Assembly: GCA_045650465.1 (NCBI GenBank)
Contig: JAZRRF010000024.1
Span: forward strand, 838 to 64,837
Origin: Alistipes sp.
GTDB taxonomy: Bacteria > Bacteroidota > Bacteroidia > Bacteroidales > Rikenellaceae
DNA length: 64,000 bases
Reading direction: 5' to 3'
Shown: positions 1-64,000 of the stretch, in pieces
Numbering within the stretch: position 1 is the stretch's first letter
Layout: every line of letters begins with the position of its first letter
Program-made: the position numbers and the translations under genes
Notes under the pieces: generated by a model
Database searches by the model: none
What the model saw: only the letters and a program-made list of their open reading frames with translations
Told to the model about the DNA's origin: nothing

Positions 1-41
1 TAACGATAACAAAGTTTAACTCCCCAACAAATAGAAAGTAT

Positions 42-485
42 ATGAAAGACACTTTAACAAACACATTGCGGTTTATAGCCGCACCCATAGTAGCAACTCT
101 TGTGAGTCTACTGCTATATTGGATATTCCAAAAAATAATGGTAATTCCATACACACTGAGTTGGTTCTGGTTGATTGGATATGGTTTATTTTTTATACCA
201 TTTGCAGAGAGAATATTTTCTCTGTTAGAGACCATCCTTATTGTTGCAAATTGGTTCATTATAAAAGGTAAAACCTGGATTGCAATACTACCCATAATAA
301 TATATGCAGCGTTTGGACTATTCCTTATATATGTTACCACTATTGGCGTGTATAACGGATACGAGCAAAATAGCATAGAATATGGAGCCAAAGAGGTCGT
401 TGCCAGTATAATAAATGTAGGTATCATAGCATCACCATTCAAATCCTTAATACTAACATCATTTATAAAGCAAGATGAAGAATAA
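42..485 (+). CDS. small polytopic membrane protein (about 4 hydrophobic helices), paralog of next gene
   Basis: ATG at 42; 147 aa made mostly of long hydrophobic stretches; N-terminus TLRFIAAPIVATLVSLL resembles TILRWIAVLPAAILGATL of the next ORF; first gene of a tightly packed 4-gene plus-strand cluster. Confidence 0.6.
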   Translation: MKDTLTNTLRFIAAPIVATLVSLLLYWIFQKIMVIPYTLSWFWLIGYGLFFIPFAERIFSLLETILIVANWFIIKGKTWIAILPIIIYAAFGLFLIYVTTIGVYNGYEQNSIEYGAKEVVASIINVGIIASPFKSLILTSFIKQDEE

Positions 486-891
486 AACTTTAATCACAAT
501 CCTGCGTTGGATAGCAGTTTTGCCGGCGGCGATTCTGGGAGCCACCCTCGCAAATATTGTCGCCATTGTATTTCAATACATTGAAAGTATTTTTATAGGA
601 ACTCCTATAAATGACGGCTGTATAAGCATTGTAGAAATTATACTTTGCGGTATTCGTAACGCGATTTTTGGAGCCGCCTTTGTAGCCGCAGGATGGTATG
701 TTGCCCCCTACCACAAGAATACTGTAAAAATTGTTTTAACAACAATATTTGTACTATTAAATATAATATTAGCAGCTATGTATATAAGCGGCTTTGCACA
801 CACTAATTGGGAAACATGGACCGGTATTATATGTTCGGTCGCAGGAAGTATTATAGTGAATGGATATCTAAATGAAGATGTAAAACAATAA
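475..891 (+). CDS. small polytopic membrane protein, paralog of previous gene
   Basis: ATG at 475 overlaps the previous stop by 11 nt; 138 aa, about 4 hydrophobic helices; similar N-terminal motif to ORF 42-485. Confidence 0.6.
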   Translation: MKNKTLITILRWIAVLPAAILGATLANIVAIVFQYIESIFIGTPINDGCISIVEIILCGIRNAIFGAAFVAAGWYVAPYHKNTVKIVLTTIFVLLNIILAAMYISGFAHTNWETWTGIICSVAGSIIVNGYLNEDVKQ

Positions 892-893
892 TC

Positions 894-1175
894 ATGAAAC
901 ACACGTTACTACTCTTCGCATTGCTTGCGATAGTGAGCTGCGGACAAACGAAAGAGAAAGAAATCTCGCAAAAGGAGACAACCACCGAACACCGCGAAAC
1001 CAAAACCAAAGCAACTCACTACGACGAAGTATATGTCTGCACCGGCAGATATGCAAAGCGGTTCCATTGTGATGAAGATTGCCGGGGCTTACAGAGCTGC
1101 CGAAGTGAGATTGTTGTAATGAGCATTGAGGAAGCCGAAGACCTCGGCCTTACCACTTGCGGATATTGTTATTAA
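894..1175 (+). CDS. lipoprotein with Cys-rich C-terminal (putative Zn-binding) domain
   Basis: Signal peptide plus lipobox (LLAIVSC|GQ). C-terminal YVCTGRYAKRFHCDEDCRGLQSC...TTCGYCY has a C..HC...C...C..C pattern. It starts 2 nt after the previous stop. Confidence 0.65.
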   Translation: MKHTLLLFALLAIVSCGQTKEKEISQKETTTEHRETKTKATHYDEVYVCTGRYAKRFHCDEDCRGLQSCRSEIVVMSIEEAEDLGLTTCGYCY

Positions 1176-1178
1176 CCT

Positions 1179-1538
1179 ATGCGTTTAGACGAATTCATAA
1201 AAGAAACCCTGTTGCAGATAGCAAAAGGAGTGCAGGAGGCTGACGAGGAATTGAAGAACACAACAGCCTCTGCAAGAGTTGTGCCAATGGGTAGTTATGA
1301 CTATCAAGGAATACCGGCTGTTACACCAAGAGTGAACACAAACATAAAATCATCTATGCCCGTTTCACTTGTTGAGTTCCGCGTAAAGGTCGAGACAACC
1401 AGCGACACAGAAGCAGCCACAAAGATAGGCGGCAACATAAAGGTCATCAGTGCAGACAAAGATGTGAGAACCAAAGACCAGGAAAGCCAAGTACACGAAA
1501 TCAGTTTTTGCGTACCCCTGGCTCTCTATCAGCGATAA
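1179..1538 (+). CDS. small soluble protein, tentatively Trypco2-like (N-terminal helix plus beta-rich C-terminus)
   Basis: 119 aa; LDEFIKETLLQIAKGVQEA helix, then VSLVEFRVKVETTSD...GGNIKVISA...VHEISFCVPL. From memory this resembles the trypsin-co-occurring domain 2 pattern; not verified by HMM. Last gene of the cassette. Confidence 0.5.
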   Translation: MRLDEFIKETLLQIAKGVQEADEELKNTTASARVVPMGSYDYQGIPAVTPRVNTNIKSSMPVSLVEFRVKVETTSDTEAATKIGGNIKVISADKDVRTKDQESQVHEISFCVPLALYQR

Positions 1539-1709
1539 AGTTGTACAGCTCACGCGCCTTGTCAAGGTTCACCCCATCAAAGCCCGTAGCCGACATCTCA
1601 ACGCACCACATACGCAACTTCTCATCGCTCATACGGCGGAGAAAGAAGAATTTAATTTTCTGCCACATAGTATTAAAATTTAGTGCAAAGATAATAACGA
1701 TTTTAGAAA

Positions 1710-1925
1710 ATGAAATACACAATCCAAGAAAGTAAAGAACCCGGTTGGTGGGTAGTAACTGACACCGAGAACCTTGTAGTCCTCAAGTTCCAGGAACACA
1801 AGTTCAATGAGACGCAGAAGGTCACAATGCTCGAAGATTGCCAACTCTCCGCATTGCAGCTCGCAAGAATAATGCGTGAGATAGGCGACTGGGTCGCGGC
1901 CCACCACATAGACAAAGCATTCTAA
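1710..1925 (+). CDS. hypothetical protein
   Basis: ATG-initiated 71-aa ORF with protein-like composition, just left of the att region; no recognisable motif. Confidence 0.4.
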   Translation: MKYTIQESKEPGWWVVTDTENLVVLKFQEHKFNETQKVTMLEDCQLSALQLARIMREIGDWVAAHHIDKAF

Positions 1926-1931
1926 AATCAG

Positions 1932-1953
1932 TTTGTTTGTTCTTTGTTTGTTC
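1932..1953 (+). repeat. tandem 11-bp repeat TTTGTTTGTTC x2 (candidate left arm-type site of attP)
   Basis: Read directly; the same TTGTTTGYTC core recurs twice at 2194-2215, on the other side of the tRNA-like core and in the same orientation. Confidence 0.6.
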
Positions 1954-2015
1954 CTAACTAATTTTAACAAATCAATCAATTAATAACCAAGCAGATAAAG
2001 CGAACAACGGTTTCT

Positions 2016-2057
2016 CTCTTAATCAATGGGTCCAGGGTTCGAGTCCCTGACGGCGTA
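2016..2057 (+). other. att core: 3' portion of a tRNA-Lys(CUU)-like sequence (anticodon loop to discriminator), with no 5' half
   Basis: CTCTTAA anticodon loop (CTT) 2016-2022, TCAAT, variable GGGTC, T-arm CAGGG-TTCGAGT-CCCTG 2033-2049, acceptor 3' strand ACGGCGT-A 2050-2057. No complementary 5' acceptor, D-arm or 5' anticodon stem lies upstream. Confidence 0.7.
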
Positions 2058-2157
2058 CGAAGAGAGAAAGCACTAAAAATCAAGCAGTTAGCATTGAAAT
2101 AAGGGGTTTTCTCTCTTTCTTTTTTATTCGCGAGACTCATGAAATGCGGAAAAAATC

Positions 2158-2194
2158 GCGAACTTTTGCGAACTTTTGCGAACTTTCGCGAACC
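2158..2194 (+). repeat. tandem 10-bp repeat GCGAACTTTT (3 full copies plus a partial one) between att core and int
   Basis: gcgaactttt gcgaactttt gcgaactttc gcgaacc read directly; one helical turn per unit; candidate Int/Xis or regulator binding array. Confidence 0.6.
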
Positions 2195-2215
2195 TTGTTT
2201 GTTCCTTGTTTGCTC
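2194..2215 (+). repeat. tandem CTTGTTTG(T/C)TC x2 (candidate right arm-type site of attP)
   Basis: Same core as the 1932-1953 repeats, same orientation, immediately upstream of the int start codon. Confidence 0.55.
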
Positions 2216-2230
2216 CAAATCACAAACATT

Positions 2231-3424
2231 ATGGTAACCACTAAAATTTATCTTGACGACAGGAAGGGTGAAAGTCCTTTTCCTCTTAAAATAAGGCTGA
2301 CATATCAGCGTCAATCGGTTTATCTATTAACGAACTTCAAGGTTGAGCCGGAACAATGGAATGGTGCTCAAGTTGTGAAGCATCCCAGAGCCGGTATGAT
2401 CAACAACCAGATTAACGCCCGTAAGGCGGAGATCGATTGCAAACTATATGAATGGAGAGCAAAAGGATTGTTGGCCGGGAAGACGGCAAAGCAAATAAAA
2501 GAGATGATTGAAGCGGAAGCCGGGGATAAGCGCGAGAATGAGGCCATAACATTCGGTTGCTACTTCAAGGAGTATGCAGCTAAGAAGAAGGGGCTGACAA
2601 AGCATACTTACGATTATACTTATAAGGTATTGTCGGACTACAAGAATATAGATGCTATCCCCTTTGAGGAAATCACACCTAAATGGTTGGAAGGCTTCGA
2701 TGGTTGGTGTACGACATCCAACAACACGAAGGGCATTCACTACAGGAATATTCGCGCAGTATTCAATGATGCCATTGACGAAGAGGTGACATCGGCCTAC
2801 CCTTTCAGGAAATTCAAGATTAAGAAAGCAGAGCCTAAGCAGAGGTCGCTAACTATAGAGGAGTTGAGGAAATTCTGGTATTGGCCGGTGGAGCCGAGCC
2901 AAGAGAAGTACCATGACATATTTAAACTTATCTTCTTGCTAAGGGGAATAAATCTCAAAGATCTGTGCTTGTTGACGAAGGAGAATGTCAAGGGCGGGAG
3001 AATTATCTATCAGCGTGCAAAGACAGGTAAACCCTACTCTATCAAGATTGAGCCGGAAATAAAGGAGTTGTTGGATAAATACAAGGGGGAAAACTACCTT
3101 ATTGATGTAATGGACCGCTACAAGAGTCATACCAATTTTAATTGGAGACTCAACAAAGAATTAAATAAAATAGGGACCGTGAAAATAGGCAAGCGAGGTA
3201 AAAAGGAAATTACTCCCCTACTGCCAGGTGTGACTCCTTATTGGGCGCGACATTCGTTTGCGACTATAGGCCACTACGACTGTGGTATCTCTATGGATAT
3301 TATCTCCGACTTGCTTGGACACTCTAACGGCATGGCTGTGACTAATATCTATATCAGGAAGAATGAGAAGGTTGCAGATGATGCAGCACGCAAGATTATC
3401 GACAAGGTTATGTATGGTAAATAA
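2231..3424 (+). CDS. int: tyrosine recombinase / phage integrase (Bacteroidota type)
   Basis: C-terminal catalytic signature WARHSFAT ... LLGHS ... TNIYIR. N-terminus MVTTKIYLDDRKG is typical of Bacteroides integrases. The ORF-track start at 2144 is rejected because that extension covers the repeat arrays. Confidence 0.85.
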   Translation: MVTTKIYLDDRKGESPFPLKIRLTYQRQSVYLLTNFKVEPEQWNGAQVVKHPRAGMINNQINARKAEIDCKLYEWRAKGLLAGKTAKQIKEMIEAEAGDKRENEAITFGCYFKEYAAKKKGLTKHTYDYTYKVLSDYKNIDAIPFEEITPKWLEGFDGWCTTSNNTKGIHYRNIRAVFNDAIDEEVTSAYPFRKFKIKKAEPKQRSLTIEELRKFWYWPVEPSQEKYHDIFKLIFLLRGINLKDLCLLTKENVKGGRIIYQRAKTGKPYSIKIEPEIKELLDKYKGENYLIDVMDRYKSHTNFNWRLNKELNKIGTVKIGKRGKKEITPLLPGVTPYWARHSFATIGHYDCGISMDIISDLLGHSNGMAVTNIYIRKNEKVADDAARKIIDKVMYGK

Positions 3425-3429
3425 AATCA

Positions 3430-3459
3430 CCCCCGGCTATCCTCACGGACGGTCGGGGG
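3430..3459. terminator. GC-rich hairpin between convergent int and late-operon ends
   Basis: CCCCCG (3430-3435) pairs with CGGGGG (3454-3459); sits between the stops at 3424 (+) and 3487 (-); weak U-tracts. Confidence 0.4.
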
Positions 3460-3486
3460 CCAAAATAATTATGACAATCAAAAGAA

Positions 3487-3945
3487 TTAAATTCCTAAAG
3501 GTGCATATCTCCTGCGCACTCTCTCCTTCGGTTTCGTGCAAGCAGTCATTGAATCTGTGATATTCTGTCGCAAGCTCTCACGCTTTGTCGCGTCCGCCCA
3601 GTCCGGTCTCACATTCATCATCCACAGCCTGCGTATCTCATACACCAGGTATTGCCTGATGCAGTTCTTCAGCAATTCAAGCAGATACTCCCGACCTTCG
3701 CGCAAAGGCGAAAGAGAAAATATCAAAGAGTCATCCTTGTATTCGCAAGTAAACTTCATCCAATTAAGATTAGCAAGTGAAAGCATATCCGTCACCGCAT
3801 CCCTCAAGTGATACATCAGCGCATCCTGTGTGTCCGCATTCGTCTCCGCAGCAGTCGCGTCGGGGTCGCCATTCTTGGCCGCCTCACCCTTGTACCAGTT
3901 CAGTATATTAATTTCCCTAAATAGGTCTTCTATATAAATAATCAT
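3487..3945 (-). CDS. hypothetical late protein
   Basis: ATG at 3945 overlaps the upstream stop (ATGA); 152 aa; last gene of the minus-strand late operon. Confidence 0.6.
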   Translation of the reverse strand: MIIYIEDLFREINILNWYKGEAAKNGDPDATAAETNADTQDALMYHLRDAVTDMLSLANLNWMKFTCEYKDDSLIFSLSPLREGREYLLELLKNCIRQYLVYEIRRLWMMNVRPDWADATKRESLRQNITDSMTACTKPKERVRRRYAPLGI

Positions 3946-4349
3946 ATCGGTTTCTCCCTCTTGTTAAGGATATTCGCAATATTAGTCAGCACCTCGCTAA
4001 ACACCGCCATATACTTCTCTCCCGAGCCATTCAACTCATACCACTTCGCGAGGATATAATTAACAATGCCGGTCTCCACCTGTTCGTTGATATCCTCCCT
4101 CATATTCGGCCAATTCTCGGGCATAGAGTATTTCATCGTGCCGGTATAATACCTACCAAAGGCTCTCTCTATTAGTTTTAAACCCTCGGTCATAAACTGC
4201 TGCAGCATATCCTTATTGTCTTCAGTTGCCACGCGCAGCGCATCTCCCCTTTGCACCGCAGCGTTAGCAGTCAGCCGATATACTTTAGTGAGGATACCTT
4301 CTTTACCGTCCTTGTCTTCTTCTTGAAGAGTAATTGCGTACTTTTTCAT
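3942..4349 (-). CDS. hypothetical late protein
   Basis: The ORF-track start at 4364 is GTG. The first ATG at 4349 (MKKYAITLQ) is preceded by a perfect TATATTTG box. Confidence 0.6.
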   Translation of the reverse strand: MKKYAITLQEEDKDGKEGILTKVYRLTANAAVQRGDALRVATEDNKDMLQQFMTEGLKLIERAFGRYYTGTMKYSMPENWPNMREDINEQVETGIVNYILAKWYELNGSGEKYMAVFSEVLTNIANILNKREKPI

Positions 4350-4353
4350 GTAG

Positions 4354-4361
4354 CAAATATA
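4354..4361 (-). promoter_or_regulatory. candidate Bacteroides -7 promoter box TATATTTG
   Basis: Exact match to TAnnTTTG on the minus strand, 4 nt upstream of the ATG at 4349. Confidence 0.3.
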
Positions 4362-4464
4362 CACATAACTGCAACTGATAATGTGCAGAATTGACCTTTT
4401 CTTTATTTATGGTAAACGTCACTTTCATGCCGCGAATATCAGCACAACAATACAAAGAACACTT

Positions 4465-4899
4465 TTATCCGTTTATCGCCTCCTTCAATTTCTTCTTGCA
4501 GCACTCACATTCGCATGTCAAAAGTTTAGTCACCGGGTGCATCATCATAGCCGTCTCCCCTGTGAGATATCCCGGCGGCTCGCCAGGCTTAAGGTTCAGG
4601 GCCTCTACGATATTATCTACAAGATGTCTCAATTCGTGCTGTATCGAGTTCTCATATTCCGCAGGCGACGAAGCCAACCCAATCACCATCACCGTCTCCC
4701 TTCTCCTGTAATTGCTGTACGTCAGTCCCTGGTTCAGTTTGTTGGCACTCATATTCTCCCACGCCTGCCTCATGAAATCCCGCGGACACTCAATGCAATA
4801 TAGCAACCACATGATTTCCTCAATGTAGTAACTATCCACCGCATAGAAGATATACACCCTCCAGTCATACCTCTCAATATACAGGCACTGCCGTATCAT
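4465..4899 (-). CDS. small protein with HExxH motif (putative zincin-like metallopeptidase)
   Basis: 144 aa; VMVIGLASSPAEYENSIQHELRHLVD contains HELRH; C-terminal CECECC cluster. Confidence 0.55.
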   Translation of the reverse strand: MIRQCLYIERYDWRVYIFYAVDSYYIEEIMWLLYCIECPRDFMRQAWENMSANKLNQGLTYSNYRRRETVMVIGLASSPAEYENSIQHELRHLVDNIVEALNLKPGEPPGYLTGETAMMMHPVTKLLTCECECCKKKLKEAING

Positions 4900-4969
4900 C
4901 TTGTAATTGATTTACATCTAACTGCGCACTCCTTTGGAGGGGAGCTGTCACAAAGTGACTGAGGGGAGG

Positions 4970-5401
4970 CTACTCATAGAACTCTTCCCAGTCAACAAAC
5001 TCGCCCTGCGCCTCCATTCTCACACACCACTCGCGGAATATAAGTCCATCGGGTGCATCCACATCGTCGCACTTGTTCTTCACATACAGCGCCAACCTCT
5101 GCTCATCCGGCACGCTCTCCCCAAGATAATCAGCACGGCACTTCTGCGCGGCATACACATAGTCATAGCCGCCCTTGTTCTCAACCTCGACACCGTGCTT
5201 CTTCAGCAGCTCGTCTACCTCTTCCTTGGTATAGACCGGCACCTTGTCAATCTTGCCGTTCTTCTCCTTGCGCATCATCTTCGCCGCGCACTCATACATC
5301 TTCTTGTTGAAGTGTCTGCCATAGAGGACAATATACTGCTGCTTCTCCTTCGGCATCAGAAGGAAATCATACACATCTATCGGCAATCTGTTCTTTTCCA
5401 T
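4970..5401 (-). CDS. hypothetical late protein
   Basis: ATG-initiated 143-aa ORF, co-directional in the late operon. Confidence 0.6.
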   Translation of the reverse strand: MEKNRLPIDVYDFLLMPKEKQQYIVLYGRHFNKKMYECAAKMMRKEKNGKIDKVPVYTKEEVDELLKKHGVEVENKGGYDYVYAAQKCRADYLGESVPDEQRLALYVKNKCDDVDAPDGLIFREWCVRMEAQGEFVDWEEFYE

Positions 5402-5409
5402 AGATCATT

Positions 5410-5442
5410 TGTAAAAGGAGGGGCAGGAACCTCCCGCCCCTC
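5410..5442 (-). terminator. internal hairpin/terminator in late operon
   Basis: Minus strand reads GAGGGGC-loop-GCCCCTC followed by CTTTTAC; between the stop at 5448 and the start at 5401. Confidence 0.4.
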
Positions 5443-5447
5443 ACGGT

Positions 5448-5726
5448 TCAACCTCTTGTGTAGCGACCCATAGAATCACGTCCACGACGCTCCATCATCT
5501 CATCCTCTCGAAAGCCCATCTGTCCGGGCATTCCCATCTGCCCTGGGAAACCCATGGGCGGATAACCACCGGGCATCATTCCACGGTTGCCATAACCGCC
5601 ATCACGAAAACCGCCACCATCACGGAAACCCATCTGCCCAATCTTCTGTTTCGCCTTCTGGATTACTTTCAATCCCTTGTGCAAACTCTCCTCGAGTTCC
5701 TCAAGATACTCCATATACTCCTCCAT
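5448..5726 (-). CDS. acidic-helix plus RG/GM-rich low-complexity protein
   Basis: 92 aa; an N-terminal EEYMEYLEELEE helix, then GFRDGGGFRDGGYGNRGMMPGGYPPMGFPGQMGMPGQMGF. Confidence 0.6.
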   Translation of the reverse strand: MEEYMEYLEELEESLHKGLKVIQKAKQKIGQMGFRDGGGFRDGGYGNRGMMPGGYPPMGFPGQMGMPGQMGFREDEMMERRGRDSMGRYTRG

Positions 5727-5737
5727 AGTCGTAAAAT

Positions 5738-6160
5738 TTAAAAGTAGTTTTTCAATTCAAGGAAATCACTTTTGTTAAACTTAATCACACTCATACCGCC
5801 CGTAAGCATATCCAGCAGGAAGTTATGCGGAAGATTCACCGTTACTTGGCCGTCACCTACTTTCACGTCCACCGGCCCCATCGGATAGTTGCACTCTTTC
5901 GTCTCAAGCATCACCGAGCAAATATCATCAATGGCCGTGTCGCTGTCAATCGCCCCCGTCTCGTCGGCAAGGAAAAGGAAAGCATTGTCAATGTAAGAGT
6001 TAATCTTCTCCTCCTCACGGGCGATAAAGTTATTCAAACCCTTCTTCATGAAGTGCCCAACAGGCTTGCCCTTGAAAAGTTCGTCAATCTTCTTCTCGCC
6101 CCAACTGCAAAGAGCCTTCTTCACAGCACCTTTAAAGGTGTTTACATCGTCAATCTTCAT
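5738..6160 (-). CDS. hypothetical late protein
   Basis: ATG-initiated 140-aa ORF; start overlaps the upstream stop (6157-6160). Confidence 0.6.
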   Translation of the reverse strand: MKIDDVNTFKGAVKKALCSWGEKKIDELFKGKPVGHFMKKGLNNFIAREEEKINSYIDNAFLFLADETGAIDSDTAIDDICSVMLETKECNYPMGPVDVKVGDGQVTVNLPHNFLLDMLTGGMSVIKFNKSDFLELKNYF

Positions 6161-6636
6161 ATCTTGCCTCCTTTCATCTTCAGGTAATCATCGTAACTCA
6201 TGTTCGAATACTTCTCTTTGTAAAGTTGGAAATCCGCCATCTCTGCATCCGCCTCCTTGGCAGCACTCTTCTTCAACCTCTTAACCAAAGTCAGATGATA
6301 ATCCAACGCATCCTTGCCCTCTTTCGAGTTCTCCACCATCGGACGGATAGCCCTCATCAGCACCACCTGAGTAATAGAGTCTATAACCTTCTGGCTCTCT
6401 TTGAACTCCTCGTTCTGCGCCATAATGTCAAACTCCTTTTGGCTCATCTCACCCGTCACGCGGTCAATCTCATCCCACGTCGGTGTCTGGCTCTTCTGCG
6501 GTTGCTGCACCTGTGCCCCCAGTTCCTGCAATGCCTTCATGCGGTTCGCAAGTTCCTGCTGCATCTTTCCCAGCTCCTGCATCTGCATCGAGTTGTTACC
6601 GCCCAATAGTGGGTCGCTCAAATTACTTCCTAACAT
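6157..6636 (-). CDS. hypothetical coiled-coil late protein
   Basis: 159 aa, Q/E/K-rich helical sequence, ATG start. Confidence 0.6.
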   Translation of the reverse strand: MLGSNLSDPLLGGNNSMQMQELGKMQQELANRMKALQELGAQVQQPQKSQTPTWDEIDRVTGEMSQKEFDIMAQNEEFKESQKVIDSITQVVLMRAIRPMVENSKEGKDALDYHLTLVKRLKKSAAKEADAEMADFQLYKEKYSNMSYDDYLKMKGGKI

Positions 6637-6655
6637 AACCTCCTGCCTTTAATGT

Positions 6656-7339
6656 TTAACCTGCTGCCGCAACCTGATTATTGCAACAATAACTACTGAT
6701 ACCGGTAATTGTCGGTGTTGTCGGCACCACCACAGTACCCGTAATCATGCGGCAAGTCTTGCGGTCAGTGTAGTTGATAGCCTCACCGAGCGCGTTGCCA
6801 ATCGCAAGCTGAATAATCTTGTCCTGGTACGGACGCACAGCCTCGTTCACCGCCACACGCGCCTCAAGGTTGCTTATGCGCTCCTTGGTTGCATCGTCCT
6901 GGTCACGGGTGTACTTGTACAGGCTGAACAGCTCGTTAGTCACACGCTCATTCACACGGTCAATGTTGTCGCGGTTGTTAACGTACAGGCCGAACTTCTC
7001 GTTCACATCCACATTGCGCTGCTCCGCAAGCGCATAGAGCGTGCCCGTCTTCTGTCGCCACAACTCATTGGTGAGAGCCAGCACATCCTCACACTCATGC
7101 GCATACGCATCGAATGCCGAAGGAGCACCCCAGCCACCGCCACCGTTAATGTTCACATTCGCAGGAGCGCTGCCCCCACCATTGCCAATAAGGCCACCGA
7201 TACCACCACGACTAAGCAAAGCACCTACACCCGCAACAGTACCAATGATACCCAATGCAAGTCCGGCATTCGCCTTCTCGCGCGTTCCGCGCTCATACCC
7301 CTCGCCGTGAGTAGGGTAATCTCTTGTCTCGTAATACAT
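6656..7339 (-). CDS. Gly-rich single-pass membrane protein
   Basis: ATG at 7339 (MYYETRDYP). One TM (GLALGIIGTVAGVGALL) is followed by GGIGGLIGNGGGS...NINGGGGWG. Confidence 0.6.
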   Translation of the reverse strand: MYYETRDYPTHGEGYERGTREKANAGLALGIIGTVAGVGALLSRGGIGGLIGNGGGSAPANVNINGGGGWGAPSAFDAYAHECEDVLALTNELWRQKTGTLYALAEQRNVDVNEKFGLYVNNRDNIDRVNERVTNELFSLYKYTRDQDDATKERISNLEARVAVNEAVRPYQDKIIQLAIGNALGEAINYTDRKTCRMITGTVVVPTTPTITGISSYCCNNQVAAAG

Positions 7340-7432
7340 AGATAATATAGTTTTTAGTTGCTCGGCCACTATTGACCGACAGCGCAAAGTTCTATATTAT
7401 TCCCTCTCAAAGAAAGGAGTTCTCCGCTCGCG

Positions 7433-7440
7433 CAAAACTA
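7433..7440 (-). promoter_or_regulatory. candidate -7 promoter box TAGTTTTG
   Basis: Matches TAnnTTTG on the minus strand, downstream of the 7490-7517 terminator and about 94 nt upstream of the ATG at 7339. Confidence 0.3.
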
Positions 7441-7489
7441 CTTTAAAACCATTTTTAAACTATTTTGCCACTCTACTTAAACTCTACTG

Positions 7490-7517
7490 CAAACAAAAAG
7501 GGAGCATCACTGCTCCC
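7490..7517 (-). terminator. rho-independent terminator overlapping the stop of ORF 7507-7815
   Basis: Minus strand GGGAGCA-GUGA-UGCUCCC (GNRA loop) followed by TTTTTGTTTG. Confidence 0.55.
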
Positions 7518-7815
7518 TTAATTCCTTTTCAAGTATTTCTAATCGTTTTTTTAGTTTCTCCAAACACACCTCCGCACTCCAGGATATCGCCTTGCGGTCA
7601 AACTTGTTTATTACCGTGCATATACTGCTACGCCACATCGGGCATAGCTCTGCCATGTCTGCGCAAGTAAGATATGGTCTCAGGGCAACTACGAGAATCA
7701 TTCTTCCTTCCCTGCAAGTTTCCTTGTTCGACTCGAATAACTCACACTCATTTACCTCGAAGGCATCTAATACCTCACCGAGAGCCTCATTGTATAAGGC
7801 CTTCTTAATTTTCAT
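7507..7815 (-). CDS. hypothetical protein
   Basis: ATG-initiated 102-aa ORF followed by a terminator. Confidence 0.55.
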   Translation of the reverse strand: MKIKKALYNEALGEVLDAFEVNECELFESNKETCREGRMILVVALRPYLTCADMAELCPMWRSSICTVINKFDRKAISWSAEVCLEKLKKRLEILEKELREQ

Positions 7816-7901
7816 AGAATCATTTCTTTAATTAATCATAGGTATATATAACTCTTGCACGACTACCAATAAGCCGCGCTATTATATTGTATGTAATGTG
7901 A

Positions 7902-8330
7902 TTACTTTTTCAACTTGCGATATAGAATGAACAACCCTACCGCTATAAGAACAGGAATAGCATAGAGAACTCCTGCCCCGATATCCATCTTCGTCTGCTG
8001 CCACTTTGTCAGCTTCTTCTCCACCTCAACAATGGTCTGTAATGTGTCTATGCGCTGGATGTTCAGCGTGTCAACACGCAGCGCCTCCTTGTACTCTGTG
8101 CGCCACTTGGTTATATATATAGTATCATGCGCCTCGCGCACGAATATAGAGTCAAGGACATATATGGAGTCACGCTGAATGTCCACCACGCGCTCGGTCT
8201 CAACGCGAATAGTCTCCACCGGCACATACTGCACCGTGCGGCATGAAAACAGCGCACAGCAGGCGGTGGTAATCACCGCCCAAAACAGTATGTGCGACAA
8301 TATCTCCGTTAAGCGAACCAGCGTTTTCAT
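7902..8330 (-). CDS. candidate unimolecular spanin (N-terminal lipoprotein-like signal plus C-terminal TM)
   Basis: 142 aa; hydrophobic N-terminus ending ALFSC; C-terminal TM GAGVLYAIPVLIAVGLFILY. Start overlaps the amidase stop. Architecture resembles T1 gp11-type u-spanins. Confidence 0.5.
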   Translation of the reverse strand: MKTLVRLTEILSHILFWAVITTACCALFSCRTVQYVPVETIRVETERVVDIQRDSIYVLDSIFVREAHDTIYITKWRTEYKEALRVDTLNIQRIDTLQTIVEVEKKLTKWQQTKMDIGAGVLYAIPVLIAVGLFILYRKLKK

Positions 8331-8923
8331 TTCATGTACTTATTAACGTACTTAACCACCGCCTCGACATGGCTCATCACAACAGCCCTCTTGCCCTCGG
8401 GTGACAGCAGATAGGCAACATCAGCCTTGTTGTCCATGAAACCGTTCTCGGTAAGTATGGCAGCGCACTTGGTCTTGGCAAGCACGCTGAACTGCGCCTC
8501 CTTGTCTGCATCGCCATCGCTGTAGTCAGTGCGTATCTTCATGCCCTTGTGATTGTCTTCGGCTGACTCGATGAACATCTGTGCCAGCTCGTCACTCCTG
8601 GTCTTGCCATTGGAAGTATACACCTCAATACCTGTGCCGGACATCCATCGGCTTCCGTCTCCTGCAGCATTCACATGGATAGACAGCAGTACCACATTTT
8701 TCGCACCATGCTTCTTGCAGTACTCATTCACTCTGCGCACTCGCTCACTTAATGGCACATCAAGAAACTCGCGCACCAACAGCTCGCACTCAATACCCAT
8801 CTTCACAAGTTCTCTCTGCGCTTCTTGTGCAACCTCCCTTGAGTATAGATATTCCCTAAACTTTCCGTCCGGACTTCTCTTTCCCGGGGTATTCTCCCCG
8901 TGTCCGTTATCCATCAGTACCAT
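8327..8923 (-). CDS. N-acetylmuramoyl-L-alanine amidase (Amidase_3-type endolysin)
   Basis: MDNGHGENTPGKRSP, LLSIHVNAAG, ILTENGFMDN motifs. ATG at 8923 is preferred over the longer ORF, which would overlap the upstream gene. Confidence 0.85.
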   Translation of the reverse strand: MVLMDNGHGENTPGKRSPDGKFREYLYSREVAQEAQRELVKMGIECELLVREFLDVPLSERVRRVNEYCKKHGAKNVVLLSIHVNAAGDGSRWMSGTGIEVYTSNGKTRSDELAQMFIESAEDNHKGMKIRTDYSDGDADKEAQFSVLAKTKCAAILTENGFMDNKADVAYLLSPEGKRAVVMSHVEAVVKYVNKYMK

Positions 8924-8939
8924 AGTCGTTTTCTTTTTT

Positions 8940-9557
8940 TTACAAATCCTTATACTCAGGTAATAGATATTGTACATTCATTGCAACATCGTGCAATACA
9001 GCACGCACCTCCTCCTTGTCAACATCAACATCGTGTGTAAACTCGCAGAATATAGACCCTACCCAATCGTGAGTATTGTCGCTCAATCTCTTTATTGCAA
9101 CTTTGCTTGTTCCACAGGCCGACAGCAAAGATTTTGCATATCTGTCTTTTACCTGCTCGTCAATGTCATCATAGTATATATAGAGATTCTTTGCCATATC
9201 CGCACAGAACGACGCACACTCGCACATCTTGAGGTTCTGCACCTTCGGCTTCATTGACTCCACGCCCTTTCGCTTTGATTCAAAATATATGCTTACCATT
9301 GACTCATTACCCAGTGGGTGCGGTTGCACAATATACACCCTGTCCGCGCGTAATTCCACCAAGGCGTGCCACAGTTCGCCGTGAACAATGGCAGAGTTGT
9401 CAGCACGTCTATTCCTCTTCTCCTCATTCCTCGCACGCAGTTGCTCAATCTTTAGGTTTGTCATCATGTCTTTGGTCTTTTGGTTGTAAGCAAACCAACC
9501 GATGACAATAGTTCCAATGGCCGATATAATTGCCGGCAAATATTCAACCCAACTCAT
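8940..9557 (-). CDS. N-terminally anchored membrane protein, unknown function
   Basis: The ORF-track start at 9566 is TTG; ATG at 9557 (MSWVEYLPAIISAIGTIVIGWFAY = TM); about 180-aa soluble domain with no motif I recognise. Confidence 0.55.
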   Translation of the reverse strand: MSWVEYLPAIISAIGTIVIGWFAYNQKTKDMMTNLKIEQLRARNEEKRNRRADNSAIVHGELWHALVELRADRVYIVQPHPLGNESMVSIYFESKRKGVESMKPKVQNLKMCECASFCADMAKNLYIYYDDIDEQVKDRYAKSLLSACGTSKVAIKRLSDNTHDWVGSIFCEFTHDVDVDKEEVRAVLHDVAMNVQYLLPEYKDL

Positions 9558-10140
9558 AGTAATCAAGCATCAAATATTCAGTTTTACAATTCTTTTTGTA
9601 CTCCGCATTATACTTCTTCGCATGCCTCTTTGGCAAAGGAATATAATTATACCACTTCTTTGTAGTTTTCGCCCAGCCCATAGTCCAATAATGCTCCTCA
9701 ATACATGCAGATACAAGCGATGTTGCTGTTGGGTAATAGTTAGTACCCTCCACCCACGCAGACAGCATTACAAAGTTCTCATCGCAATACTCTCTCTTTA
9801 GCTGTTCAACAAGAAACTCGAACTCCTCGATGTCCTGCTTGCACCAAAAGCACTTGTCAAGGTACAACTGAAAGTAAATAGGCTCTTCCTTTCTTGAGTA
9901 TAACCACATGCGTTTAAGCGTCTCAAATACATCCTCCTTATAAAGCGCAAGACCATGCGAAAATCTCCACTTGCCATTAACAAAGGCAACTTGTAAGTTA
10001 AACACTTTCACATCATCAATCAACTGCTCTTGGATGGTTCTATCTTGACATTTTGACGTGGGATTGATTACCCACGCAAGAGGGCGCAGCCACCATAGTA
10101 ATTTACCGCCAGTAGCACTATTATGTGTTCCTAAAATCAT
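9544..10140 (-). CDS. PI-PLC X-box-like (PLC-like phosphodiesterase fold) protein, catalytically divergent
   Basis: ATG at 10140 overlaps the GT2 stop (ATGA). ILGTHNSAT ... QDRTIQEQLIDDVKVFNLQV ... RFSHG aligns by eye with the B. cereus PI-PLC blocks PGTHDS / FDIRGR / HHG. The Asp/Arg positions read N/N/Q. Confidence 0.45.
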   Translation of the reverse strand: MILGTHNSATGGKLLWWLRPLAWVINPTSKCQDRTIQEQLIDDVKVFNLQVAFVNGKWRFSHGLALYKEDVFETLKRMWLYSRKEEPIYFQLYLDKCFWCKQDIEEFEFLVEQLKREYCDENFVMLSAWVEGTNYYPTATSLVSACIEEHYWTMGWAKTTKKWYNYIPLPKRHAKKYNAEYKKNCKTEYLMLDYYELG

Positions 10141-10985
10141 AACAAAATCCTCCTTGAAAATTCTAACCAATCATTCATGTATTTATTCAACTCTTCAATA
10201 TTCGGCTTACATTGTTTGATTACATTCAACTGCTGTTGTAGCATTTGTGTCATAGGCAGCTTATCAAGTATAGCCTTGTCATTTGCATTAAAGAAATCAA
10301 TCAAATCCAAAGCACACAAACCTCTATAAAGAGCGTATTTAAAAGCATTCGCTTGGTGTGTTAAACTATTTTCATTGTCTCTATAATGGTATCCTATATT
10401 ACTAACATATGCGACTTTGTTTGCATACCAAAGTATAGGAATAATAGTAGGAGTATCTTCAATAAATCTTCTTGTACAATAAGGAACTTTAATACCCAAT
10501 TCTCTCTTTATAATCTTATTGTTCATAAAGACAATTTTCTCTCCCCAGAACTTCAAGACTTTATCTTCACCCTCACATATTATATCACCATAGCAGGTTG
10601 CTTCCCAATATCCTCCTTCTTTATTGCAAGTAATTCCACCACTAACTACATCAGCACCTGTTTCTTCTGCTTTCTTTACAAGTGATTCGATAAAATCTTC
10701 ATCAAGCCAATCGTCTCCATCAACAGTAATAAAATAATCGCCAGTGCTTGCTTCTATACCATCTCTTCTGCCCCAACCTGCACCTTTATTTTCTTCATGA
10801 TAGACAATTTTAATTCTATCATCTTCCTTTGCAAGTTGTTCAATAATATCTTTAGTATTATCAGTTGAACAATCTTCAACAATAACTACCTCAATATTCT
10901 TGTAGGTTTGTGAGAGGACAGACTTAACTGCCCTCTCTATAAATTTACCTACATTATATGCTGTAATGATTATGCTTATTTTCAT
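10137..10985 (-). CDS. family 2 glycosyltransferase (GT-A fold)
   Basis: ISIIITAYNVGKFIERAVKSVLSQTYKNIEVVIVEDCSTD, then the DGDD (DxD) motif; 282 aa. Confidence 0.85.
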   Translation of the reverse strand: MKISIIITAYNVGKFIERAVKSVLSQTYKNIEVVIVEDCSTDNTKDIIEQLAKEDDRIKIVYHEENKGAGWGRRDGIEASTGDYFITVDGDDWLDEDFIESLVKKAEETGADVVSGGITCNKEGGYWEATCYGDIICEGEDKVLKFWGEKIVFMNNKIIKRELGIKVPYCTRRFIEDTPTIIPILWYANKVAYVSNIGYHYRDNENSLTHQANAFKYALYRGLCALDLIDFFNANDKAILDKLPMTQMLQQQLNVIKQCKPNIEELNKYMNDWLEFSRRILL

Positions 10986-10987
10986 AA

Positions 10988-13213
10988 TTATAATTGTGTC
11001 ATATTCGAAACTTCAACATAATTAAATTTATTACTTATTACAAAATCAACTGAGCGTATATCGGTAAAATATTTACCAGTAATAAGTAAAGCATCATCGT
11101 TCATTTCATCGTGAATGGCATGAAGACTAAATAACACTTTTGCCCAACTCGGTGAGTTAGCAGTATCTTCTAATATTTTTGCTGTTAATTTATTTTGATT
11201 ATCTAAAGTAATATTATTAAAATCTTGTTTTTGACAATAAATTTTATATGTCACTCCTTCTTTAGCCAATCCTTGAGCAATAAGTGTGGGCAAACCATAA
11301 GCCTTTACAGCATCAGTAACATCAACTTCTTGTGAACCTCCACCGCCTATCTCCTTCCAATAAGTCCAATCTTCGCCATCTGTTTTACTTCTTTGTTTAA
11401 CAGTAGTTTGATTAGTTATGGCATCAACAGCGTATTTAAGTTGAGATATAGTGCGTTTCAATCTTGGGTCTTTACCAGCAACAGCATAGTTATTGATAAC
11501 AATAAGAGTAAATGTATCAATGAATGTAGGTGCTTGGAATGATGGGTCATCAGTATAAATACCAGTATAAATACCATTATCAACCATATTATTCAAACCA
11601 GTTACACCATTAATTTGCTGTACACCACCATCGGGATTTACTTGAACAGTATCTGTAAAGATATAACCCTCTCTAACACCTTGAAGTTTTTGCCAAGGAG
11701 CCCACCAATCAGAGGCAGGAGAATTATTCTCGTTATATGTACGAACATACATATTACCATCACCACCAAGACGATTAGATAACATCAAAAATTGAGTGAT
11801 ACAAATCTCATTGTTAGCAGGTTGAAGAGTAGAAGCAACAACAAACAGTCTCGCAGCAATACTGTGACCGCTTGAAGCATTTAGGATGGGCAGATTATCA
11901 TCTTGTCTTGTTCTTTCACCGTATATATCATAAACACCAGCAGTCTTAAAGTCATTCATGTTAGAATTAGCATCCCAAGTAACTTTAGTAACATCAGAAC
12001 CAATACCATCTTTAAGATTAAGTCCTTTGGATGTTAAAGAAAATTGCTCTTCATTATATGGAATACCTACCGCAACATCGTTCCACCAAGAATCCTGTCT
12101 GATACCAGAACCAAGAACACAGGGGATAACTTTTTGATACACTCCAACAGTTCCTAAAGCAACGCTGAGCAAAGGACTTTCCCCACCTGTTGTTAAAGTC
12201 TCATTATGATGAAGTTTCAATCCGTCATCTTTGGTGTTGTGGAAATAACAACTATCAATGGAAATTCCTACTCCAGTGCCATCATTAGTAGCTATCTTCA
12301 CTAAAGGAGTGTACTTATTATTGGAAGCATATCCTAACTTTACACCTCCTAAAGTATCAACTGTTGCTTCTGGTAATTCATAGTTTGAACCACCTCCTAT
12401 ATTTTCCCATTCAGTCCAAAAACCATAAGCATCACGAGTTCTCTTTTCAATCTTAACCTCACCTGTACCAACTACAAGACTATACTTCAAATGAGAAATG
12501 TGGTGTACTCCTACTTGCTGAGCAATAGCGTAATTATTGATACAGATAATAACAAAGGTTTCTCCAGTTGTTGATAGAATACCCGAATAAATACCATTGT
12601 CTGTAAGGTCATCCATTTGTTGTTGGTTTACCAAACCGACATTCACATTCCTCTGAAGAGTACTCCACTTCTCCCAAGAAAGACTGTCAAGAGTTCTACC
12701 CTTGCCGGTACGGATATAGACCTCACCTTGCCCAAGTCTATTGCTGAAAGAAAGAACTTGAGTAATACACTTGTCATCATCCTTTCCACTGCCACCGATA
12801 GAGCTGTCAAGCACAGTCAATCTCGCATTGAAAGTATGACCACCACCGGTATTAAGGATAGGCAAGTTATCATTATCCCTTGTCCTCTCGCCCTTGATGT
12901 CATACACCCCTGCCACAACAAAGTCATTCATGTTGCTCGGGTCATTATCGTTGTTCCAGGTGATGGATTTCGCACCAACAGGTTCAAAAGCCTCCACAGC
13001 CGCCCCGGGTACATCCACACCGCCAATAGTCTTGCTCTTGAGCGATGTAATAACAAAGCTCTTCTTCTCGCTCTTCACGAATACTTGCATACCCAGTCGT
13101 GGAGACGGGATATTATAGATATCACTCACACTCTCCACAATCTCACCCACTCGCGTAGGAGTATTCGGGTCAGTAAACTGCAACGACTGACCAACTTCTA
13201 TATATTCGCTCAT
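10988..13213 (-). CDS. tail fibre / receptor-binding protein with internal domain duplication
   Basis: 741 aa. Two roughly 200-aa homologous modules (aa 84-275 and 411-626), each starting (I/V)TW..N.NMNDF..AGVYDI.GERTR.D.NLPILN and ending W.(E/K)(N/E)IGGG. An ATVDTLGGVKLG fibre-like motif lies between them. Confidence 0.6.
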   Translation of the reverse strand: MSEYIEVGQSLQFTDPNTPTRVGEIVESVSDIYNIPSPRLGMQVFVKSEKKSFVITSLKSKTIGGVDVPGAAVEAFEPVGAKSITWNNDNDPSNMNDFVVAGVYDIKGERTRDNDNLPILNTGGGHTFNARLTVLDSSIGGSGKDDDKCITQVLSFSNRLGQGEVYIRTGKGRTLDSLSWEKWSTLQRNVNVGLVNQQQMDDLTDNGIYSGILSTTGETFVIICINNYAIAQQVGVHHISHLKYSLVVGTGEVKIEKRTRDAYGFWTEWENIGGGSNYELPEATVDTLGGVKLGYASNNKYTPLVKIATNDGTGVGISIDSCYFHNTKDDGLKLHHNETLTTGGESPLLSVALGTVGVYQKVIPCVLGSGIRQDSWWNDVAVGIPYNEEQFSLTSKGLNLKDGIGSDVTKVTWDANSNMNDFKTAGVYDIYGERTRQDDNLPILNASSGHSIAARLFVVASTLQPANNEICITQFLMLSNRLGGDGNMYVRTYNENNSPASDWWAPWQKLQGVREGYIFTDTVQVNPDGGVQQINGVTGLNNMVDNGIYTGIYTDDPSFQAPTFIDTFTLIVINNYAVAGKDPRLKRTISQLKYAVDAITNQTTVKQRSKTDGEDWTYWKEIGGGGSQEVDVTDAVKAYGLPTLIAQGLAKEGVTYKIYCQKQDFNNITLDNQNKLTAKILEDTANSPSWAKVLFSLHAIHDEMNDDALLITGKYFTDIRSVDFVISNKFNYVEVSNMTQL

Positions 13214-13857
13214 TCTATATAAACCTTAAGATTACCCTTAACAACCATAAACTCACCATATATCTTGTATGCCACACCACCAAGAGTTACCTCCCGGCCA
13301 TTTGCACCCTTTATCTTCTCGCTAAATTCAATCCTTCCACCAAAGCCATTGTCCTTCTTTGCGACTGTTCCCCTGTCCTTGGGAATAAGAACAACAATCG
13401 AATTACCGGCATTGAAAGAGAAATCAATCTCGTTTATCTCCTTAATACCGTTCAGCTCTCTAATATCAGGATTCTCCAAATCCCCAATGCCGTAATAAAT
13501 CACAGCATCACTCTTCGGGATATTCTGTTCTCTCTTGAACGACACCTCATAGCCACCGCAAGAGATAGTATTTCCCTCGCCCATGCAAGGGATAGTATAT
13601 CCGGTAAAGCCACTCACCACCACACGGCGGCTGCCACCGGGGTACATCGGCTCTCTGTCCTCGAACTCCACCGCCGCCATCAAATGACCGCGCCCCAATT
13701 CATTGGCATTCACAGGAGCATAATACTCAACGTCCCCGTTTTTGTAAACCTTAATCAAGTCCTCCTTCAAGAACTTGATTGTCTTTTCCCTCTGGGTGTA
13801 GAACTCCACCGAGAGAGCATCTTTTATGCCGTCTATTTTAAGAATCAAATCAGTCAT
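13210..13857 (-). CDS. hypothetical virion protein
   Basis: 215-aa beta-rich ORF; ATG at 13857; stop overlaps the fibre start. Confidence 0.55.
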   Translation of the reverse strand: MTDLILKIDGIKDALSVEFYTQREKTIKFLKEDLIKVYKNGDVEYYAPVNANELGRGHLMAAVEFEDREPMYPGGSRRVVVSGFTGYTIPCMGEGNTISCGGYEVSFKREQNIPKSDAVIYYGIGDLENPDIRELNGIKEINEIDFSFNAGNSIVVLIPKDRGTVAKKDNGFGGRIEFSEKIKGANGREVTLGGVAYKIYGEFMVVKGNLKVYIE

Positions 13858-13863
13858 CCTTCA

Positions 13864-13893
13864 ACCTTTCACATTTCCGTTTTCACCTTTCAG
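13864..13893 (-). repeat. heptad-periodic motif array (minus strand: CTGAAAG GTGAAAA CGGAAAT GTGAAAG)
   Basis: 7-nt periodicity read directly in the 38-nt gap upstream of the ATG at 13857; related arrays at 23581-23619, 38141-38187 and 63931-63990. Confidence 0.55.
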
Positions 13894-13895
13894 TT

Positions 13896-14471
13896 TTATT
13901 GCAGCATATTTGTCGAAATGTCACTCAATCTCTGCTTTCCCTGGTCATCCCCGAACATCCCCAACACCAATGCCGCCGTCATGTAACATACCGCGGTAGC
14001 CTCTTTCGGTTCGGCATTCAATTTAACACCATTGTATTTGGCGTTATACATTATATTTAATGATATTGCGGAACCATCCACATTATCTGGCACAACCATT
14101 ATATCTCCTTCTCCCATCTCAGGATATGCAATCGGGTTATTTGGGCCAGGCTTTGTATATGGATTTTGCGACATCATATATTCCGGAGAATTAATATCCG
14201 TCAGTTTCGTCACATCTTTTTTCCAAGACTGTGAGCTTATTCGTATTAGCGAAATTAAATCCTCAAAGACGAGGTCTTCCGGGTATAACTCTGTACAATT
14301 CACCACATTCACCCTGTACCCCTTCTGCGCAAGCATAATCACCGCGTCGGGGATAGCACTCTCAATGTAGTCATCAAGCAGAACACGGTCAGTGCCAATA
14401 CTAACCGCATCATCACCGCCGTGCTCATTCAGTATAGAGCGCACCTTGTCTATAATCTCCTTGTGCGTCAT
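13896..14471 (-). CDS. hypothetical head/neck protein
   Basis: 191-aa ORF; ATG overlaps the upstream stop; lies between the capsid and fibre genes. Confidence 0.5.
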   Translation of the reverse strand: MTHKEIIDKVRSILNEHGGDDAVSIGTDRVLLDDYIESAIPDAVIMLAQKGYRVNVVNCTELYPEDLVFEDLISLIRISSQSWKKDVTKLTDINSPEYMMSQNPYTKPGPNNPIAYPEMGEGDIMVVPDNVDGSAISLNIMYNAKYNGVKLNAEPKEATAVCYMTAALVLGMFGDDQGKQRLSDISTNMLQ

Positions 14472-14854
14472 TTCCAGTTCTCGAACTTAAAACCCATCTT
14501 CCTTGCAGTCTCCAGCACCTGTGCCTTTGTCTGCAACTCTTCCATCGCAGCACCCTGCTTCAAAAGAAAATCCTTCGCCATCTGCAAGTTGTTCACAGCA
14601 TCCTCCGGCTTAGGTTCTCTCTCGGGCTCCGGATTCGTCCCAATAGTGCGGACAAGTCTAATGACGCCCTTCTTGAACTCAGGCAATCTCTCAACTATCG
14701 CCTGTTCTACTGGATTGGTTGTCGAGAATGTAGCATCTCTTCTGAGTGCGCTGTCAATAGCACCTCCCTGGAAGTGCAGTGTCACCGAACCCTTGCCAAG
14801 CGGTACAGATATGAATCTTTCAACAACACCTTTTATTGCATATTCTTTTCTCAT
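14468..14854 (-). CDS. hypothetical head-associated protein
   Basis: 128-aa ORF directly downstream of the putative capsid gene. Confidence 0.5.
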   Translation of the reverse strand: MRKEYAIKGVVERFISVPLGKGSVTLHFQGGAIDSALRRDATFSTTNPVEQAIVERLPEFKKGVIRLVRTIGTNPEPEREPKPEDAVNNLQMAKDFLLKQGAAMEELQTKAQVLETARKMGFKFENWK

Positions 14855-14871
14855 ATTGTATAGATATTATG

Positions 14872-14893
14872 CATGGGGAGGAAACTCCCCATG
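14872..14893 (-). terminator. 9-bp stem-loop directly after the capsid gene (possible attenuator)
   Basis: CATGGGGAG-gaaa-CTCCCCATG read directly; no clear U-tract. Confidence 0.35.
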
Positions 14894-14899
14894 CTTGGT

Positions 14900-16570
14900 T
14901 TAGGCAACGTAATTACCGTCAAATTCTTTCCACACTGAACCGTCAAACTGCACGATAGAGCCGGCAGCATAGGTCTTGTTGTTTGTCAAGGCCGATGCCT
15001 TTACCTCGGCTGTAAGAACAACCACCTCGTTGATAGAAGGATTTTCGGGCAGAGTGGCCTGCGATGAAATCTTTGCAACAACGCCATTTTCACCTGTTGC
15101 ACCTGCACCGTTTACCCAGATGTGTGAGTAACCCTTCAAGCAGAGACAGTCAGTAGTCATGAAGATATCGCGTTTAGCCTCCTCGCCATATACTTCCTCG
15201 CTCTTCTTCTCCTCGTCCTTAACATAGTAACGTACAAGGCCGGCCTCGTCCATCAAAGCACCACAGTCACTGTAACCAAGAGCGTCAAGCATTGGGTCGT
15301 GCAACAAGTCAATGTCACCGAATGCAGTATGCAGACGAGTTACGGCATAGCCAAATGTCTCGTTCTTTGTCTTCTCGGTTGTTATGGTTTTATGAAGAGT
15401 AAACTCAATCTTCTGGATGTCATTGAGCAACTTTCTACCGAGAACCCAAATTGCCTTCTTCGAACAATTATAGCCGGTGAACTTAACCATCGAGAGGTTC
15501 AAGATGTCAGCGAATGTAATAGCACCTGCAAGGTCATACTGGCGCTTGAACTGCCAACGGAGACCCTTTGAGAAGTAATCCCACTGATAGCCCAATGATG
15601 CATCCATAGCCTGCACCTTGAACTTACCTGGCTGACCTACCCATGCGGTACGGCAGCTCTCGAGTCGGAACTGACGAAGGATAGCCTCGTCAATCTGCGA
15701 CTGCTGGAACTTGATTTTCTTCTTCTTGTTCTTGAAGTAGTCGCTTGTAATGCTGTTGCAAAGCTGCTTCTGCAAATACACACGCTCGGGCACAGGAACA
15801 ATAGTATTCGGTGCAATAAACTTCTGTGTCTCGTATGCAGCAGACGAAAGCAGAATCACCTCGGTGTTTGCAGGGATAGTCGGCATTGTACAATAGTCAT
15901 CTGTAGGGTTGGCTTTAGGACCGTTCACAGCCATTGCAATAGGCTTTTCGTTAGATGTATTCTTACCGATGAAGAATATCATCAAGTCAGTAGCAGGAAG
16001 CTCTATCTGACCTGTCGGGTCATAACCGGGGACACCTTTACAGATGGCAGTGTAATACTCCTGGAAGATTTTGGAATCGCCTACGGTTGCAAATTCCATC
16101 TCCGCGCGTGTAGCACCTTTACCTGTATATGTCGCACTGGTGTACGCTTTGTTACGCTTCTCGTCAATCATGTAATGGTCGACTTCCTGACCGGTAACCT
16201 TCACCTGTCTCTTCACCTTGTGTTTGATGGTGTCAATCACACTCTCGTCACTCGCAATAAGCAAGAACTCATCATCCACGTCCGGCTCAAAAATGTCCGA
16301 TGCTTCGTCAACATTAGAAACTGTGGTAGCCTCGCCGTTCAACTGTGTTGCCAAGCCCTCACGACCTGGAGCCGCCTGTGGCGAGCCGGGGTTTACCACA
16401 TTAACACCAAGCTCCTCGTTTGCACCTGGAGTATTCACCGGAGCACCGGGTACAGCCATTGCCATAATCAAACCACCTGCTGCTTCGTCCACAAAAAGCA
16501 TCGCAAGTCCTACAGCCCATACCGCGCAGAATATGGGATTCTTCTTCACAAAATTCAAAAATTTCTTCAT
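14900..16570 (-). CDS. putative major capsid protein
   Basis: 556 aa, immediately downstream of an acidic helical scaffold-like gene and followed by a hairpin. Called by size and position only. The hydrophobic N-terminal segment (IFCAVWAVGLAMLF) is unusual. Confidence 0.55.
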   Translation of the reverse strand: MKKFLNFVKKNPIFCAVWAVGLAMLFVDEAAGGLIMAMAVPGAPVNTPGANEELGVNVVNPGSPQAAPGREGLATQLNGEATTVSNVDEASDIFEPDVDDEFLLIASDESVIDTIKHKVKRQVKVTGQEVDHYMIDEKRNKAYTSATYTGKGATRAEMEFATVGDSKIFQEYYTAICKGVPGYDPTGQIELPATDLMIFFIGKNTSNEKPIAMAVNGPKANPTDDYCTMPTIPANTEVILLSSAAYETQKFIAPNTIVPVPERVYLQKQLCNSITSDYFKNKKKKIKFQQSQIDEAILRQFRLESCRTAWVGQPGKFKVQAMDASLGYQWDYFSKGLRWQFKRQYDLAGAITFADILNLSMVKFTGYNCSKKAIWVLGRKLLNDIQKIEFTLHKTITTEKTKNETFGYAVTRLHTAFGDIDLLHDPMLDALGYSDCGALMDEAGLVRYYVKDEEKKSEEVYGEEAKRDIFMTTDCLCLKGYSHIWVNGAGATGENGVVAKISSQATLPENPSINEVVVLTAEVKASALTNNKTYAAGSIVQFDGSVWKEFDGNYVA

Positions 16571-16597
16571 TCTATATAAATTAAAAGGTTAAAAAAA

Positions 16598-17323
16598 TTA
16601 CGCTCCCAAAGCACTCTCCAGCATTCGATTGCGCTTTTTCGGTTTCTCCACCACAGGCACAGCCTGCGATGTCAAGCCCTTCGGCATTCCGTCGCCCACC
16701 TTACCGCGCATCTCGTTGATGTTCATGTTTCTGCCCTTCACCTCGCCGGCCACAAAGGCATCTTCCACATCCTTGTCATAGTCAAGCGACTTCTTCAACT
16801 TGCCAGGCAACGTCTCATCCTTCACACCGTCAAGCAGCGGAATAAGAATCTCGTTATACACTCGGCGCATACGCTCACCCTCAGCATCCTCGCCAAGCTG
16901 TTCCTCAAGCCAATCGAGGAAATCAAGCATCTTCGCGTTGTGTTCCTCGGCCGTTCTCTTCGCACTCTCACGTTCGTTGAAGAACTCCTCATCTGCCGCC
17001 ATCATCTCGTCATACTCGGGTGTGCCCTCGTCAGCCATGAAACCCTTACCGAAGTATCTTGCAATCGCAGCACCCGGCTTTCTTGTGCCGTTCACGATGT
17101 CCGCGAACATCTGCGCCGCTCTGGGGTCATCCGATATAGCCTCAATGATACGGTCATTCGAAGATCTCAACTCCTTGATGTAGTCAAGAGCCATCTGCTC
17201 CACATCACCCGTGCGCTTCTCCTCGGGGAGAACCTCGGTGAGCAAAGCCTCAAGCTCCTGTCTTGCAGAGTTACCCACAGGTTCCTCCACAGTCATTTCT
17301 GTTACTTTTACTTCTTCATCCAT
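16598..17323 (-). CDS. putative scaffolding protein
   Basis: 241 aa, strongly acidic and helical; first gene of the minus-strand operon, divergent from the terminase module. Confidence 0.5.
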   Translation of the reverse strand: MDEEVKVTEMTVEEPVGNSARQELEALLTEVLPEEKRTGDVEQMALDYIKELRSSNDRIIEAISDDPRAAQMFADIVNGTRKPGAAIARYFGKGFMADEGTPEYDEMMAADEEFFNERESAKRTAEEHNAKMLDFLDWLEEQLGEDAEGERMRRVYNEILIPLLDGVKDETLPGKLKKSLDYDKDVEDAFVAGEVKGRNMNINEMRGKVGDGMPKGLTSQAVPVVEKPKKRNRMLESALGA

Positions 17324-17498
17324 ATGCTAAAATTTGAGAGCAAAAAAAAGAGAAAAAGAGGCTCATGATGCTACATAATTGACACTCGGGACTGCATAAC
17401 TGCCCCAACTTTCAACAGCCGGACAAAAAGTCCTCAAAATGTTATCACATTGCGGAAAACTGACATAACTTTACACCGGGGATGGCGTCATTAAACCT

Positions 17499-17903
17499 AT
17501 GTTTACACAACAACTAATCCAAGACCTCAATGAAGTCTACACAACCATCGTAAGAAAAAACCTCAAGGACGGCATCATGATGAGCCGCCGCGAGATATGT
17601 GAGAAAATAGCCACCATGCCTGCACCAAGGTTGTATATATCCCCGGAGCACGCACGTCTGTTGACCTACAGCTATAACCGCATATCGTCTAAAGGCAACA
17701 ACCGCGAATACCGCACGGCCGCCAAGCATGCCGAGTTCTACCGTCGTTACAACACCCTGCCGTCCAATGCCCGTTCATTGCAGAACATCATGGCATTGCT
17801 CCAGGAGCCTGCACCCAGCTTCTATCTCTCACCCGAACGTATCAACCGCCTGCTCTACAAGATTTATGATAGAAGAAAACAAACGCCGTCTTGCGCTCAT
17901 TAA
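17499..17903 (+). CDS. putative small terminase / DNA-binding protein with internal duplication
   Basis: 134 aa; overlaps the terL start; two copies of the motif PAP(R/S)(L/F)Y(I/L)SPE(H/R)..LL.Y..Y. Function assigned by position only. Confidence 0.4.
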   Translation: MFTQQLIQDLNEVYTTIVRKNLKDGIMMSRREICEKIATMPAPRLYISPEHARLLTYSYNRISSKGNNREYRTAAKHAEFYRRYNTLPSNARSLQNIMALLQEPAPSFYLSPERINRLLYKIYDRRKQTPSCAH

Positions 17904-19815
17904 CGCCCCCTACAACCCCATGACAGGCGAGGGCAGCCCAATTCCAAGAACCCTTGTAGAAATCCCCGACAGCCCACTGCCTAAGATGTGGCTGCCAAAC
18001 GATATGCTCAACGACCCCACCGTCCAGTCCGTCATCGAGCACGGCTTCCATTGGCACATAAGGAAAGCCGGCCTTCCCGTGAACGACAAGACAATCAATA
18101 AATTTTGGGAAGATTTTTCACGAATAAGGAATAAATACGACTACGAATGGTATGCCCGCATGTGCCAAACCATACAAGACAAGGAAACCCTCAAAGAAGT
18201 ACCCTTTGTCCTGTGGCAACCACAAAGGAAATACCTAAAAGAACTCGAAAGCCTGCGACTATCAGGCAAGGCAATAGACATCATCCTTTTGAAAGCCCGT
18301 CAGTGGGGAGGCTCAACCCTTACACAATTATATATGCAATGGCTGCAAGTATGCGTTTTCCCGGGAATAAACTCCGTCATCTGCGGCGACATTGAGAACC
18401 AATCACGTATCGTTGCCGGTATGCTCTCAAGAACCGTCAACAACACCCCACAATGGGTATTGGGATGTAACATTAAGGAAGCACCCTACAAAGGCTCAAC
18501 CTCAACAAGAGAAATCAAACCCATCGGCTCACGCTACACAATAGGCTCAGCGCAGAAACCCGATAAAGTCCGTTCCGAAAACGTCTCCCTTGCCCACCTC
18601 ACCGAGGTCGGTCTGTGGAAAGAAACCAAAGGCAAGAAACCCGAAGACCTTGTACAGGCCATCTTCGGTACCTGTCTTGGTGGTCCCGGCACAATGAAAG
18701 TCCTTGAGTCCACAGCCAAAGGTGTAGGAAACTATTTCCATAGAACATGGAAAGGCGCAACCACCACCAAAAAAGAAGAAAGAAACAACTTTCACCCGGT
18801 CTTTATTCCGTGGTTCGATATACCGCTGTATTCAAAACCGATAGAAGACTATGAAGCCTTCATCGCCACAATGACCGAGCGCGAAAAAGAACTCTTTGAA
18901 CTCGGTGCAACCCTTGAGGCAATAAACTGGTATAGAGACAAAAAGAAAGAAATCTCCGACGAGTGGCGTCTTGCAAGCGAATTTCCCTCCACCCCAACCG
19001 AAGCCTTCCAATCAACCGGCCGCAGAGTCTTCCGCTTGGAATATGTCAAGACCACACGCGAGAGCTGCATTGCCCCATGGTGGACAGGCGATGTCGATGG
19101 CGACTACCTCAATTGCCAATTTGTCAAAGGCACAGGTAATCTCGAAATATGGTACATGCCCGACCTTGACACCCCAATGAGGAATAGATACATCGTCAGC
19201 GTCGATGTCGGTGGTGTAGGCGACAAGAGCGACTACAGCTGCATCCGCGTGGCAGATAGATATTCAATGACCGAAGGCGGAGTTCCCGAAATCGTAGCCC
19301 AGTGGCACGGCCACATCGAGCATGACAAACTCGCCTGGAAAGCCGTGCAGATAGCACACCTCTATGGCGATGCACTCCTTGTAATCGAAAGCAATACATT
19401 GGAGACCGAAGGCACCGAGGGAAACAACTTCGAGTACATCCTCAACGAAATTGCCGGCACATACTTCAACCTCTATTCACGCACCAGCGAAACCGAGATA
19501 CGCCAAGGCCGCCCGAGAAGATGGGGATTCCACACCAACCCCTCAACAAAGCCAATGGTAATAAACTTCCTCAACAAAGCCATACGCGACGGACTCTACA
19601 TCGAGCACTGCACCGCCACCTGCGACGAGCTGGACCTTTACGAGTTCAAAGAAAACGGCAAAGAGATGGGAGCCGTCGAGGGCAACCACGACGACCGCAC
19701 CATGGCCACCGCCATACTCATTTGGGTCTGCTATAACTACCCATTGCCCGTTGTTATAAAAACACGCAACCCAAGCACAAAAAAGACCCGCATCGTTTCC
19801 GAAGCGAGCATTTAA
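17866..19815 (+). CDS. terL: terminase large subunit
   Basis: ATG at 17866 (MIEENKRR). LLKARQWGGSTLTQL ATPase P-loop-like block; VSVDVGGVGDKSDYSCI nuclease-type Asp block; 649 aa. Confidence 0.8.
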   Translation: MIEENKRRLALINAPYNPMTGEGSPIPRTLVEIPDSPLPKMWLPNDMLNDPTVQSVIEHGFHWHIRKAGLPVNDKTINKFWEDFSRIRNKYDYEWYARMCQTIQDKETLKEVPFVLWQPQRKYLKELESLRLSGKAIDIILLKARQWGGSTLTQLYMQWLQVCVFPGINSVICGDIENQSRIVAGMLSRTVNNTPQWVLGCNIKEAPYKGSTSTREIKPIGSRYTIGSAQKPDKVRSENVSLAHLTEVGLWKETKGKKPEDLVQAIFGTCLGGPGTMKVLESTAKGVGNYFHRTWKGATTTKKEERNNFHPVFIPWFDIPLYSKPIEDYEAFIATMTEREKELFELGATLEAINWYRDKKKEISDEWRLASEFPSTPTEAFQSTGRRVFRLEYVKTTRESCIAPWWTGDVDGDYLNCQFVKGTGNLEIWYMPDLDTPMRNRYIVSVDVGGVGDKSDYSCIRVADRYSMTEGGVPEIVAQWHGHIEHDKLAWKAVQIAHLYGDALLVIESNTLETEGTEGNNFEYILNEIAGTYFNLYSRTSETEIRQGRPRRWGFHTNPSTKPMVINFLNKAIRDGLYIEHCTATCDELDLYEFKENGKEMGAVEGNHDDRTMATAILIWVCYNYPLPVVIKTRNPSTKKTRIVSEASI

Positions 19816-19819
19816 TTTG

Positions 19820-19827
19820 TATATTTG
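19820..19827 (+). promoter_or_regulatory. candidate -7 promoter box TATATTTG
   Basis: Exact TAnnTTTG match 16 nt upstream of the ATG at 19844. Confidence 0.3.
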
Positions 19828-19843
19828 CAGAAAACAAACAATT

Positions 19844-20167
19844 ATGGCAAAGATATTTCTTCCTTTCATAGGCTCAGACCGTAAGGGTCTTGGCAGTCCT
19901 GTTGAATGCCCCAATGGCCTAAAGGATATTATTGACTTTTACAAGGGCTATCCCGGAATTGTCGGTATCAGCATCAACCGACACCCTACATTCTTGAGTG
20001 AGAACGATGATACTGTTTATCATTTTGTCCTCGACAAAGATGAAACAATCCTTGGCCTGTGTAATTTCCTTGACGGCAGATTAAACCATACCTCTTGGAG
20101 TGAATTGATGACAAGAGAGCGCACGCGCGTCATCAATAACATTTCCCAAGAACTTGATATATTATAA
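19844..20167 (+). CDS. hypothetical protein
   Basis: ATG at 19844 (MAKIFLPF); the ORF-track start at 19817 is TTG; 107 aa. Confidence 0.5.
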   Translation: MAKIFLPFIGSDRKGLGSPVECPNGLKDIIDFYKGYPGIVGISINRHPTFLSENDDTVYHFVLDKDETILGLCNFLDGRLNHTSWSELMTRERTRVINNISQELDIL

Positions 20168-20216
20168 TAGGCACATCCTTAAAAATGTTCACAACTCATT
20201 CGAGTTGCTGAAATCG

Positions 20217-20261
20217 GGGAGCGGTACACCATAGACGTGTATCGCTTCCTGCGTTTTGTTT
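20217..20261 (+). terminator. rho-independent terminator of the terminase module
   Basis: 13-bp stem GGGAGCGGTACAC / GTGTATCGCTTCC. Two positions pair as G-U only on the plus-strand RNA. Followed by TGCGTTTTGTTT. Confidence 0.6.
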
Positions 20262-20262
20262 A

Positions 20263-20276
20263 GGAAGTTAACTTCC
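20263..20276. repeat. perfect 14-bp palindrome GGAAGTTAACTTCC
   Basis: Read directly, just after the terminator in the 513-bp non-coding gap. Confidence 0.6.
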
Positions 20277-20332
20277 CGATCATCTTCTTTCTTTCGCCCC
20301 TTTCGGCCTTGTAGCCCTTTACCACCTCCTTA

Positions 20333-20375
20333 GTCCCCTTAATACCCCTTAGCTCCCTTAGTTCCCCCTTAACCC
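20333..20375. repeat. five roughly 10-bp-phased CCC(C)TTA repeats (C-tracts on plus strand, G-tracts on minus strand)
   Basis: tagtcccctt aatacccctt agctccctta gttccccctt aaccctta. The minus strand reads GGG-N4-GGGGG-N6-GGG-N6-GGGG-N6-GGGG, which fits the G3+N1-7 quadruplex pattern. Confidence 0.55.
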
Positions 20376-20646
20376 TTAAACAAATAAAAAATCTCATTTA
20401 AAGTGCAACCACCACCCAAAAACAAAGGCAACTCGCACTAAAAGAACAAAAATCCCTTTTAGGCCTTCATGCCCTTGCAGCCCCTTTAGGCCTTTTCAAA
20501 TATCCAAATATTTCCCTTTGCAAGCCTTGCAAACAAAAAAAGGGAACGCCGCTGCGCTCCCCAAAAAAGATTATTTACTCTTTGATTTCAGAACAACGCA
20601 AATATACAAATTAAGCAAACACATACCTTGCCATTTTACAACAAAT

Positions 20647-20673
20647 AAAAAAAAGCGTGACACACCGTCACGC
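20647..20673 (-). terminator. rho-independent terminator of the 946-aa gene
   Basis: GCGTGAC-loop-GTCACGC directly after the stop at 20681, followed on the minus strand by T8. Confidence 0.7.
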
Positions 20674-20680
20674 TTTCATC

Positions 20681-23521
20681 TTATCTTATTTGATTGTTCG
20701 CAAACCCAGCATCCACCAGCAGTTCAGCCATAGATACACGGCCACTCATCTGCCCGGCAATCGCAATAGCAAAATACTTATACTGCTTGCTCCTGCTCAT
20801 TCCGGTAATCAAATCTCGTTGAGTAGAAACCCTTATAACACCGTTCTCTGCCTCGCTCACTGTCGGGCGTTCCTTGCCTGTGATACAAACAAATCTCGCA
20901 CCGTCGTTTGAACCCAGCAAGTAGAAATTCAAACTGCCCTCAAAGGTGGTCCTCAATCCCGCCTGCCTCAACCTCTTGAAGTCAATCGAACCAAGCGTGA
21001 ATGGCCTTGTAATAGCCACCACAGGAATATCCCCACTCTCACCATCGGCAAAAGTAAACATCTTGCCCTGCTTGTCAAACACCACCAGTTCGGGATACTT
21101 GTTCGTCGTTAAATCAAACACCGTGTCAATCACGCTCCACACCTGGTTTGTCAGCGAATAGACATAGGAGTAACCCTTTTTATTGTTTGACACAATAATC
21201 TCATTGTAGTGGTAATTGTACGCAATCACCGCACCCTTGATGTACTCCCTTATAGGAACAGGATTCACCACCCCCTTTCCGGCCTTGGCAAAAATCGCGT
21301 TCCACATCTCTGCGTTGTAATGGAAGAAATCCACCTCAAAGCCATCAAGCACCGCACTCAAGTCAGCTACCTGTCCGTTACTGATAGCAATCACGCCCTT
21401 ATCCGTAGCAAACACAACTCCACCGCTCACCGGGCAGATAGCACCGCTGCACACCTCACGGCTGAATGGACTCTGCATAGTATATGCACCCTGTCCGCTT
21501 GTGTCAACCTGCATTGCCCATATACCTGTATCCGTGAACACATACAAAGGAAACTGACCGAACTGACCCGGAGAAATCGCCTCCGCATTGCTTGCCAATC
21601 CTTTTATCTCACCCTCAAACTTGTACGTCTGCGCCGTAGGGAAATAGAACGGATTATCCACAGCCGAGACCTTGAGAGTGTTGGATTTAAATTCTTCGTC
21701 CTCATGCCCAGTCAAAACCTCTTCACCAGTAGTCTCTTCTATTGGAGTAATATCATATTTGCATTTTGATTTCTCAATAGTGATATTTATGCGCGTGCCT
21801 GGATATACATTTCCACTTACTCCGTATTGAGAAATGTCTTTAGCATCTATTATTTCAAAATCCCCATCCCAGCTCGTTAATGTCCACCAAGAATGATCCA
21901 AATCATTCCAAGGTGCTAATAACTCATAATTAGATTTTGGTGTGTTACCTATTTTATCCAAGAATACAACAGGATTAAATTCAGTGTTGTATGTTGACAA
22001 ACTGTTGGAGTCGTAAGCATTATTAAAACCTCCTATGATATTATACCTAACCCTGTAAGCCCTTTCTGTTTTTCCAATAAGACATAAAGACATATCCATT
22101 AAGGAATGATTCTTTAATTCTGTAGAAATAAATTTGGTCACATCTTCTTCAGTGTATACACTTTGCGTTTTTGCCACATCTCTTGATGGGTGCGAAATCA
22201 AGCAAGACAAACATTTCGTTGCAATTCCTATTTGCGTATAATCGTATGTGGTCTTTTCCAATGTACCATCCTTGAACAGAACATTGGTTTTCATTTCTAT
22301 CAGTTTTTTAAACTCTGCGGTTCCTCCGTCCGGATAATACCCGTCAAGCATATTTTTTGTCGCAAGGTTCTTTACTTCTCTATATTCATAAAGATGCAGC
22401 CTTGCATTATAAACCAAGTTCCCTTTAGAAATAAACTGTTTCAAGTTTGTGGCAGGCAACTTGTCTTGCACACTCAAATACGATGGGCTTGTCTCCTCTG
22501 CTTCCCACAAGAGATTACCTTTAAGGTCGTAGCTTGCAAATTTGCTGAAAACACTACAACTCTCTATTTCATTCCTTAATTGCGGTACTGCTTTGTTCGT
22601 GTATAAAGTAACTTCACTTGAAACTGTTTCTAATGTGCCGTGTCCAGTTAATTTGAATAAATCCAAGGTCCCTGTTTTCACTTCATGTTCCATTATAGAG
22701 CCGGAAGTGAAAATATCTACTGACATTATAATATCTTGCCATTTATCAAGGTTGTAATCGAACGACAAATCAGTATGAAAACCAACCACTTCTGCTGTGA
22801 TATTTGCTTTTTCATCGTCATTTATTGCGGTTCCAATGTAAGTCGCAAAATTTTTAACACCACTGCTAACTGTAAGACCGTCCAATACAAACTTACCTTC
22901 GCCTCTTACATAATACAAATGTGAATATCTATATGAGCCATCAAAGAGTTTTATGCCAACAATAAACAAAACATTGTCAACAAAATACTTACTCTTATAT
23001 ATTCCATCGAGTGCTTTATCAAAGAAGCCTTTGGAATGTTTCATCCATGATGTTTCATCATCATGGATACTATATGAATACCCACCTTCACTTGTAACGC
23101 TTTTTAAATGATGGGATAATTTTATCTTCATCTCCGGCACCTCCGGCAGTCCACCCAAATACTCAAAACCCCCATTTCGCCATATCGCATACTCCACCCT
23201 GTCGGCAAAGTTCATTATAACAATATTGCCCATCAGTGCAAACGACTCCACACCGTCTGCCAAATACTCTTCCTGTTGGCTATCTTTGTTCCTATAATAC
23301 AGCGTACCGTCATCTTCCAGCTCTAACCAATGCCCACTGTTGGCGTGATACAAAGCCTGCTTAATAGAGCCACCCCTACTATCAACGGCAGGCGACTGGC
23401 ATGGAACCAGCTCGCCCCCCTTGTGTCTCATATTCAGCAACACACTCATATCCCCGGCCTCGTTAAGGCCGTCGTCTGGTATATTGGAAATACCCTTAAA
23501 AGAAATAATCCTCTTCTCCAT
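20681..23521 (-). CDS. large virion structural protein (candidate tail/nozzle protein)
   Basis: 946 aa, immediately downstream of the portal; beta-rich. Function assigned by position and size only. Confidence 0.55.
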   Translation of the reverse strand: MEKRIISFKGISNIPDDGLNEAGDMSVLLNMRHKGGELVPCQSPAVDSRGGSIKQALYHANSGHWLELEDDGTLYYRNKDSQQEEYLADGVESFALMGNIVIMNFADRVEYAIWRNGGFEYLGGLPEVPEMKIKLSHHLKSVTSEGGYSYSIHDDETSWMKHSKGFFDKALDGIYKSKYFVDNVLFIVGIKLFDGSYRYSHLYYVRGEGKFVLDGLTVSSGVKNFATYIGTAINDDEKANITAEVVGFHTDLSFDYNLDKWQDIIMSVDIFTSGSIMEHEVKTGTLDLFKLTGHGTLETVSSEVTLYTNKAVPQLRNEIESCSVFSKFASYDLKGNLLWEAEETSPSYLSVQDKLPATNLKQFISKGNLVYNARLHLYEYREVKNLATKNMLDGYYPDGGTAEFKKLIEMKTNVLFKDGTLEKTTYDYTQIGIATKCLSCLISHPSRDVAKTQSVYTEEDVTKFISTELKNHSLMDMSLCLIGKTERAYRVRYNIIGGFNNAYDSNSLSTYNTEFNPVVFLDKIGNTPKSNYELLAPWNDLDHSWWTLTSWDGDFEIIDAKDISQYGVSGNVYPGTRINITIEKSKCKYDITPIEETTGEEVLTGHEDEEFKSNTLKVSAVDNPFYFPTAQTYKFEGEIKGLASNAEAISPGQFGQFPLYVFTDTGIWAMQVDTSGQGAYTMQSPFSREVCSGAICPVSGGVVFATDKGVIAISNGQVADLSAVLDGFEVDFFHYNAEMWNAIFAKAGKGVVNPVPIREYIKGAVIAYNYHYNEIIVSNNKKGYSYVYSLTNQVWSVIDTVFDLTTNKYPELVVFDKQGKMFTFADGESGDIPVVAITRPFTLGSIDFKRLRQAGLRTTFEGSLNFYLLGSNDGARFVCITGKERPTVSEAENGVIRVSTQRDLITGMSRSKQYKYFAIAIAGQMSGRVSMAELLVDAGFANNQIR

Positions 23522-23580
23522 AACATTGTATTTAATTGGTCTATAAGGCTCCCTTAGAACCCTTAGTCACCCTATAGACC

Positions 23581-23619
23581 CTTTTCGTTTTCACCTTTCA
23601 CCTTTCAGTTTTCACCTTT
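23581..23619 (-). repeat. heptad-periodic motif array (minus strand: GGTGAAA ACTGAAA GGTGAAA GGTGAAA ACGAAAA)
   Basis: cttttcg ttttcac ctttcac ctttcag ttttcac cttta read directly; overlaps the last four portal codons (KGEN-stop). Confidence 0.55.
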
Positions 23620-25584
23620 AAAAATGACTCCATCCTGCGCACCCGGTGTACCATTCATAGCCTGCTGGAACTGCGGACTCATAGCCTGTCCATTTACCGC
23701 CTGTCCTGCCTGCTGCTGATACTGCGCCATAGCCTCCTGCGCCTGCTGCTCCTTTCTCTTCACCGCCTCCAACAGTTTTGTAGCGAAAGGATAAGAAGTA
23801 TTCTCAAGCATGGTAGCAAGGTCAATCGCACCACCCGCAAACAAGTTGTAAAGGAAGTCATTCTGCAATACCTGGTATGCAGGGCTGTTGTTGCCCTCGG
23901 TAACAGTCAGGTCAATCAACGCATTCTTCACCTTATCTGGGTTATACCACTTTGCCTCCTCGCTGTAATCTCTTCCGGCAAGGTCAAGATATTTAGGCTC
24001 GTTATAATATTGCTGAATAGTCTGCATCACCTTCGTGTCGCGTCTTCTTCTAAACGCAGTCAGCGAACCAAACAATCCTTTCAAGTTCAGTGAAGAGTTC
24101 TGCACCTGCTGCGCATACAGCGAGGCCGGTGTGCCCGAATTTGGAGCCTGTCCCTGCATCGCACTGTTCACACCCGAAATCTCGTTAATCAACTTCAGCT
24201 GAAGGTTCAACAGTTCATAGTCTCCGGCTGTCGATGCACCACCGTTGATTTGATGCACCACATCGCGCACATTGACACCATTCTTTGGCTTCACGAACAG
24301 CACACCGTTCCACCTTACATACTCGTCCACAATCTCCTCGCGTGTCATGCTCTCAAACGCAGTCTCGTCAACAACCATCACACCCTTTGACGAAGCACCA
24401 CGCATAAAGTCAATCAGCGTAGCAGTGCGGTTGATACTCCTCTGCTGGTCGATGAACTGCTCAAAGTAATTGTACAGGTGGCCGCTTGTCATGTGGTACA
24501 CACCAAGCACATAGTTATGCTCACCGTGCCAATAAGGACTGTCACCCTTGTACAAGCAGTGTCCCCATGGAGTCATGTAGCGGAAAACCCAAACTCTCTC
24601 CGTTTCGTTGGTCTCATACTCAATGAGTGGAATATCCTCCTCGGCCACACCCTGCGAGGTATAATACTCCATTCTTCTCTCGTTCTCCTCGTCAAGGATA
24701 TGCTTCTCACTGCGTTTCACATAGCCATAAGTACCGTTCTCCCAATCGTGGTAATAGATGGCCGGCCTGTTCTCAAGTCTCCAACCAAGAATCACACGGC
24801 ACATATTAGGCTGCGCAGGAGTGTAGAAGTTCAGGCTGTTCAGCTTGTCACCGTTCAGCGCATTAGAGTCAAGGTAATTGCCACCCTCGCCGTAGATGCT
24901 TCTCAATTCCTGTTCAGGAACGTATTTGCCGAAAGTAGCAATCACATCTTCGGTAGTCATATCATACAGCTCGCCCACACGCGACATGTCCCACATACGG
25001 GGGTCTTCTACCGATGTATCAAAGAACAATCTCTTTGGATCCACAGGATACAACCACACATCCTGTTTGCCGTTCCGAGGGTTCACACCGTACTCAACCC
25101 TCTGCGCCATCACACCGGCAGTCGCATTCGATTTAAGCGTTGCCACATCAAGTTCACCGGTCTCGTTAATGTCGTGGACATACTCAACAGCAATAGACAC
25201 CATTTCGCCAAGCTTCGCCTCACGCTGGTCTCTTACAACACACACAGGCTTAACCTGCGCCGTGCGGCACTGACCCTCGATATTGTTCCAGATAGGAGCA
25301 ATCATATTGTTCTTCAAAGGAACCTTGCCGTTCTTCTTTATCAGCTCACCTTCGGTAATCATCTGCCCCGTGTCCGGGTCACGCACAAGGTCGCCCCACT
25401 GGTCACCCCAGGCATAGCGTTCTGCCCTTGCAGCTTTAGCTCTCATTTCGGACAAATTACACCAATCTGTGTGAAATTGTTCGAGCGCAGCTAAATCTTC
25501 TGCGTCAACGCTTAACGCACTTTTTTTTTGCGGCGTTTTAGCGCGTTTTTTATCTACTTTTACCCTTGTTATAAATTTGTTCAT
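23605..25584 (-). CDS. putative portal protein
   Basis: 659 aa; size, position in the head module and a Q/A-rich C-terminal tail (QQAQEAMAQYQQQAGQAV); not HMM-verified. Confidence 0.6.
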   Translation of the reverse strand: MNKFITRVKVDKKRAKTPQKKSALSVDAEDLAALEQFHTDWCNLSEMRAKAARAERYAWGDQWGDLVRDPDTGQMITEGELIKKNGKVPLKNNMIAPIWNNIEGQCRTAQVKPVCVVRDQREAKLGEMVSIAVEYVHDINETGELDVATLKSNATAGVMAQRVEYGVNPRNGKQDVWLYPVDPKRLFFDTSVEDPRMWDMSRVGELYDMTTEDVIATFGKYVPEQELRSIYGEGGNYLDSNALNGDKLNSLNFYTPAQPNMCRVILGWRLENRPAIYYHDWENGTYGYVKRSEKHILDEENERRMEYYTSQGVAEEDIPLIEYETNETERVWVFRYMTPWGHCLYKGDSPYWHGEHNYVLGVYHMTSGHLYNYFEQFIDQQRSINRTATLIDFMRGASSKGVMVVDETAFESMTREEIVDEYVRWNGVLFVKPKNGVNVRDVVHQINGGASTAGDYELLNLQLKLINEISGVNSAMQGQAPNSGTPASLYAQQVQNSSLNLKGLFGSLTAFRRRRDTKVMQTIQQYYNEPKYLDLAGRDYSEEAKWYNPDKVKNALIDLTVTEGNNSPAYQVLQNDFLYNLFAGGAIDLATMLENTSYPFATKLLEAVKRKEQQAQEAMAQYQQQAGQAVNGQAMSPQFQQAMNGTPGAQDGVIFKGEN

Positions 25585-25591
25585 TGCAATT

Positions 25592-26692
25592 TCAATTGTT
25601 CAAAGGAAATAAAACCTCGTTCACTGTGATGTTTTTAAATACATCTATGTCATCAACATCATTGTATTTAAAAATCTCCGCAACTGTGCGCCAAAATTCA
25701 ATGTACGCTTTCTTTAGTGCTTTTGTTTTTGATAGCTCTTTTATGTTTTCTACGCTGTCTAGTGTAAATAGCGTTTTGCTTTTTGCTTCATCTATCTTCT
25801 TTGCAAAATTTGTGACTGCACTGCATTGTTTTAATATAACAACCGCTTTTTCGTCATCACTCATGTTTCCGTCTGCGTTTGTCAACTCGCTCCATGGCAT
25901 TGTGTAGCTCAATGTTTGAATTATCTCTTGCCATTTGCTTGGTTTTTCCTTTTTTACGCCTTCTGCAAAAATGTCTGTATAAACAAACATCGGCTCGTAT
26001 GGTTTTATTCTAACTGGTAGCACTTCGAGTTTGCCTTTTCCGTCAATTTTGTATGTTATACCATCATTTGTGTAATATATACCAGGGGTTGTTTCTATAG
26101 TCTTTCTGCTTTGCTTTCTTTCAGCAAAAAGTTCTTTGCTCTGCTCGCCGCCGTCTAACAATATCTTTGCATCTATTGCAATTTTGTATGCAATCAAATC
26201 ATTGTATGTTATTTCGCTGTCTATTACAGGCTGTACAATGCAGTTGTTAAGGTCTTGTATAAAATCAGCAGTGTCAATGCCGTTTTGTCTGCAAAATACC
26301 TCAATCCTTGCAGCTTGCAGCTCATGTTTTTCGTGCAATTCTTCTTCAATCTCTTGCTCTATTGTTATTTGCTCGTTGCGGTCTATTTCCGCATTTAATA
26401 TCTCATAATATTCTGCACTACCTTCTTCAACTGTGGCAAAGTCCACGCTAACGTATCTAACAAGTGCTTGCATAAATGTTAAGTTTTCATTCAACATTGC
26501 ATTTATCACACGCGCAAGCTGTGGATTTTGCAATAGAATGGCCCTCATTTTCTCAATTTGTGCATTTTGCTTGTTTATATAACTCAACAAACCGTCAAGT
26601 AACGGCATGTTTCTTTCATTTTCGTCAAGGTTAGTCGCTATTGCGTCTTTTAATTGCTGCCTTGTTTGCAATTCTTTTCTATAATCAATCAT
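25592..26692 (-). CDS. hypothetical protein (A+T-rich gene)
   Basis: 366-aa ATG-initiated ORF directly upstream of the portal; visibly lower G+C than the portal gene. Confidence 0.55.
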   Translation of the reverse strand: MIDYRKELQTRQQLKDAIATNLDENERNMPLLDGLLSYINKQNAQIEKMRAILLQNPQLARVINAMLNENLTFMQALVRYVSVDFATVEEGSAEYYEILNAEIDRNEQITIEQEIEEELHEKHELQAARIEVFCRQNGIDTADFIQDLNNCIVQPVIDSEITYNDLIAYKIAIDAKILLDGGEQSKELFAERKQSRKTIETTPGIYYTNDGITYKIDGKGKLEVLPVRIKPYEPMFVYTDIFAEGVKKEKPSKWQEIIQTLSYTMPWSELTNADGNMSDDEKAVVILKQCSAVTNFAKKIDEAKSKTLFTLDSVENIKELSKTKALKKAYIEFWRTVAEIFKYNDVDDIDVFKNITVNEVLFPLNN

Positions 26693-26718
26693 ACAATTTA
26701 TTGTTTTGTGTTTTTACT

Positions 26719-28377
26719 TCATTTCCGTATTTTTATTGGCTGGTCGCTCACTTTTTTAAATGATATTGTACCGTCTGGGTTATAAGTTGGGGTTTGTAAA
26801 TCTTTAGTTTCATTTCTGCTGTACCCTTCATCTATATTAAACGGTTGTGTTTCAAAACTGTCGTATTCAATTCCATTTTCTTTTGTATAATTATAGAGAT
26901 CTATCATTTGTTGCATTTTTTGAACGGTAGGGTGTGGGTCTTCTACAATAAGTTGCTTTCCTGTATTGTCTAAGTATATCTTTACCGCCTTATAGCCTTG
27001 TGGTAGTGAATAATATGCAGCATGTATATTTGGATATTCTTTATATTTTCGGGTCTCTGGTTGGTATATTAGGTATGTATCGTTTGCCCTTTTGTTTTTT
27101 GTCTGTTGCTGCATTCTTTTATCAAACTGCTCTTGCTGTTGCTTAATTCTTCTATCAAACTGGTCTTGCTGCTGCCTCATTCTTGTATTAAACTGGTCTT
27201 GCTGCTGCCTCATTCTTGTATTAAACTGCTCTTGTTTTAGTTCATTGGCAATGTTTGTAGCGTTCTGTTTCTGCATCTGTTCGCGCAATCTCAGCAGTTC
27301 TTGTCGCTGTCTTTTTTTTATGTCCCTTATGCGTTTGTTTGCACTTTCTGTATATCCTTGTGTAGGTTTTATCTTCCACGCACCACCATGTATGGCAGCA
27401 CCCATCGTCACAAGGTTAGTAATATCACTTAGTATAGCCATGTCGCGGTCACGCTTTGCGTTCCTCTCCTCCTGCTCTGCGGCAGTCTTCAGCGACTGGG
27501 CAATCTGTGCATCCGTCTGCTCAAAATAATTACCCTTTTCCATCTCCGGGCGCTCCGGCAATGGAATAGTCTTTTTCCCACCATCCTCAACAGCTGTTTT
27601 TACAGCAGGTGCAGGTGTCTGTGCAACGGGTGCTTCCTTTTTAGGGGCAGTCTTTTCGGGTGTAGGTTTTTTGTCCCCTATTATCTCCACCTCCTCAAGG
27701 TCTGTTTCCCATGCTATAGGCTCGGTCTCTATACGTTTTTTACCGGCTTCTATCAGTCCTTCTTTTTTCGCCGCTTCCTCCATTTTGCGTATGTCGCGTC
27801 GTTCACGCCATGACGGCGATTTTGAGGCTTCGTTAATATAGGCGATAGCCTTGTCATATCGCGACTGCGCTGTAGGCATTTCCTCTTTTTGGGAAACAGC
27901 CTCTGTCGCAGTTGCCTGTGCAACAGAAACAGGCGTTTCCTCTTTCACAGCAGGCGTCTGTGCCTGTGTCTGTTCAGCAGTTGGCTTCGCAACTTTTCTC
28001 GGCATAGTACCGTCGAGATATGCCACCGATTCAGGCAAGGTCGGGGATTGTACAGCTGGGGCTTTAGCACCAAATATTACATTTCCGGGGTATTTAGAAA
28101 TTTTCTCCTTATATTTCTTCTCATAGGCCTTGCGGTTTTCCGCCATTGTTTCTTTCCAGTCTTCTTCAGGCTCATTAAAACCTTGTGTACCTTGCTCACG
28201 GATAGCCGCCTTTGGGTTTTCGTACATCAAATCACCTCTTGCTCGGGCTAAACCACGTACCTCCTCTGCCGTACCAACGTACGGATCATACGCAAGGTCA
28301 AATTCCATCGGTTTCCCCTCAATATCCTTCAGCACAGTATTGCGCTTCTCATTTTTTTCACTCATAATTACACTCAT
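26719..28377 (-). CDS. virion-associated protein, paralog of ORF 43845-45551
   Basis: The ORF-track start at 28401 is GTG; ATG at 28377 (MSVIMSEK). It shares SRYDKAIA, AVEDGGKKTI...PEMEKGNY.EQTDAQIAQ and RDMAILSDI.NLVT.GA..HGGAWKI blocks with the 568-aa protein. Confidence 0.65.
   Translation of the reverse strand: MSVIMSEKNEKRNTVLKDIEGKPMEFDLAYDPYVGTAEEVRGLARARGDLMYENPKAAIREQGTQGFNEPEEDWKETMAENRKAYEKKYKEKISKYPGNVIFGAKAPAVQSPTLPESVAYLDGTMPRKVAKPTAEQTQAQTPAVKEETPVSVAQATATEAVSQKEEMPTAQSRYDKAIAYINEASKSPSWRERRDIRKMEEAAKKEGLIEAGKKRIETEPIAWETDLEEVEIIGDKKPTPEKTAPKKEAPVAQTPAPAVKTAVEDGGKKTIPLPERPEMEKGNYFEQTDAQIAQSLKTAAEQEERNAKRDRDMAILSDITNLVTMGAAIHGGAWKIKPTQGYTESANKRIRDIKKRQRQELLRLREQMQKQNATNIANELKQEQFNTRMRQQQDQFNTRMRQQQDQFDRRIKQQQEQFDKRMQQQTKNKRANDTYLIYQPETRKYKEYPNIHAAYYSLPQGYKAVKIYLDNTGKQLIVEDPHPTVQKMQQMIDLYNYTKENGIEYDSFETQPFNIDEGYSRNETKDLQTPTYNPDGTISFKKVSDQPIKIRK
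27094..27236 (-). repeat. 33-bp in-frame tandem repeat (about 4 units, two identical) encoding QFNTRMRQQQD-type 11-mers
   Basis: 27160-27192 and 27193-27225 are identical; the flanking units are diverged. Confidence 0.7.
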
Positions 28378-28552
28378 ATCTTCATTAATTAAATTAAACA
28401 CCCAATGTTAGGCATAAATCAAACCATTCACATTGCGGTTTTTTTTGCGAAATTCGTACTTTTTTTATTTTTTGTTCGGCAAGTTATTCATTCTTTTAAT
28501 GCTGTTTTGTGCGGAATTGCAATAAATTTTTGCGGAAAAGAGATTTTTTCAT

Positions 28553-28590
28553 AAAAAAAGCACCCTTTTGGGTGCTTTTGTCTTTTTTAT
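28553..28590 (-). terminator. rho-independent terminator (A-tract/T-tract flanked, potentially bidirectional)
   Basis: GCACCC-tttt-GGGTGC with A7 upstream and TTTTGTCTTTTTT downstream; immediately after the stop at 28594. Confidence 0.7.
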
Positions 28591-28593
28591 CAA

Positions 28594-28872
28594 TTATTTG
28601 TAATATGGGGATAAATCTTTCAACTCTAACGCGTGGTTTATTTCGGTTCTCAATGCCTCAACGCTGTTGCAGTATCGTATTATTGAGCTAATTGTAAAAT
28701 AAACATCTTCCAAATCTATCTCTTTGTTGCCTGTTCCCATGTGGTTTTCATCATAGATTGCTGTTATTTGTGCTATTGCAGGTATCAAACTATTATAGTC
28801 TATTGTATCGGCATAGCTTTTGATGTTTGCAGCATCAAAAACAGCTATTGTAATCTGTTTTTCGTTCTCCAT
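28594..28872 (-). CDS. hypothetical protein
   Basis: 92-aa ATG-initiated ORF followed by a strong terminator. Confidence 0.55.
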   Translation of the reverse strand: MENEKQITIAVFDAANIKSYADTIDYNSLIPAIAQITAIYDENHMGTGNKEIDLEDVYFTISSIIRYCNSVEALRTEINHALELKDLSPYYK

Positions 28873-28898
28873 AGCTTTTATATGTTGTTGTGTTTTTT

Positions 28899-29663
28899 TT
28901 AATCAAACAATGAATGTATAAATTTTCGCCCTGTTTCTGTCCATACTGTCTGCTGTGATGTATGCACTTTGCCTGTTGCACCTATGTACTCGCGCGTTAT
29001 CGTGCTTGTATATCCTTTGTCTTGGTACTTGGCTTTCAGCAGCCATTGTCCGTTCTGCTTGTACTGTACACCCATTTCGCGCAATTTGCGGTTTAAAGTC
29101 TCTGCGCCCATACCAAACTCTTTTGCTATCTGTGTAACAGTGTATGTGCTTTCACTACTCAACACCCTTTGGAAATATTCTACTTGTGGAGCTTGTAAGG
29201 TTATAATGCGCTCTTGTTCTTGTGTTTTTGCTTCCAAAAGTTGTTTTTCTGCTTTTGCTTGTTCCAATCGTCGGTTCAGTATTTCCATTGCGTGGGCAAT
29301 AGCTGCATCGTCATCGGCCACCGTTGTTACTCCTGTTGTCAATAACTCTTTTATATGGTCATTGCACCAAATGGCAAATGCAGGAGAAAGCCACCGCGCA
29401 AATTCAAGGGCAACATCTTCGTGCATCCATGTGCCTGGGTTGTCGCCACCGCGTGTAACTTGCACTAAATCAGCCAAAGTGCTTTTTCTCACTTTGGCAA
29501 GTTCGTTGAGAAATTCTTCAGTTTGTTTGTTCTGCAACCAATCTATCGGTCGCTTGTTGAAAGTCTTTGCCATTTCTGTAGCATTGACCTTTACGCTGTC
29601 TCCCTTCGCAAAGGAAACAGAGCTACCATTGTAATGGTACGTTTGAATTTGGTTGTTCAGCAT
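28899..29663 (-). CDS. KilA-N / KilAC-type phage antirepressor
   Basis: N-terminus VNATEMAKTFNKRPIDWLQNKQTEEFL ... GTWMHEDVALEFARWLSPAFAIWC (KilA-N). C-terminus LQAPQVEYFQRVLSSESTYTVTQIAKEFGMGAETLNRKLREMGVQYK (KilAC/ANT). Confidence 0.8.
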   Translation of the reverse strand: MLNNQIQTYHYNGSSVSFAKGDSVKVNATEMAKTFNKRPIDWLQNKQTEEFLNELAKVRKSTLADLVQVTRGGDNPGTWMHEDVALEFARWLSPAFAIWCNDHIKELLTTGVTTVADDDAAIAHAMEILNRRLEQAKAEKQLLEAKTQEQERIITLQAPQVEYFQRVLSSESTYTVTQIAKEFGMGAETLNRKLREMGVQYKQNGQWLLKAKYQDKGYTSTITREYIGATGKVHTSQQTVWTETGRKFIHSLFD

Positions 29664-29704
29664 ATATACAAAAAAAGCACGCTAAAACGAGTGCTGAACA
29701 ACCA
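29650..29704 (-). promoter_or_regulatory. 13-bp inverted repeat that would sequester the antirepressor start codon in the mRNA
   Basis: tggttgttcagca (29650-29662, includes the U and G of the AUG and codons 2-5) is the exact complement of tgctgaacaacca (29692-29704); 29-nt loop. Confidence 0.5.
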
Positions 29705-29790
29705 TAAGAGATTATTTGAGGGCATTGCTGACACCTCCTCGTTTTTGCGTGCTATACTAAAATGTACAACATTATCTTATGTCTTGGCAG

Positions 29791-29818
29791 GGAAAAAGAA
29801 AAACCCTTACGGTTTTTC
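29791..29818 (-). terminator. weak A/U-rich hairpin terminator downstream of the lipoprotein gene
   Basis: Minus strand GAAAAACC-GTAAG-GGTTTTTC followed by TTTTTCC. Confidence 0.3.
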
Positions 29819-29905
29819 CATAAGAGCCTCTGCCTGCTCTTATAATTGTTCAGCACTGCAAATATATGGCGTGTTTTTTAATCTGCAAAACTTTTTGCTG
29901 TTTTT

Positions 29906-30142
29906 TTACCAAAAAATAGAATCATCGGCAGGGTTGTGGCTCTCAATTTCAAGCCTTTTTTCATTTTCCCAATATAAGCTATCTTCTTTGCTTCTTTTTT
30001 TGGGTGTTCTCGGTGTTTGTTGCGCTTTGTTTATTTTATAATCTTTTACTTCATTGTCCTTTTTTGGTTTTTCCGCATTGCAAGCAAGTAGCAATGCCAA
30101 AAAACACAAAGCAAGCGCAGTTCTTTTATTAAAGTATTTCAT
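29906..30142 (-). CDS. small secreted lipoprotein
   Basis: 78 aa; signal peptide plus lipobox ALLLAC|NAEKP; lysine-rich mature part. Confidence 0.65.
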   Translation of the reverse strand: MKYFNKRTALALCFLALLLACNAEKPKKDNEVKDYKINKAQQTPRTPKKRSKEDSLYWENEKRLEIESHNPADDSIFW

Positions 30143-30204
30143 TAAGGTAAAATAAAATTAAACAATTATATCTGCTCGCAAATATAATAATTTAATTTTA
30201 TTTT

Positions 30205-30400
30205 GTGCAGTGTAAGGTTGCGCGGCAGCCCTTTTCGCAACCCGCTTGCACGCGCAAGCGACCATTGCTGTGCTGCCTTGCGATAACCGCCCACACAGCT
30301 TCGCTGCTTCGGGCGGTCATTCAAGAGCCTCCAAGTCCTCCTGATTTACCTCTCTCACCGATTTTTTGGTGGGAGCCGCCACCTTACGGCTCCCACTTTT
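30205..30400 (+). ncRNA. candidate structured RNA element in a G+C-rich intergenic island (strand and function uncertain)
   Basis: Perfect stems GGTTGCG/CGCAACC (30216-22/30236-42), CGCTTGC/GCAAGCG (30243-49/30254-60), GGCAGC/GCTGCC (30224-29/30272-77), CCGCCC/GGGCGG (30287-92/30311-16) and GTGGGAGCCG/CGGCTCCCAC (30369-78/30387-96). The last is followed by TTTT on the plus strand. Confidence 0.3.
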
Positions 30401-30416
30401 CACTCTTGATAGAAAC

Positions 30417-33400
30417 TTATTCATAACGCTTCATTATTTCTGTTGCAATATCAGTCAATCTTCTAACCTCACTCATTCTCCATTCGGGATCTTTGTTCTG
30501 CTTTATAAACTTTTTATGTGCCCCTATGGCGTTAATAACCTCCTTAAAACCTTTATCAGCATATACGCCATAATGCTCAACAGCCTTTGCTCTCTCTTCA
30601 GGTGACAACTCCTCGCCATCACGAATCTTTTCATAGTCAGACTTGAATTTATCGTGAAGCACTTTATACTCATACCACCTTTCAAGGTCCTCGAATGTCT
30701 CCAACTTTTCGTAAGTATTAACCTTTGAGTACTTGTGAAGCGCTTTTGTCGCCGCATTCTCCACAGGAGAGCCAAGCAACTCTTCAAGTTTCTCCTTTCT
30801 CAAAGACTTCGCCACATTCGTGCCGTTTCTCTCGTCCATGCCCTCAATCCATTTCTTTTTAAGGATTTCCTTTTCGGTGTCCGAAGACTGGTCATATATT
30901 ACACTTATATCCTCCGGAGAGTATTCCTTTTCGACACGCTCCTTCAAGGTCTCCACAAACTTGTTGGCATACTTGTCAACTCGCTTCTCGTCCTCGCTGC
31001 CAAGTGGGAAGTTTCTTGTCATCTTATACTCGATATACCTGTCTGCAACCTTTTTCACCTTCTCGGCATCAGCACCATATATCTCATCAAGAATAAGCAT
31101 ATCCTGCTGCGACTGCGGAGCCTCCAAAATTCTCAAACCCAGTAACACACCATCGTTAGCCAATTTAACATCGCCATCGCTGACATCAATAAACGCTGCT
31201 GCGAGATCAATCAACCTCTGCGGAGAGATACCGGTATTCATTTCGGTTAAGATTATTCCAAGCTGCAAGATACCGGCTGCCGTGCCGTCTTTTTCGAAGC
31301 TGTCAATTACTTTCTGCAAGTCTCCCTCAAATGGAGCTTCAAGCAATCCTACTGCATATTTACCATCGGTTATATGCTTCTCATAGAGACCCTTTGCAAA
31401 GTTACCAAGCGTAAAGCCCTCGAACATTCCGGTAACGCCCACCTTCTTTGCCATATCATATATCTTCTCCTTTTCTTCCTCGTCATCACCGAACAACAAG
31501 TAGGGCAGTTGTCCCATCAGTACCCACAGATAGTTCATGCCATAACCGAATATCGCCAAGTTGGTAAAATCTTTTGCGTAACTCTTGTAAAACTCCTTTG
31601 TGGCCTGTTTCCCAGCAGTCACTTCATCTACACCCATCTTGATATACTTCTGCTTGGTGGCCTCGCGTATTCTCTCGCCACGCGCAAGCTTCTTGCCTAT
31701 TCCAACCATGCTGCCTACAACTCTTCTCTGGAATGCCATCTGCGAGTTTCGGAACAAGGTTGTTAGCAAAGCTACAAGACCGCCATCCTTCTGCAGGGAA
31801 CTCAAATATGCACCCTGACCACTCTGCTGGGTCTCGTTGTAAGAGATAGCCGCGTCATTCTTCGCGCGTTTATCCGCCTCATACTCCGTCAAGCCTAAAG
31901 ATTTATAAAACCTCAGTCTCGTGTTATACACAGCTCTTGCACCGGATGCAACAACCACAGCGTCAATAAAAGCATTAGGTGTCATACCCACCATTCTTGC
32001 TGCCTTCATTATCCTGCTGTCATAGATTGAATACTCATTCTCTCCAAGTCGCTCATTACCGGCTGTGCGCCCTTTCCAACGCTCCTCAAAGCCGGGAAGG
32101 TTCTTAATTGCCCAGTTCCAAGAAGACCACCAGCCTACAGGAGTCGATGCGGTCCACATCAAGTCAAATACATTCGCGTCTCCTAAGAATGCCGGCAAAC
32201 TCGCAATCTGTTTCAAGGATGTAAATCCACCGTAAGTAATCTTCGCTGCATTTGCTCCACTCATCAGTTTGGCAAGGTAATCCGCCTTTGGCTTGTAGTT
32301 GCCTGTTGCAATTCGGGCAGTATCCACAAAGTCTTTCCAAAGAGTTTCTCCGTCACCGTAGCGCACACTCTTTGTGTTCTGCACACGATTCTTGAAATCT
32401 TTGTCGTTAATAAGAGTGTTGTTATCCCTTATAAACTCCGCGTATGCCGCCCAATGCTCCATATCCACGATATGTTCATTAAGGACATCAAAAGCATTTG
32501 CCATGAGGTCTATCGGGGTAACATTTACCCTACGCTTGATAATTGAACCGGTTATTGTAGATGGAATAGCATCCGAGGTGTTGTTTATATCCTCATTGCC
32601 TTGTCTTGCATCCTTGTTCACCCTCAATGGGAAGTAGTTCTCTACCTCGCTCATAGACGCACCGAACATTCTCTGGTGAACCTCGTTCATTCTTGGCCTC
32701 ATTTGTGGCAAGAACTCAGCTTGGATATAGTCCGCAAACTTCTTGTACTTGGCAGGGAGTTTCTTAACAGCACCCTGCACCTTCTCTTCTGTCAATCCCA
32801 TGTTACGCAATTTCATCTGTCCCTCAGCCTGTTTCTCGGTCATGTAGAGATACATCAACTGGCCTATGGTCAGCTCTCGTTCTACCGTTGCACCACCATT
32901 CCAATACGAAAGTATCACACCGCTTCCCTTTGTCGATTCGCGCGCAATAGTCTTGTAAGTCTTGCCAATTATCTTTTTATCGAATATCTTCTGCGCTGCA
33001 GCTTCAAGGATATTGAAGTCATTCTGTGACTCCTTCCACTCCTTATCTTGTGCCTCGTTGAACGCAGTCATGAAGTGATTAAACAATTCACCTCTTCCGT
33101 CAAGGTGGTCGCGGCCAAAGTATTTCATGTAATTCTCATAAGTACCCAAGCCATTCATCACAGTACGAACTATGGGGTTCTTATAGACAACCATGTCAAC
33201 AGTCTTGCCGGCAGCTCCAGGCTCTTTTCTCTCAGCACTCTTGTCAACACCATTCATATCGCTCTCTGCCATGTCATGGATTCTCTGCACACGCATAGCC
33301 TCTGCCTCGCGGAACGCCCTTGCACGCTGCACACCTTCGTAGATGTCACCGCTCAAAGCATGGAGCACTTTCTGGTATGCGTCAATCTGCTGCGCCCTCA

Positions 33401-36400
33401 ACTGTACAATCTGCGAGTTTATGGTCTTTGCAAACTCATGGTACTCTTTCCAGGTGATTTCTCCCTTCTCAGCCTTTGTACGCTTCCCGGTCAGTTCATT
33501 TTTAATTTTCGTTATATCAGCCTCAGCAGCCTTCACCTCGTTTCTGTAAGTCGCAGCCAACAGCATTGCATCAGCCTCAGCCTGTGCCTCCTTCAGTTGG
33601 TTCTCAAGAGCCGTATTGCTACCATTCTCCTCAAGCTGCTTCTGGATTTCTCCAACTCTCTTGAATGAGTCGTTGTACTTCTCCTCAAAGCCCTCGTCAT
33701 CAAGGTTGATTGCATCTTTGTAAGTATTTAGGATTCTCTTTCCGATGATATCCACACCGCCCTGAACAACAACACCACTTGCGTTGACTCTCTCCGCGCC
33801 GGTCTTCATCTGCTTTTCCATTATCTCCTCAAGCTGGCTTGTGTGCTCATTGGTGATAATCTCAGCAATCTTCACGGCTGCGCCGTTTACCGTTTTCGCA
33901 TGGCCACCGGTAGCCTTTTGCATGAGGTTCAGCAAGCGTATAATCTTATAGCTCGACATGCCGCTCATCGCATTGTTTCTAAGGTACATCTTCACAAGAT
34001 CAGTGAATATCCTTACAGTATTTCGGTCATAAACCTTCTGCGCGTTCATCAACTTTATGACATTCGCAAGGTCACGGCCATACGCTCTGATAGCAGAGAG
34101 GCGCATTTCTACATTCTCCTTCTCCTGCTCTGCATGTTTCAAGAGGCTTTCTGTAATTCGCTCCTGGAGCGTCATTGCCTGTGGGTTTGTCTGCAATCCG
34201 GCAGGCATGCTTTCGCCCGTGATAGCATCCCTCTCCGCAAACAAACTGTCGTGCATCTCCCTCTGCTCCTGTGTCTCAAGGGCAAAGCCCAAGTACCTCA
34301 AAACAGTGATAGGAAACCTCGATGTCACATTATGCAACCTACGTATAGCCTTTGCATTCTCCTTCAAAGCCTTCTTTTTCTGCTCAGGAGTGAGTTCCTT
34401 CTTTGAGAAAAGCGTCCTCTCCTCTTGCACATTCAAAGAATTATCAACCGATTTATCTCCATAAACCATTTCATCTTCATAGAGAACAGATTCGCGGCTC
34501 TCTACATCCACCATGTCAAGCAATTTAATCGTACCACCCGAATACAGTCCTATGTACGCCCCTAAATTCGACTTGGCAGCTGCACTCAGTGCCGGGAAAC
34601 GTCCAAACAGCACAGGCCTGTTTCCACCCATCACTGTTGTGTAATAAACAATCTCCTTAGCAACCTTCTTTGCGCTCGCAGCAGTTATACCAACAAACGG
34701 TGTAAAAACATTACCTACAACTCTATTTTGGTTATTGCAGACCAAAAGGCCAATCTTGTTTCTATCTCCCAAGCGATTAGAAGATATGAATGCCGCAACA
34801 TCGCTATCATTTTTTACCTGAAACAATTCTGCCGGGTTGAAATCCTTGTCGAAAACCTGCTTGTTGAACGTGAATGTCTCAACAGGTACGTCAGCCCCAC
34901 CTTCAGCCTTTGTACTCCTCTCTTCGTTTGTCTCTTTAGCAGTGTCGTATATTCCGAACTTGCCACTTTTTAGGTTTATAATAATACCTTTCTCTACAAT
35001 ATCCCCATAGATTGTTCTAAAACCTTCCAAAGCAGCCACATCTTCATTAGAAGCCCTCAAAGCACCGCTCGGATGATTATGCACCAGATATACCTTATCC
35101 GGTTTGACATTCTCCATGGCCACTGCCACTGCAGAAGCGTTAATTATCGAAGAGGTGTAATGTCCCATGCCCAAGTGCAGTACCACAGGCTTGCCGTCTT
35201 TTACAAGTACTGCAAAAGAGTTCTCAATGCTTTCATCTTCGAGGTTCTTGAAGATATACGCAACATCCTCCAAGGACTCAATCTGTTCCCCGGCTGTAAA
35301 ATCAAAAGCTTTGCTTTTTGTAAATACTCGTTGTACGAGAGACGTCTCACCCTCTTCGAGTGGACGTAGCGGTGCGTTTATTAGAGTAAGGGCATCTCCT
35401 CCTGCAAGACCATCCCGTTGTATATCACCTGTTCTGGTCCTGTTGTCAGCGGTTTGATTTCCTCCACTGGCACCCCGTTGTATGTCGGTAGTTGTTCGCT
35501 CATCAGTATCGAATAATTCAAGTTGTTCATATCTAACAATCCTGCCATCGCCTGTCGTATGCAAAGTTATATTTTTATTTTCAAAATTCCTATCATTACG
35601 ATTACCTCTTCTGAACATCGTCTGCCCCTCCATCACACTCTCCTTCATTTCCGGAGTAACATCAACAGAGTGCATCACATTGTTCTGCTCAAGAGAAGGC
35701 ATTTCAACAGTGCCGACCTTTGCACCCCACTTCTTGGTGTACTTCTGCACGAACGATGGCAGCATCTTGTCATAGAAACCCTTCATACCCTCGCCACCAA
35801 TACGCAAGCCATCACCGCTGATGGTGTCTCCCTCTTGCATTTCAAGCATTTTATTTGCAAGCGGTTTTCCTACAATATCTGCAATAGATTTTCCGATATA
35901 CTCATCTTTGGAATTGACAACTATTCCGTTCGGGTCAACTATAAATTTGTAGTCAAGCCCCATAGAGAAGCTCTTGTTTCCGTTCTTTCCAACCTTTTCG
36001 CATTCTATATGGCTAACAACTTTGGCTATATTATACCTCTCCGCCTGCTGTTCACCCGTAGTCCAAGCCACCTTGTCAAATCCCTCCTCGGCAGCAAGTC
36101 GCAGCATACGCTTCATCGCAAGCTCATACCAGTTCTTCTCAAAGGGAGCAGAGGGGATACCTCTCTCTTGTCCTCGCAGTTCTTGCAATCGTTTTTCAGC
36201 CTCATTGCGTGCCTGTCCCAACGCATCCATTGTGATTCTTTCCTCTTCGGATAGCATAGCGTCAAAGTTCTTTAGGCGTTCAAACATCGAGCCCCCAAGT
36301 TCCTTGAAGTTATACTTTTCTTTCAAAGGCTCTCGGTATGCAGTCAATTCCCTATTGGTTTTACGAACCTCTTCTTCAGCAGCAAGTACTTCTTTGGCCA

Positions 36401-39400
36401 AACCAACACCACGATATCCCTTCTCTCGGCCATCCTGGTGTCTCTTGGACTGAATCTCATCAATCACAAGCACACGATTACCCTCGCTGTCGGTAGTCTC
36501 ACCAAAGCGCACCCAAGCAACAGCACGGCCTTCGCCTGCATCACCAAAGTGAATCTCATCGCTTTGGTTGTACGGCTCAATGGTAGGCACCACAAGAGCA
36601 ATCTCACGTTTGCGTTCAAGACCTTCTGTTGTATAACTCTCTCGATGCTCATTGATAGCGTTGTCCGCAGGGTTTGCATCAACAATCTTATTATCCAATA
36701 TGAAATCCTCATATTCGCCTTCGCTTACCGTTGACTCACTCCATAGAACCTCGCCATTGTAATACTCAAAGAAATCCTCAATGCCGGGGTACTTCTCTTG
36801 CATAGCATCCCAACCAATCTCCTTTGTTTCAGCCTCAAGTTTCTTTGAAGCTTCATTCATCATACCACTGCCGAACTGAGAGTATCTCACCTCCTCAATC
36901 TTGATAGTATTCTCATTAACGAAGTCAAGCACTTCCTGTTTGGTAAGCGATTTGCTCTCGTTGTTCTCCAGCCATTCACTGAGGCCCATCCACGCCTCCT
37001 CACCGGCCTTCAAACCGCCGTTCTTCTTCAGCATAGCAAGCCACTGCTCGGGAGTAGCCTTCTCCTGCTTTATACCCTCAACAGCCCTCTGCGCATTGCT
37101 AACAAAAACTTCCTGATTGTAGTTGGCCTTGCGGAACATCGTGCTACCCAAGTCTGTACCTTCCGGCAAATCCGTTTCAACAGGAGGGTAAGTATAATCG
37201 CCGCCCACATCCTTTGTGTGCAGCTTTGCATCAGCATCAATGACACTTATGTTTCCAGCCGCGTCGCGCACAACATTTCCCTTCTGCAAATCAGCGATAA
37301 CAATCTCGCCATCAGCAAAAGCCGTGTTCGCATCATTCAGCGGCTCAAATCCAAGAGACTGCATATACTCCCTGCGCTCCTCACTTGTCAGCGGAGTACT
37401 CTCGGCAAAATCCACAATAGGCTGCTGGAGAATCCTCACGAACTCACCATCAATCTCACCATAACCCAAAATCTCATATCTTGTGTCACGGAATACATCG
37501 TTAAACAAAGCAATGTTGTCAATGTCAGGGCGGAAACGCTTGCCGAAAGGCTTGCCCTTAGATGCCTTTATAACATAACGGCCGTCTTTAGAAGAATAGA
37601 CCTTTGAGTCCTTACCCTCACCAATAGGCTCGGTATCATCAGTAAACTCCTTGAGGTCAGTATGCCAGTTACCGGTGGCTATAGCCCACCCTTTGAGGAG
37701 TTCTTTCTTTCTCTCCTCAATCTCTCTTCTTCCTGCTTCACTAAAGCGTTCATTCGCTGGGACTGCGCTCTCAGATATTCGGCTGAAAAGCGCATCGACA
37801 GCGTTCGCTCTCGCTCCTTGACGCAGCGCTCGTTCCATTCTCTGTGGAAGTCGTTGCGATATTCTCCGTCCGAAAGGGTTAGCAGGTGTAGCATCTTCAA
37901 TGAATTTATCTATCTGCGACAAAGTTACATCATTAAAATCACCTTTCAAAACAGAAGAGTATATTTCTTTCGCAAGTTCCTTTCTTTCAGCCTCTCTCTT
38001 CAGGCGTTGCTTCTTTGCATACTCTTTGTTTCCATATATGATACCGCCAACTTCATCAAGAACATTGTTTATGCGGTTCTTCTCCTGGCGTCTCTCCGAC
38101 ATCTTCTTGCTCGCCATTGTCTCACCCTGGCCGGTAACCTGTGAAACCTTTCCGTTTTCAGTTTTCACATTTCCGTTTTTCCGTAGGTTCGCATAGCTTG
38201 CCCTGATGACCGCCTCAACATCCCTCTGCTTCAAGTTCTTGAAACCAGCCTTGCGCAGCACATTCATCACATAGTCAATGAACCTCTGCCATACACTCTT
38301 CTCAAGCTCGTTCAAGTCCATCTTCTCTGCGATGTGTGCCACATACTCATCAGCCGCCTGTCGCATCTTCGCCTTTGACGGATTCGCCATGTCGGCTCCA
38401 ACATACTGTAAGAAGTGCGCTCTCAACGCTGCAGGCATCATATCCCAAACACCATCGAGGAACTTGTCAAAATCCTCTTGGCCCAATAAATGCTTGATAC
38501 CATAGTGTGACACAGCCTCATGCAGGATAGTGCTCTCCACATCGCGCATACTCTCCATATTCGGCATATACAGCGCAATCTCACCTGTGACAGGATTATA
38601 CCAACCCTTTACCTCACCACCCTCGGCAATAGCCTTCATCGCATCTTTATTCGTTACCGTTGACTCATCATTGTGCACAGTAACCTCAACGCCCAACTTC
38701 TCGGCAACCCCCTTCGCATGGTCAGCAAAACGCGCTTGTTGCTTCTTCTTTGCCGTTTCAAGAACCTTATCCGCAACCGGATGAGACGCTTTTGCCTTAC
38801 CATCCACATAAACCTGTGTGCCTATCGCATTTCCCTGCTTGTCATAACGGGTGACTGATGCCGCCTTGCCGCCTCCGTCATACTCCGTATGCTCAAACAG
38901 CACACCCTCGTCGTATGAATCAACCGACACAACCTTACCGTCGTGCTCAGTGACAACCGTTGCCACCTCACCACGCGAATTGTAGTTCGTGATACGCTTG
39001 TCGCCATTCTCAAGCACCTCCTCGGTAAATGTAGGCTCCTTAATCTCAGCCACACCGCTTTGGCCGGGAGCGTTTCCACCCTCGGCCATCACTGGTGTAA
39101 ACCAACCATCAACCTTGCTTTCAAGCGAAGTGCCCTTTACAATAGCCCTCAGTTCCTCAAGTTCATTGGGGTACAATCCACGCTCCTTGGCTTTGTAGAA
39201 TAACTCATACGCTGGGGAGATTTTGCCATATTCCTCGCGGTTACTCTTGCGCACAGCCTCCATATCCTTCAGCATCTGCGTACTATTACCCGCGCTGTTG
39301 AGTGTATAGTGGTCTACAACTTGGTCACTTGCTTGTGATATAGTTGAACCGTTCGGAATTTCCGAACCGCTTACTTGTTGATTTCCTTGTGACGTTGCAT

Positions 39401-42400
39401 TCTCGCCACCGCTGTACACATCACCTTGAACCTTGCCTCCTTGTCCTGGCTCTCCAAGGTTTGTATCTCCTGTGTTGTCAGCAAATTGTTCGCCTTGCAG
39501 TAGTTCACTGCTTCCGCGAGTACTCTCGCTTTCTCTTGTGGTGTCATTTTCGTAATTTTCCGCTAAGTTATTAAAATATTCTGTTTCATCAAAACCTTTA
39601 AGCTCTTGCATTATACGAGGCACTATCGACTCTTCGTATGCAATCTGCTCTTCGATAGACTCAAAGTTAAGCGCATTAGCAACGCCTCTCAACTCCGCAA
39701 GCTGTTGCTCAACATCAGTCTGCTGTCGCATCTCAAGGCCCTTCTTTGCAAATGAACGAGGATTACCGTTAGAGAGAACATCAATAATCATATCCCTCAC
39801 ATCCTGCATATCCCCATTAAATCCAAGGCCACGCAGCTCATCACCATAGCTCTCATAAATGATTTCAGCAGCACGTTCAATGCTCACGCCACCCTTCTCC
39901 TTGCCGGCAATAACACCAACCATCTGCTTCTGTTCAGCCTTCGTACCAGTCTCTTTTTGGAAACTTTCCGGAGTAATCTTAATTCCACCCAACTGATTTG
40001 CAACAAACTCATCGGGAGTCATTTCAATCACCTCCCTCGGTTTTACAGCCTCAACAGACTCACGCATCTCGCTTTGTGAAATCTCCGCGTCGCGTTTAGC
40101 CACCTCGTTCCAATAGTCAACCTTCGCCTGTGCCGCCTTCTTGCCAGCCTCCCACTTATTCATGGCAGCCTCGTATGCATCAGGGTCAGTACCTACATTC
40201 GGTTCCTTATCAAACTTCGTCAGCGCACTCTCCGCCTGCTTGCGGTTATTCTCAATCATCTGCGCACGCGCTTGGCTATTAGGCACGCGCTGCACAAAAT
40301 ACTCAAGAGTCTTTTCCGCCGGCATTTCAGTAAACAACACCTTGCCACCCTTGTCGGTAGGCACCGCAGTCGTAAAATTAGTTTCAGCCAGCAACACAAC
40401 ACGTTTGCCATCAACATCAACAGTCACACTGCCATCCTCATTGCGGGAAACAACAGCATAGTTCTTGCCATCCATACGGAAGAAATCAGGCACCTCTGCC
40501 ACCTTGGGCGCAACCACCTGTGGCTGTGCGGTCTCTGTCTGTGCAGTTTCATTAGACAACCCATTAGACAACCCGGGTTGTTCAATAGGCTGTGTAGTTT
40601 CAACAGGTGACACAACGTCACCACTTGTAGCGCCTTCCGCTTTGACCTCTCCGCCTTCAACTACAGGCTGCTTTCCTGTAGCATCAGCCATGATGGCCTC
40701 GAATTCTTTTGCAGGCACCTCTGTAGGCCTGCCGTCAATAAGAGCGTCCACCATATCACCGCGTCGGCCTACAAGCATTACAGTGTGGTCGCCTTCCGAG
40801 TCACTATACACAAATGTATTAAGTTGGCTTTTGTAGCGAGCATCAATCTCCGCACGCTTTACAGCCTTCTGTGCCTCAGCATTCTCAACAGCCACTTTCT
40901 CGCGGATGTTACCGGCTTGTATCGCCTCCTTCTTGCTGTTAGGCATAAGAGCTACCAAACCCTCACTCTGATTAACATCAATATAGCCATCGTTATCAAG
41001 CACTACCGTGCCACCGGTAATGTAAATAACCTCACCGGTGCTTGGCAAAGTAGTCATATACACATTGCCATCCTCGTGCGCTACAGCATCAACACTATTG
41101 TCCGCCTCAATGATCTCACTTTCTCGCTCTGCGTTGAGCCTTTCACTCATACCATCATACCTTGCCTTCTCTTCCAAGTAAGTATACAACGCATCCGCAA
41201 CAGCTTCATCACCCATGGCAACCTCATCAACACTTCTGCCACCGACGAAATCCTCAATGCTCGCATCATTCTGCAATCCAAGTGCAACCCTTACCGCTGT
41301 CTCCGCATCATCCAAAGACTTGTTGGCAAGAGCAATCGTGCTTCCGTTCACAGTATCAGGATCGGTGTTGTAACCCTCCTCGTAACGACCATTAAGCATT
41401 TCATTGAGCATTTTCTGTCGCTCGTCTGTGATAGCCTCACTTACTCCTATCGCAGTCTTATACTGCAAAGAATACACGGCATACTGCAATGCGACCTTTT
41501 TCTGTTCATTGGTCAGTGTTTCATCGGCATATACATCTTTAATTGCCTGGTCAATCTCACTTAATGTCTCTTCTGTGTTCTCTATTGAGCCATTATCGAG
41601 GCGCGACTTGATTTCATCCCATTGGGCTATGTTCTCACCCCACAATGTACGAGCTGTGCGGTCTGCGCTCTGCATCTTCCATTTCTCCTGAGCACCCAGT
41701 TTGAACGAACCATCATAAGCACCTACGGCTGTTCTCAATGATGATGTGATAGCACCCGGAACAGCCACAGCAATAAGCGTAGTAGTCAAATCCTTCTCGT
41801 TGAAGAAATCTTTAAGTTTAGGGTCTCTAAGCAACGCCGGAGATAACAAGCCCACATGTACCTCTTCCATAAACTCCTCTATAGGTCCATGCCAACCTGT
41901 TCTCTCAAAGAAATTACCCAGGGTTTTACCAAATCTGCTATTAGCAAGATTATCTATCCACCCCAATACTTTTGTTCCCTTTCCCCATTTGCGTAGCTGA
42001 CGGAATGGAAGAGACGCATAACCTGCACCGATCATTTCCGATGCAGTGTCCAGCATCCTCTCCGTAAATTCTTCGTACACGGCTGTCGCAGCTCCTTTCT
42101 CATTCTTTTGCCCACCATATACCAATTTGCCATCCTCATCAGTGTCTACGACAACATCACCCTGCATGCGTTCCTGTACACCTGCTATCGTGCCGGGCAG
42201 CTGCATGGTTGCAGCTGTGCCATATCCAGCAGCAACAGAGCCGGCTATATTTCCTAACACCTGCGTGCCCTTTTTCAAAACATTTGAACGGAAACGCTTC
42301 TCAGCCCATTTAAGGAGCTTCTTGCCGGCAGCCTTACCCGTACCGCGAAGTGGGTTTATTGCCATCTCAAACATAAGAGGTATGCTCTCCATGAAAGATT

Positions 42401-43823
42401 TACCGGCACCGGCCGATGCCGATAGGTCCTCTGCATACATTTCATTATACGCAGTAAGCATAACCACCGACTCCAGGAACTTCTGCTCTGCCTGTGTAAG
42501 AGAGCCTTCGCCCTCATCATTTATCTTGTCAAGCACACCTTGCAACGCTTGACCTCTCTTAATTTCTTCGGCACTCGTCCATGTGTCAGGGTCAAGGATT
42601 GCCGCGCCCATACCGGCAACAAACTGTTTGCCGCCTCCGCCTTCCGCTTGAGCCAACGCCTGTAGATTCTTCGCCTTCGCAATATTCTGCCTGGTGTAGT
42701 TAATCATGTCAAGCTGGCGCGCGACTTCCTGCGCCTCCTCGGTTGGAATACCGTTAATAGACATTGCATCTCTTACCGCATCAGCACTGGTCATGCCTCG
42801 TTGATCTGTGGTCGACAAAGCCATCGCTATATCCCATCCCGCAGGTTTCTCCTTCTCCCAATTAGCCTGCGCTTCACCGGCCTTAGCCTTAATCTCTGCC
42901 TCAATAGAGTCCAAGCCCTCTTCCAGTTCAGCCATCTGTTTGTCGGCCATGTATTTCATCGTGGTATCATCGTCGGCCACACCGGCTTCTATCTGTGCCG
43001 GGGTATATCCGCGTTTTCCTGCTATGGCGCGTTTATCCACAACAGCATCCATAGTCAACTCATTAGCTTTGAGATTTCCGCCTGTGGCCCAACGGAAGAG
43101 CAAGTCATAATCGCCATTTACTCTACGATCGGTAGCTGCTAAGAAATCATCCTCAATCTCGTTGATAGACTTTCCAAACATGCGCTCCAAGGTCTTTACC
43201 TTTGAAGCATCATCAAGTTCGCTAAAATCTGTTCTAACAGCCTCAATAGTTTCGACCTTTTGCTCAGCCTCAACTTTCTGTTGCTTCTTCGACTGCTGCT
43301 TCTGATGTTTGGCATTCCAACCATATTCATGATTAGGGGTTGCATTCTTCTTGACGTCCGGAGTGACACCGACTTTAACTCTAACCTGTTGTGCTACTTC
43401 ATCCACCTGCTCTGGTGTAAGAGGATTGATTATAGCCCCGGAATCATCTTCCTCCTCCTCGTTACCATCGCCCTTTAGAGCTTCCCACTTCTGCCGCACA
43501 CGACTTTTCTTCTGTTCTTCTACAGCTTCCTCTTTTAATCCCAACTCTCCCCCGGTAAGGGTAAAACCATTCTCGCCACCCTTGGGTTGCTGCGCAGGAA
43601 CCGGTGCGGTCGTCTTCTGCTCCACATTGGGAACAAGCATTGCTGCAAACTCTTCGTAACTATCACCAATATCCGTGTAGCCACTATTTCTCATTGCGTC
43701 ATAAGCTACACGCACATTCTCCGGTTTTTCCAACAACTTGTTGAACTCCTCCTGGTTCTCACCAATATCTGTGTACCCCTCATTTTTAAGGGCGTTGTAC
43801 AATATCGTTCTATTGTCGTTCAT
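30417..43823 (-). CDS. giant multidomain (polyvalent-type) virion/ejection protein, about 4470 aa
   Basis: Uninterrupted 13.4-kb ORF; ATG at 43823 (TTG at 43832 in the ORF track). Contains HExxH, kinase-like and RadC/JAB motifs (see domain features). Confidence 0.9.
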   Translation of the reverse strand: MNDNRTILYNALKNEGYTDIGENQEEFNKLLEKPENVRVAYDAMRNSGYTDIGDSYEEFAAMLVPNVEQKTTAPVPAQQPKGGENGFTLTGGELGLKEEAVEEQKKSRVRQKWEALKGDGNEEEEDDSGAIINPLTPEQVDEVAQQVRVKVGVTPDVKKNATPNHEYGWNAKHQKQQSKKQQKVEAEQKVETIEAVRTDFSELDDASKVKTLERMFGKSINEIEDDFLAATDRRVNGDYDLLFRWATGGNLKANELTMDAVVDKRAIAGKRGYTPAQIEAGVADDDTTMKYMADKQMAELEEGLDSIEAEIKAKAGEAQANWEKEKPAGWDIAMALSTTDQRGMTSADAVRDAMSINGIPTEEAQEVARQLDMINYTRQNIAKAKNLQALAQAEGGGGKQFVAGMGAAILDPDTWTSAEEIKRGQALQGVLDKINDEGEGSLTQAEQKFLESVVMLTAYNEMYAEDLSASAGAGKSFMESIPLMFEMAINPLRGTGKAAGKKLLKWAEKRFRSNVLKKGTQVLGNIAGSVAAGYGTAATMQLPGTIAGVQERMQGDVVVDTDEDGKLVYGGQKNEKGAATAVYEEFTERMLDTASEMIGAGYASLPFRQLRKWGKGTKVLGWIDNLANSRFGKTLGNFFERTGWHGPIEEFMEEVHVGLLSPALLRDPKLKDFFNEKDLTTTLIAVAVPGAITSSLRTAVGAYDGSFKLGAQEKWKMQSADRTARTLWGENIAQWDEIKSRLDNGSIENTEETLSEIDQAIKDVYADETLTNEQKKVALQYAVYSLQYKTAIGVSEAITDERQKMLNEMLNGRYEEGYNTDPDTVNGSTIALANKSLDDAETAVRVALGLQNDASIEDFVGGRSVDEVAMGDEAVADALYTYLEEKARYDGMSERLNAERESEIIEADNSVDAVAHEDGNVYMTTLPSTGEVIYITGGTVVLDNDGYIDVNQSEGLVALMPNSKKEAIQAGNIREKVAVENAEAQKAVKRAEIDARYKSQLNTFVYSDSEGDHTVMLVGRRGDMVDALIDGRPTEVPAKEFEAIMADATGKQPVVEGGEVKAEGATSGDVVSPVETTQPIEQPGLSNGLSNETAQTETAQPQVVAPKVAEVPDFFRMDGKNYAVVSRNEDGSVTVDVDGKRVVLLAETNFTTAVPTDKGGKVLFTEMPAEKTLEYFVQRVPNSQARAQMIENNRKQAESALTKFDKEPNVGTDPDAYEAAMNKWEAGKKAAQAKVDYWNEVAKRDAEISQSEMRESVEAVKPREVIEMTPDEFVANQLGGIKITPESFQKETGTKAEQKQMVGVIAGKEKGGVSIERAAEIIYESYGDELRGLGFNGDMQDVRDMIIDVLSNGNPRSFAKKGLEMRQQTDVEQQLAELRGVANALNFESIEEQIAYEESIVPRIMQELKGFDETEYFNNLAENYENDTTRESESTRGSSELLQGEQFADNTGDTNLGEPGQGGKVQGDVYSGGENATSQGNQQVSGSEIPNGSTISQASDQVVDHYTLNSAGNSTQMLKDMEAVRKSNREEYGKISPAYELFYKAKERGLYPNELEELRAIVKGTSLESKVDGWFTPVMAEGGNAPGQSGVAEIKEPTFTEEVLENGDKRITNYNSRGEVATVVTEHDGKVVSVDSYDEGVLFEHTEYDGGGKAASVTRYDKQGNAIGTQVYVDGKAKASHPVADKVLETAKKKQQARFADHAKGVAEKLGVEVTVHNDESTVTNKDAMKAIAEGGEVKGWYNPVTGEIALYMPNMESMRDVESTILHEAVSHYGIKHLLGQEDFDKFLDGVWDMMPAALRAHFLQYVGADMANPSKAKMRQAADEYVAHIAEKMDLNELEKSVWQRFIDYVMNVLRKAGFKNLKQRDVEAVIRASYANLRKNGNVKTENGKVSQVTGQGETMASKKMSERRQEKNRINNVLDEVGGIIYGNKEYAKKQRLKREAERKELAKEIYSSVLKGDFNDVTLSQIDKFIEDATPANPFGRRISQRLPQRMERALRQGARANAVDALFSRISESAVPANERFSEAGRREIEERKKELLKGWAIATGNWHTDLKEFTDDTEPIGEGKDSKVYSSKDGRYVIKASKGKPFGKRFRPDIDNIALFNDVFRDTRYEILGYGEIDGEFVRILQQPIVDFAESTPLTSEERREYMQSLGFEPLNDANTAFADGEIVIADLQKGNVVRDAAGNISVIDADAKLHTKDVGGDYTYPPVETDLPEGTDLGSTMFRKANYNQEVFVSNAQRAVEGIKQEKATPEQWLAMLKKNGGLKAGEEAWMGLSEWLENNESKSLTKQEVLDFVNENTIKIEEVRYSQFGSGMMNEASKKLEAETKEIGWDAMQEKYPGIEDFFEYYNGEVLWSESTVSEGEYEDFILDNKIVDANPADNAINEHRESYTTEGLERKREIALVVPTIEPYNQSDEIHFGDAGEGRAVAWVRFGETTDSEGNRVLVIDEIQSKRHQDGREKGYRGVGLAKEVLAAEEEVRKTNRELTAYREPLKEKYNFKELGGSMFERLKNFDAMLSEEERITMDALGQARNEAEKRLQELRGQERGIPSAPFEKNWYELAMKRMLRLAAEEGFDKVAWTTGEQQAERYNIAKVVSHIECEKVGKNGNKSFSMGLDYKFIVDPNGIVVNSKDEYIGKSIADIVGKPLANKMLEMQEGDTISGDGLRIGGEGMKGFYDKMLPSFVQKYTKKWGAKVGTVEMPSLEQNNVMHSVDVTPEMKESVMEGQTMFRRGNRNDRNFENKNITLHTTGDGRIVRYEQLELFDTDERTTTDIQRGASGGNQTADNRTRTGDIQRDGLAGGDALTLINAPLRPLEEGETSLVQRVFTKSKAFDFTAGEQIESLEDVAYIFKNLEDESIENSFAVLVKDGKPVVLHLGMGHYTSSIINASAVAVAMENVKPDKVYLVHNHPSGALRASNEDVAALEGFRTIYGDIVEKGIIINLKSGKFGIYDTAKETNEERSTKAEGGADVPVETFTFNKQVFDKDFNPAELFQVKNDSDVAAFISSNRLGDRNKIGLLVCNNQNRVVGNVFTPFVGITAASAKKVAKEIVYYTTVMGGNRPVLFGRFPALSAAAKSNLGAYIGLYSGGTIKLLDMVDVESRESVLYEDEMVYGDKSVDNSLNVQEERTLFSKKELTPEQKKKALKENAKAIRRLHNVTSRFPITVLRYLGFALETQEQREMHDSLFAERDAITGESMPAGLQTNPQAMTLQERITESLLKHAEQEKENVEMRLSAIRAYGRDLANVIKLMNAQKVYDRNTVRIFTDLVKMYLRNNAMSGMSSYKIIRLLNLMQKATGGHAKTVNGAAVKIAEIITNEHTSQLEEIMEKQMKTGAERVNASGVVVQGGVDIIGKRILNTYKDAINLDDEGFEEKYNDSFKRVGEIQKQLEENGSNTALENQLKEAQAEADAMLLAATYRNEVKAAEADITKIKNELTGKRTKAEKGEITWKEYHEFAKTINSQIVQLRAQQIDAYQKVLHALSGDIYEGVQRARAFREAEAMRVQRIHDMAESDMNGVDKSAERKEPGAAGKTVDMVVYKNPIVRTVMNGLGTYENYMKYFGRDHLDGRGELFNHFMTAFNEAQDKEWKESQNDFNILEAAAQKIFDKKIIGKTYKTIARESTKGSGVILSYWNGGATVERELTIGQLMYLYMTEKQAEGQMKLRNMGLTEEKVQGAVKKLPAKYKKFADYIQAEFLPQMRPRMNEVHQRMFGASMSEVENYFPLRVNKDARQGNEDINNTSDAIPSTITGSIIKRRVNVTPIDLMANAFDVLNEHIVDMEHWAAYAEFIRDNNTLINDKDFKNRVQNTKSVRYGDGETLWKDFVDTARIATGNYKPKADYLAKLMSGANAAKITYGGFTSLKQIASLPAFLGDANVFDLMWTASTPVGWWSSWNWAIKNLPGFEERWKGRTAGNERLGENEYSIYDSRIMKAARMVGMTPNAFIDAVVVASGARAVYNTRLRFYKSLGLTEYEADKRAKNDAAISYNETQQSGQGAYLSSLQKDGGLVALLTTLFRNSQMAFQRRVVGSMVGIGKKLARGERIREATKQKYIKMGVDEVTAGKQATKEFYKSYAKDFTNLAIFGYGMNYLWVLMGQLPYLLFGDDEEEKEKIYDMAKKVGVTGMFEGFTLGNFAKGLYEKHITDGKYAVGLLEAPFEGDLQKVIDSFEKDGTAAGILQLGIILTEMNTGISPQRLIDLAAAFIDVSDGDVKLANDGVLLGLRILEAPQSQQDMLILDEIYGADAEKVKKVADRYIEYKMTRNFPLGSEDEKRVDKYANKFVETLKERVEKEYSPEDISVIYDQSSDTEKEILKKKWIEGMDERNGTNVAKSLRKEKLEELLGSPVENAATKALHKYSKVNTYEKLETFEDLERWYEYKVLHDKFKSDYEKIRDGEELSPEERAKAVEHYGVYADKGFKEVINAIGAHKKFIKQNKDPEWRMSEVRRLTDIATEIMKRYE
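34955..35240 (-). other. domain of giant ORF: RadC-like JAB/JAMM module
   Basis: SFAVLVKDGKPVVLHLGMGHYTSSIINASAVAVAMENVKPDKVYLVHNHPSGALRASNEDVAALEGF; the HNHPSG is encoded at 35064-35081. Confidence 0.7.
37225..37660 (-). other. domain of giant ORF: small protein-kinase-like module (polyvalent-protein kinase type)
   Basis: GEGKDSKVYSSKDGRYVIKASKG (Gly-rich loop plus Lys), IADLQKGNV (D..K.N catalytic-loop-like), VIDADAK (DFG-like). Confidence 0.5.
38141..38187 (-). repeat. intragenic copy of the heptad motif array
   Basis: Shares the exact 16-mer ttcacatttccgtttt with the intergenic array at 13868-13883; encodes NGNVKTENGKVSQ. Confidence 0.5.
38330..38780 (-). other. domain of giant ORF: zincin-like metallopeptidase (polyvalent-protein MPTase type)
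   Basis: KGWYNPVTGEIALYMPN...STILHEAVSHYGIKHLLG; the HExxH is encoded at 38505-38522. Confidence 0.6.
38810..39018 (-). other. domain of giant ORF: YD/RHS-like repeats
   Basis: ITNYNSRGEVATVVTEHDGKVVSVDSYDEGVLFEHTEYDGGGKAASVTRYDKQGNAIG. Confidence 0.4.
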
Positions 43824-43844
43824 TGCTTGCAATTTTCGTTAGAC

Positions 43845-45551
43845 CTATTTAAACCCTGCTTTTTTTCCGCTGTTAAACCCTGCTGTTTTCCCCTTATTGA
43901 CACTCGGCGGTGTGGCAGTCATGCCACCTCTCTCAAGCGCTCCACGCATCTGATTAACAGACGGGTTAGAGACTGCTTTATATCCATTTACTAAGTCAGG
44001 CTCCATCACTGCCAAGTTTTGATTCGCTTTAACCATCCGCCAATACGCTTCAATAACCGCCTTGTCGTCATTATAATCAAACGCCATACCATTGATGTAG
44101 CGTATCTTTTTTTCCTTGTTGCCCGAACCGCTTCCGCCACCCTGATTCTTTAATCGCTCCTCTCTTGCTCCTTGAATACCCAACAGAGCATTATGATAAC
44201 TCACCTCCTCCTTGAGTCGCGCATTACGGTAGTCCTCGTCAGCCTCCCACTTTGCCTGCGCCACTTCTGCGTCATATTTAGCCTTCGCAGCAGCATTCCG
44301 CTCCTTGCGGTCCGCATCAGCAGCCTCCATGCGCTGCCTTGCATATTCCGCCAACAGCTTCGAGTTGCTTTCCCTTAATGCACGCAGCTTCTCATTAGCC
44401 ACCGCACTACGCGCCTCCTCCTTGTCAATCTTCCACGCACCACCATGCATGGCAGCACCCTTAGTCACAAGGTTAGCAATATCACTTAGTATAGCCATAT
44501 CACGTTCACGCTTAGCCCTTCGCTCCTGCTCTGCGGCAGACTTCTGCGCCTGGGCAATCTGTGCATCCGTCTGCTCTACATAATTACCCTTTTCCATCTC
44601 CGGAAGATCCGGCCATAGAATCGTCTTTTTCCCACCATCCTCAACAGCTGTCTGTGCAGCAGGAGCAGGTGTAGGTGTAGATGTCTCTTTTGCCGGTGTC
44701 ACAGGTGCTTTGGGCTGTGCAGCCGGCGTTTCCTTTTTCACAGCAGGTGTCTGCGGTATTTGTGGCTCGGTCTCTTTACGTTTTTTACCGTCTTCTATCA
44801 GTTTACGCAACTCCTCCGCACTCCAGTTTTCCCTTCCTACTGCATGAGAATAAAAATAAGGATGCATCTCTTTATCTTCATTCATCTCACGTATATGGTA
44901 ACGTTTCAGCCGCGACGGCGATTTTGCAGCTTCAATATCAGCGATAGCCTTGTCATATCGCGACTGTTCAGCTGGAGTTTCCGGCAGAGTTTCAAGAACA
45001 GATCTATGATAATAGTTATCGAGTTTGCTTACACCCGCATTTCGAGCACTCTCGTTAGGAATTCGAGTGCCCCTGATATCAAATGGGCTCACATTTTTTG
45101 GAAATGTAGTTTCTGACTCCTTTTTCTGCGATCTATTTCCCCATATATCCACCTCCTCAAGAACAACTACATCGTCTGACGCTTGTGTGTCAGGTGCAGC
45201 AGGCGTTTCCTCCTTTTGGGAGGCAGCCGGTGTCACAGGTGCTTTGGGCTGTGCAGTATCAAAAGTTCGTCCGGCTTTTTTTGCTATAGGGTTATCAACA
45301 ACTTCATACCACTTCCCACCTATACTGGCATAGTAATTTCCTTTGTTGTCTGCTTCTGTGCCCCGGTTCAACGCTCCTATAATATCACCATCAGAATTTC
45401 TAAATATAGGATATCCAGCAGCCCTCGCAGCTGCGTGGTTATTGGGAATTTCATCGAAGTTTACTTTCTTATAGCGTTTCCCATTCTGCTCAATATATTC
45501 CTCACCTGCCTTGGTCTTCTTGTGATTCTTGTCATCTAATACACTGCTCAT
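43845..45551 (-). CDS. virion/ejection protein, paralog of ORF 26719-28377
   Basis: 568 aa; central roughly 170 aa are near-identical in blocks to the 552-aa protein, with high nucleotide identity (44428-44675 vs 27371-27620). Confidence 0.65.
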   Translation of the reverse strand: MSSVLDDKNHKKTKAGEEYIEQNGKRYKKVNFDEIPNNHAAARAAGYPIFRNSDGDIIGALNRGTEADNKGNYYASIGGKWYEVVDNPIAKKAGRTFDTAQPKAPVTPAASQKEETPAAPDTQASDDVVVLEEVDIWGNRSQKKESETTFPKNVSPFDIRGTRIPNESARNAGVSKLDNYYHRSVLETLPETPAEQSRYDKAIADIEAAKSPSRLKRYHIREMNEDKEMHPYFYSHAVGRENWSAEELRKLIEDGKKRKETEPQIPQTPAVKKETPAAQPKAPVTPAKETSTPTPAPAAQTAVEDGGKKTILWPDLPEMEKGNYVEQTDAQIAQAQKSAAEQERRAKRERDMAILSDIANLVTKGAAMHGGAWKIDKEEARSAVANEKLRALRESNSKLLAEYARQRMEAADADRKERNAAAKAKYDAEVAQAKWEADEDYRNARLKEEVSYHNALLGIQGAREERLKNQGGGSGSGNKEKKIRYINGMAFDYNDDKAVIEAYWRMVKANQNLAVMEPDLVNGYKAVSNPSVNQMRGALERGGMTATPPSVNKGKTAGFNSGKKAGFK

Positions 45552-45565
45552 AGTATCCCCTCCAT

Positions 45566-46150
45566 CTATTTACCATTCTTGTTTCTCGGAACTTTAATAC
45601 CCAGCTCGCCAGCCTCAGCCGCAGAATCTTCCACGCCGCCGTCAGCCTTGTCCCAATCTACGCCCTGCAATCCACTCGCAATAAGGCTCGCACCACTACT
45701 CATAAGATTACTTGCCGCCTGCTGCCTTGCCTCAGCAATAGCCGCCTGCTGCTGACTCAAGTTATTATCCATCGCAAGCTTCTGCGCATCGATAGCCGCT
45801 CTATCCTGCTGCCCCTTTGCCGCCAAGTTACCGACCATGTTGCCCATTGCCTCACCACCGGCCTCAGCAACCGCTGCAGCCTGTTCGGGTGTTCCACCGG
45901 TTATAGCCTGTCGCGCTCTCGCCTCCTTTGTTCTCTCCGCCCAAGCATTCCTGTACTGCTTCAACGCATTCTGCGCCTGCACAGTGTTCAGGTAATCCTG
46001 GTAGTAATTACGGTTATACCACGCCTCATTGGCAGCCCTCTGCCGAGCCAACCCTTGTTCTTGTTTCTCCGCCTCCGACGCGCTCTTGTACGCCCCGTAC
46101 AGCGTACTCGCAAGCCCCACGCCTGCACCTATAAGTCCAACTACACTCAT
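45566..46150 (-). CDS. small internal-virion-like protein with N-terminal hydrophobic segment
   Basis: 194 aa; MSVVGLIGAGVGLASTLYGAY, then an A/Q/E-rich helical sequence; first gene of the operon. Confidence 0.6.
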   Translation of the reverse strand: MSVVGLIGAGVGLASTLYGAYKSASEAEKQEQGLARQRAANEAWYNRNYYQDYLNTVQAQNALKQYRNAWAERTKEARARQAITGGTPEQAAAVAEAGGEAMGNMVGNLAAKGQQDRAAIDAQKLAMDNNLSQQQAAIAEARQQAASNLMSSGASLIASGLQGVDWDKADGGVEDSAAEAGELGIKVPRNKNGK

Positions 46151-46286
46151 GTCTTCATTAATTCGAATTAAACACCCAAAGGTGCAAATCCCAACACGAT
46201 TTATCAGTACATAATTAACCCACCATTATGGATAACTGACACAATCCACCTCCTTGCAGGCACTGTATTCTAATTGTTGTGTATCT

Positions 46287-46322
46287 TTGTAGTGTGCATT
46301 GTAGTGTATATTGTAGTGTGCA
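46287..46322 (+). repeat. 12-bp tandem repeat TTGTAGTGT(G/A)(C/T)A x3 (candidate operator array)
   Basis: Read directly; lies 34 nt upstream of the ATG at 46356 in the divergent promoter region. Confidence 0.6.
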
Positions 46323-46355
46323 AAAAACGCCCCCCTTGGAACAGTTTGATAATCA

Positions 46356-46829
46356 ATGAAAAAGAAGTGTCGAAAAAAACCACTTACCGATGAAGAAAAA
46401 ATGCTTGCCGTGCAGGAATACAAGACCAACGGCAACGCATCAGCCATAGCCAGGAAGTACGGCGTTGCACGCACCACCTTTCTCGCCTGGCTGCCATTGT
46501 TCAGCGACACACCAGTATCCAACGACATCGTCACACAAGCCACAGTCAAGGCCATAGAAAAAACCTCCGATGCCGCAGTGCGCTCCATCGAGCAAGCCAC
46601 CGCCACACGCCAGGAATTCCTCCAACAACACTATGCCGGAGTCAGCACACTCTTCTCCGCCCTCATCACCAAGATGACCAAAGAATTGAGCGACGACAAC
46701 AAACACCCCTCACTCCGCGACCAGGCAGCCGCCCTCACCGCCCTCGTCAACTTCGTAAAGGAATTCACACCCACCGAAGAGCAAGGCACCACCACAATAA
46801 ATTTATTGCAGCAGACAGTCAACAATTAA
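46356..46829 (+). CDS. HTH DNA-binding protein (transposase/TerS-like N-terminal HTH plus helical C-terminus); candidate lysogeny regulator
   Basis: LTDEEKMLAVQEYKTNGNASAIARKYGVARTTFLAWL; 157 aa; transcribed opposite to all lytic genes. Confidence 0.6.
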   Translation: MKKKCRKKPLTDEEKMLAVQEYKTNGNASAIARKYGVARTTFLAWLPLFSDTPVSNDIVTQATVKAIEKTSDAAVRSIEQATATRQEFLQQHYAGVSTLFSALITKMTKELSDDNKHPSLRDQAAALTALVNFVKEFTPTEEQGTTTINLLQQTVNN

Positions 46830-46988
46830 CCCCTTCCAGCGGTTCTTTGTCCTTCACGACCTCTTTGCGTGAAAATATTTCAACAAATGCAAAATTCTTG
46901 TGGAAATATTTTGCCACAAAGAAAATAATGCTTACCTTCGCAGTGTAATCAATTAGAACTGGTGGCAACAGTAATTCAGCGTATTATT

Positions 46989-47492
46989 ATGAAGAAGTAT
47001 CAAATCAACGCAATCTGCGATCCTTACAACGCACGTCATCATTATCACGGCCAGCGCGTTATCAGCTACAATTGTGCAACACCCGTTGAATGGGTAATGG
47101 AAGAAGACCTCACACTCGAAGAGGCACAGAATATCCTTGATACTTACGCCAACAACCTCGGCGATGACTACACCTGGAACAATGACGAATGGATCAAGGA
47201 ACTCCAAGAAGAAGGCATCGACACCTCCTGGTATAAGGGTGAAGGTATATACACCGACGGAGTACTCATCTATCAGCACGGCGACATGAGCCTCCGCTAC
47301 GACTCTATGCTCTATAGAATTGAAGAAATGGACACACTCCCCGCAGGCTACACCATGCAGCAAAGCATATCAGGCTACTGGAGGCTCCTCGACAGCGAAG
47401 GCAATTATATCCATGACGACCCTGCATGCGAAGATGTATATGATGAAGGCTCAGCAATCGCATTGTTCAACGAAATCATTAAGAACCCATGA
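46989..47492 (+). CDS. hypothetical acidic protein
   Basis: ATG at 46989 (the ORF-track GTG is at 46962); 167 aa; stop overlaps the XRE start (ATGA). Confidence 0.55.
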   Translation: MKKYQINAICDPYNARHHYHGQRVISYNCATPVEWVMEEDLTLEEAQNILDTYANNLGDDYTWNNDEWIKELQEEGIDTSWYKGEGIYTDGVLIYQHGDMSLRYDSMLYRIEEMDTLPAGYTMQQSISGYWRLLDSEGNYIHDDPACEDVYDEGSAIALFNEIIKNP

Positions 47493-47686
47493 ATATAAGA
47501 GAAGAAATTGGTACACAACTCCGCGCCCTGCGCGAGGCCAAAGGCCTCACCACCCGGGAACTCGCAGAACTCGCCGGCATCGACTACTCACACATCGCGA
47601 AGATCGAGCGCGGCACATACAACCTCCGCGTCGACACACTCCACAAGGTCGCAACCGCACTTGGAGCGGAAATTAAAATCGAATAA
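47489..47686 (+). CDS. XRE-family HTH transcriptional regulator (Cro/CI-like)
   Basis: LRALREAKGLTTRELAELAGIDYSHIAKIERGTYNLRVDTLHKVATALG. Confidence 0.8.
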   Translation: MNIREEIGTQLRALREAKGLTTRELAELAGIDYSHIAKIERGTYNLRVDTLHKVATALGAEIKIE

Positions 47687-47693
47687 GACAACA

Positions 47694-47729
47694 AGAGGCA
47701 ACCACCACGGCTGCCTCTTTTCTTTTTTA
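47694..47729 (+). terminator. rho-independent terminator after the XRE gene
   Basis: AGAGGCA-loop-TGCCTCT followed by TTTCTTTTTT. Confidence 0.7.
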
Positions 47730-47861
47730 TCCTTTGTTTTGTCAAACACTTTTACTTTACCCTCAAATTTTGCCAACATTAACTATCAATCAGTTAGCAA
47801 AAATTTCCCAAAAGGCAAAACGCAAATACCTTGTAAACAATTTTCTTAACCACACACAAAC

Positions 47862-47893
47862 AAAAAACCCCGACCATCCTAAGACAGCCGGGG
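47862..47893 (-). terminator. rho-independent terminator of the SPFH cassette
   Basis: Minus strand CCCCGGC...GTCGGGG followed by TTTTTTG, 13 nt after the stop at 47906. Confidence 0.6.
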
Positions 47894-47905
47894 TTGAGTG
47901 TGGAG

Positions 47906-48577
47906 TTATTCTGTGGGGCAAGTGGAGAAAGTGATGGTTACATCAAGAGATTTACCATTGCCGTGAAGGCGGAATGTTTCTTTGCTATAATCTTTGGCAC
48001 ATTCTGCTCCAGTTGATTTGAACTTGTTGTCACGCAATATGCTTCTCAACTTATTGGCAACATGACTTAAAGGGCTGGAGCCTGGAAGAGGTATTGCCTC
48101 TTCTTTGGTCTGCTCCACTATCACTTCGCCTGTGGGCTCGGACTCTTCGTTTACCGGTTCCTCACCTTCTACAAAACCTTCCACCGTAAGGTCAACCTCT
48201 GCAGGCTCCTCATTTTCACAAACTTTCTCCATCTCCTCGTCTTGAGTCTCCTTCTCCGCAACATCAGGATCCTCGCCAGCCTCTTCATTGAGTGAATTCT
48301 TCAACTCCTCCAACTTCTCCCTGTTCCTTTTCTCCTCCTCGATGGTTTCACCGACTCTCTTGAAGAACGACGACAGGCCATCGTCAAAAGTTTCAGGCAA
48401 CTCCACATTTTTGCAGATAAACTTGTAAAGCTCTTCTGCCGCGGTGAAGTTGATTATCTTCTCACCTTCCTTCCATTGTGTTGTAAACTCGATTGCATAC
48501 TTGAGGGCCTCGCCTTTGCTCTTGAAACCACTCATACTCGGTGTGCCGGTAAGCCCGGCGCTTAATGCTTCAAACAT
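47906..48577 (-). CDS. highly acidic protein
   Basis: ATG at 48577, chosen because the longer ORF would overlap the SPFH gene; central segment EEAGEDPDVAEKETQDEEMEKVCENEEPAEVD...EEPVNEESEP. Confidence 0.55.
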   Translation of the reverse strand: MFEALSAGLTGTPSMSGFKSKGEALKYAIEFTTQWKEGEKIINFTAAEELYKFICKNVELPETFDDGLSSFFKRVGETIEEEKRNREKLEELKNSLNEEAGEDPDVAEKETQDEEMEKVCENEEPAEVDLTVEGFVEGEEPVNEESEPTGEVIVEQTKEEAIPLPGSSPLSHVANKLRSILRDNKFKSTGAECAKDYSKETFRLHGNGKSLDVTITFSTCPTE

Positions 48578-48596
48578 AAGATTAAAATTTAAAGGG

Positions 48597-49412
48597 TTAT
48601 TTAATAAACTTAGACGCATCCACAAATGTGCCGCCACCGGCAACAATCGGTGTCTTGCCATCCCATTTCTCAAGCGCTTTCATCTGCACAAGGTTATTTG
48701 ATAGTGAAGCCGCCACCACGCGATTGTAATAGGCTTCCGCATCGGCCTGAATCTTCAGCGCCTCAGCATTTCCCTTCGCAATGGCAATCTTCTTTTCAGC
48801 CTCCGCATTAGCCACAGCCACCTCATTCTCTACTCTCATCTGATCCTGCACAGCCTTATTCTTCTGGTTAATTGCATCCTCATAGGATTTCGGGTACTGT
48901 ATACCCGGAGAGAGCTGGTCCAGGATAAAGTTCTCAGCAAGGAAATACTCCCTTACCCTTGCTTCAAAGGCCTTATCCACAGCCTCACGGTTCGACACAA
49001 TCTCATCCGCATTGTATTTGTTAAACTCAATTCGTGCAGCATCCTTGATATAGACATATAATGTCTTGGTTATAATCTCGTCCATCCCCTTGCGGTACTT
49101 CTTGAACACAATCGGCGCTTTGCCATCCTGCATCTTAATAAGCGCCGAAGGATCGACCGTAAACCTCGAACCATCCTTTGAGTTGATCTCAAACGCGGGA
49201 TAGTCCACCGTCTGCACAAAGGTGGGATACTCGAATACCGCAACCTTAATTGGGTTATACCACATGGCGCCGGTCACAAGCACCACATCATCCACACCCT
49301 TACCGTCGCCGTAAAGGTTCACTTTGATACCCTCATGTCCGGCATCAATTCTCTCGTAAGCACACGATGTCAACAACAGCGCAGAAAGCGCAAACAACAT
49401 AATCTTCTTCAT
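48597..49412 (-). CDS. SPFH/band-7 (prohibitin/stomatin-like) domain lipoprotein
   Basis: Signal plus lipobox LLLTSC|AY. ERIDAGHEGIKV ... FTVDPSALIKM ... a C-terminal AEAEKKIAIAKGNAEALKIQADAEAYYN coiled coil typical of SPFH proteins. Confidence 0.8.
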   Translation of the reverse strand: MKKIMLFALSALLLTSCAYERIDAGHEGIKVNLYGDGKGVDDVVLVTGAMWYNPIKVAVFEYPTFVQTVDYPAFEINSKDGSRFTVDPSALIKMQDGKAPIVFKKYRKGMDEIITKTLYVYIKDAARIEFNKYNADEIVSNREAVDKAFEARVREYFLAENFILDQLSPGIQYPKSYEDAINQKNKAVQDQMRVENEVAVANAEAEKKIAIAKGNAEALKIQADAEAYYNRVVAASLSNNLVQMKALEKWDGKTPIVAGGGTFVDASKFIK

Positions 49413-49600
49413 TTGTTTTTGATTTTAAGGTTAATAAAACATTTGGTCTTGTAAGATATAAAAGCAAACATCACCGGCAAGACACAACCGATGACATTCA
49501 AAACACTATTACTTGCATTGATGGCTGCAAGGCTTAATTCAAAAACGGCAAAAGCGATAATGCACCAGGCCAAAAGTTTTACAAAAGTCGATGTTTTCAT
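49409..49600 (-). CDS. two-TM small membrane protein
   Basis: 63 aa with two hydrophobic helices; stop overlaps the SPFH start (ATGA). Confidence 0.55.
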   Translation of the reverse strand: MKTSTFVKLLAWCIIAFAVFELSLAAINASNSVLNVIGCVLPVMFAFISYKTKCFINLKIKNK

Positions 49601-50079
49601 TTCGTTTCAATGTTAAGTTTTCTCTCCCATGGACGACGGGTTTTGTTGAACTCATTGATTTTATCCTTCAGCAGGTCCCTCTCACGTTTTGCTTCGCTGA
49701 TCTCAAGTTCAGCCCTGAACGACTTGCTTTCAAGCTCGTCACATCTTTTCTTCTGCTCCTCAAGCATGTTCGCAATTTCCTTTGCGACTTTCTCGCCGAG
49801 AATGAAGCCATCAAAGAAAGGATAGCCACTCATAATGTAGATATTCTTACCCTCAAGAGCTGCAATCAAGAGACTCACGCTCTTTGCGTTCATGACAAAC
49901 TCACCACTTATGTGCACCGACTCCTTTCCGCCTTTCAGTACACCATTGTTTGCGGTGACAATAACCTTCAGGTCTTCAGTGATTGTCACCGTCTGTTTTT
50001 TCTCACTGCGAGCAGCATCGCCCGACACAGCCTTCATTGGGTTGTAACCCTGTTTTCTGTTTTCCATTTTGTTTTCCAT
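49597..50079 (-). CDS. hypothetical protein (beta-rich core plus C-terminal coiled coil)
   Basis: 160 aa; ATG at 50079; stop overlaps the next start; first gene after the terminator at 50092-50130. Confidence 0.55.
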   Translation of the reverse strand: MENKMENRKQGYNPMKAVSGDAARSEKKQTVTITEDLKVIVTANNGVLKGGKESVHISGEFVMNAKSVSLLIAALEGKNIYIMSGYPFFDGFILGEKVAKEIANMLEEQKKRCDELESKSFRAELEISEAKRERDLLKDKINEFNKTRRPWERKLNIETK

Positions 50080-50091
50080 TTTTTAAATTTT

Positions 50092-50130
50092 GTTTGCAAA
50101 GAAAATCAGCCTCTCTTGCAAGGGGCTGAT
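50092..50130 (-). terminator. rho-independent terminator ending the early-gene operon
   Basis: Minus strand ATCAGCCCC-loop-GAGGCTGAT followed by TTTTCTTTG. Confidence 0.6.
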
Positions 50131-50137
50131 TATCAAA

Positions 50138-50308
50138 TTATTTCTTTTTTCCGTACATCTCAAGTGTTTGCTTCTCATCCTCGGCGGCCTGTCGGGTTGT
50201 AAAGACTTTCACTATGCCCCAGTCTTTCTCCTCGGGGTAATACTCTTCCACCGCCCAGAGCGTGTCGCCAAAGCGGTCAGTTGAATGAGTTGTTCTGTAC
50301 TTGCTCAT
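50138..50308 (-). CDS. hypothetical small protein
   Basis: ATG at 50308 (MSKYRTTH) avoids overlap with the upstream gene; 56 aa. Confidence 0.45.
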   Translation of the reverse strand: MSKYRTTHSTDRFGDTLWAVEEYYPEEKDWGIVKVFTTRQAAEDEKQTLEMYGKKK

Positions 50309-50318
50309 GATATTTATT

Positions 50319-50549
50319 TTAAGAGTTATCACTTGGCAACGGACACCAATCAGGTAGATATTTCAACACCTCTCGACCTATTTGTATATTCGTAAAATAC
50401 ACATCGTCGGGGATATACGGTTCAGGTTGTAACTGATGGCTCGGATGAGTGCATAAGTATTCCACACGCATTTCTCCGTTATATTCAAGCTCTTTTCTTT
50501 TACAATAGGGGCAGTTGAAGCACCCTGTAACTACAATTTTTCTTTGCAT
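50319..50549 (-). CDS. small Cys-containing (zinc-ribbon-like) protein
   Basis: 76 aa; CFNCPYC ... C..PSH ... C. Confidence 0.5.
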   Translation of the reverse strand: MQRKIVVTGCFNCPYCKRKELEYNGEMRVEYLCTHPSHQLQPEPYIPDDVYFTNIQIGREVLKYLPDWCPLPSDNS

Positions 50550-50551
50550 AA

Positions 50552-50836
50552 TTACATTTGTTCTTTAATTAAATTAAACCAATCCGCAAGCTCGCGGAAT
50601 TCGGGATTGAATTTGTAATTCTCATCGTACTTCCTGTCGTAATAACTGACAGTCGCATGATCCTTGTTCAGCCTGTTACTAATCTTTTCCAGACCAAAAC
50701 CTTGCAGTCGCAGATGACGCGCCATGATGAACCGGCAATAAGTGATATCCATGTATCTGCCTGGTGGAATCTGCTCACCCATCAGCGCAGCAAGGAGTAT
50801 TGGTTTCGGGTTTATTCGTTTTCTCATACATATCAT
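50552..50836 (-). CDS. DnaA domain IV-like HTH protein
   Basis: ATG at 50836 (ATGA overlap with the upstream stop). ITYCRFIMARHLRLQGFGLEKISNRLNKDHATVSYYDRKY resembles the DnaA C-terminal DNA-binding domain (RQIAMYL ... DHTTV). Confidence 0.5.
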   Translation of the reverse strand: MICMRKRINPKPILLAALMGEQIPPGRYMDITYCRFIMARHLRLQGFGLEKISNRLNKDHATVSYYDRKYDENYKFNPEFRELADWFNLIKEQM

Positions 50837-51132
50837 TCTTGATCTTTCTCGTTTAACATTTCGCAAAGGAGCTTTGCCCGTAGGTGGGCTATCTTCTTTG
50901 ATCCTTCGTTAGTGTATGGGAATGCTTTAATGTAATGTAAATCTGGTGAATCCTCGCATTCTACATAAACAATATATTTGCCAACGTTTGTCATACAACA
51001 ATACTTGCAACGATTATTCTCAACCGCTTTATTTGTTGCGACATGCTCTTCGTACACTCGCCAGTAATAGGCATTTCCATCTTTCGGCACATAGCCGAAC
51101 CATTCAAATAGTTTGTTGATGATTCGTTTCAT
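50833..51132 (-). CDS. hypothetical protein
   Basis: 99-aa ATG-initiated ORF in the co-directional early array. Confidence 0.5.
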   Translation of the reverse strand: MKRIINKLFEWFGYVPKDGNAYYWRVYEEHVATNKAVENNRCKYCCMTNVGKYIVYVECEDSPDLHYIKAFPYTNEGSKKIAHLRAKLLCEMLNEKDQE

Positions 51133-51155
51133 GGTTCAAAACTTTTAGTTTTGTT

Positions 51156-51253
51156 AAAAAAAAGAGGTGGGGTTTACATCTTGGTTTATAGCCGTCAAGT
51201 TACGGGCTAACTTCTTAGAGGGAATTACCACGCTCCGATTCCCTTACCCCAAA
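51156..51253 (-). ncRNA. candidate multi-hairpin terminator or small RNA
   Basis: Minus strand: closing stem UGGGGU...ACCCCA encloses AGGGAAU-loop-AUUCCCU and GUUAGCC...GGCUA(UA)AC, and is followed by CCUCU8. A G+C-richer island in an A+T-rich region. Confidence 0.3.
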
Positions 51254-51349
51254 GTTACGTTTGAATTACTCACATTAAGTGAAACTTAATCGCCTGTGAT
51301 AAACACATATTTTTGCATTGGGCGATAATCGCTGTTACGATTGTACCTC

Positions 51350-51718
51350 TTATTGCTTTAAGTATTCTTTGTTAAATGCTTTTGCGTTAATAAGTCTTTC
51401 TATATCGCATATCAATCGTTCATAGCAATAATCTATATTGTTTTTGTTAGTAATATCCAACGCAAACGTTTTATTACCTTTAATTGCTATTTCCAGTAGC
51501 CGATGCAGACTCCAAGCGGGAATGTCATTTGAACGCAATAATTCTTCCCATTCTCTTCTTATACGAAGATGGTACTCTATATCACCTTCGGCATCTTCGC
51601 TACCTTCAGCATAATACATATCTGCAGTCTCAGGTTTCAATCCCAATTCCAACAAGCGTTGGCTCTGTTCTTTAGTAGTGCATACCTGCGAATTAAATTT
51701 TAGTTCTGTCTTTTGCAT
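51350..51718 (-). CDS. hypothetical protein
   Basis: 122-aa ATG-initiated ORF. Confidence 0.5.
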   Translation of the reverse strand: MQKTELKFNSQVCTTKEQSQRLLELGLKPETADMYYAEGSEDAEGDIEYHLRIRREWEELLRSNDIPAWSLHRLLEIAIKGNKTFALDITNKNNIDYCYERLICDIERLINAKAFNKEYLKQ

Positions 51719-51959
51719 ATTGAAAATCTTTTATCATTACAATTTGTTTGCTTGGTTTTTCCATTAAAGAAAATGGGTATCTTATCCCATTTTGGGTTTC
51801 TACGCAAAACTGGTGTTGCCTATATTTGTATCCCTTTACACGGACAACACCTTCTATTTTATGTTCCACACCTTCTGAGAAGTAGCACATCTTAACTGTC
51901 TGCCCAGTTGCTATAGCTTTACGATTTCGGTCGATAATACCTGTTAAAATGTTTGCCAT
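51693..51959 (-). CDS. hypothetical protein
   Basis: 88-aa ATG-initiated ORF. Confidence 0.5.
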   Translation of the reverse strand: MANILTGIIDRNRKAIATGQTVKMCYFSEGVEHKIEGVVRVKGYKYRQHQFCVETQNGIRYPFSLMEKPSKQIVMIKDFQYAKDRTKI

Positions 51960-51960
51960 A

Positions 51961-52170
51961 TCATTCTATCGGTTTAAACATTTCACACTCTTCTGTTTCA
52001 AAGTCGTATTCTTCATCAACGTGTGGAGGACATATATTGGGCGATAGAAAGCCATTTACTGCTTTCTTGCGCAACTCCTTGCGAAGCCAATACCTGTAAC
52101 ACTTATCTCTTATTGCACAGGCTCTACCCATACAATGCGCTACATCGGTGGTGTAGGTTATCTTACTCAT
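51961..52170 (-). CDS. small Cys-rich protein
   Basis: 69 aa with six Cys (CMGRAC..DKC ... C ... C). Confidence 0.5.
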   Translation of the reverse strand: MSKITYTTDVAHCMGRACAIRDKCYRYWLRKELRKKAVNGFLSPNICPPHVDEEYDFETEECEMFKPIE

Positions 52171-52366
52171 ATCTCAATAGTTTTCTTTTTACCCAAACAT
52201 TTCTACCACAAAAAGGACAGGTTACATTGTATGAGAATCCTTCTATTTGACTATCGTTACTCATATTTGCATCACCGTGTTCAAATTCAAAACGAGTATG
52301 ACATCTATAACATTCACCTTGATATATAGGCTTGCCTATTGGTTTACTAATTATTTTTATTGCCAT
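52163..52366 (-). CDS. zinc-ribbon protein
   Basis: ATG at 52366; CYRC ... CPFC pairs. Confidence 0.5.
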   Translation of the reverse strand: MAIKIISKPIGKPIYQGECYRCHTRFEFEHGDANMSNDSQIEGFSYNVTCPFCGRNVWVKRKLLRYE

Positions 52367-52661
52367 AAAATTCACATCTAACTAAACCCAAATCACCTTT
52401 TTCCAGCAACGCGCTTTCAATAACCTTGCCGTTGTCTACAAGTTCTACATAACCGTATTGATGGTCTGGGAAATTATCACCTTCTATTACTGTAAGTTTT
52501 ATCCCAAAACAATCACAGGAACTTTGCCGTGCCTCAAGAAACTGTTTTAAATCCTCGGAACGGCCAAGATATTTCCTATTAAGCGTATATCTTTCCTCCA
52601 ACTTTATTCGTTGGGAAGTAAACTTCCTTATCATTCGTTTTAGCCAGTTCATTTTTCCCAT
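52347..52661 (-). CDS. hypothetical protein
   Basis: 104-aa ATG-initiated ORF. Confidence 0.5.
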   Translation of the reverse strand: MGKMNWLKRMIRKFTSQRIKLEERYTLNRKYLGRSEDLKQFLEARQSSCDCFGIKLTVIEGDNFPDHQYGYVELVDNGKVIESALLEKGDLGLVRCEFYGNKNN

Positions 52662-52897
52662 TCTTTATTTTCAATTATTGTTAATACTCGGTCTACTACA
52701 TCTTCAAGGCGTTGTGCTGGTGTTTGGTCATATACTTGATTGCCACAACAAATTATTACCTTATCATACGGATATGGGTTCAAGCAATAGTACTCGATAA
52801 AAACATATTCAAGATTGCCGCCATATCTCATTGTGTAAATATTGCCTTTGTATTCTATTTGTTTCGGCAGCTTGTCTATTTTCTCTTGTAGGGTCAT
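52649..52897 (-). CDS. hypothetical protein
   Basis: 82-aa ATG-initiated ORF. Confidence 0.5.
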   Translation of the reverse strand: MTLQEKIDKLPKQIEYKGNIYTMRYGGNLEYVFIEYYCLNPYPYDKVIICCGNQVYDQTPAQRLEDVVDRVLTIIENKEWEK

Positions 52898-52899
52898 AA

Positions 52900-53109
52900 T
52901 TATTTACTATATCGTTTAATTTCTGTACAAGTTTTAGTTATAGGGCAAAAATCGCAATATCCAAAACAACCTTGTGTTTTTTTCACGCAAGTAAATTTGC
53001 TCAACTCTAATACTTTCTTATTTAACTCTGCAACCTTATCCATTTCAGCGTAATACTTTTCTTTCGGAACGAGGTTGTCGTATTCTTCTTTTGTTAGTAT
53101 GTATTGCAT
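52900..53109 (-). CDS. small Cys-rich protein
   Basis: 69 aa; CVKKTQGCFGYCDFCPITKTC. Confidence 0.5.
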   Translation of the reverse strand: MQYILTKEEYDNLVPKEKYYAEMDKVAELNKKVLELSKFTCVKKTQGCFGYCDFCPITKTCTEIKRYSK

Positions 53110-53111
53110 AA

Positions 53112-53363
53112 TTATTCTTCTATCTTAGGTATTGGTAAATAATGGGTGTAATATGCGTGGTGTTCTATATCTCCGTACCACTCAAATATATCGTGTATTG
53201 GAGATATTACATCATATGTATAGCCGTAAGAATCTTTAGAAGCCAACGCAACAGGGGTTCCATCTTTATGCAGCTTAACTATCGCATTGATACTTTCGAT
53301 GCTTGCAACACCGTTCTCATCGCGGTCAATCTTTATCCAAGTCATTTTCTTTTTGTTGTCCAT
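53112..53363 (-). CDS. hypothetical protein
   Basis: 83-aa ATG-initiated ORF. Confidence 0.5.
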   Translation of the reverse strand: MDNKKKMTWIKIDRDENGVASIESINAIVKLHKDGTPVALASKDSYGYTYDVISPIHDIFEWYGDIEHHAYYTHYLPIPKIEE

Positions 53364-53530
53364 ACTTTCAATATTTTAAGCCAAGCTCTTGTATTCTCAC
53401 ACGCTTCTAACGATGTACTATGTGCATCACTTAATGTGCTTATAAACACCATAAAGAAATATGCTATTGACAAACACAAAGTGCAAAGCACATATAACAG
53501 CATTGCAAATGGGTATATTATGTATTTCAT
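53342..53530 (-). CDS. small membrane protein
   Basis: 62 aa; long hydrophobic N-terminal half. Confidence 0.45.
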   Translation of the reverse strand: MKYIIYPFAMLLYVLCTLCLSIAYFFMVFISTLSDAHSTSLEACENTRAWLKILKVWTTKRK

Positions 53531-53724
53531 CTTCTATGTGTTTTCTTATTCTTATTCTTTTTTCTTCTCGCTTTGATTGCTTTGGGGTTATTCCCTCTCT
53601 TCGTAGAACTGCCCTTGTATGATGTTCCTATATGCGAATAGGTATTACTTAATTTACTACAATATGCTACATCAAATAAATCGGCATACATGGCAACTTC
53701 TTCCATAGCACTACCTATACTCAT
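53527..53724 (-). CDS. small protein with very basic C-terminus
   Basis: 65 aa; ends KAIKARRKKNKNKKTHRR. Confidence 0.45.
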   Translation of the reverse strand: MSIGSAMEEVAMYADLFDVAYCSKLSNTYSHIGTSYKGSSTKRGNNPKAIKARRKKNKNKKTHRR

Positions 53725-54008
53725 TCCGCACCTCCTTCCATTGCTTGCCTAAACTCGGCAATAATCTCTTCCACATCCACCCCACGGCGGTGCAGCTCTG
53801 TGAGGCAACAGATGAGGACATCTGCCAACTCTTCCTGTGCCTGGGTGTATTCCGGCAGGTGCTCACTTGGATCTACCTCGCTCGCCTCGCGGAACTCCTT
53901 CAGCTCGCTGAGGATACCGAAGAACGCATCAAGGTGGCCTGCATCCTTTTCTGTCTTGCCGCGAATAATCGCAGTGTTAAATGCGGTCTGTGCTAATTGG
54001 TTTATCAT
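53721..54008 (-). CDS. MazG-like nucleotide pyrophosphohydrolase
   Basis: 95 aa; ILSELKEFREA ... EELADVLICCLTELHRRGVDVEE matches the all-alpha MazG/dimeric-dUTPase EExxE/D pattern. Confidence 0.55.
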   Translation of the reverse strand: MINQLAQTAFNTAIIRGKTEKDAGHLDAFFGILSELKEFREASEVDPSEHLPEYTQAQEELADVLICCLTELHRRGVDVEEIIAEFRQAMEGGAE

Positions 54009-54222
54009 TGTGTGTACTTATTAAATACCGCATCTCCTCCTCGGGAGTCATATAGCGGATGGTTGGTTTACTATTTGTTTTGTCTATCATCTCCTGAACG
54101 CTTGTTGATACGGGGAACTGGTTGAAGATTTTTGCAATTCGTTCAGCCGCACCTTTAATCAGCTGGATGCCAAAAAATAAATTCGCGCCCCTGAATTCTT
54201 TTTTGGGTTTATCTATGTACAT
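53977..54222 (-). CDS. hypothetical protein
   Basis: 81-aa ATG-initiated ORF. Confidence 0.45.
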   Translation of the reverse strand: MYIDKPKKEFRGANLFFGIQLIKGAAERIAKIFNQFPVSTSVQEMIDKTNSKPTIRYMTPEEEMRYLISTHNDKPISTDRI

Positions 54223-54243
54223 TTTGCTTTCTTTTTTCGGGGA

Positions 54244-54277
54244 TTAAAAAGAGCCGAAAGAATCAATCTCGCGGCTC
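54244..54277 (-). terminator. possible internal terminator
   Basis: Minus strand GAGCCG-15 nt-CGGCTC followed by TTTTTAA. Confidence 0.35.
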
Positions 54278-54286
54278 CAATGGTTG

Positions 54287-54445
54287 TTACTGCTCAGCCT
54301 CAAGGGCAAGCATCTTTATACATAAATCGTGTGGCTCAAGGTCTCTTGTCATTTCGCAGAACTCCGCGAACTTGTGGAACAACCCAGATGCTATGATGAA
54401 TGCATAGGCGCGGTTCTTCGCGTCCTTCTCAATCTGTAACTTACT
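54287..54445 (-). CDS. hypothetical small protein
   Basis: ATG at 54445 (MSKLQIEK) avoids overlap with the upstream gene; 52 aa. Confidence 0.4.
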   Translation of the reverse strand, partial: SKLQIEKDAKNRAYAFIIASGLFHKFAEFCEMTRDLEPHDLCIKMLALEAEQ

Positions 54446-54474
54446 CATTGCTTTTCCCTCCCCTGTTGAATAAG

Positions 54475-54738
54475 TTATGACTTGGTTACGACCTTGATGT
54501 TGCAAGGTGGGTTGTCTTCTTCGTAAGCATTGACTATCAATTCCATATGTTGGGTATGCAGTTCGATGATTGCTGCAGCATCTCTGAATATTGATGCCAC
54601 TTGTTGCAGGTCTTCTTCCTTACTTGCCGAATCAGCCATATGCCTGAAGTAATCAACCATAAACGATGGACTGTTAGCCGGGATATATCCGTCAATCAAA
54701 CCGTACTCCTTGGCTTTTTGAAATACATTCTTTTCCAT
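54475..54738 (-). CDS. hypothetical protein
   Basis: 87-aa ATG-initiated ORF. Confidence 0.5.
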   Translation of the reverse strand: MEKNVFQKAKEYGLIDGYIPANSPSFMVDYFRHMADSASKEEDLQQVASIFRDAAAIIELHTQHMELIVNAYEEDNPPCNIKVVTKS

Positions 54739-54740
54739 AG

Positions 54741-55517
54741 TTACGCTGCCATTTTCTTGTTATACAAATCGAGAATAAACTGCTTGCCGAGTTCAGTCCA
54801 GTACATCTGCTGTCGGGTCTTGAAGTTGCCTTGACTATCGACATAGGGGTGCGGACGGTGGACTACATAACCTCTATCGCGGTATTTGGCTTTGAGGTGG
54901 TAGGTCTTGCTCTCGTAATATTGCACATCCCATTCGCAGAGCAGTTTGTTGAGTTTGATTGCAGAGATACCCAAGCAGTCGGCTATCATATTGACGGTAA
55001 GGTAGCCTTCGGAAGATAATACCTTGTCGTGGTATTCTACCTTTGGGGCTTGGAGCTTGAGTTGATGCTCTTGCTCGATATTCACAAGTTGCAGGCGTTC
55101 TTTCTCTTCTTCGGCTTCGAGGGCCAACTGAATTAACTCTTTGCGTGTAAGCTCACGTTGTACCATTTTGGCGGCTCCATGAAATACTTGTCGGTAAACC
55201 TCAAACACAGGGCGAATGCGGCGGGCGATGAAGAACTCCAAACAGGAAACTGTGAGGTAGTAATCAACAGTCGGACGACCGCCATTTGGGTTTTGCGGAT
55301 TTTTCCGCAAAACTTGATAATCAACGCCTTCAATGAAAGAAGAGTTTTGCAGAGCCTCGACTGCGTCAGATTTCCTTGTATAGACAAGCATCCATACTTC
55401 ATCGAGATTGATTGGAAACTCGTTGTCGGATTTAGACAACTCTAAAATTGCGGAGAAGTAACTTTTAATTTCGTTTGAGGTACTCTCCTTTGTGAGGATT
55501 AAATTTGTTTGTGCCAT
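54741..55517 (-). CDS. second phage antirepressor (Ant-like N-terminus plus KilAC C-terminus)
   Basis: C-terminus LQAPKVEYHDKVLSSEGYLTVNMIADCLGISAIKLNKLLCEWDVQYY is homologous to the C-terminus of ORF 28899-29663. ATG at 55517 (or 55541). Confidence 0.75.
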   Translation of the reverse strand: MAQTNLILTKESTSNEIKSYFSAILELSKSDNEFPINLDEVWMLVYTRKSDAVEALQNSSFIEGVDYQVLRKNPQNPNGGRPTVDYYLTVSCLEFFIARRIRPVFEVYRQVFHGAAKMVQRELTRKELIQLALEAEEEKERLQLVNIEQEHQLKLQAPKVEYHDKVLSSEGYLTVNMIADCLGISAIKLNKLLCEWDVQYYESKTYHLKAKYRDRGYVVHRPHPYVDSQGNFKTRQQMYWTELGKQFILDLYNKKMAA

Positions 55518-55726
55518 GATTAAGACAATTTTTGGCATCATAGGACAGAAGAATGGCGTCCACTTCCCATTGTCTCACTTCCTAATAGGCAAGTTGCTAC
55601 GCCATTAAGCAATAGCATGGGGTTGAACGCCATAGTAAATGCCTTTCCCGTCGACTTTCACCATAGAGGCAGTGGGTGCATTAACACTCCACACGGGGGT
55701 ACAATCGCTATATTTAGCACAAACAA

Positions 55727-55759
55727 GCAAAAATAAAAATTGCCTGCAAGTTGGCAGGC
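55727..55759 (-). terminator. rho-independent terminator
   Basis: Minus strand GCCTGC-caactt-GCAGGC followed by AATTTTTATTTTTG. Confidence 0.65.
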
Positions 55760-55866
55760 TTCCGCTTGCCTATTATGAAATGAGACAGTGCAAATATAGC
55801 TCTGCTGTTCTATTCTGCCAAATGTTTTTGAAATTATTTTTTCATTCCGTTTTGGTTATAACTATG

Positions 55867-56292
55867 TTATAAAATTCTCTTACTCAAAAATTTCGCCCAC
55901 TTGTATTCTATTCTCGCGCCACGGCTCTCCTGCCAATTGGGGAGCTGATATATCTTGTCGCAGAACATTATCGCCCACAGGCACTTTGCCATACATCTTA
56001 CCCAGCTCCAGTTCTTACGGCATATCTTCATTGGGTTGATGACTTGGTAGCCCATCGCGGCAAGTGTCCTCTCCGCATTTGAGAAATTCCCGCATGCCAC
56101 AAGATACGGCAAGTCACTGACCTTGCCACTGATGAATACCTTGGTGCGGATGTGGTATCGTTTCATTATCTCCCTCTCATCCATCGCCCCTGTGGTGTAC
56201 GCCCTCATCAGAGCCACACCATCCGCTTTATTTTGGTGCGCCACCGCATATTCGTGTGCGCGTTTGTTAATTGTGTTCATTAGTTTATCCAT
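55867..56292 (-). CDS. DUF4406-like (nucleoside 2-deoxyribosyltransferase-like) protein
   Basis: KVFISGKVSDLPYL...NFSNAERTLAAMGYQVINP ... CDKIYQLPNWQESRGARIEYKWA matches the DUF4406 pattern as I recall it. Confidence 0.65.
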   Translation of the reverse strand: MDKLMNTINKRAHEYAVAHQNKADGVALMRAYTTGAMDEREIMKRYHIRTKVFISGKVSDLPYLVACGNFSNAERTLAAMGYQVINPMKICRKNWSWVRCMAKCLWAIMFCDKIYQLPNWQESRGARIEYKWAKFLSKRIL

Positions 56293-56333
56293 TTGATTGT
56301 TGTTGGTCCTTTATATCCTTTCTCCCAAACATA

Positions 56334-56882
56334 TCAGGCATAAGCAACAGCACTGCCACCGGTTGTCCTTAACCCTTCAAAATTGCCATTCATCGCACAG
56401 TTTATGCGCGAGGATGAAACATATATTACCTTTGGTGGAAAATTCGTAAACAGGCGCTTACGTCCTTTGCCCTCCATGAATTGAAGTTTCAGGAACATCG
56501 CTACCTTGTTGCCCTCGCGTATGATGGAAAGTGCTTTGTATATGAACTCTGTTGCAAGTTTATAGGGCGGATTGGTTACTATATCGCCGTGCCAAGAGGT
56601 ATTATCCATTGAAAGAAAATCATAAACCTCAGTAGTCGGCGTGCGTTGTACAATGTCGCTTGTCCTTACGTCGTGGCCGTGCTTCTTGAATACATCGGCC
56701 AAATGGTTCTCACCGCTTGCACATTCCCATATATTGGACAAGAACTCTTCTTGTTGCAGTAGAAGCTCTGCAGCTATCGGGTCGGTGGCGTAATAGTCAT
56801 TAGCCTGCCGCTCCTTTTCGGTGTGGTTGCTCGCGCCAAGCGTCTTGAATACGCTGTTTTTATTTCCGGTCCAGTCTTTCAT
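56334..56882 (-). CDS. N6-adenine DNA methyltransferase
   Basis: DIVTNPPYK catalytic motif; ATG at 56882 overlaps the upstream stop (TAATG). Confidence 0.8.
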   Translation of the reverse strand: MKDWTGNKNSVFKTLGASNHTEKERQANDYYATDPIAAELLLQQEEFLSNIWECASGENHLADVFKKHGHDVRTSDIVQRTPTTEVYDFLSMDNTSWHGDIVTNPPYKLATEFIYKALSIIREGNKVAMFLKLQFMEGKGRKRLFTNFPPKVIYVSSSRINCAMNGNFEGLRTTGGSAVAYA

Positions 56883-57997
56883 TATTCTACTTCTTTGAGT
56901 TCTCCATCGATTAACTGATACCAAGTGTCGGCCTTGACTGTTTTTCCATCAACCTTGACCGCTCGAACTTCTTTGATTGGACATGTCACTCCATTCCACT
57001 CTTCTCTTTCGGCAATACACAGCCAACAGCCTATTGCTCCTTTTGCCTTGCATTGATAACCAGCTGCAAGAGCAATAGAATTTAAGCCTGTTGCGGATGA
57101 TGCACCCTTGTAGCCTGTTGCGGATGATGCACCACAGTTGCCTGTTGCGGATGATGCACCCTTGTAGCCTGTTGCGGATGATGCACCGTAGTCGCCTGTT
57201 GCGGATGATGCACCGTAGTTGCCTGTTGCGGATGATGCACCACAGTTGCCTGTTGCGGATGATGCACCGTAGTTGCCTGTTGCGGATGATGCACCACAGT
57301 TGCCTGTTGCGGATGATGCACCGTAGTAGCCTGTTGCGGATGATGCACCCTTGTAGCCTGTTGCGGATGATGCACCGTAGTCGCCTGTTGCGGATGATGC
57401 ACCGTAGTCGCCTGTTGCGGATGATGCACCCTTGTAGCCTGTTGCGGATGATGCACCACAGTTGCCTGTTGCGGATGATGCACCACAGTTGCCTGTTGCG
57501 GATGATGCACCCTTGTAGCCTGTTGCGGATGATGCACCGTAGTTGCCTGTTGCGGATGATGCACCACAGTTGCCTGTTGCGGATGATGCACCGTAGTTGC
57601 CTGTTGCGGATGATGCACCACAGTTGCCTGTTGCGGATGATGCACCGTAGTCGCCTGTTGCGTGTTTGGTATTCTCCGGTGTTGATTTCTCAAATGTAAA
57701 TTTAATTGCAGCTGCAACAATGTCTTTCAGTGAAAGTTCTGCGCCTATCTTGATTTTCGTTGAGCAGGTTTTATCGCTTTCGCTCTTATCAATCTCTCCA
57801 CTTTGTTCTACTTCGCAATAGCGGCTATCGCTGGGTGCATAATGACTGAATACATCTAATGGATGCTCGCAAGCGTGAAAACCACGGTGACAGGCTTTTG
57901 CTTCTTTCTCTTCGTATTCTTTGCCTATCTCGTACTGGAAGCCTCGGCACTTGAGGTCTTTGTCGAAGCCTTTGAATGATTTAATAATCTTTGTCAT
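56882..57997 (-). CDS. repeat protein: GFHAC-motif N-domain, 21 x GASSATGxx nonapeptides, Cys-containing C-domain
   Basis: 371 aa; N-terminus KGFDKDLKCRGFQYEIGKEYE...CHRGFHACEHPLDVF. The central array is encoded by perfect 27-bp repeats. Confidence 0.75.
   Translation of the reverse strand: MTKIIKSFKGFDKDLKCRGFQYEIGKEYEEKEAKACHRGFHACEHPLDVFSHYAPSDSRYCEVEQSGEIDKSESDKTCSTKIKIGAELSLKDIVAAAIKFTFEKSTPENTKHATGDYGASSATGNCGASSATGNYGASSATGNCGASSATGNYGASSATGYKGASSATGNCGASSATGNCGASSATGYKGASSATGDYGASSATGDYGASSATGYKGASSATGYYGASSATGNCGASSATGNYGASSATGNCGASSATGNYGASSATGDYGASSATGYKGASSATGNCGASSATGYKGASSATGLNSIALAAGYQCKAKGAIGCWLCIAEREEWNGVTCPIKEVRAVKVDGKTVKADTWYQLIDGELKEVE
57086..57664 (-). repeat. 27-bp tandem repeat, 21 full units plus a partial one
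   Basis: gcctgttgcggatgatgcacc is invariant in every unit. It is followed by one of five hexamers: cttgta, acagtt, gtagtt, gtagtc, gtagta. Confidence 0.95.
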
Positions 57998-58160
57998 AAC
58001 TCTTCTTCTTTTTCCCTGCGTTCAGCGCAGTGTTAATAATATCCTGCATCGTAGTGCAGATAAATCTCATATCATCCGGTGTCGGGTCAATCACCGTGCC
58101 ATAGAGGTCAATGCGCTCCTTCAGCAACTCAAGTGCCTTGCGGTAAATCTTTTCGTTCAT
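57981..58160 (-). CDS. hypothetical small protein (below ORF-track cutoff)
   Basis: Hand-translated 59-aa ORF MNEKIYRKALELLKERIDLYGTVIDP...; its ATG overlaps the upstream stop (ATGA), filling an otherwise empty gap. Confidence 0.4.
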   Translation of the reverse strand: MNEKIYRKALELLKERIDLYGTVIDPTPDDMRFICTTMQDIINTALNAGKKKKSYDKDY

Positions 58161-58381
58161 AGTTTCGCAATTAAGCAGATTAAATACCCAATATAAAGTA
58201 TTATATTAACAATCGCTGTAACCATAATAACCCAAGCAATAGCCCTCATCAACTGAGGATTGTACTTGTACTCTCCTGTCGCATACCAATAGAATCTATT
58301 CTTCTTGTCGACTTTATTAAACACACACAGCGCAATAAGCAGTAGCACGCTTACTATTGCGCAAAAACTCGAAATTCTCAT
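58157..58381 (-). CDS. small membrane protein
   Basis: 74 aa with 2-3 hydrophobic helices; ATG overlaps the upstream stop. Confidence 0.5.
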   Translation of the reverse strand: MRISSFCAIVSVLLLIALCVFNKVDKKNRFYWYATGEYKYNPQLMRAIAWVIMVTAIVNIILYIGYLICLIAKL

Positions 58382-59340
58382 AGTTTTCTCAATCTTGATA
58401 AAATAAATGCACCGGGTTGGTTAATCTTCCCCTTCTTAATCTCCTTGATGGCATATTGCAGTTCAACCAAAGCCTGCCGCTTGCCTCCGGCAATGCCATA
58501 AATCTCGCAATAGTCAAGATCCGAGAGATTATCCTTGCACCAACATATCGCATGATACCATTCAGTGTTGACATCTCCCGCCTGTTTACGCAGCGACTCG
58601 TTCAACTGATTCAGCGGATACCTCAACCGCTTCGTCTCCTCATCCAACTGCAACCACTCGCGGTAGTATTGGGTAAACCCATTCTGGAAGCTTCCGCTAA
58701 TCGCAACCGCATCCCATACATCCTCGCGTATCTGCGCCCATTTCCCAAGTTCAGAATATAAATTCTTAACCTCTCCTCCTCCTCGCGTGTGCGCGTCTTG
58801 AGGAAGATTATTTACTTCTATTCTATTCTCTTTACTTCTCTTTACTTCTCTTCGCGGCAAACTTCCCGAACAATCGTCCATTCCTCCCGAACAATCCGCT
58901 GTTTCTTCACTTTCCTCCGGAATAATCTCACTTTCCTCCGGAATAATCTCGCATTTTTCCGTAAGTTTGATATTTTCAGGAATTACAGCATCTTTGCGTT
59001 TCGCCCGTTGGCAGAAATCCATATAACGCTCTTGTATGGAGCGCGAAGTAACAACACCTTCCGCAAGTTTCTCCTCGTCAAAAAGCCCAACCGAAGCACA
59101 GAATGACACAACCTGTTTAACAACATCTTCCGTCAATGCAAGATATTCTGCAACATCAAAGATTATATCCTCTGTCCATTCAAGGAAACACCCCTTGTCG
59201 CGGTAAATCTCACATAAGACATAGTCATATACCGCAAGGCCTTGACAGCCATGCGCCTTCTTCAGACGTTTAATCTTGATATCCTGGTAGCGGTCTGTGT
59301 CAACAGAGAAGTAGTTGAGTCCAATTTTTGCTTTAGCCAT
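58378..59340 (-). CDS. replication initiation protein (DUF4373 / Lin1244-Lin1753-like N-domain)
   Basis: MAKAKIGLNYFSVDTDRYQDIKIKRLKKAHGCQGLAVYDYVLCEIYRDKGCFLEW is typical of Bacteroidota phage replication proteins as I recall them. Confidence 0.65.
   Translation of the reverse strand: MAKAKIGLNYFSVDTDRYQDIKIKRLKKAHGCQGLAVYDYVLCEIYRDKGCFLEWTEDIIFDVAEYLALTEDVVKQVVSFCASVGLFDEEKLAEGVVTSRSIQERYMDFCQRAKRKDAVIPENIKLTEKCEIIPEESEIIPEESEETADCSGGMDDCSGSLPRREVKRSKENRIEVNNLPQDAHTRGGGEVKNLYSELGKWAQIREDVWDAVAISGSFQNGFTQYYREWLQLDEETKRLRYPLNQLNESLRKQAGDVNTEWYHAICWCKDNLSDLDYCEIYGIAGGKRQALVELQYAIKEIKKGKINQPGAFILSRLRKL
58811..58950. repeat. cluster of short direct repeats inside the replication gene (iteron-like)
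   Basis: TTTACTTCT x3 (58811, 58831, 58841); TCCCGAACAATC x2 (58864, 58885); 21-mer cactttcctccggaataatct x2 (58909-58929, 58930-58950). Confidence 0.6.
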
Positions 59341-59752
59341 TCTTCTGTTTTTCTAAATCTTTGACTTTTTGTTTGTAGTATTTTATCAACTCTTTATACT
59401 CGAAATCGGAATATTTCTTGTAAAAAGTTTTCTTCAATCGAAGTTCCTTGATAATACCCTCACCATACTTCTTGATAAGTCCCTCTTCATAACCCACATT
59501 GTTGCCTTCGTCATAGGTGTTACACTTTGGGCATTGTAGGTTACAATTGCGTTCATCGAACCTAAGATTCATGTGTTGGCGGTTAATATAGTGCCCGTTG
59601 TGAGCTTTCTTCCAGTGAATAATTTTACCGCAACTGATGCAACGGCCGAAGCCGTTAGCATCGCTGTCGCGCAGTCTTATGTAAAGTGAAAACCATCTGT
59701 CAAGGGTTGCTTTGTACCCCGTCATCTTTTTGCATTTCGACAATAAAGGCAT
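59333..59752 (-). CDS. NinG/Rap-like recombination endonuclease
   Basis: WFSLYIRLRDSDANGFGRCISCGK...AHNGHYINRQH.NLRFDERNCNLQCPKCNTYDEGN matches the lambda NinG family pattern. ATG at 59752 or 59725; the ORF-track start is TTG. Confidence 0.7.
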   Translation of the reverse strand: MPLLSKCKKMTGYKATLDRWFSLYIRLRDSDANGFGRCISCGKIIHWKKAHNGHYINRQHMNLRFDERNCNLQCPKCNTYDEGNNVGYEEGLIKKYGEGIIKELRLKKTFYKKYSDFEYKELIKYYKQKVKDLEKQKNG

Positions 59753-60224
59753 AATCAATGATTTTAGTTTCAACAACAGAATGTATCTCAAAATCCTGAC
59801 AAGTCTTGCTTAATGACATTGTCAACAAGTCATGTGCAGCTTCCACAGTTCCGCTGTGGATACAATAGAAGCGAGAAAGTTTTTTGACTTTACAAGTGAC
59901 TTCGTCTATCGTCGGGAATATAACTTTTGCCTTATAGAACCTATCACACTCCGTGTTGGCACCCTTGTTGCCTAAGAGCTGTTGCGCTTCGCCTTTAAGC
60001 TCGGTTACGATGCCATACTCGTCCTGCACTAAATCTTTGATTAGGGACTCTTTTATAGAGGTTACTCGTGCTTCACCGGTTATCTGAGAAGCAAGCAACT
60101 TGAGTATTCCTATTTCTGCTGTAGCGCAAGAATGTGTTCTTACAAGGTATTGTTCAGTCACTTTGGTGTTAAGGCCCTTTTCTCCGGCCCTCTCGTATTT
60201 TACGGTAAGTTCGTATAGTTGCAT
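59700..60224 (-). CDS. hypothetical protein
   Basis: 174-aa ATG-initiated ORF in the recombination module. Confidence 0.5.
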   Translation of the reverse strand: MQLYELTVKYERAGEKGLNTKVTEQYLVRTHSCATAEIGILKLLASQITGEARVTSIKESLIKDLVQDEYGIVTELKGEAQQLLGNKGANTECDRFYKAKVIFPTIDEVTCKVKKLSRFYCIHSGTVEAAHDLLTMSLSKTCQDFEIHSVVETKIIDYAFIVEMQKDDGVQSNP

Positions 60225-60226
60225 AA

Positions 60227-60664
60227 TTATATAAATTCTTTGTTCTCTTCAATTACTTGTTTGCAATGAATCAGGAACTCCTGCTCGTTGGCACTCGGGA
60301 GATAAATCCCCGCCACCGCACTGCTCCAGTTCCTGAACCTCTCTATAGCCGTTGTCATCTCCGCTGTGGTCAGTTCAGCCGTTGACCTTAAGAACTCCAC
60401 CCTTATTCCTTTTTTGTTGCTGTGAGCGCGTTTAAAAAGGTCGGCGTTGCAAGTCCTTTTGAAGATGTCCAGCTTCACCTCCTCGATGCTTAATCCATAC
60501 TCCGAACCGAAGTACCCCAAGAGGAGGTGCAAGTAGCTATTCTGCGCCAAAGAACGCTTCGGGTGAATCTTCTTCAGTTCCACCGTTGCACCATCGGAAA
60601 GGAGCTTGGCGACTTTTTCCTGAAACTTGGGTACTTCGTATTCGTTAGTAAGGTTGTAAATCAT
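60227..60664 (-). CDS. NinB/Orf-like recombination mediator
   Basis: VELKKIHPKRSLAQNSYLHLLLGYF compares with lambda NinB VVTIQERNRSLDQNRKLWACLGDV. Confidence 0.5.
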   Translation of the reverse strand: MIYNLTNEYEVPKFQEKVAKLLSDGATVELKKIHPKRSLAQNSYLHLLLGYFGSEYGLSIEEVKLDIFKRTCNADLFKRAHSNKKGIRVEFLRSTAELTTAEMTTAIERFRNWSSAVAGIYLPSANEQEFLIHCKQVIEENKEFI

Positions 60665-60667
60665 AGA

Positions 60668-60973
60668 TTAGAAAGGGAGATCATCGTCATCACTCACACT
60701 TGGCGCAGCGTTAATCTGCTCGGCCGTCGCCTGCGGCTGTGGCTCATAAGTCTGCAAGTCACCAATGTAATAGTTCACACCCTCCTTGCGTTCCTCCTTC
60801 TTGGGAGCACAGCTCACCGAGTGGGTGTAGGTTTTGCCGTCAAAGATTGATGGCGTCTTCTTCTCACCGATAAAGATGTTAAGGTAAATCCTCTCCTTGC
60901 CATCCTTACACATTACTTTCTTCATCTGCTCGCGAGGAATGTCGCTGAGACAGATACTACCAAATAGATTCAT
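60668..60973 (-). CDS. SSB-like protein with canonical acidic C-terminal tip
   Basis: 101 aa ending SDDDDLPF (bacterial SSB tips end DDDIPF); lies between the exonuclease and NinB-like genes. Confidence 0.5.
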   Translation of the reverse strand: MNLFGSICLSDIPREQMKKVMCKDGKERIYLNIFIGEKKTPSIFDGKTYTHSVSCAPKKEERKEGVNYYIGDLQTYEPQPQATAEQINAAPSVSDDDDLPF

Positions 60974-60978
60974 AGTTC

Positions 60979-61860
60979 TTAATTTCTTATTGTAATTCTT
61001 AATGACTCTTTTCTCGTTGATTTCTTTAGATACTGTTTGTACAGTTCCGGATGCTCCTTCTGGAACTTCTTCGTGTCAAAATTATCGCTCTTGCTTGCCG
61101 GGCTGTAGGTAGCCTTCAGCTCTTCAGTATCCCACGACTTGACACCGTGCTCCTTCATAGCCGCGAGAAGTTGCTCCTGAATATCTTCGTATCTCTTCTT
61201 GTAGTAGTCGGCCATCTCCTTCGCCTCAATGAGAATATCCACCGCACTGCGAGTGATAAGCTGCTTCTCATCCTTTACCGGAACGAGATACATCTCACCG
61301 TTCTTCTCGCACTCCATCAGCTTAATGATTTCCTCGGTAGGCTTGCGCTCAACCTCAACAAGTTTCGCAATCTCATCTCTTAACCACACCGCGAAAAGTC
61401 TTGCAACCTTCAAGTGGGGGTTCTGCAGTTCAAACAGATAAGCATAAATCGAAAGCTGCCAAGCAACATACTCTTCGTCAAGGTGGCTTGTAGTCTTGAT
61501 GTCCGCAAGCACAACCTCGCCATCCTTCTCCCACACACAGTCAATGTTACTTGCGAAATACTCATTGTCACTAACAGTGTACTCGTTGCACAACACCGTG
61601 AAATCCTTTCGAAGTTCCAAATAGTTCTTGCCTTCTGTAGTCTGTGGCTCAAGGCCTGTAGCATCGGCGAACTCGCAGTCATCATGTATCATTGTACCGC
61701 GTTCAGCGGCTCGTTGAAGCACGAATGCCGGAATATCCTTGTACTTGTCGGCAAACAACTGACGGAATAGCATCCCTGTTATGCCGTGCAATATCTTTCC
61801 GTTAAGGGTATAGGTGTGCTCGTCTTTGTCGAACACTACCCACGATTGATTAAGTTTCAT
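60979..61860 (-). CDS. PD-(D/E)XK-family exonuclease
   Basis: GTMIHDDCEF ... SNIDCVW ... VVLADIKTTSH (D ... D.K pattern); immediately downstream of the ERF gene. Confidence 0.6.
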   Translation of the reverse strand: MKLNQSWVVFDKDEHTYTLNGKILHGITGMLFRQLFADKYKDIPAFVLQRAAERGTMIHDDCEFADATGLEPQTTEGKNYLELRKDFTVLCNEYTVSDNEYFASNIDCVWEKDGEVVLADIKTTSHLDEEYVAWQLSIYAYLFELQNPHLKVARLFAVWLRDEIAKLVEVERKPTEEIIKLMECEKNGEMYLVPVKDEKQLITRSAVDILIEAKEMADYYKKRYEDIQEQLLAAMKEHGVKSWDTEELKATYSPASKSDNFDTKKFQKEHPELYKQYLKKSTRKESLRITIRN

Positions 61861-62462
61861 TGTCTTGGATGTTTTACACCCTGCTCAGTGCAGGCCTTTT
61901 TAAATGATTCCTCTTTGCTGAACTGTGGATACTTCTTCCAGCAGGCAACCACCTCTTCGTATGATTCAGTATCATACATCTCCGCAATAGCCTCCTCAAG
62001 AGTAACCACCTTTGGTTTCTCAACAACCTTTTCGGCCTTTCCGCCCTTTCCGCCCTTTTGGCCTTTCTCGGTGAACTCCTTCGAGGTGTTCAGGCTATCG
62101 GCATCTATACCATCATCAATAGCAAATAGACCATTGAGCGCATACTTCCTTGCATAAGAAGACACCGCACCGGTTATCTGCGCCTCGTCCATGCCCTTCT
62201 TTGTCTCCTCCTCTCTGGCACATCCCTTGGCGGAGATAGTTTCACCGGCAGAATTGATGAGCGTAGCAGTAGCTTCAACATAGAACCTACCACCTATCTC
62301 CTTAATCTCGTCACTGATATTGAGGATACATCCATGCTCCTTGAGCAGCGGCTTTGCCGCCTTCAGTATATCCTCTGCACTACGGTAGTTGTACCCACCG
62401 AACTTGTTAGTGCGGTTCTTGGGCACATTCAGCGCAAACTGAATGTCGATAAGTTCTTTCAT
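61857..62462 (-). CDS. erf: ERF-family single-strand annealing protein
   Basis: NKFGGYNYRSAEDILKAAKPLLKEHG ... DEAQITGAVSSYARKYALNGLFAID. Confidence 0.7.
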   Translation of the reverse strand: MKELIDIQFALNVPKNRTNKFGGYNYRSAEDILKAAKPLLKEHGCILNISDEIKEIGGRFYVEATATLINSAGETISAKGCAREEETKKGMDEAQITGAVSSYARKYALNGLFAIDDGIDADSLNTSKEFTEKGQKGGKGGKAEKVVEKPKVVTLEEAIAEMYDTESYEEVVACWKKYPQFSKEESFKKACTEQGVKHPRQ

Positions 62463-62626
62463 AACTTCAACATATTAGCAATGATTTCCAACTTCGCCTT
62501 GAGCTTCGCGTTCTCGTCGGCGTAATAGTCTTTCACAGAGCGAGCATTCTTCAACTCCTTCTCTTGTTTCTCTACAAGTTCAATCAATTCCTCCTTTGTG
62601 AGGTTATTTAAATCCTTTTCTGCCAT
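62459..62626 (-). CDS. small coiled-coil protein (below ORF-track cutoff)
   Basis: Hand-translated 55 aa MAEKDLNNLTKEELIELVEKQEKELKNARSVKDYYADENAKLKAKLEIIANMLKL; stop overlaps the erf ATG (ATGA). Confidence 0.4.
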   Translation of the reverse strand: MAEKDLNNLTKEELIELVEKQEKELKNARSVKDYYADENAKLKAKLEIIANMLKL

Positions 62627-62641
62627 AACTGTAAATGTTTA

Positions 62642-62917
62642 TTATCTGTTAAAATAATCCTGTTCTCTGTTCTGCAACACCCTCAACTCCGCCATCTTCA
62701 ACTCAATTTTACCCGGGCGGATATGAGGCATAATCTCCTCGTTCCTCAGCCATCGGTCCACATTCGCGCGGCCGAACAACTCATAAGTCCTGCGCTTGCT
62801 AACGAACTCCGGCTCATCCTTCTGCTCACGGAGCATACTCACAACCGTAGTAGCCACATCCCTCAAGAACACATCATAAGGGATAGACTTGTCACTAAAA
62901 TCTAAGATTGTTTGCAT
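62642..62917 (-). CDS. hypothetical protein
   Basis: 91-aa ATG-initiated ORF. Confidence 0.5.
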   Translation of the reverse strand: MQTILDFSDKSIPYDVFLRDVATTVVSMLREQKDEPEFVSKRRTYELFGRANVDRWLRNEEIMPHIRPGKIELKMAELRVLQNREQDYFNR

Positions 62918-63001
62918 GGTGGTTCAATTACAAATTCAACATATTTCTTTATCACAGTGCAATACCTGCCGTTCAGGCAGTTAATAGCCTTGGTGCAAGT
63001 C

Positions 63002-63196
63002 TCACACCTTAATTGGCTTGATGTAATGCCCATTATACTTCTTCATTGCCAGTTCACGAATCTGTTCATCCTTCTCGCTACCCCAACGACCTTTCAGCGC
63101 GTTGGTCACCGTGTTGGGATGACATCCCAACTCTGCCGCAATCTGCACATTCGAGCCTCGCGGCGTCGATATCTCTCTTAATTTCTTTCTCTTCAT
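63002..63196 (-). CDS. small HTH DNA-binding protein
   Basis: REISTPRGSNVQIAAELGCHPNTVTNALKGRWG. Confidence 0.6.
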   Translation of the reverse strand: MKRKKLREISTPRGSNVQIAAELGCHPNTVTNALKGRWGSEKDEQIRELAMKKYNGHYIKPIKV

Positions 63197-63353
63197 TCTT
63201 TCTATCTATGTATTTAATTATCTTACCGGCAACGCGTCTCGCGTTGTCATTCTTGTTCGTTCTCGGAATATCTTTTGTCACCGCAATAAAGTGCCGGAAC
63301 AAATTCTGCACCTCTATTGCCGTCTTATCGCTAATCTCAATCATAGGGTACAT
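63078..63353 (-). CDS. hypothetical protein (its 3' end overlaps the HTH gene in another frame)
   Basis: ATG at 63353 or 63344. The N-terminal two thirds look protein-like; the last roughly 40 codons overlap ORF 63002-63196 and look less so. Confidence 0.35.
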   Translation of the reverse strand: MYPMIEISDKTAIEVQNLFRHFIAVTKDIPRTNKNDNARRVAGKIIKYIDRKNEEKEIKRDIDAARLECADCGRVGMSSQHGDQRAERSLG

Positions 63354-63516
63354 AATATTTTTCCCTGTACTCCGGTACAGCATTCTCATATTCCTCCTCG
63401 GTACACGGGTGCGATTCCATCGTGTCAGGATCTACTACCGCGTATTCAAGCCTCGCGGCCTTAACCGGCATACAATAAGGGCAACCATTGTCGCCGCAGT
63501 ATGGACACTCACTCAT
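63337..63516 (-). CDS. small Cys-rich protein
   Basis: ATG at 63516 (MSECPYCGDNGCPYC); the ORF-track start is GTG. Confidence 0.45.
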   Translation of the reverse strand: MSECPYCGDNGCPYCMPVKAARLEYAVVDPDTMESHPCTEEEYENAVPEYREKYYVPYD

Positions 63517-63658
63517 AGCTATCAAGTTTTTTGCCACAAAAGACGGCCACAGCTGCACATGCCACAGCGAATGCCGCTGAGGCGTAAGTCATACCAGTTG
63601 CGAATAGCACGCAGCCAACCATAGCAGCTGTCATTGCTCTGTCGTAAAATCGTTTCAT
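63509..63658 (-). CDS. small membrane protein (below ORF-track cutoff)
   Basis: Hand-translated 49 aa MKRFYDRAMTAAMVGCVLFATGMTYASAAFAVACAAVAVFCGKKLDSYE; stop overlaps the next ATG; first ORF of the early operon. Confidence 0.4.
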   Translation of the reverse strand: MKRFYDRAMTAAMVGCVLFATGMTYASAAFAVACAAVAVFCGKKLDSYE

Positions 63659-63930
63659 AATTATATCGTTTTAAAATTCTTCAATCAAAAAACTCCTGGA
63701 GCCTCACGGCGGCAGGAGAAACACAAACTTATTATGATGAAAAAACAATTTCCGCACGCTTGCGGAGTGGATGCCGAGGGCTTGAACCTCCTGAACGAAG
63801 CAGAACATGATTAAACTTTTTTGCCCCATATCCGGCGCTGCATCCGTGCGGAGGCCGAAGCCTCCTGAAACTAAAATCAACTCAAAATATATAGCTACAA
63901 AACCGAGCCTCACGGCTTGAGTTTATCAAA

Positions 63931-63990
63931 CTGAAAAGTGAAAGGTGAAAAGTGAAAACAGTTTTCCGCTTTCCGCTCTAACCTTTAACC
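63931..63990 (+). repeat. heptad-periodic motif array in plus orientation (CTGAAAA GTGAAAG GTGAAAA GTGAAAA CAGTTTT CCGCTTT CCGCTCT AACCTTT AACCTTA)
   Basis: 7-nt periodicity read directly. Same GTGAAAR units as the arrays at 13864-13893 and 23581-23619, but on the opposite strand. Confidence 0.55.
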
Positions 63991-64000
63991 TTATAAGTTG

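Follow-up and report, generated by a model that had tools for sequence, protein, structure and literature searches.

The window analysed here, the whole stretch of 64,000 nucleotides, carries on its minus strand a complete gene (56882..57997; 371 aa plus stop) whose product is a member of the DUF7666/phrog_4433 family, composed of a conserved head, a nonapeptide run and a small conserved C-terminal domain, as established from the ORF list, PF24703, phrog_4433 and homologs. It is a genuine phage early (non-structural) protein gene. The overall explanation that we favor, at somewhat better than even odds (roughly 0.55), is that of an early phage gene whose array is reshuffled unit by unit and encodes a β-rod that would act as a host-directed recognition surface. 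The first-pass annotation had described the array with its variable dipeptide; beyond this, the protein belongs to a huge catalogued family (DUF7666, phrog_4433) and the variable-pair design is family-wide.

The repeat array and its flanking domains

The array occupies positions 57086..57652 (minus strand) and consists of 21 units of 27 bp (nine codons), each formed by a variable hexamer followed by the invariant 21-nt core GGTGCATCATCCGCAACAGGC, encoding GASSATG. An exact scan retrieved 21 identical copies of GGTGCATCATCCGCAACAGGC as assembled, with an exact spacing of 27 nt and all in ORF frame 0, an in-frame array that was reached by none of 100 shuffles; no copy of the core was found in the window outside the array, even allowing three mismatches. 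Five hexamers are used, AACTGT (NC, seven times), TACAAG (YK, five), GACTAC (DY, four), AACTAC (NY, four), and TACTAC (YY, once), and the units read, in protein sense, DY NC NY NC NY YK NC NC YK DY DY YK YY NC NY NC NY DY YK NC YK. The minus-strand reading and the exact scan thus confirm the earlier description of the units, cores and hexamers, and its unit order, with the NC-NY-NC-NY block present twice, was exactly right, although the array end that it placed at 57664 lies slightly too far. Tandem Repeats Finder delimits a similar interval (57086-57662, period 27, 21.4 copies), in which the additional 0.4 copy corresponds to part of a core (A-T-G) immediately ahead of the first DY. As had also been pointed out, the array is free of stops in three minus-strand frames and one plus-strand frame, resulting in two shadow ORFs that are open only owing to the repeat: one of 212 aa in a second minus-strand frame (57082..57720) and one of 202 aa on the plus strand (57091..57699).

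The longest exact repeat inside the array, which derives from the duplicated NC-NY-NC-NY block, measures 134 bp, so that no 135-mer occurs twice in the array. This bears on the idea that the array exists but that its count and order only reflect the path of the assembler through the repeat graph, collapsed or expanded. Such arrays do break short-read phage assemblies, as 30 of 107 related loci (~28%) stop within the array at a contig end, and JAZSEJ010000104.1 and CAKTUZ010000021.1 have both contig ends in the array. In addition, no other record of the exact 371-aa protein was found, and the other loci with the same core have only 3-6 units; the low copy numbers of the closest relatives (3-10) come, in turn, from short-read assemblies, in which such arrays may be collapsed. 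Against an artefact, k = 141 or reads of at least 150 nt suffice for an unambiguous path, and equally long perfect arrays are present in cultured phages and complete genomes, with 22 units in SEN22, 28 in YA3, 16 in Montmirail (with an internal repeat of 188 bp), and 13 of 13 identical cores in a Kineothrix chromosome. We therefore consider an erroneous count or order unlikely.

The N-terminal DUF7666 domain (residues 5-95; 57713..57985, minus strand) is delimited by its Pfam match, conserved columns and the AlphaFold2 model. It matches PF24703 with 123.2 bits against a cut-off of 27 (E 6e-36; model positions 1-94 of 95), and the protein matches phrog_4433 with an E-value of 7.6e-121, a family whose function entry in PHROG is "unknown". 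Cys17, Cys36, His41, and Cys43, the last two within the GFHAC motif, fall in invariant or near-invariant columns and may form a metal or catalytic site. The domain is predicted with a pLDDT of 85-97 and is followed by a helix and a linker reaching residue 115. The C-terminal domain of 67 aa (56885..57085, minus strand), recognized from phrog_27197, AlphaFold2 and homologs, opens with degenerate repeat units, two or three in number (LNSIALAAG / YQCKAKGAIG), and is completed by a small β-domain (PIKEVRAVKVDGKTVKADTWYQLIDGELKEVE). The phrog_27197 match (E 5e-25) covers residues 276-370, the pLDDT of the domain is 86-95, and its conservation extends to homologs in Salmonella and Pseudomonas phages. 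The flanks, previously regarded as non-repetitive, are so overall, with the exception of the degenerate units with which the C-domain begins.

An early accessory gene of temperate phages

The ATG of the gene overlaps the end of a small upstream ORF, while its stop codon (TAA) shares bases with the start codon (ATG) of the methyltransferase gene downstream (TAATG). This DNA methyltransferase (NPPY motif, phrog_799; 56334..56882, minus strand) is translationally coupled to the repeat gene and ends at an in-frame TGA. The upstream operon neighbor encodes a replication initiation protein (Lin1244_N, phrog_2562; 58378..59340, minus strand), and a replication initiation gene is also located immediately upstream in the closest relatives and in the Blautia phage Montmirail. 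The operon order in the window is ERF, PD-(D/E)XK nuclease, NinB, DUF4494, NinG, replication initiator, and repeat gene, continuing with the methyltransferase, DUF4406, and an antirepressor; an integrase, a P22-like portal and a polyvalent protein are also encoded in the window. The array gene is thus an accessory member of the early replication/recombination operon of a temperate, integrase-bearing phage, whose host probably belongs to the Bacteroidales. In a conserved neighbor test, the neighbor genes of the window recurred in only 1-6 of ~120 loci, indicating that the array gene moves as an independent accessory cassette.

The setting of the gene is early in every annotated relative, with the portal and structural genes far away, likewise in the window. 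In ES18, Emek and S107, the gene comes directly after the antiterminator N/24 and is followed by an annotated terminator, cIII, kil, and erf; in SEN22 it adjoins sieB; and in Firmicutes prophages it lies between a cro-like switch and RecT, SSB or Rad52. This location is difficult to reconcile with a virion structural protein, either collagen-like or a tail fiber, a reading that takes its appeal from a Pfam Collagen score of 47 bits against a cut-off of 27 and from weak matches of many PHROG tail-fiber families across the repeat. The Collagen match is compositional: glycine occupies positions 1 and 7 of the nine and serine position 4, so that Gly-X-Y is broken in 21 of 21 units, and the NCBIfam collagen-adhesin models score only 54-56 bits against cut-offs of 325-500. 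A structural role is thus highly improbable, and a collagen or tail-fiber identity is rejected on the violated Gly-X-Y pattern and the early-operon location.

The family is very large, with more than 7,800 homologs and, for the N-domain taken separately, no fewer than 4,568 clusters at 50% identity. A head, a short-period array and a C-terminal β-domain encoded in the early region were found in ES18, SEN22, S107, YA3, Flu_PA14_4, Montmirail, and ~100 metagenomic loci, and the layout of a constant small-residue core and a Gly-flanked variable pair is common to thousands of phages and prophages. Salmonella ES18 gp53, Pseudomonas YA3 QDB70960 and Blautia phage Montmirail WAK79228 display the three-part architecture of the window protein, as do the DUF7666 proteins of SEN22 and S107, annotated as "c-type lectin precursor". 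These relatives share with the window protein the K-G-F...C...GFHAC...P head, the C-terminal β-domain and the early-operon position, but they differ in host lineage, in the core (SAATNTG, SAASNTG or GASSNTG instead of GASSATG) and in the letters, i.e., the variable pairs (DQ/NW/YQ, YQ/NR/DY and others instead of NC/NY/YK/DY/YY). In other viruses, DUF7666 heads are fused to pentapeptide, ankyrin and DUF4116 repeats. The N-terminal domain of the A1S_2505 family of phage non-structural proteins (NCBIfam NF049995, a 109-position model) had no match in the window protein; it occurs in relatives such as P0009 (128 bits), and there solely as an additional fusion at the N terminus.

At the DNA level, a pattern search for the same core retrieved a single contig from metagenomes and none from IMG/VR. 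Cultured phages yielded no megablast match to the region, and complete Escherichia coli genomes yielded none to the DNA of ES18 gp53. Literature searches for DUF7666, GASSATG, SAATNTG, SAASNTG, ES18 gp53, and the phage "c-type lectin precursor" returned nothing relevant.

Concerted evolution and copy-number change

All cores were identical in DNA in 30 of 88 related arrays of at least eight units, with a median majority fraction of 0.91, while the GASSATG core exists in 32 distinct synonymous versions across lineages, at a mean distance of 4.7 in 21 nt. Similarly, 452 of 457 pair types are written with a single hexamer within their own array. Judging from the sequences, identity within arrays opposed to synonymous drift between lineages is concerted evolution, and the 30 arrays with identical cores together with the 32 core versions support the recent expansion or continuing homogenization proposed in the first-pass annotation.

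The synonymous drift is also relevant to a role at the level of DNA (iterons or origin, packaging, recombination site) or to a specialized mutator, for example a diversity-generating retroelement, which might be suspected from 21 identical 21-nt sites adjoining a replication initiator gene and from a variability confined to 6 nt. The core DNA is free at synonymous sites between lineages whereas the peptide is fixed, and the origin of ES18 is annotated elsewhere, in gene 59. Regarding the mutator, the window contains no template repeat (second core copy), the hexamer differences are not adenine-specific, as they include G/A, T/C and T/A at non-adenine sites, and no reverse transcriptase was detected among the scanned ORFs, which were part of those of the window. 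Both proposals are hardly credible, and a target of a diversity-generating retroelement is rejected on the missing template copy and the lack of adenine specificity.

Copy number varies widely among the homologs. In cultured Salmonella phages, there are 11 units in ES18, 4 in S107, 22 in SEN22, and 2 with a frameshift in Emek. Flu_PA14_4 has 27 units against 28 in YA3, in a different order, although for 1.4 kb to either side their flanks are 99.86% identical, and in the metagenomic pairs L011/L024, L012/L026 and L043/L047 indels of 1-3 units separate arrays whose flanks are 98-100% identical. The instability in copy number that had been anticipated for the array is therefore supported by both cultured and near-identical metagenomic phages, and array length and letter order change far faster than the flanking DNA. 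The sequences indicate that the array evolves via copying, deletion and reshuffling of whole 27-bp units drawn from few unit types, which leaves the cores identical in DNA within a phage and drifting synonymously between lineages. The reshuffling is probably driven by the phage's own single-strand-annealing recombinases, together with replication slippage; Erf, RecT or Rad52 are usually encoded near the family gene. Frameshifted or truncated copies, in Emek and several metagenomic members, show that the gene is dispensable, which also fits a neutral accessory gene.

Perfect tandem DNA repeats whose copy number varies between isolates are likewise known from the VNTR and contingency loci of prophages and pathogens, for instance the heptanucleotide repeats within the phage-borne neuO gene of the CUS-3 prophage (PMC3046976). 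In the window, 27 nt being divisible by three, copy changes never switch the gene off and instead alter its length and letter order. A phase-variable contingency locus is therefore rejected, as no frame shift is produced.

Pair alphabet, predicted fold and possible recognition role

The first position of the pair is D, N or Y and the second Y, C, K, Q, R or W. Across lineages, DY, NC and YK are each written with 3-4 codon pairs, and the counts of the first codon among ~1,270 are D 456, Y 378, N 342, and H only 2, so histidine is nearly missing although one nucleotide away. The persistence of the core peptide and of this restricted alphabet via different codons shows that selection acts on the protein. 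The design is even retained in distant subfamilies of period 9 or 8 (TGxxSAATN, GGxxSALT, AGxxGAAT). The order of the letters is also structured: ...YK DY NC YK closes 67 of 180 arrays and, considering 45 independent lineages, letter identity is enriched at lag 3 (z = +4.8) and depleted at lags 1-2. The lag-3 signal hints at three units (27 residues) per turn, but it could also arise from a preference for duplicating 3-unit blocks.

AlphaFold2 predicts the full protein with a mean pLDDT of 81 and a strand/turn period of 9. Within the array, each unit is modeled as a single strand of 5 residues (ASSAT) and a G-x-x-G turn that holds the variable pair, at a pLDDT of 72-79. The first-pass proposal of a β-solenoid with an exposed pair is thus consistent with the strand and turn predicted for each unit, with moderate confidence and as a prediction only. 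In such a model, the pairs would line the edges of a β-solenoid-like rod whose strands are made of small residues. The best PDB matches of the full 371-aa model are three-sided β-helices, all non-significant; no fold relatives were found in the PDB for this model or for that of a 209-aa close relative, no solved structure similar to either flanking domain, and no sequence relatives for the N-domain or the A1S_2505 fusion domain. A structural search in BFVD retrieved DUF7666 proteins only, with one neighbor annotated as "Pentapeptide".

Two kinds of known solenoids resemble the predicted rod. The RTX β-roll (GGxGxDxUx) shares the period of nine, the Gly-rich turn with a short β-strand and the solenoid of tandem units. 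In contrast, the window unit, G-x-x-G-A-S-S-A-T, lacks GG, Asp at 6 and the hydrophobic residue (U) at 8, and is predicted as a 5-residue strand plus a 4-residue turn; a Pfam search of the window protein gave no HemolysinCabind match at E ≤ 1, and the gene has no context of a C-terminal secretion signal. Insect and bacterial antifreeze, ice-nucleation and pentapeptide-repeat (Qnr/MfpA) proteins are solenoids rich in Ala, Ser, Thr, and Gly with ladders of identical side chains, and the pentapeptide-repeat proteins are cytoplasmic β-helices acting through partner binding or mimicry. The period and consensus of these families differ from those of the window array, with no sequence or significant fold match and, to our knowledge, they show neither a pair that varies unit by unit nor such hypervariability.

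The rod could alternatively be a length-variable spacer, a ruler or linker in which the pairs are interchangeable turn residues and their variation near-neutral slippage noise. D, N and Gly-flanked positions are indeed typical of β-turns and arcs, arrays of 2 to 29 units are all found with intact flanks, and the rod is without any known target. A spacer does not readily account for the tightly restricted alphabet, convergently kept via different codons with histidine one mutation away, for the conserved terminal letters or for the non-random order at lag 3, and neutral filler would not retain Tyr, Trp, Arg, Lys, and Cys in exposed turns across phyla. We thus regard a mere spacer as possible but doubtful.

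On our preferred reading, the rod would instead be a recognition surface that diversifies quickly and abounds in Tyr, Asp, Asn, Lys, Arg, and Trp, made early, in the cytoplasm, and binding a host component, with the DUF7666 head as its constant effector or adaptor part. Counter-defense or host take-over would be the most plausible purpose of this binding; the models of defense systems in PADLOC gave no match. The proposal of a binding surface and of counter-defense draws solely on residue composition, early-operon position and hypervariability.

A close analogy in the design of the array is offered by the TAL effectors of Xanthomonas and Ralstonia, whose near-identical tandem units also vary only in a di-residue of small alphabet, are reshuffled by recombination and differ in number and order between close strains. 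However, TAL effector units are helical hairpins of 33-35 residues rather than predicted β units of 9, and TAL effectors are secreted whereas the DUF7666 protein would be a cytoplasmic phage protein. A code of the same type, in which every di-residue would recognize one building block of a linear polymer, be it DNA, RNA, or some other periodic target, could be suggested by units that differ only in the di-residue, by the three or four dominant letters per array and by the RVD-like reshuffling, but it is very unlikely. The best letter-to-base mapping in the 64-kb window, considering both strands and all mappings, matched 18 of 21 units, as did shuffled arrays (17-19), and a one-unit-one-base code for the phage's own DNA is therefore rejected. 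By general β-solenoid geometry, the rise is only ~1.6-2.4 Å per unit if 2-3 units make a 4.8 Å turn, and such a rise does not match the spacing of nucleic acids. Moreover, profile searches detected no nucleic-acid-binding domain in the protein.

The recognition-surface reading can be extended into a system programmed by recombination, in which the string of di-residues on the β-rod sets the host protein or polymer that is bound, while new specificities arise in an arms race with host defense as the phage's own annealing recombinases shuffle the 27-bp cassettes. We put this forward only tentatively, as rather unlikely in its full form. If true, it would be a β-unit phage counterpart of the TALE RVD arrays or of the lamprey VLR cassettes, distributed over thousands of temperate phages that range from those of Salmonella and Pseudomonas to those of gut Bacteroidales and Firmicutes.

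Whatever the role of the rod, arrays of this type yield shadow ORFs and spurious "collagen" or "tail fiber" annotations in a very large family that is present in model temperate phages (ES18 and P22-like, Pseudomonas YA3-like). The unusual combination of an invariant core, a selected pair alphabet and a reshuffling that outpaces the divergence of the flanks is a hallmark of recognition arms races. Should the rod bind host factors, these proteins could represent a new class of counter-defense or host-takeover factors, as well as a compact and naturally modular β-scaffold for the engineering of binders.

Array gene, family membership and assembly

The array lies in a minus-strand ORF at 56882-57997, encoding 371 aa, as obtained from the ORF list and the minus-strand reading of 56300-58700. 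An exact scan of the window recovered 21 copies of the 21-nt core GGTGCATCATCCGCAACAGGC (GASSATG), all in the ORF frame and spaced by exactly 27 nt, with zero copies elsewhere in the window; none of 100 shuffles approached this. The six nucleotides before each core take one of five forms: AACTGT (NC, seven times), TACAAG (YK, five), GACTAC (DY, four), AACTAC (NY, four) and TACTAC (YY, once). The 21 units with identical cores claimed in the first-pass annotation are thus confirmed, as is the order of their dipeptides. Tandem Repeats Finder reports period 27 and 21.4 copies at 57086-57662, the surplus 0.4 copy being a partial core ahead of the first unit. Across the array, stop codons are absent from one plus-strand frame and from all three minus-strand frames, which produces two shadow ORFs, also in agreement with the annotation.

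Residues 5-95 match Pfam DUF7666 (PF24703; 123 bits, cut-off 27), the protein as a whole phrog_4433 (“unknown function”; E 7.6e-121) and its C-terminal 95 residues phrog_27197. The protein search retrieved at least 7,877 relatives, and the DUF7666 head alone is represented by at least 4,568 clusters at 50% identity (E <= 1e-3). Judging from these profile matches, the array gene is a real gene and a new member of the catalogued, functionally uncharacterised DUF7666/phrog_4433 family. A collagen or tail-fibre identity was rejected: the Pfam “Collagen” and PHROG tail-fibre matches are compositional, the Gly-X-Y rule is broken in every unit because the nonapeptide has its glycines at positions 1 and 7 and a serine at position 4, and the NCBIfam collagen-adhesin models reach 54-56 bits against cut-offs of 325-500. 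The name “A1S_2505 family phage non-structural protein” belongs to an extra N-terminal domain of one relative, lacking in the window protein. This domain of ~130 aa (NCBIfam A1S_2505_Nterm, motif FVFGSN…GxHxGGAA…SYAIPT) precedes the DUF7666 head in a subfamily of related proteins (P0009, P0020, P0025, P0127 and P0175) with arrays of up to about 30 units; Pfam and PDB sequence searches with it gave no match.

The array could be an assembly artefact, since arrays of the DUF7666 family are known to break assemblies, and in 30 of 107 related loci the contig stops within the array. However, the longest internal exact repeat of the window array is 134 bp, so that its assembly path is unique for k = 141 or reads of at least 150 nt, and long perfect arrays are also present in cultured phages and complete genomes. 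Equally long ones occur in phages SEN22 (22 units) and YA3 (28 units); an internal repeat of 188 bp occurs in the Montmirail array, 13 of 13 cores are identical on the Kineothrix chromosome, and an isolate Eubacterium genome carries 29 units. On this sequence evidence, the window array is real as a feature, with 21 being the count as assembled. Two contigs, JAZSEJ010000104.1 (43.8 kb; loci L088 and L111) and CAKTUZ010000021.1 (56.4 kb; L098 and L109), have a DUF7666 array at both ends and look like circular phage genomes opened by the assembler at the repeat.

Variable pairs and array turnover

In about 100 related IMG/VR and GTDB loci, the nonapeptide (GASSATGxx or GAASATGxx) is repeated 2-29 times, so that repeat numbers, whose comparison had been proposed, do vary among homologs. 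Cultured phages follow this scheme with cores of their own: ES18 gp53 contains 11 units of TGxxSAATN (pairs DQ, NW, YQ), Montmirail 16 units of GASSNTGxx, and Pseudomonas YA3 and Flu_PA14_4 28 and 27 units of TGxxSAASN (pairs YQ, NR, DY, DR), while more distant members have period 8 (GGxxSALT, AGxxGAAT), the variable pair again following a glycine. Taken over all arrays, NAY makes up nearly all first variable codons (D 456, Y 378, N 342, H 2) and the second residue is Y, C, K, Q or R in most cases. The same pairs are encoded by different codons between lineages (four codon pairs for DY, four for YK, three for NC), which argues that the alphabet is maintained at the protein level. The variable-pair design is a trait of the whole DUF7666 array family. 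One relative, P0039 (356 aa), has a hybrid array of five GAATAGxx octa/nonapeptide-type units followed by 15 GASSATGxx units, suggesting recombination between arrays of different subfamilies. At the C-terminal end, the final pairs show strong conservation, with …YK-DY-NC-YK terminating 67 of 180 non-redundant arrays (loci L001-L115), the interior being shuffled; therefore, array ends either turn over more slowly or are under constraint from the C-terminal cap.

Among the 88 arrays with at least eight units, all cores are DNA-identical in 30, and the majority core makes up a median share of 0.91; between lineages, 32 synonymous versions of the GASSATG core exist, at a mean distance of 4.7 of 21 nt. 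Within its own array, each letter (variable pair) is encoded by a single hexamer for 452 of 457 letter types. The identical cores, together with one hexamer per letter, indicate that whole 27-bp units are copied from a handful of unit types. This pattern points to homogenisation inside a phage and drift between phages, bearing out the recent expansion or homogenisation previously proposed.

The 1.4 kb flanking the array on either side is 99.86% identical between Flu_PA14_4 and YA3, whose 27 and 28 units nevertheless follow largely different orders. In three metagenomic phage pairs, flank identity is 98-100% and the arrays are set apart by indels of 1-3 units; in Salmonella relatives, at 92-95% flank identity, unit numbers are 2 (frameshifted), 4, 11 and 22. 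Units number 3, 5 and 6 at the three other loci whose core is exactly that of the window, and 3-10 in protein relatives at 85-95% flank identity, all in short-read assemblies and possibly collapsed. Arrays thus change far faster than the surrounding DNA, and the near-identical phages differing in unit number and order uphold the predicted copy-number instability. A DGR was not supported, as the window holds no template repeat and the substitutions are not adenine-specific.

The reading frame switches inside the array in many members of the family, namely P0123, P0130, P0138, P0159, P0164, P0174 and P0181, and loci L126 (phage Emek) and L127 (GE_vB_TR), for example from …SAATNTG… to …TAQQPPTRATTQQPP…. 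Because all sense frames stay open, gene callers yield chimeric proteins; these switches reflect either frequent pseudogenisation or indel errors in the repeats.

Predicted structure

A structure prediction, proposed earlier as a check on the suggested β-solenoid, supports a strand/turn period. In the AlphaFold2 model, built with 75 homologs (mean pLDDT 81; head 85-97, C-domain 86-95, array 72-79), the array alternates with strict periodicity between strands of five residues (A-S-S-A-T) and turns of four (G-x-x-G), in which the variable pair is predicted to sit. A 3-unit relative, 95% identical, was modelled at pLDDT 86.7, and the first residues of its C-domain are degenerate repeat units continuing the array. 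Foldseek against the PDB found no significant neighbour for either model, the best, non-significant matches of the long one being three-sided β-helices. The BFVD matches are only other DUF7666 proteins, among them a “pentapeptide” protein of a phage and giant-virus proteins that join the head to ankyrin or DUF4116 repeats.

Across 45 independent lineages, a letter recurs less often than expected at lags 1 and 2 (z about -2.7) and more often specifically at lag 3 (0.297, z = +4.8). This signal would fit coils of three units (27 residues) stacking like on like in ladders, or could derive from preferred duplication of 3-unit blocks. In the head, Cys17, Cys36, His41 and Cys43 are near-invariant, being kept also in the Salmonella and Pseudomonas proteins, and possibly form a metal or catalytic site.

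Genomic context and possible role

From its gene content, the window is a temperate phage or prophage, with domain matches to a tyrosine integrase (2144-3424; Bacteroidetes-type arm-binding and SAM-like domains) and a P22-like portal (23605-25584). The nearest genome matches for the array gene are Bacteroidaceae and Bacteroidales MAGs. A single 4,471-aa minus-strand ORF (30417-43832) encodes a polyvalent protein with Kinase-PolyVal, LPD14 and RadC-like JAB domains and no Pfam match over most of its length; polyvalent proteins are carried by phages and conjugative elements. In the structural region, a second in-frame tandem repeat (27112-27234; 33 bp x 3.7, 90% matches) lies within the minus-strand ORF 26719-28401, a 560-aa protein without family match.

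The array gene sits within a densely packed minus-strand early operon, in the order ERF recombinase, PD-(D/E)XK nuclease, NinB/Orf, DUF4494, NinG, replication initiator (58378-59340, minus strand; Lin1244_N, phrog_2562), two small ORFs and the array gene, followed by a DNA methyltransferase, a DUF4406 deoxyribosyltransferase-like protein and an antirepressor; its start and its stop each overlap a neighbour. Within the initiator, a perfect 21-bp direct repeat (58907-58955, minus strand; 2.1-2.3 copies) encodes EIIPEES-EIIPEES. Iteron-like repeats within the initiator gene are a classic origin signature of lambdoid phages. The methyltransferase (56334-56882, minus strand; NPPY motif) terminates at an in-frame TGA, 56334-56336 (…SAVAYA-stop-YVWEKGYKGPTTIKWIN-stop-stop); its frame stays open for 21 further codons resembling the enzyme's end, and the TGA may stand in place of a Trp codon, be it through nonsense mutation, through sequencing error or because TGA is read as Trp.

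An early-operon location was found in all relatives with examined context. In ES18, S107 and Emek, the homolog is immediately 3' of antiterminator N/24 and followed by the annotated terminator, cIII, kil and erf, and in SEN22 it adjoins sieB. In lambdoid phages, this slot is home to accessory genes such as ral and sieB. In Firmicutes prophages, the homolog follows the repressor/cro switch, ahead of RecT, SSB or Rad52 genes, and in Blautia phage Montmirail and in the closest relatives of the window gene it comes after the replication initiator. Conservation does not otherwise extend to individual neighbours, so the array gene behaves as a mobile accessory cassette. Frequent frameshifted copies would agree with an accessory gene under fluctuating selection.

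PADLOC defence models did not match the array protein, no structural relative was found, and the searchable literature holds no paper on the DUF7666 domain or the repeat motifs. A TALE-like one-unit-one-base code directed at the phage's own DNA was not supported, since its 18 of 21 matches are equalled by shuffles, and neither was a DNA-level iteron role, the core being free at synonymous sites across lineages and the ES18 origin being annotated elsewhere. The main rival reading takes the array as a neutral spacer of variable length. We infer instead that the array protein would be a rapidly evolving recognition rod directed at a host factor, most plausibly in counter-defence or host take-over. 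This reading draws on early expression (by gene position, apparently pre-terminator in ES18-like phages), a cytoplasmic protein (no signal peptide or membrane segment was found in its sequence), a constant head with a variable repeat, as in an adaptor-plus-recognition architecture, an alphabet dominated by Tyr, Asp, Asn, Trp, Arg and Lys, typical of binding interfaces, and a diversification far outpacing the flanks.

The overall interpretation of the first-pass annotation is supported as far as computation allows. No description was found in the searchable literature of the family-wide pattern, in which the core stays invariant, the two-residue alphabet is under selection, arrays evolve in concert, and units are reshuffled even between cultured phages that are nearly identical. 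The pattern merits experimental follow-up in culturable relatives.
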